A stretch of DNA of 37,405 nucleotides. It comes from Catajapyx aquilonaris (Eukaryota). This document shows, piece by piece, positions 1-37,405 of this stretch (positions are counted from its first letter, which is position 1; every line of letters begins with the position of its first letter). A model generated the notes under the pieces. It ran no database searches, was not told the DNA's origin, and worked only from the letters and a program-made list of their open reading frames with translations. The position numbers and the translations under genes were made by a program. The stretch lies in assembly GCA_000934665.2 (NCBI GenBank), contig JYFJ02003809.1, forward strand, positions 1 through 37,405, written 5' to 3'.

Positions 1-99
1 AACCCCGGGCTGGGATCGAACCCGACGTTCCCGCAGCACCACTTTATATTACTCCGTGTTGAAAACAAAATTTCCCATCATACATCTGTACGTACATTT

Positions 100-375
100 C
101 TAAAGTTATCCAGAGCAAACATATGGAACGAGGTGGGGGTGTGAAGTGGGGTTGGGGGGGAGGGGGGTCAAGGGGTCAAAAATGCAGGGGAAAAAACACA
201 TGGCTGTGCAGTCTTTTCCTGGGCCAACTCCATCCGCATTCCTCCTTTTCCACATCCAATCAGAATATCCGTGTCGACTGTACGCTATAAGACAAGCAGG
301 TAATCTATCACAGATATGTACCCCTATCTTTACCAGCACCCCAACATACCCGGGCAACGCCGGGTAACCTGCTAG
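100..375 (+). mobile_element. Non-autonomous Helitron-like fragment (3' end)
   Basis: Hairpin TACCCGG-gcaacg-CCGGGTA (347-366) followed 5 nt later by CTAG|T (372-376), the canonical Helitron 3' terminus. G-rich body upstream; the left boundary is approximate. Confidence 0.6.
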
Positions 376-744
376 TCTACTATATTTCGATGCAATTTCT
401 GTTCGATTGAGGCATTTTTGAGGCCACACGGCCACAGAATAAGTGTAGACATGTCCAATCCTGCTATGCTGCATGCACAAGTTTTTTGTGGTCATAGCCA
501 TGGGCTCTGATTGTTGTGGGAGAGATACGGGGCTAAATGCAAGTCTGTCAGGTTTGAAAGTAGGGCCGGAAGTGGGGGAAGGCGTCATGGCAATGGGACA
601 GGATTGTTGGAGAGGGGGCAACAAATGCCTTATATTGTTGTGCAAACAATTGGTAGGCTCACTTCGACAGCTCGAGCTGCAGAGCCATCTGCTTTACCGT
701 ATTTTTGCTACTGCGCGCCCTTAACAATACGGCCTCCACCATCA

Positions 745-836
745 CAGGCTGCAGGAGTAGAAACAAGCGAGTGAAGGGAGCGGCTTTGTAGGCCTGCGCC
801 CTAGAAAAATTTGAGCCGAAGCGATGGTTTTTCTAG
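745..836 (+). mobile_element. Helitron-like 3' end with double hairpin (copy 1)
   Basis: CTAGAAAAA..gagccgaagcga..TTTTTCTAG|T; alignable by eye with 25569-25660. Confidence 0.6.
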
Positions 837-842
837 TTTTTT

Positions 843-848
843 TTTATT
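843..848 (-). terminator. Candidate polyadenylation signal of ERMP1
   Basis: First minus-strand AATAAA after the stop codon at 1030 (about 180 nt downstream). Confidence 0.45.
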
Positions 849-1029
849 AAAATCGTAAGATAACATCCTGATAATAGAAGCAGCAGTTCAATCATTCTGG
901 TAACATAATTTGATTGGCTCTAGGCATAGTTCTAAGTGAGAGGGGGTCTAAAGAGATGGGTGGGAGAAAAGGGCAATCACAAATACAAGTCAAGATCCTG
1001 AAATCCGAATCACGCTAAGTACACATCAC

Positions 1030-4000
1030 TCAAAATCTCCATGATTCATACGTGGACGTAACTGGCAGAGGGTAACTCCATGGTGGGAATTTGCTGAGGA
1101 AAGACTTGAAACTGGGGGACAGTTGAGCTTCTCCATGAAGGTAATGGCCTGCAACAGCTACATCTACAATACCACCAGACTTTGGTTGCTTGTGCTGATG
1201 AATCTGGAAAGAAAAATAGAAGGTAAGTCTGCACATTGGCACGTACAGCTGGATTAGCTGAGCTCAGCAGAGAGTTCATTTCCTTTTTCTCTTATCGTAT
1301 GGGGTGCGGCACTTACTTTAAAATCTAACCAGAAGGTCCAGGGTCCAGATGACAGTCCACGTGAATAGTATACAAAGTATACTGGTCGACCTCTCATTTT
1401 CAGCCATGTGGATGGGACCTTTTTAGTGAACATCCAACCAGACACCTCAACTCCATCCGCAGGAGAAAAGAAGAATCCCATGTGGTCTGGCCCTGCAACA
1501 AGTGCCAATGTCACGCAAGATCAACCTGATGTTAAGTCCTCACTTACCTGTCATGTTGAAAGTCATTCTCTTTACATTTTCCGCAATGTCCTGCTGGCCA
1601 ACCGCAAGACTTGTGGGTTCATGTATGACTGGTCTGGGGCCCTTCATCCAATGAGAGACTCGAAGTAGCCTCAGAGCAGGGTAGTAATGGGGGAATCCGC
1701 AGTACAGTTCCCTGTCACACTCCTCCTTCACCAGCTTTGCCTGTGCCAGTCCAGGAACATGAGGTACAAGCAGCCGAGGACTGTTGTAGTCCGCATTCAC
1801 AATCCAGAACCCTGAATCTTCTTGACGGACTCGCCCCTCTGCATCATGAAATACTCTGTCCACATGCTGAAAGACAAAGAGTAAAACTATTAGTAATAGG
1901 AACGAAAAATCAAAAGTAAATATATTTGACGTTCCCGGCAATCAAGTGACTGTCACGTAATTATGCTCTTCCTTATGACATGTGGAACATGCCTTGATTG
2001 GCTCATTTAGCATTGAATGAATGTACAACGAATGTGCTCCTCAATACTTCACAGAACAAAGTATTATAAGGTGACTAGCATGATCATCAGTGATGAAAAA
2101 GATGTACAACAAAATGTTGGTCAAACTTACGTGCACCAATGCTCGCTGGGGTGTAGGGTGTTTTATATCTCCAGAGTATGGAAAACCAAAAGGAGTGAAG
2201 AGAACTACTGCAATGCTGATGGCAACCACTACACCTAATGCTGTAAACACCCTCTGCGGCTTTTCAAGTAACACGATCCATGGCACCTAGATGAAAGCAA
2301 TCATGTTGTCAGTGTGGCTTGAAGATGAATTACACAGACAATAATTATTAAAAATGCAAAAGTTGAAACAAGGAATGCTCACAATATAAGCGAAAGTCCA
2401 TAGAAGCACAGCCCAGGCCAAAAGTGCAAGTGCCACATCTGGATTATTGCTGGCACCTATTCTTCCCATCACAGGAACAAACAGAACAAACAAGTTCCAT
2501 GACAAGTAGATTGTTAAGAACATGGGAACTGTCAAAAAGGCCAGTTGCAGTACCACCCACCAACCACCTGGAAAGTCATCAACGAGGATTTACTACTTTA
2601 CAATACATTACGTTCCAAGAGATAAAGCAAATATGTATTCACTTGAACACTAAACATCAAACACTACAATGAAATAATATACCAGAATTGCCATTTTGTG
2701 TGCACCAAAACAGCAGTAAATGCAGCATTTACGAAATAGTCAGACCCATGGATAATCCCAAGGTTATTTTCATGCCATCTATTCTACTCCACATAATTAT
2801 CACATTAGTACAAGAAGCAAAGAGTTAGAAGTGTAGAAGTGACGCTTGAACTGGTAAAAAGTCCAGGAAGTCATTCCTCATTCATAACTACTACTGCGTA
2901 ACGTTTCATTGAGTGATTTTTTTCTCTATCTACATCAATATGTATGGATGTATGGATAAATGAACTGCATAGTATTGTGGCAGTAACGTGGAGATAATTA
3001 AGAGGAACTGCATATAGTAAGCCTAGTGCACTACCATAAACTCTCATATGCCCATCGGATGTACTTTTTATGCAGACAGAGAATAGTAGTGATGTCACAA
3101 TGGGCAACTACGACTGCCAACAATATACCTAGCAATTAAAGCCCTGAGACGTCACTACTATTCTCTTTAATACAGCAAGATGAGAAGAAGCACATCGATT
3201 GTCACAACCATCAGTGGCAATCGAAAAAATTATTCTGGCAATGAATGTATCCTTTATTTTGTTGCGCATTTTACTACAAAATAATACTGACATTTGCACA
3301 ATACTTCGGAGAAAATGCCAAAGAAAGGTCTGCGGTTCTGCAAGCTAATCAATAAAAATCACTGATGCAAGAAAATGAGAGTGAGGAGTACGACGGTAAT
3401 GTCAAGTTGATTTGCATATCAGGTAAGAGCAGATGTTGATATTTCCACGTGAAATATCAGTGTGTCACCTTCCACAATGTCAAATTTAAAAATAGCGAAC
3501 ACCCTTCAGGAACAGTCACAATGCACTTTCTGGATGGTATACCCGCACTACATCTAAACTTTCCTAAAATCTAAACTAATACCATAGCATCTCTTTTGCC
3601 CTGCAGATTATCAAGACCCTTATTTGTTGCAGCAAAATAAATCTAATTATCCTCCGTTATATACATCCTTAAAATGTTCAGAAATAGTAGTGCAAATATT
3701 ATAGGACAAATTTTGATGTGGGAATAAATTACTTTCATTATCAATGAATGGTCAGTTGGAAAGTATGCTACGGAAATAATCATGTAATTTTTTCTAACAC
3801 AGAAAGTATAATTGAATCGTGCAATACATCAAGGGCCCAATTGTGACCACTTCACTAATTTATTGAAACTGATAATGAGCTGTACTGTATTTGAATTTTG
3901 GCACATATAGATCAATTGAGTTTCCAATCCGCTACAGCACAGATAATTTTAGTTCTGTTCCAACGGGCGCAGGAAGAGTTTTAGACGGTTTATTTTGATT

Positions 4001-7000
4001 CCTGGCAAGTTCGGTTTTTCACACTTGGGCCCTAGATGTATTGCACGATTCAATTATTAATAGACACAAAAATTGAAAAGTGTACAATAATAACAATAAT
4101 ACTGACTGAGAGGGTGTCATGAACTTCCATATCTCCATGATGTTACAATAACAATAACTGTGACAGGAGATATACCAAAAGCATTACTAGATTACACTTT
4201 CCGGACTACTCAGCAATTCCACAGTATGAGCAAACAGGAGCTGTGTTTCATAAACTAATGTGGAATTGACAGATTTATGTTACTGCTAACATTCCCTTTG
4301 GAACAGGCTAACAGTGACAGGGATGGGATCCATTGCAGCATGTCAGTACTGCATGACCACATGTCATGTGTCTCAGATATGGGAGGAAACAAGCAAGCGT
4401 GGCCAAGGCTGACAAAATTTGATATTTTGCATTCCTGGCAGATTGCGCCACAGAATGGTTGTGCAGTATTTACCAATGCAATGCTCTAGTCAACCAAGCG
4501 CAGAGTTTAAGAAACATTGAACAGGCAAGGTGGAAAGAAGAGGTGAAATTAAGTTCATTTTGCACAGGAGAATACAACAGGGCTAACAGCTTGCAAAGGT
4601 AGCATTTGTCAAACAAATCAACCTAATATACTCTCTTGGAAAAAAAACAACAACTCATGGTTCAAGTTGCCAAGTTGTCTCTTTCAAAATGCATCTCAAA
4701 TCAGCCCTGCAGCATTCACAGCAACTGTAGCAACTGGTTGTTGTTAGTTACAAGCGAAGCAAAAAATTTTAAATGCAAATAAAAACATTTTAAAAATTTT
4801 GTCGTAAAAAGGAATAAAACCAGTAGGCCTACTCCCTGAGAATAATTCTTTACAAAGAAGTTGCTTTGTTCGAATATAAACATATGGTCTAGAGTAACCA
4901 AGCATAATTTCTTACTTAAATGTTCACTGGTTTTACCTGCAAGCAAAGCACTTAATTATTAATCTAGAATCAACTGTTATGAACTCAAAATCTTGACTGA
5001 GGTCTGTATTTGTCACTGTCATGCTCCCTGCAGATGACAGTTCCCTGCCTCTAATAAGAATAAAGCAATTAATGGGCTTGGAAAGTACAGTGCATGTGCT
5101 GAACTTTTTTTTTCTTCAGACCAGCTAGATTTCACACTACATCAGGATCACATGAGGTGTCATAGGGAGTACAGGTGGGCTGCATTGGAAAATGAATGAT
5201 TTCACTTTTTATAGTCCCAGCAAGCATTGCTCTTTGGAAACTAATCTATTGGAAAATGCCTTATTAAATTCCAAGAGCCAATAATGTATGGGTATTTGTG
5301 GTGCAAGAGAGTAGATTGTCATCGTCATCAGTCACCCACTTCGTGCAAGGTACACGCACAACAGGTAGCCATGCAAACGTATTTGCACAAACAAGTGACC
5401 AGTTCCATAATGTATGTCTTCCTAAATTATTTTACGAAGGCAAAGTTTAAAGACGACATCTCTATTGCACATGTATTGCACCACACACCAAAACCAAATG
5501 TACCTGTGAAAATGTTAGCATCACTTGTCATCTACAAACGTGATGTGCGTAGGGACTAGTGTAGGTCGAATAGCATCAATGCAGCTGAAACAAAATGTGC
5601 CAAAGGACTGGAACGCAATCAACACATAAACCATCACTGTGCTTGTCACAATAATCCAGACACCATAGGATTACCTACCTTTTTCTTTCACTCCAAACAG
5701 CTTCCGAGAAACCATTCTTCCAGCCGCAGGATATATCTGCCATGCAACCAGCAGAAAGGCACTACGGATGCCCTTGCATGTGAGGCTGAAGCATGCCACG
5801 GAGGTAATAACTCGCACACCCTCAAACAGCAATTCCTCGATTAATCGCATGTCACTCATATGCTTCTGCAAAAGTCACAAGGATAAATACTCACATTTTC
5901 ACATATGATCAGCGCTTTACTAACCTGAAAGTAAAGTTGCGCCAGAATGTGAGTGGTGACGGTCATCCCCAAAAGCATAGGGCATACATACAAAAAAAAT
6001 ATCCAAAAGTTGTACGTAAACCACGCCATGTTGCACTTCAGGAAGGTCACTATTCCAGCTGTCAATAGGTTCAAGCCCAAACCGACAGCCCAGGCAGTCA
6101 GGGAGGTCATGACAGCCATCGTCAGCAGCCAGATATAGCTGATTCTTGAAAGACCTGCCAACATAATCATAAAATAATTGGTCATGTGTTGAGTAACACC
6201 ACTTTTGCTGCATCAAATATGTTAAATTACACATCATTCAAAGTCGCAAGTTACAAAGTAATTTTTAATGCCTCTCTGCATACCTGCTTTCACAACAATG
6301 TGTGAGCTCTTGACGGTGCAGTAGAGTGATCCTAACACTACAATCACGTTGAGCACCTGACCCAGTCCAGATGGGTAAATGATCATAAAAAGTCCAACCA
6401 CATCATAAAAAATCATATCTCCTTTCTGGTATGCAGGTAAGTTGGCCAATTCAGGACCTGACGCCAAGCGCTGAATGAGTGCAACCATGTTGTCTCCTGC
6501 CCTTTGAATACTGCTGACAGGAATACGGTCCACATCATCATAACGTGTATGATAAATGTAGCCATTCTTGATATATGCAATGTCTAAACCTGGAAAAGAA
6601 TGCATGGAAATAACACCCAGGCAGTTACTAGGTAGTAACTAACATCACACATGCACAGCTTCTTTTTGTGTGATCATGGATCCCAAATCGCAAATTAATA
6701 GCAATCCTTGCATCAATAACTATACAATGGCTAACAATGTCCATCACAAAATAGAAGGCCCTGCACTAGGAATTGCATATCCACAGATCATGAAAGTATG
6801 ACATATAGAAATATTAGAATTATAAATGCGCCTGTAAATATTAATGTGTTAAAACATATACACACTTGCCCCTGCGGGCTTCCGCACTCCAGTGTGACAC
6901 ATTCTTGACTTAAAATTGTTCAAAGTAAAAGTTATCTCACTCAGATAGGATCAGGAGCTCAGGAAGTGGCTATCAGGAGGATGGGGAAGTGGAACCAATG

Positions 7001-10000
7001 TAGCATGGAGATAGGGTGGAGATTTGCCGATATGGTTGAGCAGAGATGAGAGAGGTGCAGCTCTAATTGAAGAAAGTTCAATCATGGTCAGTCCTATTAC
7101 ATAAGAACATGCACACTACATCTGATGTAATGTCGTAAAATTGAATGGCCCAATAAAACATTTGTCGAAACCCAGAAGGGCAAAGAAATCATGGGGCCAA
7201 TAATTGTTTTTAAATAGTCAAAACTAAATTTAGATACTGATACCCTACATCTAAGGTAAGCTAAATGTGCTTTCCCAATAGTATGTGGTGAATTTATTAT
7301 TTAGGTGTACTCGCAATGTAACAAGTGGCCCATGGCTTTAGCCGTTGTTATATTTGGCCATTCAGTTATGCTAGCAGAGTTTGTGCAAGTCTTGATTGTT
7401 GATTGTACTTTAAAACACCTTTCAAATTAACACACTATAATGTATACAAAAGCATTAATCAGCTAACCTGGAATGTGGCCATAATCTCTAAATATCCTAA
7501 AATCAGTGTCTGACGGAACAAGACCACTTTGGAAAATTTCTTGCCCAATGACTGAAGCAAATGGATGGGGAGCAACTTCTGAATAAGCCTGCAAGAAATA
7601 AATATTTTAGTGTCCTTCACTTGGCAATCTGCTACCAGAATATCTGCAATGATTGAAATCATGTCGAATAAATAATGGCATAGCACATGCTTCACATCTC
7701 TTATTTCCTTACCAATTTTCTTTGCAAGTCAAACAATCAATATGAGGTATAAAATAATCATTTGCAATGGTAACTCCATCCAGTTCTTTGCACAAACTGT
7801 AACTGCTTCAGCATAATGGCAGCTTCTGCAGGCCTTGAAACATGAAACTCTACTTGGGAAAGTTCCAGCATTAAAAATTATTCCATAACATGCAGGAAAA
7901 TGTTTGTAAGGCTGTCACAAGGAAAAATCAGGTCAGCTGAAGAGAATTTAATACTTGTAGCCTTTAAAAGTGATTATTTTCCTTCCTCCCTTGCTATTGG
8001 CATTAAAGTGGCTTGTGGTCCCTGAAGAACAGCACATCATCCTGCTTCACTAGTGCACACTTTACCACTAAGCATAATAGCAAAAACTACATTTTCATTT
8101 TTAAAAATTGCAATTGAAGTTATTAAACACACATGTCTTTACCCGTATAAGCCACGCATGTTGTGGACCTGTCTGAAACACCAGTTCCCTTCCGCCTGCT
8201 CCACAAGCTTCCAAGTTCACAAAAGCTTGCACATCCTTGGCCCATTCATGCTGGGTAATAAATCCATGGGTGGCCTGCAGTAAGTTTTCTTCTGCACCAT
8301 TAAATAAGAAGACTACAGGGAATGGCAGTGCTTCATCTCTCTGGCTCAGTACTTGAAGCACCTCCAGCATCACAACACAACTCACACCATCATCACTTGC
8401 TCCTTCAAAAAGAATTAAATTTACACACAGAAATTTCCACAAACCCAAGTTTCTCACCTGGACTGCTTGGAACAGAATCAAAGTGGCAGTTCACTAGAAG
8501 ACTGCGTGTTTCAGTTCCATTACGTGGAGACAACTTGGCAACTACATTCTGTACATTGTCATACTGAGAGGCCATTCCATCAATGAAAGCGAGATAAAAG
8601 TGGCCAGATGTCTTCTGAACATCAACGTCCAACTGATGTACACTGCTAGTCATCTGCTTGATAAAATTTAATTCCCGGACTAGAAAATCTACAGCCAGCA
8701 CTTCATTTGCATAACTACCAGTCGGACGAGGTCCAAAACTAGTCAGACGCATAAGGTGTTTGTGAGCACGTTCTGCTATAAACTTTCCTGGACTTCTGCT
8801 TGCATCCTATGGAAAAGAGAAAGGGATTGCACTTGATGGCATGCAAGTGAGGACTTCATCCCCCACAGCAATTCAACAACTAAAAAAATCTGACTTCCCA
8901 GTGTACATCACTTACTTTTCAGAACAAATTCCTTCCATTATTTCTAAACAAACATATTATTCCCACCATTATTCCCGCAATATCAGATTGTAACATGTGA
9001 ATTGCCTAGAAATGAATCCCTCAATTGATCAATGGCAAAAAAAAAAAAGCAGCACACACAGCCTCTAAAAACTTCATTATTTATTTTTGGTAGTTTATGT
9101 GTGCCAATCCAGTTCTGCCAATTAGTGTCTAAGGTCGGGTTGCACCGGCTCCCAGAAAAAAAGAGCCAGGATAGTTTGTAATTCATTGCTGACAACATTG
9201 TTGACACCAATGAATAACAAACTATCCTGGCTCTTTTTCGGCCGGATAAATTTTCCAGGAGCCGATGCAACCCGGCCTGAACTAATTGGCAGCTCTGGAT
9301 GACTTGGCACACATAAACTACCACATGATGCAAATGTGTTCAAAATATCCCATTTCCGAAGGGCCTTCGGGTTCAGCTGCATTGCCTCCAGTAAAACTTT
9401 TGTTTGGAAATTAGCCAGAAAAGTTTGGTATTCATTTCTGGTCTTTTCAGCCTGAAAATTTACTGCAGTGCAGTGATGACTCACTGTGCTAGCTAGTCAA
9501 GCAAAAGACAGCATGTCATTACGGTACTGGAAGACACTTGATTACTTATAAAGGTGCGTTTACATGTGAGCAATTTGATGAGAGAAGTCTTCGCCGAGGC
9601 TGAGTAACCCAAGTAACCAATATTGCTTGAGGCGAAAAACAATAATTGTTAATTTCAGCCTCGGCGAAGATTTCACTCGTCAAATCGCTCACATGTAAAT
9701 GCAGCTGCATTTGATATTAATGAATTTCCTCCACATTTAACACATCTGCCAATTATGTTCATGAATATCCTTGATGGCAGTTTTAATTCCTGGCAAGTGA
9801 TATAATAAATCAGCAACCCACCTTTATGCTAAGTGGAGGTGGAAGCCATCCATCCATCTGCCATATCAGTAGGAACAAAAGAATAGTGTAGCATAGTACT
9901 AGTAGAGCAGCCAGAGAGGGTAGGTTCTGAGTGTGAATGACTGGTTTTGTGCCAAAATTCTGTTCATTTCTTTGGTTTGAACCAGGAACTGCACCACTCT

Positions 10001-10025
10001 TTCCTCGGAGTCTCACCCCATCCAT
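1030..10025 (-). CDS. ERMP1: Endoplasmic reticulum metallopeptidase 1-like (peptidase M28, multi-pass membrane), 12 coding exons, 888 aa
   Basis: Exons 5'->3': 10025-9822, 8806-8458, 8402-8143, 7588-7468, 6589-6284, 6154-5925, 5865-5679, 2567-2383, 2286-2131, 1866-1548, 1492-1317, 1203-1030. All introns are GT-AG with matching phases and the total is 2667 nt. M28 motifs are intact: [54 protein letters not shown]. An N-terminal TM segment, a multi-TM block and a C-terminal GPDHM...VAGHY region are present. An acceptor (AG at 10034-10033) 7 nt before the ATG implies an upstream non-coding exon. Confidence 0.93.
3078..3166. mobile_element. Small palindromic MITE-like element
   Basis: Inverted ends AGAGAATAGTAGTGATGTC ... 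GACGTCACTACTATTCTCT. Confidence 0.5.
3808..4057. mobile_element. MITE with about 33 bp terminal inverted repeats
   Basis: TAATTGAATCGTGCAATACATCAAGGGCCCAA ... TTGGGCCCTAGATGTATTGCACGATTCAATTA, in the longest ERMP1 coding-region intron. Confidence 0.75.
7139..7367. mobile_element. MITE with imperfect 22 bp terminal inverted repeats
   Basis: AATTGAATGGCCCAATAAAACA ... TGTTATATTTGGCCATTCAGTT. Confidence 0.55.
9552..9706. mobile_element. Fold-back MITE, probably PIF/Harbinger (Tourist-like)
   Basis: About 50 bp arms: AGGTGCGTTTACATGTGAGCAATTTGA..CTTCGCCGAGGCTGA / TCAGCCTCGGCGAAG..TCAAATCGCTCACATGTAAATGCAGCT. Preceded by TAA; termini are shared with 27974-28115. Confidence 0.7.
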
Positions 10026-10339
10026 TGTAAATCTGGAACGAATATAACTGATATGAAACAGGTGCTTCTTTTCCTCTATTTCATCCTTATCACATGTACT
10101 GTCACTACAAAATCAAATTTTCCTAATATACAGTACAAATAAGAGAACAGAAAAAACTGCAATCCATAATATATTACCATAATATCATGAATGTGAAAAA
10201 GTGACAAGTAATATGATGCAATAACATTAATAAAAAGTCAGTATCTGACACTAATGATCGTCATGTATATGATACACCCCAGGTGTAAAATTACCATGTT
10301 TAGAATTCCCAAAATATCAACTAAAAATTGCCATTTATA

Positions 10340-10694
10340 CAGGGTGTATACTGTAATTAAGGACATACGTCTAGGGTGTGTAGCGGATGCCTAGAGAAGC
10401 AATTTGAGATAGGACACCCATCCCAACGGCACTAGAGAGCCTCCAATGCACATTGACAACCCATTATTGTAACATCCCCTTATTGTAACAAGTGTTTTCC
10501 TTTGTGATCATTGTTTAGTTGTTATAAACCATTTCACTCACTAATTGAACAATTGTTACGATAATAATGGAATTTTGAACGCCCTCTAGAGCTGTTGGAA
10601 TGCGTTTCCGACCATGGTGTCCTATCTCAAATAGCTTCCCTAGGCAGCCCCTAAACACCCTAGAAGCTGGTCCCGAATTACAATATACACCCTG
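10340..10694. mobile_element. Tc1/mariner-derived MITE
   Basis: TA|CAGGGTGTATA ... TATACACCCTG, with imperfect arms of about 100 bp (e.g. TTTGAGATAGGACACC / GGTGTCCTATCTCAAA). Confidence 0.72.
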
Positions 10695-11427
10695 ATATAA
10701 AAGCAATAATGCACAAATACCAAAATAAAATTTTTACAATCCCAACCATATTTTAAGGCCAGGCACAGATTTCAACATGCAGTGCAAGGTTGCAATCTGC
10801 ACTGTGAATATCAGATAGTGTGGAAAAAAATACATGATTATCTTCGCACTGGCATCACTTGATTTCAAGGTCTTTGAAATCAAATAAATCCCCCTCACCA
10901 CTACATGTGATAAACATCAAGTCTTCCATGAGGAAAGAAAACACAAGTTTATGCAACAGCCAGGCTTGTAATACTGTATCACTGACATCAATTTCATACA
11001 TGCAATTTAATGGTGACCTGCAGTAATAATGTAACTTAAAGACTGGACAACAGGACAATAATTATTTCAAATACAAATCTGAGTAAATTTTAACAGTAAT
11101 TATGACTAGAATGGCGTGGGATTGGAGGATGTTCTGAGCACTGGTGGTAAATGATCAGGTGTATTGGGCTATGGCAGTGGGAAGTGGTGTGTGTAAAGTG
11201 GCTAAGAACCTGGTCAAGGACATGGTGCTGTATTACATGCTAAACCCTTCTGTTCTCTTCACCCCCTGGGTATCTTACCACTGGGTTTTCCCCATGGCAA
11301 GTATAAATACATATAAAATGATAAAAATAAACAAGTTATTCAAGCCAGTAAGCTACCCAAGTGAGCAGACTAGGGGCGTATGTGCTTGTTTGTTTGAGTG
11401 GCTATCTGGCCATAATATAAATATATA

Positions 11428-11429
<2 letters not shown>

Positions 11430-11475
<46 letters not shown>
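11430..11475. repeat. (AG)n microsatellite
   Basis: About 23 perfect AG units in the ERMP1 5' intron. Confidence 0.97.
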
Positions 11476-11476
<1 letters not shown>

Positions 11477-13449
11477 AAGAGAAAACAAGAAAGGTGATAT
11501 CAATCTTGGAGACTTTGTCATAGGTAGATGTAGCACTACTGCCATGTTGACTCAACTGGGCCTTCCCATATTAAAATCTGTCCTGCTTATTACTCTATAC
11601 TACTATCCCAGGTGCCATTTTAAAAATCAGGTACTAAACTGCCTTAATGTGAAAGGGGAAAAAAAAATGCTTCATTATTTGTACAGAATGCACTGTGCTG
11701 TGCTGTGCTGTAATTGAGTCTAACGGCCTTTGTAGAAGAGTGTGCTGTTGACTCTTTCTATGCTAGCTTAATTTCCTCCAGACCTTTTCTATTGACCCTG
11801 AGCAGGCAAGAGTGTGAATGCTTTTCAGACACAAGTAATAATAAAAAAAACATAAAAAACCACCAGTGCAGTGGCTCCTAGGACTTAACCCCCTACCATA
11901 ATATGCTTGCTTACCATGGGCTTTGCTGTATAAATTCATTCGACCCACTTCTTCCCTCCTTATTGATGAAGTCTAGAAATAAGACAATGTTTTTTTTCTT
12001 CCAACGTCATAAATGTTTCCATGCACTGGTTGAATGATTCGCCTCCTGCTTCAAGGTTTAGGCTACTTCCATTGGCCAGTTATATGTTATTTTCAACATT
12101 TCTGAGGGCCATAGCATGAGCCAATTAGTTCCATGTAACCTTGCCCAAAACCCAATGAATGGAAAAAAATGTTGCACTTTGAGCATTCCTTTTGCATAAC
12201 TGTCACTGTTTCATGATTCCCATGGAGCTCGGTGTTTGCAACAAACAAAAGGCATTGTTTTTATCACCTGAATGTAATATCACCAGGAATGGTGGCATTG
12301 TGTAGGCAGTATATGCCTATACAATGCCACCATTCCTGGATTAACATATGGTTGCCATTCCCTGATTCCACTCCTTTTACAGGAACTCTGCAAAGGCAAT
12401 CAAGGGCATGCATGGCCAATCATGATCCCTGCCTTTGCAAGATGTGGATATTATAATGAGTCTGCAATTGCTAATAAACCGATGCAATATGTTTTAATTA
12501 CTATTTCAAAGTCATATTTAATGTTACACATAATGCAAATAAATGAGTCATTTAATATGAAATGTAAAAAAAAGGAAGAAATCACCATCAAGGTAGTGCG
12601 TAAGTAATGATGGAAATGGGCTGTAAATGAAGTAGGTTAATGGTCAAAGTAGTAGCATCAACCCCACATATTTGTTTAATTAATTAATGATTGCAATAAT
12701 GATTTGCTAATTTTCCAGTGCTAAAATTTCATTGCACAGTTTTGCCATGTTTTATTTCTATGCAATGGTCCATATCCAATATTATAAAATGAATCATGTG
12801 GAGCTAATTTGTTTACCAATTTATTGTTGTGAAACCTCCTCTTGTAATGGTTTCATATTTATATTCCCTGTCTCATATGTAGATTTTTTTTTATAAATGT
12901 CATCCAACCATGTGTCTTCTCAGATCTGCCTGTCGGCTATAGTAAATAAATATCTCTGCATGCTGCGTATGTGCTCTGATGTGTGTATGGCTAGGTTCAA
13001 GATGTTCTTTGTCTCTCTCAAGCATCTGGAAAGTATATTGCATTACACACACCTTCCCCCAAGCACCAGGCTGATAATATCCTGAGGAGCTTCTGTGCTT
13101 GTTGCGTATCAAATCGGCCTGTAATCTTTTACCAACAGAAGCACAGATCATGAATTATGTAAGGGCATAATTTTGTGTGAAAAAGGTGACGAAAGGTGCC
13201 TCTAATTGCAGATTGTCATCCATGGAGGTAACCATTCTCAATTGCACAATCTGTCGTTTTTTATTATCATGAGGGGATTGCAGTACGATACCATACAGTA
13301 ATAGCTGTAATTTAGTAACTGTGCATGTTATTTTCTTCTGGCATAATTAACAGCTGCAATAGTATGGCAACGGTTAGTGCGACCGTTTCCAAACTTCTGC
13401 GACTGTAACATGCCGTGCACACAAATGAATGGGCTACATCCTGACTCAG

Positions 13450-14124
13450 TTCTGCATAATAACATGGCACTCCTCACATATTTCGGGAAGCCGCATGGTC
13501 AACGACCTCACCCGTTCCACCCACCCACCGAAACTATCGATTGATCCCGCCCTCCCACATCTGCAACACACACACACTACAACCCGGCGGCAAAAGACGC
13601 AAACATACCAAAAACAGTGGATGGCTGGCCCAGCTGCAATGATGCGCCAGAGGGTTCGAACCAGTAAGGGGGGGGGGGGCCTTGTCCGCAGTAGTTGTCT
13701 GCAGCACCCCCTCAACACCTGATGACCACGAGGGGCGGCGTGTGGTGGTGCCCGCACCGTGCCATGTCCGGTGTACAGTCCACTCGTGCAACCGCACCGT
13801 CCGGGTCTCTCTCAACGGACACGACACGGTCTGGCTGAGCGTACCACACCGTCGAACGACGCCGAATCCGAACAACACAACCGACGCCTTCGAAGGTCCG
13901 ACACCAACTGGCTCTGCAATGGGAGCTGGAAATCGCGTAGCTGCTTCATGGCTGTGTGGTGACGTCACGCAAATTAGCGAACGTGTGGCCTCATTTGCAA
14001 TCAAAGCGCGCCCGTTTAGTTTGGCGGCAAGTTGTTATGTAACGCCCGCTCATTGTCACTTTCCAACTTGACACTTGCCTTCAGGCCTTGCCCCTTTCAT
14101 TCCAGCAGTAGTTGCTACTTAATC
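13450..14124. promoter_or_regulatory. CpG-rich bidirectional promoter and first-exon region shared by ERMP1 (-) and QNG1 (+)
   Basis: Local CpG/GC island between divergent genes. Perfect palindromic CRE GTGACGTCAC at 13959-13968 and an E2F-like TTTGGCGGC near 14020. Candidate minus-strand donors for the ERMP1 non-coding exon include TTG|GTATGT at 13609/13608. Confidence 0.7.
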
Positions 14125-16721
14125 ATGGCGGAGGACATGGACCCGGGTTATAAATTTTATTCCAAGTGCAGTATGGATGGTGTACCAGGCGGTGTTCTAA
14201 CTCCAAGAGCGTCAGCTCAATTTATCAGCCTGGCTGCTGAGGATGTGACTTTGTCTAATGATGGGTCAAGGAGGGCAGCTGAGAAGGTATGTGGTGGGCC
14301 ATTACATTTCTGCAATGGCCTAATGCAGAGTCAGAGAAGTTGCTTGAGCTTGATTGTGGAGTCTACAACCTCAACCATCAACGCGCAAGTGATGCGTACT
14401 TTATTTTTGCCGACTTGACGTATGACACTCAGGAAAAGAATATTGGTTCAATTGATTAGCGCTGTCTTCCCTTGGAATGGTGTATGTACATGCCCTTTTT
14501 GCCGAATTGAGCCGATAAGGCTGCCGTTGAAGTACGTGTTCCTATTTCACCTCTCCAAACCAACTGATGCACTTCTATTCCTGTAATATTCAGCCCGACC
14601 TTTTTCGGGGTCACCTTGAAAGCTTCTGTATTTAGATTACACTGTGAAATCTATGTACATATTAATACAAATTGGCATTGTAGTATTGTTGCATGGGAAG
14701 TAGTGTAGCGTGGTTGCAATTCATAAATGCTATTTATTCATGGCATCACAGCAGGAAACTGGAATGCAATAGTTGACTGACTTGCAACAATCAACACTGC
14801 TTCCTGCCTGCATAATTTTCTCAGCTCTTGGATCGTATAGGCAGTGACAGACACTAAAATAAGTTAGCTTATGAACTTCATAGGCTGGCATGCGAGGATA
14901 CATGACAAATTTTGGGTGAACTTTGCTTTTCATTTATCGTCTGTATGTGTTTTTATGCCACCAACTTTTTATATCATGAAAATGTTGCACTCAACACAGT
15001 GAATTAGCTGAGGTGTCCAATATTTCAGCATCACTTGAGTATGCATTATGAAAATTGTTGATACACGTATTGCCCTTGTACTGTACTCGTCTATTCTGCC
15101 AAACTACTACATTATAACCAAATATATTGCAAGCAAGTAGTTGTTCGTATGACACTTTGGGAACATACGGAATGTGTTCAACTGTGCTAGCAGCAATATT
15201 ACATACAGTACGTGCAGGAAAATACAGATTAAATGTCAGATTCAGACCTTAGCCTATACATGTGAAATACTGAGTATCCTTTGCTTTGTTTTCAGATCAT
15301 TCAAGTTGCAGATAAAGTGGGATTTGGCAACTTCAAGCAAATGGCTCTTCATCCTTCAGTGGCCGATGAAAAGGCCATTGACTGGATATTTCTGATTGAT
15401 ACACTGAACTTCTCTTTTTGGACACCAGCAGGACAGGAGAAGTGGACTGTCCTGTGGAAAGGAGAAACATACACTGGGTACTTCGCTTTGTGTGCTGCAG
15501 TAAACAGAGCTATGTCGGTAAGTTTTGAAGGTTTGCTAAAAATGAGAAAAATTTAATAAATGTCCTCATTCTTACTGTTTTTAAATAATTTCTCGAAGCC
15601 AAGTAATCAAATAACAATTGAATTAATTATAAATTTATTTATGTATTTTATTTATTTATTTACCCCGTTTCAGGGCAGGGCCCTCTTGGGGGGAATTAAT
15701 TATAAAGATAAGCAACTTAGTAATTGCTGGAGAAAATTGCGTATATTCTTGTTATTATGGTATTTCACACGTAATATTTTCTGAAGGGAAATCAGAGCAG
15801 TTAAAGACATCAACCACCATACACTGCACACTGGCATAAATCTTAGGATTTGGCATTTCACACTTGCTTGTATTATTGCAGGAAGGTATGGATATCACAA
15901 ACCCAAACTTCTATGGTGCTGTGACTGAAGATCAGCTGGAGCATATCTTTCGTTCTGATACAAAGACACCAATTCCTATGATTAAGGAGAGAATTGAAGT
16001 TTTGCATGAGGCTGGAAAGAAGCTGCTGGAAAAGTTTTCTGGATCATTTGTTGAGTGTGTGAAGGCAAGTAACAAAAATGCCCAAGAGCTGCTAAAATTG
16101 ATTGTGAAGGAGTTTCCTGCCTATCGAGATGAAGCTGAGCTGCAGGGAAGGAGAGGTACGATATCTTAGTGGTCCATATGTATTTACAGTGTGAATCTAA
16201 AGCATGAATTTTTCTTCTAGTTTCCTTTTATAAGAGAGCCCAAATTTTGATTGGAGACATATGGGCTTGTTTTGAAGGGAAAGGACTGGGTGCATTTGAT
16301 GACATTGAATTCCTGACAATGTTTGCAGATTACAGGTATGTACAGTATGGTACATTACATCCTTTCAAGGAAATATTTCTGCACACAATGAAGTGTATAC
16401 TCACTGCATATGGTTGGCATTTAATACAATAGTTAAAATGTCACATGTTCCTTCAAAATTCTTCATTACTCCACTTGTATAGTTTTTATTTATGTTGTGA
16501 CATTTTTGGATCGTTACTCTGTTACAATATTCGTCTTCCTTAAACTCAAACTCCACCAAACTGTCAACAGTACTGCACAACTGACAACAATAGTCATTAC
16601 TTAGATTAATTGCATTACACAATCATATAAGCTTGAAATATTTTCCTTGCCTCGGATAGTTATAGCCTTGGTCTTCTTCCTGTTCATTATTCGTAACTGT
16701 TCTATGAGGTAGTTGGTCTTC

Positions 16722-16752
<31 letters not shown>

Positions 16753-17358
16753 GCAGAGTTCCTCAACCCTTAGTGGAGTTTGGAGTTATGTCATACAGTG
16801 ATGAACTGATGAAGAAACTGAAGAAAGGTGACATGTTTATTGAAACCATAATCACATGGTATAAATGTATGACTAGCATGGTTTATGGTATTCCATCTTC
16901 TGGAGGATGATCCGGAGTTAAAACTCATATCTTTGGTTGTAGATCTTGAGCAGGTGGACCCAATGTGACAATATTGTGAACGATACAATTCTTACTTTCT
17001 TACTTTCGTATTTTCTCACTGTCACTGTTCATAATCTGCTCAATATTTGGGTATCAACCTCTATAAATCACCCCATGTTGAATATGTGTACATATACTGG
17101 CACTAGAGCATATAATGACAGATTTAATGCATTGCAGGTGAGGAGATGAAAAATGGTGATCGTGAAGAAATTGAAATCCGAGGATGTTCCATCTTTGCCG
17201 TGGAGATGATCAAGGCCGATATCAGGAAGCTTGTACCAGATAGCAATGAAAAATTCAATTCCATCACCATAGATCACTTTTTGTGGGATTACAGAAGGGA
17301 GCATGCACAGGAGTTAGAGGCAATTCCTTACCATCAGGTTAGGTGCATCTACTACTGA
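14125..17358 (+). CDS. QNG1: Queuosine 5'-phosphate N-glycosylase/hydrolase (queuosine salvage protein, C9orf64/DUF2419 family), 6 exons, 354 aa
   Basis: Exons 14125-14286, 15296-15517, 15882-16155, 16221-16335, 16757-16827, 17138-17358. All are GT-AG and phase-consistent, 1065 nt in total. Family motifs: LTPRASAQFI, WIFLIDTLNFSFW, YTGYFALCAAVNRA, FPAYRDE, VSFYKRAQILIGDIW, LTMFADYRVPQ, EIEIRGCSI, IDHFLW, C-terminal HQVRCIYY. Confidence 0.94.
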
Positions 17359-17726
17359 AGCACTGCAGCTTGGTCAGAGTATGCATTGGAATAGAGAAGG
17401 AAATGGCAAGCAAGAGAAATCAAGAAAGGTTACGATTGGATATGGTTTGTTGCTTCTGTATTATTTAGAAATTGCCATTTGCCATACTAGTCCTCCACAT
17501 GTGAACTCTTAATGATAGCTACTATTTTTGAATATCAAGCAAGGTTATTGTAGTCATCTGTGCATATGTCAATGGGAACACGAATGGTTTTGTATAAGCA
17601 TTTGCATAGTCATGATAGGTTTTGACAAAGTTCATATTAAAAGTGCTATTCAGGGGATGAATTAGGAATAATTTGTTAAGAGTTCTTCTACTGAGGAGAT
17701 TGTACAAGTTTGCATAATTGGACAAA

Positions 17727-17732
17727 AATAAA
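17727..17732 (+). terminator. Candidate polyadenylation signal of QNG1
   Basis: AATAAA about 370 nt after the stop; an ATTAAA variant lies near 17636. Confidence 0.45.
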
Positions 17733-18497
17733 TTGGTTTCCTGAACCCACAGTGTGTATTCCCAGGCCTGCCTGATATTTTGGAAGCAGTTTTTTTTTGT
17801 TCCTGCTGAAGAATACGTCTTGGGAAATACTACCAAAATAATATTTCAAAACCTGGTTACATTTTTTCCTGCCTGAGCAACATCTTTATTACGAGTGGTT
17901 CAAAAACAAGTCTTGTTACATAAATATACAGTTTTGTTTTATCACATGACAGTAAATGCTACTGAATTTTGGAGGGGTTGTCACATATGCTGGCCATTTT
18001 GAATTTGACTTGAGAAAGACAGAAAGGTTAAGAACCTCAGCAATGTATTGCAAAATTATTTGCATCCATCATCACAGATTTATTGCAAGGAAATTCCTTT
18101 GGGACGTTAATTTACCCATCACTTGCTACACATGTAGGGCAAAAGTTATACAATGTTACAACAGATGAATGGAGAAGTATGTTCCAATGTGCTCAACAGA
18201 ATGGAAATATAGAACTGGAAACCTATGTGCACATGCTACTAAGAAGTTAGGGCTCATACAAAAACCTACAGAAGACTCATGGACTATGAAGTTACTTTGA
18301 CAGCCATGCACTAAATGTTTCCACTTATAATTACAGTCAATAATAATCAAAGGTATTGTTACAGTCATCAGTTCCTGGGGCAATAAATGTAATGAACATG
18401 TGGCGGGAAATGTATGACGTTTGGGTTTGCCCTCATTATTTTGTACTGGAAGAAGTGACATGAGACGATCGGAAGTAATCACAGTTAACGACAATAT

Positions 18498-18983
18498 TTA
18501 TACAAAAAGATCACGGATGGAAGAACATATGGAAGTTGCCCTGCATGCTGGCTCTTTATTATCATCAGGATCTTGAGCAGTACCTGAACAATGGACAGGA
18601 GAGGATGAAGATGTTACTGAAGTTGATGATAGAGAATCTGATGGCCTGCGGGGAGCATCTTGCTCTCTTAAGAAAGCTTCAATTGCAGTTCCTAGCATAT
18701 CAACATCTATAACAGATCCAGATGACCCATCCCATACAACCTTATTTTGGGTTTCGTCACCTTCATCGTCATCCACCTTTGCTTCACATCTAACACTCTC
18801 TTGCTCTGAAGTATCCTCAGCATCTGATGGTGGATATAAAAGAATAGGTGGTGGATAGCTGCAAGGGTCAGTGTCCGAAGCCCTTTCTGCCAGAGGCTGA
18901 TGACGGCCATTAAACCAGCATGCACCTGAAGAACGCCTTCTGCTGGTAACTGCACAGCCATCCAAAGAGTGGGACCGTGAGCC
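18498..18983 (-). CDS. Terminal coding exon of the same uncharacterised protein (161 aa + stop)
   Basis: Acceptor cattttcccacattgtAG at 18985-18984 in phase 0, giving GSRSHSLDGC... and joining cleanly to ...DLHAK of exon 27895-27345. Conserved-looking islands: KVVWDGSSGSVIDVDMLGTAIEAFL and C-terminal TSICSSIRDLFV. Minus-strand AATAAA signals lie downstream at 18084-18079 and 17890-17885. Confidence 0.68.
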   Translation of the reverse strand, partial: GSRSHSLDGCAVTSRRRSSGACWFNGRHQPLAERASDTDPCSYPPPILLYPPSDAEDTSEQESVRCEAKVDDDEGDETQNKVVWDGSSGSVIDVDMLGTAIEAFLREQDAPRRPSDSLSSTSVTSSSSPVHCSGTAQDPDDNKEPACRATSICSSIRDLFV

Positions 18984-20192
18984 CTACAATGTGGGAAAAT
19001 GTGAGTTTAACTTGCAACTAATGGGTGAACATACGAAGTGAATAACGGCCGCAACCTTGGAAATCAACAGTGCTGACCTTCCTGAAAATCACATTTTTAA
19101 CTAGTCTAAGACTCTAGAGAAATTCTGACACTTTACATGTTGGCAAGAAAAATTGCTATTTGAAATGAACACTTCTAATGGAAGGCACTGAATACACTCA
19201 TTTGACTGTACAGAGGCGCCATGAAAATCAGTCTGAAGTTGAGAATTTGTAGGATTCTTACCATCATCTGAGAGTGAGACTTACAATACACTTCAACTTG
19301 ATTTGTGTATTGTTTTCAAAATGTGAGTGTGAGATATTGTATTTTGAGTTTTCTGCGTTACGAGTGATCAGAAATAAGTGGTTCCCAAAGTAATGTAGCG
19401 GTATCATCAGTTGAAAGGTGACGTCAAAAGGGTGAACCAAATGGTGCAACTGCATGAACAATCTCATCCCTCTCATTTCGTCATTTCAGTAATCTAATAA
19501 AAGACCTCAGATATTGAAATTAGTGGCATAAATCTAAGAACTTTACTGCCCCCAGGACAATTAGTATATCCAGAACAAGTGGCAGAATCTTGTTATGCAT
19601 TGTTTTTGATATTGTTACCAAGAATGAATACATGATCAACAAGATCTGGATGTACTATCAATCCTACGTTCTGAGGGTAAGACAATAACGACAGTGATCA
19701 AACTCTCAAGCATGGTTCAGGTTTTTCAGGTAGCCTTACCTTTCTAAAAAAAAAAGTCAAAGATCTGCTTTTCATGTTCAATTACTTGACACACAGGCTT
19801 TATTTTTTTCATGAACATGAACATTGGTTTCAGACTACAAACATCAGGGTAAAATCTTTCAAGAACTAGAATATCTTTCTCCTTTGCCATGCCCATAGAG
19901 ATTCACACGCTTGTTGGTTTGAATGTTACATATCAGCGTATGTCGGATACACTTGGAAAATGGCGAAGAATCTTCCTCTGGCAAACACAAAGCATCATTG
20001 AAAAATTCCTCAACTCAAGATTTTACCCTAATTTTTCATAATCCTACACAGTATCAGTTAGGTACATTTACAAAAATGTCCCACAAAATAGATCAAGCTA
20101 ATGCTTAACATAATTTTAAAATGTGTTGTTAGAATTTTAAAGGCTACACTTTCATATCAGCTGACGCCACACTTTTACCTACACTACTTTCC

Positions 20193-20256
20193 TAGGCCTG
20201 TATCCACTTAAAGATAGGCCTGTACCCGCTGAAGGATAGGCCTGTGTCCGCTGGGA
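20193..20256. repeat. 22 bp tandem repeat, about 3 copies
   Basis: TAGGCCTGTATCCACTTAAAGA / TAGGCCTGTACCCGCTGAAGGA / TAGGCCTGTGTCCGCTGGGA. Confidence 0.75.
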
Positions 20257-20899
20257 GGGAAAGTCATGTCATGGGTTCTGTTCCCTACCCCTCCCAAATT
20301 CGGTCAGCCGATATGGAAGTCCTTCCTTTTTAACATTGTTATCATGTCCCTGCATATCACTGGTTTAACACACTCATAAAAATGGCAAGCAAAATAAATA
20401 CAAACTAACACACAAATGCATGAGATATACAAAATTCCTTCAGGTGCCCAAAATTCTAAAATTGCATAACTGGGCATACACATCTACAAGCTACTAGCCT
20501 AAATGTAGACATTTGACGTTGCTTGAACACCTGCAGGAAAATTATATAACTGGAGATCATACTCTACAAGATCAAATCTTGCAGTTTGTTATAAATATTA
20601 TTAGAGAACAACTTGGCACATGGACATTTCTCCCACCTCATAGTCCAAAGAAAAATAATTAAACCAAATACTACAAAGTAATGCAAAATGTTCAATATCA
20701 ATCCTCTTTATGTATACTCCTACCTACTACACAAAATGAAAATTAAAAATTAAAAAATTAAAAATGAAGGTTGTATAGAGCAACTGTTGTATTCTAAATT
20801 AGCTTTCCCAATATGAGAAAGAAGTACATTACATCAAAAGGAGTCAAGATTTGCAATTTTTGTCAACAAAATGTAGTAAAAACACACAAAATATACGGC

Positions 20900-21600
20900 A
20901 GAAAATATACGGGATAATTCCAATTGAAAGTGCAGTAGAAAAATCATCCTTGCTTGGGTCCCATCCCAGTATAGTATATTGAAATTAAGTGACTGTATAC
21001 TGTACCACAACTTTCAATGGACCAATACCACTCCATATGAAAGCTGGCATGTAGCAAGACTCTTTAATCTACACTTTGTGCAGTGTACTCTAGATCTGAA
21101 TGTGTATTTATGTGCTTATTAAATGAAGACCTCGGGAGAAAAATGATCAAGGTTCACTTCATGTGAAACTGAGATAATCCAATTTTAAATTTCGAAGGCC
21201 CATAAGCTTCCATTGTAAGTCTCACTTTTGGGGTCTTCCATAGTGTCCTATGATCATTACTCGACAACCACGACCAAACCATCATATTCTACACTAGTGA
21301 AAGTATCTTCCGAGATACAACGCCCTCTTATCCCCTTATCACTTGTTGTACGACTGCCCTATATTTAATACCCCTCGCAAAGCCTATCTTTATAATTTAT
21401 CAGTACTTCCCATGGAGCTGCTGCCTTTCGCATTCAACAACTTATAACAAAGCAACAAGCATTCTCTTTGTATTCTTTTTTTCTGACATTGTCAAACATT
21501 TTGAAATTATGTAAATGATGGTAACGGTGGTGGTGTCCCCCCAATAATGGTCACAGGCCGGATAACGGGGTATCAAATAAAGAAATAAAGAAATAAATAA
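20900..21600 (+). mobile_element. Decayed LINE-like 3' end with (AAAT/AAAG) tail
   Basis: Ends AACGGGGTATCAAATAAAGAAATAAAGAAATAAATAA; a related tail lies in reverse at about 15640-15685. The boundary is approximate and the protein similarity is weak. Confidence 0.35.
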
Positions 21601-22179
21601 GTATCTTCTGAGATATGTAACTCATATTTGACAAAAAGTGGATCTTGATCGTTCTTCTCCCGAGGTCTTCAAATATCAGGGTGGTATACAGTAAATGCTT
21701 TCCCAATAACATTACATCTTCCACACTCGATCTGCTTTGAAAGGATTTGATCATCTTATTTGTTATATTCTCCTGACTACCAGTTGAGGTCTTGACAGAG
21801 AAGTTGTCACAAATGCCATGCCAAATAAAAACCTGACTGTGAAGAGCACAACGAAGAGCATTACAATATTAGAACATAATTATAGGCAGTAGCATAAGGT
21901 TAGATACAGAGGTACCTAGTGTAACTGACCTATAGTAACTATGTTAAAATTTAAAGAGGACTGTTTTTTTATATATATAAAATCATTTTCTACGTGTGTA
22001 AAAATGAACATGTTCTGTGCCTTAAATGCAATGGGTATATAGTGTATAAGTTCAAACATTTTGAAGGATGTGCAATGGGTGTATGACCTTAAAGCTGCAG
22101 TTACATTTTTATGTAAAATCCTGTATTATAATATTCTTAATATTATACTGAAACACACCCAAGAAAGATTCACAGGTGA

Positions 22180-23937
22180 TTATGAAAGTGAACTCTCCAA
22201 ATGGCTCCCTCCCCTTCCGTGTCCGACTATTTTTGGTGATAGTGACTTTTTCCTGAGACTTTCCAGTTGTGCAGCAGACAGCTTGACAAACGTTCCCTTT
22301 TCTGTAGTCATCACCCTGGAAAACTGCAGGCCAGATGGCATGGGAATGAGCTGACTGCCATAGTTGTGCGGCATCTGTCCATCCCTTAATCCTTGCACCG
22401 AACGCTTTCCTTGACCACTGTGTGATCTAATACCTGGAGATGCAAAGAACTTTTGTGTTGGGAGGTCACCAACATCAAATGTAGATGATGACTCGCCTGA
22501 TAATGAAGAACCCTGGGTTGGTTGCACTGAGGCTAGTGGTGCCAGCTTGAGAGCCATTACTACCTCATCATTTTCAGTAATGGTTACGGCTGGAGGAAAC
22601 TTCACTGGTGACGCTGGTGGTGTGCCCTTCGGTTCATACCTCACCTCTACAGTGCGTTCTCCAAATGACCGGTCAAATATGATACGCCCACCCCGTCCTA
22701 TTCGGCGTTGAAATATCCCGACTTTGGCAGGCTCCTGCAAAACTGGAACATCTGGTACCGGTACATCTTTTATTGGTGCTAGGTAGGTGCAGTTCTCCTT
22801 TGGGTGAAATGCAAATGGATCTTCATCATCTGACTCATCACTTTCTTGGTATTGCGCATGTAGTGTGTTCTGCCTTTTTGTTTTCCCACTGGTTGACAAA
22901 AGTCGGACAGGAACAGTTGGTGGTGGATCATGCAGGTTCACCCAACCAGACTTTCCAGGATGGAACTTCTGTGCCGGAAATTTTCCACCCAGTACCCAGT
23001 CTGCATCATTACCATGCTGCAGTGGTCCTAATGATTTATTGTCATTTAGTGGTGCTCTTGGTGGTGATGGAGGTGTCACCTCACGAATCAACTTGCCATC
23101 AAAGTCTCCCGCACTGTATCTTGCCTCAAATATGTTCAGATTCACCTTGAGTTTCTCTCTTTTCACTGTTTCACGATCAGACACTAAGTCAGTCAGTGTC
23201 AGCACTTTACGCATGTCATGTCGCAAGGCCAACATTTTCTCATATGATCCTTCATCATTCTTTCTATTGCGACGTGTTTGCATCCGTTCAGAGCGGCGGC
23301 GAAAAGCCACATATGGGTCACCACTACTGACAGATTCTGTCTTGGTACGTAACAGAAGAGGGTGTCGTAGTACCAAACGCTTATGCAGCCAATAATCGTA
23401 CACAGCCGTTACAACATCATTAGGGGATGTAAAAAATAACTTGTGGGCTTCCTCCAGTGTAACCACCTTATTTACACTTTGTTGCTCCAAAACATCTATC
23501 ATTGCCTCAAATGTAAGGCCTTCCAAACCATGAGCTGAACACCACTGCTCATCATCTGAATCCATGTCATAGTCCGGGGGTGTTACGCACCCACCCAGTT
23601 CTGCACGCACTAACTGCTCAGGTTGTGTGTAGTTACATGGATAGCACCGCTCGTATTCTTCAGGATCAGTGAGTTCAAGTACCCCTGGGGTTGGTATTGC
23701 ATTTCCTTCATGTATAGCTTGTTGCAGGTGGTGCTCACATTCCTCATCCTTCTCCATGCCAGTAGGCATCTGCGGCACAGGACGGTTGATGACATTTTCT
23801 GGAAAGTCAGACTCTACACCATACATGATCGTCATTGGTCTAGAAGGGTCCAGAGCACGTGCACGAAATGACACCTTATTCGTTGGAATAGTACGTGGAG
23901 TAGCACCCTTTGAAGTTGATGGGGCCGTGGGACTCAT
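22180..23937 (-). CDS. EPC: Enhancer of polycomb-like protein (EPC1/EPC2/E(Pc) family, NuA4/Tip60 subunit), CDS without introns, 585 aa from ATG 23937
   Basis: Single open frame (ORF track 22180-24078). EPcA motifs: SFRARALD, VPQMPTGMEKDEECEHHLQQAI, PDYDMDSDDEQW, VYDYWLHKR, DPYVAFRRRSERMQTRRNRKNDEGSYEKM. EPcB-like motifs: DPFAF..CTYLAP and RRIGRGGRIIFDR. GCC-ATG start context at 23937. A polypyrimidine tract and AG at 23972-23971 indicate that ORF sequence upstream of 23970 is intronic. Confidence 0.9.
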   Translation of the reverse strand: MSPTAPSTSKGATPRTIPTNKVSFRARALDPSRPMTIMYGVESDFPENVINRPVPQMPTGMEKDEECEHHLQQAIHEGNAIPTPGVLELTDPEEYERCYPCNYTQPEQLVRAELGGCVTPPDYDMDSDDEQWCSAHGLEGLTFEAMIDVLEQQSVNKVVTLEEAHKLFFTSPNDVVTAVYDYWLHKRLVLRHPLLLRTKTESVSSGDPYVAFRRRSERMQTRRNRKNDEGSYEKMLALRHDMRKVLTLTDLVSDRETVKREKLKVNLNIFEARYSAGDFDGKLIREVTPPSPPRAPLNDNKSLGPLQHGNDADWVLGGKFPAQKFHPGKSGWVNLHDPPPTVPVRLLSTSGKTKRQNTLHAQYQESDESDDEDPFAFHPKENCTYLAPIKDVPVPDVPVLQEPAKVGIFQRRIGRGGRIIFDRSFGERTVEVRYEPKGTPPASPVKFPPAVTITENDEVVMALKLAPLASVQPTQGSSLSGESSSTFDVGDLPTQKFFASPGIRSHSGQGKRSVQGLRDGQMPHNYGSQLIPMPSGLQFSRVMTTEKGTFVKLSAAQLESLRKKSLSPKIVGHGRGGSHLESSLS

Positions 23938-24146
23938 GGCTGATCCAACAACGAAACCAGTATAGTCAGTCTGAAAAAAGCAAGAGCAAACTGCAGAATT
24001 TCTAATATTACCATGTATGCAGTCATGTGAGCCAAAGAATATGCAGCCGACCAGACAGCATACTAGTAAAAGAAACATCCTCTAAGCACATAATTATGGG
24101 TCGTCTTTGCCTGACCCAGCACTCTCATCTACACATCCTCTTTCAA

Positions 24147-24162
24147 CCCCCCCCCCCNNCCC
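24147..24162. other. Poly-C run containing two unresolved bases (NN at 24158-24159)
   Basis: Seen directly; local assembly uncertainty inside the putative EPC 5' UTR intron. Confidence 0.95.
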
Positions 24163-24325
24163 ATAAAGCAATATAGTGGCAGGAACTTGAAGGCCATGCA
24201 AATAAATTATTACCACCTGTTCATTTTGTTGTGCACATTAGAACTGCCCCATTACAGAAAAAAAAATCCAACAGTGTCCCAGCTGTTAACTGCCAAAATA
24301 CAGTAAAGGCTATAGCTACATGCAT

Positions 24326-24392
<67 letters not shown>
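24326..24392. repeat. (GAT)n microsatellite
   Basis: About 22 perfect units. Confidence 0.97.
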
Positions 24393-24393
<1 letters not shown>

Positions 24394-24423
24394 CATGACA
24401 CTTACAGCATATTCCCACGATGG

Positions 24424-24528
<105 letters not shown>

Positions 24529-24645
24529 GAGTTGCAGCCTTTTTACACACCTGCAGGTTATACGCAACTGTAGCAATGAACTCTCGTACCCGCATATACC
24601 CATATAATAATTACCCGTACTCCAGCACTATATTAGCCTACATAC

Positions 24646-24850
24646 CTGATGAGACGTGAGTACACCGCCGGTGACCACTTGGTCGCTTCTCTGCGGGTGG
24701 CACCTGTACCGCTGCTGTCCCCTTCTTGGATGGCTGTGATTAACTGGAGATATGCTCCGATTCGGATGGGACGGGGATGACGGCCATTGCGGTGCCGTAG
24801 CCAACCGACAAGTGACGTCAACTGACTGGGTCATGGTTACCGTATCAGAA
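24646..24850 (-). promoter_or_regulatory. Candidate promoter and 5' UTR exon of the EPC-like gene
   Basis: Small CpG-rich patch with a CRE TGACGTCA at 24813-24820. It ends in a strong donor CAG|GTATGT (24646/24645) that pairs with the acceptor at 23972-23971 (675 nt intron). Confidence 0.55.
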
Positions 24851-25124
24851 GTGAGCTTTATTTATTTTGTCAAACTGCAATTTAATTCGTATGTGCTATA
24901 TGAATGTATTTATCGTCACATGAAAGGCAAACCTGAACCACATACATAATAATCAGCCAACTATACTTGGACAACAATGGCAACTCTGTAATGCGCATGA
25001 TTCGAATAATTTGTTCAGGTGAAATCACAACGGAAAAATTCAAATATGTGCCACACCCATTGCTGGCCATCTAATAATTATTTTTTTAAATTGTAGTTAT
25101 TTTTAATTTAATAAAATAATCGCG

Positions 25125-25179
25125 GCCACCATCGACCCCCACGGAGAAGGCTTCTCGACCCCCAGGTTGGGAACCACTG
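25125..25179. mobile_element. hAT (Charlie-like) MITE terminus
   Basis: CGACCCCCAGGTTGGGAACCACTG is the reverse complement of a CAGTGGTTCCCAA-type TIR. Confidence 0.5.
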
Positions 25180-25568
25180 ATCTAATACAGACACTGCCAA
25201 GTTCCATTGGCTGTTTAAAACATAAAGGGAAGTTATGAGCAGCTAGAAAAACGTGGTCCGAAAGGGTGCATAATTATAATTATTTAGATACATGTGTGCG
25301 AGTTCATGCGAGTATAGAGGCGGTAGAGGTTGTGAATTTCTGTTCATACAATAATTTATTTTTTAAAATTGCAAAGGTATGGGTATGTTGAGGTGGGCGA
25401 ATGCATATTTCCCTGCCAATGCAAAGGTGGGATTGCAGATTGGTCGCAGAGTATAGGGAATCACGGATATGTGAATGCACGGAGGAAAGGGTGAGGGTGG
25501 GGGTGTGAATATGATTGGCATCATCACTGGCAATATAAGTCCGCGGATAGAAACTATGGTGGGCACTG

Positions 25569-25659
25569 TAGGCCGCAGGCCTAGAAAAGAACGAGCGAAG
25601 CGAGTGGTTTTCTAGGCCAGCGCCCTAGGAAAATGCGAGCGTAGCGAGGGTTTTCCTAG
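25569..25659 (+). mobile_element. Helitron-like 3' end with double hairpin (copy 2)
   Basis: GGCCTAGAAAA..cgagcgaagcgag..TTTTCTAGGCC (25578-25618), then CTAGGAAAA..TTTTCCTAG|T (25625-25660). The G-rich body from about 25330 shares ggtgggggtgtgaa with the 130-145 region. Confidence 0.62.
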
Positions 25660-27344
25660 TGTAAAAATAATTACGCATGTCGTACAAAGACACTGCCGAG
25701 AATAATAATAATTGTAGCTCGCATTCGCAACGTCATGAATGTAACCATGACTGTAACACTCGGCTTGGATAATATTACACATTGCGTATGAAGGTGCACA
25801 ACTGCTCCAGCCGCAAGGCCCTTAGCAGGATCAGAAGTGCATCATCCTCCGGTGGCCGGCACATAATGGCATCACCTTTCTAAAGAATTTCTGATTACTC
25901 TTCCTCTACGTGGTAGTCAAGGTAACGCAGGTAACGCGGCCTGATCTCTCGTCACTTGCCTTATTATCCGACCATCCTCTGAAAGATTAAGGTGAACAAA
26001 TAGGCTATAGCAAGATGAAAATGTCGCGGAAAAATGGCATTTTTAAAATATAGGGGTCGTACCTCCTTGTATACTGCGTGTAACAATACTAAGGCGACAT
26101 TAATCTTCGTCGATCATCGGTTCTAAGTAAATGAAGCCTTTCTGGGATAAATCGATTGTGGAGGACTACTAACGTGAAAATAATACGATTGTGTCATATT
26201 TCTCCAATATCAGCTCCAAGCTCCGTATTCATTATGGCAAAATCCAGTATCGAGTTGCATGCATAGTCGGATGTTCGTTCTAGCCAATAAGGAAAATTAG
26301 ACACATCTTCATGGCAACCCCGGTGTGTGTGTAATTACTACAAGCGAGGCATGATCCAATTTGTCTCCATTATACCTGTCATCTGCGACATGTAATGAGC
26401 TATCTCCCAATTGAGTGTCACAGACATCCATCACGCAGAGGCTGGTGGGGCATTTTTTTGTACATTCACACCAGTACTTTACGACATGCTACACCTATAT
26501 GCTGATGTACTGTATACAGTAATGAACCACATTTCAAAGGTTTCCTATGCATTCGGATGAGAATATAATTATTTTGGAAAGTAGTAGGCCTACTAATGAG
26601 CTTGCTGGGCTATAAACATTGTGCAAAACCTAATCTAAATCCATTGAACTTTGGAAACGAAAATTAAACGCTATAGTATATAGTTTAACGCAAAACAAGC
26701 TTGCCGAAAGCTGATTTGCCTAGATAAGCTTTTGCTTTGCAGGTTTTACTTGCGTTAGACAATCACCGGCGTGTCAGTGCCCCGACATACCGCTTGTAAG
26801 ACTAGCGAATTACTTCTCAGTGTTATTGTGAATAGTAATTACACTCAGAAATTCGCGAATATGTTGACCTTGTATCAGTTGTATGGACTTCGAAACTCTA
26901 AAAATGGTGCGAGTTATTTGAATAATTGCGAGATTTCAAAACTTGTGCGCCAATAGCGCGGTGTTTTAATGGACGCCTAATCGGATTTTCGCAGCTCACC
27001 TTTTAATGCGACCATGTAAACGTGGTCAGGTTTCGCTACAAGATTAAAAGAAACCCACAATCTCCGCTGGATGTAAAAGGATTTTGCGGTTATCCACTCA
27101 GGCGGCCTATCGTCAAACCCCACCCACGTTCCAACAAATAATAGAAATGTATAGGCTATATAGTGTAGGCCTACTGTACCCAATATGTTAAAAAATAACA
27201 TGACGTACTGTGCAGCAATGCCTTTTTTTGTAATTGCAAAAATATAAATATGATGATTTTTTTTAGATTTGCTTTTTTGCTTTGATTAATACTGTCCATT
27301 TATGATATATCTCTAGATGAGAAGGAATAGGTTATGAATAGCAC

Positions 27345-27893
27345 CTTGGCGTGAAGATCGGACAAATCAATCTCGGATTCTCTTCGCCTTGCCGTGTAGA
27401 TGTCGTTAGCCGAGGCCGTAAGGGTGAGCAGAGAGAGAAGATCCGTGTTGGAGCAGATGATCCCTTGATTGCCCCTTGCACCCACCCCAGCGCCCTTTCG
27501 AACCACTCCGACCGAATCAGAAAATCGTCGCACTTCGGTTCGAGATGGGGCTAAAAGCATGCTGGAAGTGGAGGCTGCAGGTTCCGCTGGTGCTCGACGT
27601 ATCGCCTCGGGTGACACTTGCTCCATGCTGCACACTTTCTCTTGCGATGGCGTGCGTGTTATCCGTAGTCGGACGCGACGAGGCGGATGACCAGCTGCAG
27701 ACTTGTCGGATCGGCGGGTGTCGATCGGTGTGAAGTCGGTGCGGTACGTTGTCCGATCAGTCGTGTCTTCCACAACCACATGGGGGGTCGGTATAGACGA
27801 AGCAGACGGAGTTAACGACAGGCAGCGTTTCTTGTCCTTGTCACTAGTCACAAGCAAGGACTTGGGCGCTGCTGTCATTGACGACCTCCTCAT
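27345..27893 (-). CDS. Coding exon of an uncharacterised Ser/Arg-rich protein (candidate host gene), 183 codons
   Basis: Open, GC-rich frame with a strong acceptor (ttttgttttgttttgttgacAG, exon starts 27895) followed by CC-ATG, and a phase-0 donor AAG|GTGCTA at 27345/27344. It is either the first coding exon or an internal phase-1 exon. Conserved-looking island: RRFSD...GIICSNTDLLSLL. Confidence 0.7.
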
Positions 27894-27973
27894 GGCTGTC
27901 AACAAAACAAAACAAAAATAACGAACCGGTTACGCTGAAAGTTACCAACCGTAAAGTATAAAGGCAAATATAA

Positions 27974-28115
27974 AGCAGCGTTTTCATGTGAGCGATTTCA
28001 TCAGCGATGAATCCAATTGTTTGGGGCGAAAATCGATTGTTATCGTGATTGTTACTTTCGTCCCAAACAATTGGATTCATCGCTGATCAAATCGCTCACA
28101 TATGTAAACGCGGCT
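27974..28115. mobile_element. Fold-back MITE, PIF/Harbinger-like, TAA target duplication
   Basis: Arms CATGTGAGCGATTTCATCAGCGATGAATCCAATTGTTTGGG / CCCAAACAATTGGATTCATCGCTGATCAAATCGCTCACAT, flanked by TAA (27971-27973) and TAA (28116-28118). Confidence 0.78.
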
Positions 28116-28122
28116 TAAAGCA

Positions 28123-28236
28123 TCCCAAAGCAGCTTTTTTTTTGCGCAAAATCGAGCTGTGACAATTATAACCTCCTCCCAGCTATTGTGGGTGAGCTGT
28201 CACAGCTCGACTTCGCATTAACAAGCTGCTTTGGGA
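28123..28236. mobile_element. Palindromic MITE-like element
   Basis: TCCCAAAGCAGCTT..TCGAGCTGTGACA / TGTCACAGCTCGA..AAGCTGCTTTGGGA. Confidence 0.65.
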
Positions 28237-28308
28237 ATAGGACTTAAATGTCCAAATAAAATTGTGGACGCTAATCATTTCAAACGTGCCCAACATATTG
28301 CAAACATA

Positions 28309-28396
28309 TTTGCAAACATACGTAAAAATGCGTAAAACTAGATGCCGAACACGACATCCCTGGATCCAGTTTTACGCATTATGACATGTTTGCAAA
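28309..28396. mobile_element. Palindromic MITE-like element
   Basis: TTTGCAAACAT..AATGCGTAAAACT / AGTTTTACGCATT..ATGTTTGCAAA. Confidence 0.55.
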
Positions 28397-30659
28397 AAGG
28401 GACCTTATTGATTTACGCTGGTACTGTACTCACAGTCAGTGTACTGTATACATGTGAGACTAGAAGTCGCGCTGGGATTAAGACATAACTGTTCACGTGC
28501 ACATATTGCACTTTAATAAACCATTATTCTTGGACGAGGGAGGGTAGGATAGTTACCCCCACCCCAGTCTGTCCTTGGGAACACTTAGCAACATTTACGA
28601 ATAAATTACTGAAGTTATCAGCGTTCGTTAAACTCCTCACTAAATGCTCAGATATTTTTACGATTACTTTACGACCATTCTAGCTCCGTTCCACCCTTAC
28701 CAAGTTACTGTTCTCATTAAACCCACGCTTCTCATTTACTCTGACGTAACTTCTTTCAGGATGACCCACAGTCCGGCTCCCACATCGTCTCTGGTTTCCA
28801 AATAAATAAAAAATTGAACCTTGATAAAATTGTGCGAAATGGCCCCAAGGCATATTGAAGTGGCCTGCCGAGACATCTCAATTTCCTCAAACCTTGCGCG
28901 AGGAAATGACTTGAGCCAATGTGCGACCACTTTGCACGGTTGAAGGAGTACGCCGACACTGATGAGTTTGATAATTGAATCGACTCTAAGGACGTCAGAG
29001 GGACCCATGCTTCTCCTTCTCTCTCCCGGTGTCTCCCTGATCTCCGAATCTCATCGACCTTTTCTTCCCATCGATTCTAGCTACGTTTTCAACCGCAAGT
29101 AAGAAACTGTGAAACGTTGGCGATCATTATGATGAGTAGGTACTGCGTGTCACGGAATAAGAATCGGCTTATGTTGTTTCAGGTGCTGGAAAACACGGAA
29201 TTAACATGTGTATCTAGTGTATTTGATATTCCCGAGCGGAAATGTTCACGCATTAATTTGCATGCACCCACGCATCGTCCTGAAGCCCACAGATGCAAAA
29301 CTAACCAGCATAATGCTAGTTTATTTGGGTAAATGAACGTGGACACGCCACCTCGCATTTGGGTACACACCAGACACGGCCTTTATTCTGTGGACAGTGG
29401 CGCCAGTGATATTAAAAGTAATTAATGACACCATTTTCCTTTTTTTGCGCAGCATAAACGCATCTACTAAACTACATACACCCCGAAGACGTGTTTGCTG
29501 AAGTGTTATTTCAAAGCCTCGCCGGCTTTTATCAGACGAGTGCTGTTCAGCGGCGGGCCTCAGTGTACAGAGTTTGACAGGAGAAAAACAACCTTTTTTG
29601 GCGCTAGTTAGTAGACCTCAGTACCGGCTGCTAATGATGTCAAACTTTCTATACGTTTCACTGTGCTGTAGAGTGTAGAGGCAATGCTTGGCTCTAACAT
29701 GAGGCGGTCATTATATCCTGAGCAGTTAGGTAAACCGCAGCACTTGACGCCACGATGGGTAGCTCTTGACTGTTAGGATAACGAATTGTGCTGATGCCCT
29801 GATGCTATAGATCGTGCGAGATCTGGCTTGAAAAAGTCTTCACGGAAGTCATTTAAAAAGCGCAGGCATTTCACCCTGCGGCAAAAGGTTCTGCACTGTG
29901 CCACTAATGCCATTAATCATCTACCGGGCTCACATGTCACAATGGCTCTTTCCTTAGCCCTGTCGTCTTCTCCCTGAATGTCAATTTCTATTTCTTTCAT
30001 AATACTGTTAGAGACTGTTATTGGCTATTACTGTAAAAGGCTTCAACAGGCTCTACCTAAAAATTTTATGGCGAATTTCAACGACTGCATTTTAGACACC
30101 AGTAATTTGTGGAAGTTTAACTATGTCACTAATTAATTAAAATATATGTAATCATGAGCTTAGAAAATTGAGGCTCAGATATCAAATCCTCTCATGAAGC
30201 AAAATATCAGCGACGATTTTTCCCACTCAGCTGTGCATAATTATGTAATCCTGACCAAGCAAAAGTGAGTCTGGCCTACTCTGGATAATGGCGAGAACTG
30301 ATGCAGATTTTAGCTACTGCTTACACTGTGCCCTTCAGCCCCCATTAACCTATTCCAGGGATAAGCTATAGTTCAAGGAGGACAAGGCTCTAACATCCCC
30401 CGGCTATCCTTGAACCTCTCGTAATAATTAGGCCTACGTCCTATCTGTTACAAAACCCGCCTGCAGCCCCAACCTATCCGGTGACCGCGAGAATCGTTCC
30501 TCATTATTAGAAATGGCTACGAATTGTATTACATAACATTATAAGCAAGGGCTGTTCCATTCCATGCGAAGACCTGCAATGCAAAACGATCACAATGTGA
30601 TTGTGATCATCGTGTAAGACAGTAGCTTACTTTCTCTTACTTACTTACTTTCTCATGGT

Positions 30660-31420
30660 CAAGCCAGTTTTATGCCAAAGCCATTGTTTCATCAAAAAAT
30701 GGTAATAAGGCATTCCCTACGGGACTTCTAACTCAAATATTGAACTGAGTCATTCATATGCGCATTCATATAATAGGTTTTCATTTCTCATGTACCAAAA
30801 CTCTTTCGGACAAACGTATCTGGAAGTCCTAATGACATACTAGAAAGCTAATTGTTGTATCTACAATGCCAGAAAACGTTTGTTGTACACTTTTAAACCA
30901 CACATACGATTCCGAATGATTCGGTATTGGAGAGAGCCTCGTTAATTTTAAAAAAGACACAAGAGACTTGTTTGCAGTCCCTTGGCATGAACAGGACTTC
31001 GTTAGAGTTCAATGCCTGTAGCCCATTTATTGGCAACTATCCACGGTAATTGTCCGGAGTTGACTCAGGAAAACGACAGCAATCCTGGGATAGCTCTCAC
31101 CGGGGACCGAATCCAATACCCCCTGAATGGGATGTCTGACGCCCTGCTCATACTGTATACACTCAGACTGCAATGCAGCACAAAACCTCGTCTTTTCATC
31201 CGATTTGATATTTTGAGCACTCCGGAAGAAATATACTCACAAATGCTATACGTGCTGCATGCATATAGCCATAAGGGTCGGCGCAGTAGCATCAGGTGCG
31301 GGTTCGTGCTCGATTGCCAGGAGAAAATCTTCAGGGAATGTTTACCCTGCCGCTTCGGTGAATCAGTATAGTCCAATCCTCAAGAGAGCTTTTCATCAAT
31401 ATGAGGTAGGTAAGTTGCTC
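30660..31420 (-). pseudogene. Decayed piggyBac-like transposase
   Basis: Ordered degenerate motifs across stops and frameshifts: IDEKL..PKRQGKHSLKIF (cf. IDExL..KPxKYGIKIF), PDNY (cf. DNYF), GTANK, VYNK..GIVD (cf. YNxxxGGVD). Confidence 0.5.
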
Positions 31421-34400
31421 GGTACTGAGGATTATAGACGGTGCGGCGTGGAAAATCACATAGAGTGACAGCTGCGATTTTAGTAGTATACGTAGTACTC
31501 CACGCCATAATTACATGCTTTGATTATAACAAAAACAATATCTCTTACGACCAAGGTGTATTAATAGCTCGGAACAAACTGTATACGCGCGTTCAGCTCC
31601 TGTAGAGTGAATACCAATAATGTGGACTTAGGATATTATCTCCCAACAGGCATATTATTTGTCTAAAGTCGCCGGTGGTCATACAGTATATAGTCGACCG
31701 AAACCACGACTATCTCCGCATTCCGCATTGCTGCCGGCTCTATAACGCAAGTGTTGTTTTTACGCCTCCAAGCAAAAAGTTTTGCATGTATATAATTGAT
31801 TTTTCCGGAGCGGGTTGCATTTTATGTGTGTGTGTGTACTGTACAGTATATACGTAAACGGCTAACCATCATCATGGATGTATACACGGCTGTATCTGGA
31901 AGTTATTGAGCTTTGTTTGCCTGCATTATTTCACGTATAGCTTCAAGCGTCACTAAACACACTAATATGACACGCAGTGATTGACATGCAACGCCAAAAT
32001 AAGCTGTTGTGTTGACGCAAATTCTCCAGAGGCTCGTGTATTTTTCAGCAGTTTTTGTGCAAATGTGACTATAGAAATGTAATATTATTCAATTAGGTAG
32101 GGAATCAATAGGCATTGCATGAGTCCGTATATAGGAGTTGAACTCGAATAAGATGACTGTGATTTTTAAAACTGGATGTTACTGTACACAGTCATGTAAC
32201 AAGGCGAATAATCAGATCATGATTTTAAATGGTAATCATTTTAGTCTCCAACGCTTGCAGAGTTTCACAACCAAGTTACCACATCAGTATCTCAAATTAT
32301 GACGTAAATTACTCAAATTACTGCACAGAGGTGACTGTACCATTTTCGTCAAAATTATGCACAATTTTCATAGCCCGTGACTGGGCTACTCCGGACTTTT
32401 TGGAGTTCATCATGTGTTTTGATGATGTGCATTTTAAAAATATTTTAAAAGCCGAGAATCCCCACTAATCCCATGCGAAATTGAAGGGTTGAAACTCTTC
32501 TTTCGTGAGAGAATCATCCAGTGAGATATGGGGTCGAACTCGAGACCTTCGACACTGCCACAATATCTCTCTCTGATTACTTCCACTGCGATTAGCTGCA
32601 ACACATGAAGCTAATTATGGCAACGTGGCAGCACTAAATGTGGCGCGAGCTTAATTTCTACTCGAGCAAAAAAGAAGGAACTTGAAACTCCAGGAAATAG
32701 ATCCGACTATTTTCATTAGCTCCAGCATCAAATCCGCATGGAAACATCGTTTCCCAGGAAGCGTATGCAGGTGCAAGGTATACGTAGACGATAATATGTA
32801 TTAGTCCAGTGACACACTGTTCTACAGTGTCGAAATTTACAGGCAATGCAACAGAAATACTGTACAATATGTACACTCAGGGTTTTGTTGTGGTGTTCTA
32901 TTTGTGCGGTCTTTTTCAGCCTTTGAAAACTTATATCTGGATGTAGCTTTTGCCAGCAGCATTCTTTCATCTAGTCTGTGTGTACCTAACAATACGCTAC
33001 CACCCCGTAAACACCATTGCCAACCCACTGACACACAAAAGTTAAGCTAGGAAACCCCCACTAATATCGACTTCATGTATATCCAGCACATCAATACGAT
33101 CAGACTGAATGCAATTTTCTTTTACTTCCTCCCACATCCGGGCAGAGTCTGTCTCTCCCCAGAGGATGAACTGGGACACGGGTAAAGGCAGAAGGGAAGT
33201 GAAAGAGTCAATAAGTGCTCCACTCACCGGCCATTTGAGCTGTGAGCACGCGCTGGATCCTGCTGTGCTCTGGGGGAAGGAGGACTGGGGACTGGCAGGG
33301 GTAGGCTTCACTGCAAGGGGTAGGAAGGTAGGTGGGGCGGGCAAGGGATGGGTACGGGGCATGTATCCGTACGGGTTGGATAGGGGCGGGTGTGCGCAGA
33401 TTCACTGTGCAGGTCAGGTGACGGAGGGGGCCGCCTACAAGCCTTTTTGGAGCGTGCAAAAGCAAGGAAGGAAAAGGAAGGAATATGGGAAGAGCCACAG
33501 GTGGATGGGGCGGAATTTTCAACCCCCCCCCAAATGAACGTGATCGATAAGCAATCACGGGGGTTTAATGGGTCACCACTTTCGGATAGGAAATTGCACT
33601 GTTATTGCTAACATGATATGTGTAAAGTGCAATCACGGAGCCCCGGACGACTGGCATGTCAATATTCGGAGTGTAATGGGTATATCCCTTCAAAAAAATA
33701 TTAATGATTCAAATCTGAACTTTTTCTTCAAGTAACTATAATGTTTACCTGCGGAAGTCTACGTACACTTCTATTTTTGCCCGCTCGTAAAAAAAAAATC
33801 CAATTTTAGTGTTGCAAGGATTGGCAGCAATTCCAAAAGGACTGTTGGAGGTGTCTCCTTCACTAAAGCTGCAGTATGTCAAGTGGTAATTACGCTCAGG
33901 GCTGCGTGTCATTCTAGACACCCGAGAAACAAAGGGAAGCACTCCAAATTCGTCAGAAAATCATCTGTCAGCACTGTCACGTCACTGTACAAAATGCTCC
34001 CGGCGGACCAAGTAATGCGACCCTTGCATGCGTCACATAGGAAGAGGTCCATTAGGAAAAAAACCCCGCTATACACTGAGTGCATAAAATGCGTTTAACT
34101 GCAACAAGTCTGGTTTTCCAACAAATTGCAGCAATTCTATTAGGTTTGCCAGCGAACGCTGTGCTTCACTGTAAACCCGTTTATATGTGGCAAGCTTGAT
34201 TCAATTTAACACCGTTCGTTACTCATCTATGTGGTGTAATCCGGTACAGCATATTGAGCAATGGTTTGCATTTTAATCCTCATTCTGTCCTGCATCCGGC
34301 AAAATACTGCGTCAGTCACAAATCCATAAGCTGCGGTCCGTATACTTATCATGCGCGATCTGCTTTTTCCAACGCCAAATGCGATCAACGACTTTGGAGG

Positions 34401-34839
34401 GTGGTTAGAGGGTAGGATATAATTCAAAATAATGCGCCTCATTTGTCATTCCTATCATAGCATCACACTCTATATCCTACAGTAAAATGGCCGTATTCCC
34501 GATTCCGACCAGACCGAGCGATTGTCACGAAGCCACAGTTATTGTAACAGACTGTATCGATTTATACAGAGGAAGGAGTGGAATGATAAGACCGATCGGC
34601 AAGTATATACAGTGTCGTGAAGAATAACTGCAACACCTGCCATTTTAGAAAGTCTACGTATAGAGATCGCATAAAATAAAAATTCATGCTGAATTTTTAC
34701 TCATAATCGTATAAATGCGCCTTCTCGAAAAGCATCCTGTTTTACTTGACAGCACACGAAAACACTACAATAACGTTGGAAATCACACCGTTGCAATTAT
34801 GATATTTGTCACAACCCTGCATGACCAGATCCGCCATCA

Positions 34840-35220
34840 TTCGGGGTGATACAATGACCCAGCATCTCTGTGTATCCTGACTTGCTCAGGGCCATTCACA
34901 CGCCTTTCTTGTTTGTATAGGATATAATTATCTAACGACCACGATGTGACGTTCCCTCTTGTTTGATCTAACTGCTCTTGTATACCACCTAACAACCACA
35001 GAGCTAGCTTGTCTGGCCTTTTTTTTTTTACCTGTTGACATAGGATGTCGCTTTTTTGTAAAATCCATAATGGCCACGTGGGCGTTAAAAAAAACCCCGG
35101 ATAAATATTTAAAGCCATCTCAAAGTAAACACAGGCGAGGTGTGCCGCGCAGTTGGATAGGCCTATAATTTCGTCCTCTATTGATGTATCGGCCATGCCT
35201 GCCATATCATAACCACACAA
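34840..35220 (-). pseudogene. Decayed hAT-like transposase fragment
   Basis: CGYDMAGM (cf. xYDGAxxM), NCAAHL (cf. CxAHxL), and after a frameshift VRWYTRA (cf. TRWxxR), in the expected order. Confidence 0.4.
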
Positions 35221-35813
35221 TATTCATGCCCTAAGCTCCCTCCCCCAGGTTACCTTTATTCCCATCATCCACACATCACTGCTTCTGTCCTTTCATACGG
35301 ATTTAAACTGTTGGACTATGTGGACTCCCACGTTTCTCTGACCTCAAAGCACGATTTCTATGGTCATTGTGCATTCGGGCATATTTGGTTCCCCGAAGCT
35401 CCGTGTCTTTGTTCACTTCCCATCCATTTGTAACACGCTAAGCTGCGCTTACTAGCCATATACTGTAGGTCATTTATTCAAGTCGATTATTTAACTTTTA
35501 AACTTTTCAAATATTATGCCAACCTCAATTTGCTTTCTTTCATTCGAACACGATTGCATGTCGAATAGGTCACACTTAATGGCAGCTAATCGATGATCAC
35601 TATAGCATCGCGTACTCGTAACACTCGTATATGATAACGAGAAATTGTCTGAAGGATATCAGGTAGAAATCAATCACGCCAATTTTCTGAGACAGGAAAT
35701 TGATGGAATCAAAGAAAATCATTATTACGTTCGGAAAAGAGGCACATGTCCCTATAGAACTATTTATTGCCCTAATAAAGCATGTTCTTACACACGCGTA
35801 TGGCATTATTTCA

Positions 35814-36570
35814 TAGGGTGTTTCATTAGGTTGTCCCAACATATGTAGAACCAGCTATATTTTTCTTCCCACACTTCCTATAGAAACATGATGTTAGGTT
35901 TAAAACTTACCTTAGTTTATGGTAATGTAGCACCATTCACAATAAATGCTAGAATTGACCTTCGCCGACTTCCATATACAATACCCAACGCGACGGGGTG
36001 CTAATCTCCCTATTATCGTAGGTCCTCCGCAGAATATTCTCATTAACAATCCGGATTGCTGCACTGACAGTGAGTGTTTTTGTCAAATAGAGCGCAGATG
36101 ACCACCTTTAAAGGAAGAAAAATCGAAGAACGAAAGCACAGGAGACTGCTGGCATGACCGAATAAGTCACTGCGATGGTTTGTCACAAGAAACTGTGCGT
36201 ACTGTTTCCACTGATGGTCAAAGAGCCGCAAATGGGGCTATTAGAAGAATTATTGTGCTTACAACAATAAGCCTCGACGCGACGTTAGTTGACTTGGAAA
36301 GCAACATTAATGCAGCAATCCAGACGGTTGATGAGGATATGCTGTGGAGGACCTACGATAATAAGGAGATTCGCGTGGCGTTGAGTTTGAGACTTCGAGT
36401 GTGTATATGGAGGTCGTTGAAGGTCAATAACAGCATAATTTCTATTGCGAGTGGTTCCACATTCCCATAAACTGAGGAAAGTTTTAACCTTACATCATAC
36501 GGTATTATTAGGTATAGAGTAGGAAGAAAAATAGCTGGTTCTTTTGGAGAGTACCTAACTTTCATATGCA
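35814..36570. mobile_element. Tc1/mariner (maT/DD37D-like) relic arranged as a long inverted repeat
   Basis: Arms at about 35814-36085 and 36290-36570 are reverse complements (e.g. GGAGGACCTACGATAAT, GAAGGTCAAT, CCATAAACT, AGCTGGTTCT). The plus frame from 36233 reads WGY*K..YNNKP/TLVDLESNINAAIQTVDEDMLWR (transposase C-terminus). A TIR-like AGGGTGTTTCA marks the left end. Confidence 0.7.
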
Positions 36571-37405
36571 GCTCGTGCCCCAACCAAGAGACAGTACTGA
36601 ACTACTGAACACATACGACTCCTCTAGTACTGTACTGTGCAGGTAATGGCACATCTTGGCGCAAGTGTACCAACGACTGGATAATTTGGGTCCACGTTAA
36701 CTGCAGTTGAGTGAATCTAATGGGAAAAGGCGCCACAAGTGGCGTTAAAGGATTGTTCACAAGTTCTGCAGTCAGCCAGCACGCAATAAAGTCGTCATTT
36801 CGCATGCCAGCCGGGTAAGCTCCAGTGGCTCATCAAGCCCCACTCACAACAACCCCACCAGGCCACCAACCCAGAGACCATGCAATGCAGCCCTCTAAGT
36901 CGCTGTAGTGTTTATTACTTACTTCATCCTATAGCCATATAGGGGCAGAATATGGATTTTCTATTCTTACATGACAGCACACTTCTTTCATATTATATCA
37001 AAAACTTTCCCTTCAGTAAAAAAAAAGAGAAGTAAGACCTCCGCGGCGGAATAAAAGTACTGAAACAAGGAAGGCGCACGTAAGACCTTCACCAATTGAT
37101 TTAAGCTGTACCATAGGTCTTACTCAAGCAATTTCCAATTATTCACTGCTCATGAAGTCTCCTTTCTGAAACAAATCTGTGGAGTTTCTGTCGTACTACT
37201 ATAGTTACTTCTAACTTAGCAGTACCAGTGTAGTGCAATGGTACTACTAAGTTAGCAGTATCTTAGCTCTTATTGGCAGTATTAGTTTTCCATGAGCCAC
37301 TCCATATCAGTGTTTTATGAAATTAGGAACTTCAATATTAAGCACATTGAATTTCTATGCGATTAGTGCGAATTATTGCCATGAAACATTCATGCAGAAT
37401 CGTCA

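Follow-up and report, generated by a model that had tools for sequence, protein, structure and literature searches.

Nested genes on the same strand

In Drosophila melanogaster, 71.27% of nested genes lie on the strand opposite to that of their host and ~29% share its strand, and 72.53% of the same-strand genes have a single exon (PMC3814207, with similar figures in PMC5174743). In these papers (Lee & Chang 2013, PMC3814207; Assis 2016, PMC5174743), most of the Drosophila same-strand genes evolve fast and have a single exon, and their unbroken coding sequence sits in a long intron of the host in the same orientation; mis-splicing and transcriptional interference are the proposed cost of this arrangement, and divergent expression the proposed remedy. 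A second point of comparison is the mouse H13/Mcts2 host/nested pair, in which, according to PMC13309782, it depends on the activity of the nested gene whether transcripts of the host extend to the distal 3' end, and the DNA methylation of the internal promoter differs from that of its surroundings.

The window analysed here is a single stretch of 37,405 nt of Catajapyx aquilonaris DNA. In it, the coding sequence of an Enhancer-of-polycomb (EPC)-like gene (23937-22180) lies wholly inside an intron (27344-18984) of a second gene, with both on the minus strand. That the host is a two-exon gene whose intron carries the EPC-like gene, with both in the same orientation, we consider very likely. The fuller account, in which these are two genes, the inner one with its own promoter and first exon and each with separate expression, we hold to be reasonably probable. 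The nesting itself is of a known class in its usual form: the nested gene shares the strand of its host, and its coding exon is unbroken. The preliminary description of this DNA had placed the EPC-like gene in an 8.4-kb intron in the same orientation, which the 585-codon open-reading frame inside an 8,361-nt intron bears out; its statement that most nested genes lie opposite to their hosts agrees with the Drosophila figures, but the rarity that it attached to the same-strand kind was overstated, as this kind of nesting is well described and fairly common.

Two features set the locus apart from the Drosophila class: the CpG depletion found here has no counterpart in Drosophila, and the inner gene probably has an intron in its 5'UTR, with a strong acceptor in frame with the host donor. 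The mouse pair shares the nesting of one gene within another but is mammalian and imprinted, with methylation of a CpG island at the promoter, whereas here the comparison is confined to the footprint in the sequence (CpG o/e).

The host gene

Host coding exon 1 (27345-27893, minus strand) opens at an ATG at 27893, runs for 183 codons and ends in phase 0 with ...DLHAK at 27345, directly followed by GT at 27344-27343 in a donor (AAG/GTGCTA) that matches six of nine consensus positions. The phase-0, GT...AG intron (18984-27344, 8,361 nt) closes with AG at 18985-18984 after a tract with pyrimidines at 12 of 17 positions, and exon 2 (18498-18983) continues with GGC TCA CGG..., reading GSRSHSLD from 18983, for 161 codons to a TAA at 18500-18498. 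Two AATAAA hexamers 3' of the host stop (starts 18084 and 17890; region 17885-18084, minus strand) are candidate poly(A) signals by pattern match. With both boundaries in phase 0, the spliced protein has 344 aa (183 + 161), of which 14.8% are Ser and 9.9% Arg. A Ser/Arg-rich protein of this length, and an exon 2 at 18983-18498 with a phase-0 start, had been proposed before and are recovered here by direct reading of the AG, the GSRSHSLD and the frame to TAA; the proposed exon 1 (27895-27345) had the correct phase-0 end, but its start took in two untranslated bases 5' of the first ATG.

The same description had called the host an unknown gene, which is contradicted by its match to a family that carries the NCBI name 'kairos' in two of the 120 rows listed. 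A profile HMM was built from 12 homologues, without rows from the window, and run on all 977 six-frame open-reading frames of at least 25 aa in the window: only the exon-1 frame (E 5.7e-13, profile positions 7-114) and the exon-2 frame (E 4.9e-27, positions 157-310) matched, in collinear order, the third-ranked frame reaching E 0.44. The spliced model gave a single alignment over positions 7-310 of 311 (130.6 bits, E 4.7e-39), a score close to the sum of the two exon scores (40.4 + 90.9). BLASTP of exon 1 matched the N-terminal halves of the homologues P0122 (E 3e-9) and P0131 (E 9e-8), and phmmer with exon 2 returned 33 matches, 23 of which ended within two residues of the C-terminus of the matched protein. 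Collinearity of both exons on the same homologues, proposed earlier as a check on the joined model, thus held in phmmer, BLASTP and profile searches alike.

The motifs tell the same story. All 12 relatives fetched from the 33 have, in the same order, an RRFSD-like motif, GIVCSNTDL...SSAQEI, (K)xxRSNSFD, WF.RHQP, VVWD..SGSV.D and a terminal ...DLFVK, and the alignment places RRFSD, GI(V/I)CSNTDL..L(T/S)SA.(E/D)I, (K)..RS.S(F/L)D, WF..RHQP, VVWD..SGSV.D..LG.AIE.FL and SICS..(K/R)DLFV(K) in that order in the host protein. Exon 2 bears the C-terminal motifs of the family (WF.GRHQP, VVWD.SSGSVID, SICSSIRDLFV), and the splice junction AK/GSRSHSLD restores the family motif LK-G-S-R-S-N-S-F-D. On sequence evidence, the host belongs, as a divergent copy, to the arthropod 'kairos' family, a little-studied group of Ser/Arg-rich proteins that have several R-R-x-S sites and end in a conserved ...SICS..KDLFV tail. 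The profile found 512 family members, and among the 120 rows listed all organism names are those of insects. Compared with the proteins that NCBI names kairos (P0159 of Venturia canescens, P0198 of Halyomorpha halys), the host matches over its full length, collinearly and with its motifs in order, but is very divergent: exon 2 reaches at most 39% identity to relatives on a terminal branch of 4.32 against a family median of 0.34, L stands for F in SNSFD, there are further substitutions, and the protein ends ...DLFV, with TAA directly after V, where all 12 fetched relatives have a terminal K. In Drosophila, kairos has been linked to circadian period (PMC10299278, PMC10659367).

Proposed 5' and 3' ends of the inner gene

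Close to the nested coding sequence lies a strong splice-acceptor-like site (23971-23992, minus strand; AGTTTGCTCTTGCTTTTTTCAG/ACTG) with pyrimidines at 15 of 17 positions, one of three of this strength in the 8,361-nt host intron. Its exon would start at 23970, 33 nt 5' of the nested ATG. The site is in phase 0, is followed by no stop up to that ATG and shares its frame with the donor of host exon 1, which gives substance to the earlier concern that the host would have to splice past an internal acceptor.

This compatibility allows a different reading, in which host exon 1 is alternatively spliced to exon 2 or to the acceptor at 23971 and the inner gene lacks a separate promoter. In the second product, the 183-aa kairos N-terminus would be fused in frame to the 585-aa EPC-like protein through 11 linker residues. 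Besides the phase-0 end of exon 1 and the stop-free, phase-0 stretch from 23970 to the EPC ATG, this reading draws on the better pyrimidine tract of the inner acceptor (15/17 against 12/17 for that of the host), which the spliceosome would meet first, and on the start Met of arthropod EPCs (MSKLSF...), which in the nested copy has become Thr (ACG, 23883-23881). We nevertheless consider it unlikely. Such frame compatibility is expected by chance in an estimated one case in five, and the nested frame continues for 18 more codons 5' of the Thr position, up to its own ATG; as five EPC relatives that have the N-K start region in common with it also start just 4-15 residues upstream of that region, and do so with no kairos-like N-terminus, the native start may plausibly be the ATG at 23937. 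A closer 5' exon would furthermore be on offer at 24.55-24.86 kb, where there are a CpG-rich block and donor-like sites. That a single promoter and first exon serve two unrelated proteins, with the CpG boundary described below marking the start of the methylated, constitutively used part, is quite unlikely in our view; if true, the chimera would join a phospho-site-rich kairos N-terminus to an EPC scaffold of the TIP60/NuA4 type.

Most likely, the inner gene is instead driven by a separate CpG-rich promoter at ~24.65-24.85 kb, where a short first exon without coding sequence would also lie and be spliced to the acceptor at 23971. The candidate region (24551-24860, minus strand) is suggested by several sequence patterns. 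It overlaps a block (24651-24900) with 16 CpG and an o/e of 0.97, contains TCAGT at 24825-24821 and TGACGTCA at 24820-24813, and offers the donor-like sites CAG/GTATGT (exon end 24646) and CAG/GTGTGT (24551), two of the three sites with eight of nine matches 5' of the inner gene. The inner gene would end at some point in the 3 kb that lead up to host exon 2. Its promoter, its first exon and this 3' end are all guesses at the level of patterns.

Host transcripts would have to cross the inner gene, pass over its strong acceptor and its 3' end, and be spliced from 27345 to 18983. That the inner gene is skipped cleanly cannot be taken for granted, as the sites of the host are the weaker ones, with the six-of-nine donor and an acceptor tract poorer in pyrimidines than that of the inner site.

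The EPC-like protein

The nested gene (22180-23937, minus strand) has a single coding exon of 585 codons from the ATG at 23937 to a TAA at 22182-22180. Residues 20-296 (23050-23880), the conserved N-terminal EPC region, match residues 2-295 of human EPC1 (chains 8qr1_C and 8xvg_M) at E 4e-65 in a phmmer search of PDB sequences, and yeast Epl1 chains match at E 1e-8 to 1e-10. Of 8,000 candidates in a wider search, 1,898 matched at E<=1e-5; the best 120 listed belong to the EPC family. The motifs DPFAF...YLAP (DPFAF..C.Y.AP) and RRIGRGGRI (RR.GRGGR) are kept. EPC1, E(Pc) and yeast Epl1 are scaffolds of the TIP60/NuA4 acetyltransferase core, and the region retained here is the one that, in human EPC1, belongs to the solved TIP60/NuA4 complex. 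The protein differs from the rest of the family in its length of only 585 aa and the loss of the canonical start Met, its coding sequence is free of introns, and it has neither the KRKHK-rich nor the GNWPWC...CLTSL segment of the aligned arthropod EPCs. Pfam gave no match to E_Pc_C (PF06752) in the nested protein; this domain does not define the arthropod members, since it is also missing from most insect EPC matches listed. For Pfam EPL1 (PF10513) the nested protein scored 13.6-14.2 bits, under the gathering cut-off of 25.4; scores of 28.8-47.8 bits were obtained in that run for six EPCs, ordinary or related. Despite this sub-threshold score its EPC homology is, by the sequence matches, unambiguous, and its sequence marks it as an intact, fast-evolving gene of the Enhancer-of-polycomb family with one coding exon.

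An EPC-like frame in an intron could also be a processed pseudogene or an unexpressed relic, with no real conflict with the host. The frame is uninterrupted, the branch of its protein is very long (3.36 against a median of 0.21), 40 of the 142 columns that are invariant across eight arthropod EPCs are changed and the Pfam score is low, all of which such a relic might show; a hexamer search found no AATAAA within 2.3 kb 3' of the frame, with the closest ATTAAA at 811 nt. We rate this as very unlikely. The shortfall of hexamers is not significant (AATAAA 1 observed against 2.8 expected, ATTAAA 2 against 3.1), all 585 codons have stayed open despite ~50% amino-acid divergence, the other 102 of the 142 columns and short C-terminal motifs are retained, and the frame has a GC content of 0.473 (CpG o/e 0.51) against 0.36-0.40 in the flanking intron. 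Identity to arthropod EPCs is 49-55%, compared with 63-90% among the eight themselves, and this divergence may be lineage-wide rather than that of a duplicate, as the branch of host exon 2 is about as long relative to its family.

Whether the single-exon coding structure stems from retroposition is about an even bet. Mcts2, the nested gene of the mouse pair, is a retrogene. Around the nested frame, with its 1,755 uninterrupted nt, neither a poly(A) remnant nor a convincing target-site duplication was found; the best flanking repeat is a 16-nt pair with two mismatches (24085-24100 and 21871-21886) that no A-run adjoins. The likely 5' intron of the inner gene would count against retroposition. 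Among the neighbouring genes, an ERMP1-like gene is in at least seven open-reading-frame pieces and a Q_salvage gene in at least three.

CpG boundary and expression

CpG o/e is 0.40 over 14401-24157 and 0.88 over 24160-37405. The sharp boundary between the two domains (24300-24900) has its best single change point at 24561, next to the CpG-rich block, and can be resolved no more closely than ~300 nt, because 24160-24650 is mostly microsatellite with five CpGs. The TpG+CpA excess is mostly higher in the depleted domain (1.08-1.61, compared with 0.95-1.41 in the other), the direction that deamination would produce. Germline DNA methylation leaves CpG depletion behind as its mutational trace. The depleted domain takes in the EPC-like gene and host exon 2 (CpG o/e 0.31), whereas host exon 1 (GC 0.565, CpG o/e 1.10) and the first 2.8 kb of the intron are spared. 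Among the methylated genes of arthropods, evenly expressed housekeeping genes are over-represented (PMC7343188).

The boundary fits separate promoters and a differing breadth of expression, as far as base composition can suggest these. Indirectly it also agrees with the preliminary suggestion that expression may be mutually exclusive or partitioned by tissue. Since the inner gene and the sequence downstream are depleted and host exon 1 is not, a difference between the two genes in breadth of expression is probable, with the inner one broadly and germline-expressed and the outer one restricted; this would limit interference between them. The position of host exon 2 in the CpG-poor domain needs an extra assumption, for instance read-through or spreading from neighbouring genes.

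Continuity of the contig and of the host gene

The sole N run of the window (NN, 24158-24159) lies in a poly-G run beside (TGA)22 (24326-24392) and (AAT)34 (24425-24528), between exon 1 and the EPC-like frame. The CpG boundary could coincide with it and so reflect a contig join rather than a promoter. Were this join wrong, the placing of exon 1 at 8.4 kb 5' of exon 2 would be false and the nesting just an appearance, as might be argued from the shift in CpG o/e within a few hundred bases of NN and from the lack of any common repeat on its two sides (0 HSPs). This is highly improbable. The halves of one gene stand collinearly on the two sides, correctly ordered and oriented, ~400 nt separate the best change point from NN, and a pair of Ns in a homopolymer suggests uncertainty about the length of the run rather than a scaffold gap. 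The EPC-like frame and exon 2 moreover share one N-free stretch with no exon-1-like frame between them, so the true exon 1 must be upstream of the EPC-like frame and NN cannot undo the nesting.

That the two host frames are separate genes, or that the EPC-like gene uses exon 2 as a 3' exon, is scarcely credible: the exon-1 frame does stay open for 15 codons beyond the donor to a stop at 27300, allowing an unspliced product of 198 aa, but none of nine aligned EPC-family rows (five fetched separately) has the kairos C-terminal motifs, one continuous profile alignment spans the junction, and relatives such as P0126 (396 aa, on a contig of 1,336 nt) encode both halves in a single open-reading frame.

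Structure of the host gene and of the gene nested within it

The host gene lies on the minus strand and has two coding exons. Exon 1 runs from an ATG at 27893 to 27345 (183 codons, ending ...DLHAK, then a GT donor, AAG|GTGCTA), and exon 2 (18983-18498) follows an AG at 18985-18984, opens with GGC TCA CGG and encodes 161 codons (GSRSHSLD...IRDLFV) before a TAA at 18500-18498. Both exon boundaries are in phase 0, the joined protein is 344 aa long (14.8% Ser, 9.9% Arg, with six R-[RK]-x-[ST] sites), and the single intron of 8,361 nt contains, on the same strand, an open-reading frame of the Enhancer-of-polycomb (EPC) family which extends from an ATG at 23937 to a TAA at 22182-22180 (585 codons). 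The preliminary description had joined two phase-0 exons into a 344 aa protein around an EPC-like gene in the same orientation, all of which is read directly in the sequence; its host model holds overall, save for the start, which is offset by 2 nt (ATG at 27893, not 27895).

We searched exon 2 against 1.84 billion representatives with phmmer (E ≤ 1e-3) and obtained 33 matches, in 23 of which the alignment stops no more than two residues from the C-terminus of the match. We retrieved 12 of these relatives; ahead of their exon-2-like part they contain RRFSD-like sites together with GIVCSNTDL(I)S(I)LSSLTSSAQEI and ...LK(G)SRSNSFD. Host exon 1 carries RRFSDS..., GIICSNTDLLSLLTLTASANDI and the terminal ...DLHAK, and since exon 2 begins GSRSHSLD, the splice restores a conserved family motif over the junction. 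By BLASTP, exon 1 matched two of the relatives, P0122 (E 3e-9) and P0131 (E 9e-8), in both of which the matched part precedes the exon-2-like part. A profile HMM built from the 12 relatives, with no rows from the window, matched only two of all 977 six-frame window ORFs of at least 25 aa: that of exon 1 (E 5.7e-13, profile positions 7-114) and that of exon 2 (E 4.9e-27, positions 157-310), the best score among the remaining ORFs being E 0.44. The conceptually spliced protein gives a single alignment over positions 7-310 of 311 with 130.6 bits, about what the parts (40.4 and 90.9 bits) add up to, and some relatives, for example P0126 with 396 aa on a contig of 1,336 nt, have both halves in one ORF. 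Phmmer, BLASTP, the profile HMM and the spliced alignment all agree that the two exons match the same homologues collinearly, the check which the preliminary description had proposed, and the two-exon host model is established at the level that sequence can give. The relationship of exon 1 emerged only via exon 2 together with pairwise or profile comparison; when exon 1 was searched among longer proteins by a word-based method, nothing reached E ≤ 0.01.

Exon 2 was also considered as a 3' exon of the EPC-like gene, and this was rejected, mainly on the homology evidence; the donor GT at 22433-22432, the only one checked by hand, is in phase 1 against the phase-0 acceptor of exon 2. The host C-terminus reads ...DLFV and then TAA (18498-18503, minus strand), so the conserved final lysine is missing; all 12 fetched relatives end in ...DLFVK.

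The sole N run of the window, NN at 24158-24159, lies inside a homopolymer and is adjoined by (TGA)22 and (AAT)34 arrays. No N separates the inner ORF from exon 2, nor does any exon-1-like ORF lie between the two, which places the true exon 1 upstream of the inner gene, and the nesting would stand even were the NN a scaffold join. Aligning both sides of the NN against each other with blastn revealed no shared repeat, a result that is neutral on such a join. On the homology evidence we regard the gene model as confirmed and the nested arrangement as real. The corrected model concerns two genes that an automatic annotation might easily fuse, break up or overlook.

The host is a divergent kairos-family gene

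The preliminary description had left the host as an unknown gene, and the profile search and motifs instead assign it to the kairos family, of which the search recovered 512 members. The organism names among the 120 matches listed are all insects, and most of these rows are labelled 'uncharacterized', two of them 'uncharacterized protein kairos'. A Pfam scan of both host exons found no family, and a look-up in the ESM Atlas gave merely 'hypothetical protein, Arthropoda'. Identity of exon 2 to its phmmer relatives is at most 39%, and in a tree of the window exon and 33 homologues chosen from the matches, based on the last 200 residues only, its terminal branch measures 4.32 against a median of 0.34. 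The host is a very divergent kairos-family member which falls outside all insect sequences among the matches listed. In Drosophila, kairos is reported to be linked to circadian period (PMC10299278, PMC10659367).

Six of eight kairos-family proteins scanned (P0123, P0126, P0146, P0122, P0136 and P0144) show sub-threshold Pfam matches (E 0.011-0.29) to GRIN_C, the C-terminus of G protein-regulated inducer of neurite outgrowth, over their VVWD...FL region. These may reflect a remote link of the kairos family to vertebrate GPRIN proteins.

The inner gene is an intact and divergent member of the EPC family

Of 8,000 candidates scored, 1,898 matched the inner ORF at E ≤ 1e-5, and the best 120 of these are all EPC-family proteins, with 39-54% identity over the aligned part and 44-69% query coverage. 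Its residues 20-296 align to residues 2-295 of human EPC1 (E 4e-65), and two short downstream motifs are retained. We compared it with eight arthropod EPCs (from insects, a springtail, Daphnia, a centipede and a horseshoe crab): in the N-terminal region it shares 49-55% identity with them, against 63-90% among the eight themselves, and it retains 102 of the 142 columns that are invariant across them. A tree built on the first 330-340 residues, from the window copy plus 33 rows selected among the 120 listed, gives it a terminal branch of 3.36, the median being 0.21, and it scores 13.6-14.2 bits for Pfam EPL1, under the threshold of 25.4, where six other EPCs score 28.8-47.8 bits. At the usual MSKLSFRARALD start the Met is replaced by Thr (ACG), and the ORF reaches its own ATG 18 codons upstream. 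Five EPCs of 632-671 aa (P0043, P0028, P0062, P0091 and P0112) have the same N-K start, short N-terminal extensions and several of the derived residues, so this form of the protein is not unique to the window. The persistence of 585 open codons despite about 50% divergence speaks for a functional gene, and we conclude that it is an intact, divergent, single-coding-exon gene of the EPC family.

These five EPCs, with P0265 alongside P0091, form a tight clade whose stem is long (1.24). Contigs of 14-20 kb underlie the calls of P0091 and P0265, a hint that an uninterrupted EPC ORF is also present in the genomic DNA of their lineage.

The uninterrupted coding sequence raises the question of a retrogene; the neighbouring genes are split, an ERMP1-like metallopeptidase gene into at least seven ORF pieces and a queuosine-salvage (Q_salvage) gene into at least three. 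A search around the inner ORF revealed neither a poly(A) remnant nor a convincing target-site duplication, the gene likely has a 5' intron, and the host-gene branch is about as long as that of the inner gene. The odds of an origin by retroposition are about even.

Both start codons are preceded by similar stretches of roughly 25 nt (27893-27918 and 23937-23962, minus strand), GT-rich and then CAGCCATGAG in the same register. Their local alignment scores 24, against 17.6 ± 2.4 for shuffles, 2% of which reach 24, and the likeness is possibly due to chance or to a shared start context.

Splice sites in the host intron

The preliminary description had raised the concern that the host must splice past an internal acceptor and the 3' end of another gene, and this is legitimate and can be stated concretely. 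An acceptor-like site, AGTTTGCTCTTGCTTTTTTCAG|ACTG, ends at 23971, 33 nt ahead of the inner ATG, with 15 of 17 pyrimidines, a strength that only three sites, itself included, attain across the 8,361-nt intron; the acceptor of the host itself has 12 of 17 and falls below a 13-of-17 filter. An exon opened by this site would be in phase 0 and stop-free up to the inner ATG, and so in frame with the phase-0 donor of the host, which is weak (6 of 9 consensus positions). Three donor-like sites upstream of 23971 score 8 of 9, with exon ends at 27000, 24646 and 24551. A shortage of AATAAA/ATTAAA-type poly(A) hexamers 3' of the EPC-like stop was not significant.

A CpG boundary within the host gene

Germline methylation leaves CpG depletion as its footprint, and the observed/expected CpG ratio (o/e) is 0.37 at 1-13200, 0.80 in a CpG-rich island that has the ERMP1-like gene on one side and the Q_salvage gene on the other (13201-14400), 0.40 at 14401-24157 and 0.88 at 24160-37405. 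The step is sharp, with its best single change point at 24561, and is adjoined by a CpG-rich block at 24651-24900 (16 CpG, o/e 0.97) which contains TCAGT and TGACGTCA. TpG+CpA are for the most part in greater excess where CpG is depleted (1.08-1.61) than on the other side (0.95-1.41), the direction expected from deamination of methyl-CpG. By part, the o/e is 1.10 in host exon 1, 0.31 in host exon 2 and 0.51 in the inner ORF.

Under the simplest reading, the inner gene would carry, near 24.65-24.85 kb, a promoter of its own and a first exon that is short and non-coding, and would form with the ERMP1-like and Q_salvage genes one historically methylated, broadly expressed block, while the host would start in an unmethylated domain and its expression would likely be more restricted. 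Among arthropod genes, conserved housekeeping genes with even expression are over-represented in the methylated set, and methylation tends to be absent from tissue-specific ones (PMC7343188). Such an arrangement, as far as base composition can suggest it, would yield the partitioned expression proposed in the preliminary description. For host exon 2, which is on the depleted side, read-through or spreading is required as an extra assumption. Microsatellite makes up most of 24160-24650, so the step is located only to within about 300 nt; it could fall at the NN itself and stem from the joining of two contigs.

Relation to known nested genes

The preliminary description had treated same-strand nesting as exceptional, which is too strong. 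In a Drosophila melanogaster study (PMC3814207), nested structures involve about 10% of genes, 71.27% of the nested ones lie on the opposite strand, which leaves about 29% on the same strand, and single-exon genes make up 72.53% of same-strand against 37.41% of opposite-strand nested genes. There, nested genes on the same strand show a stronger testis bias and the nested class evolves faster, a pattern attributed by the authors to selection against mis-splicing. Assis 2016 describes the same biases, with rapid divergence of expression and sequence after nesting (PMC5174743). The present locus is a typical member of this same-strand class, in which inner genes are mostly intronless and fast-evolving, and it fits the published pattern and leaves the present view of nested genes unchallenged. 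For mouse H13/Mcts2 it was shown mechanistically that a host can be forced to terminate prematurely when the gene nested in it is transcribed (PMC13309782). The locus offers a concrete test case of how a host copes with a same-strand inner gene whose acceptor outdoes its own, sharpened by a host that straddles a sharp CpG-depletion boundary.

Other features of the locus

Within the host intron, an ORF at 26980-27285 (minus strand) resembles SPC12, the signal peptidase 12 kDa subunit (Pfam E 0.0055, sub-threshold, profile positions 9-70 of 71, one of 94 ORFs scanned). Its end is marked by a strong donor-like site, AAG|GTGAGC (exon end 27000), and a PDB sequence search gave it no support; the match is probably due to chance, and the ORF could be a decayed gene fragment. 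An Rfam scan of the window gave no matches. Downstream of the inner gene the intron also holds a 22-nt tandem repeat of 2.8 copies (20193-20253). An inverted repeat with 46-nt arms (96% complementary) and a 24-nt loop lies at 27986-28101, 93-208 nt upstream of the host ATG, and two further nested inverted repeats lie just upstream of it at 28123-28236; these resemble small insertions of foldback or MITE type in the host 5' region.

The ERMP1-like gene (1033-9500, minus strand) comprises Peptidase_M28, ERMP1-TM and ERMP1_C pieces, and the Q_salvage gene lies on the plus strand at 15266-17355. The GC- and CpG-rich island between them (13200-14400) is possibly a shared divergent promoter of the two, and the 3' ends of the Q_salvage gene and the host gene converge.
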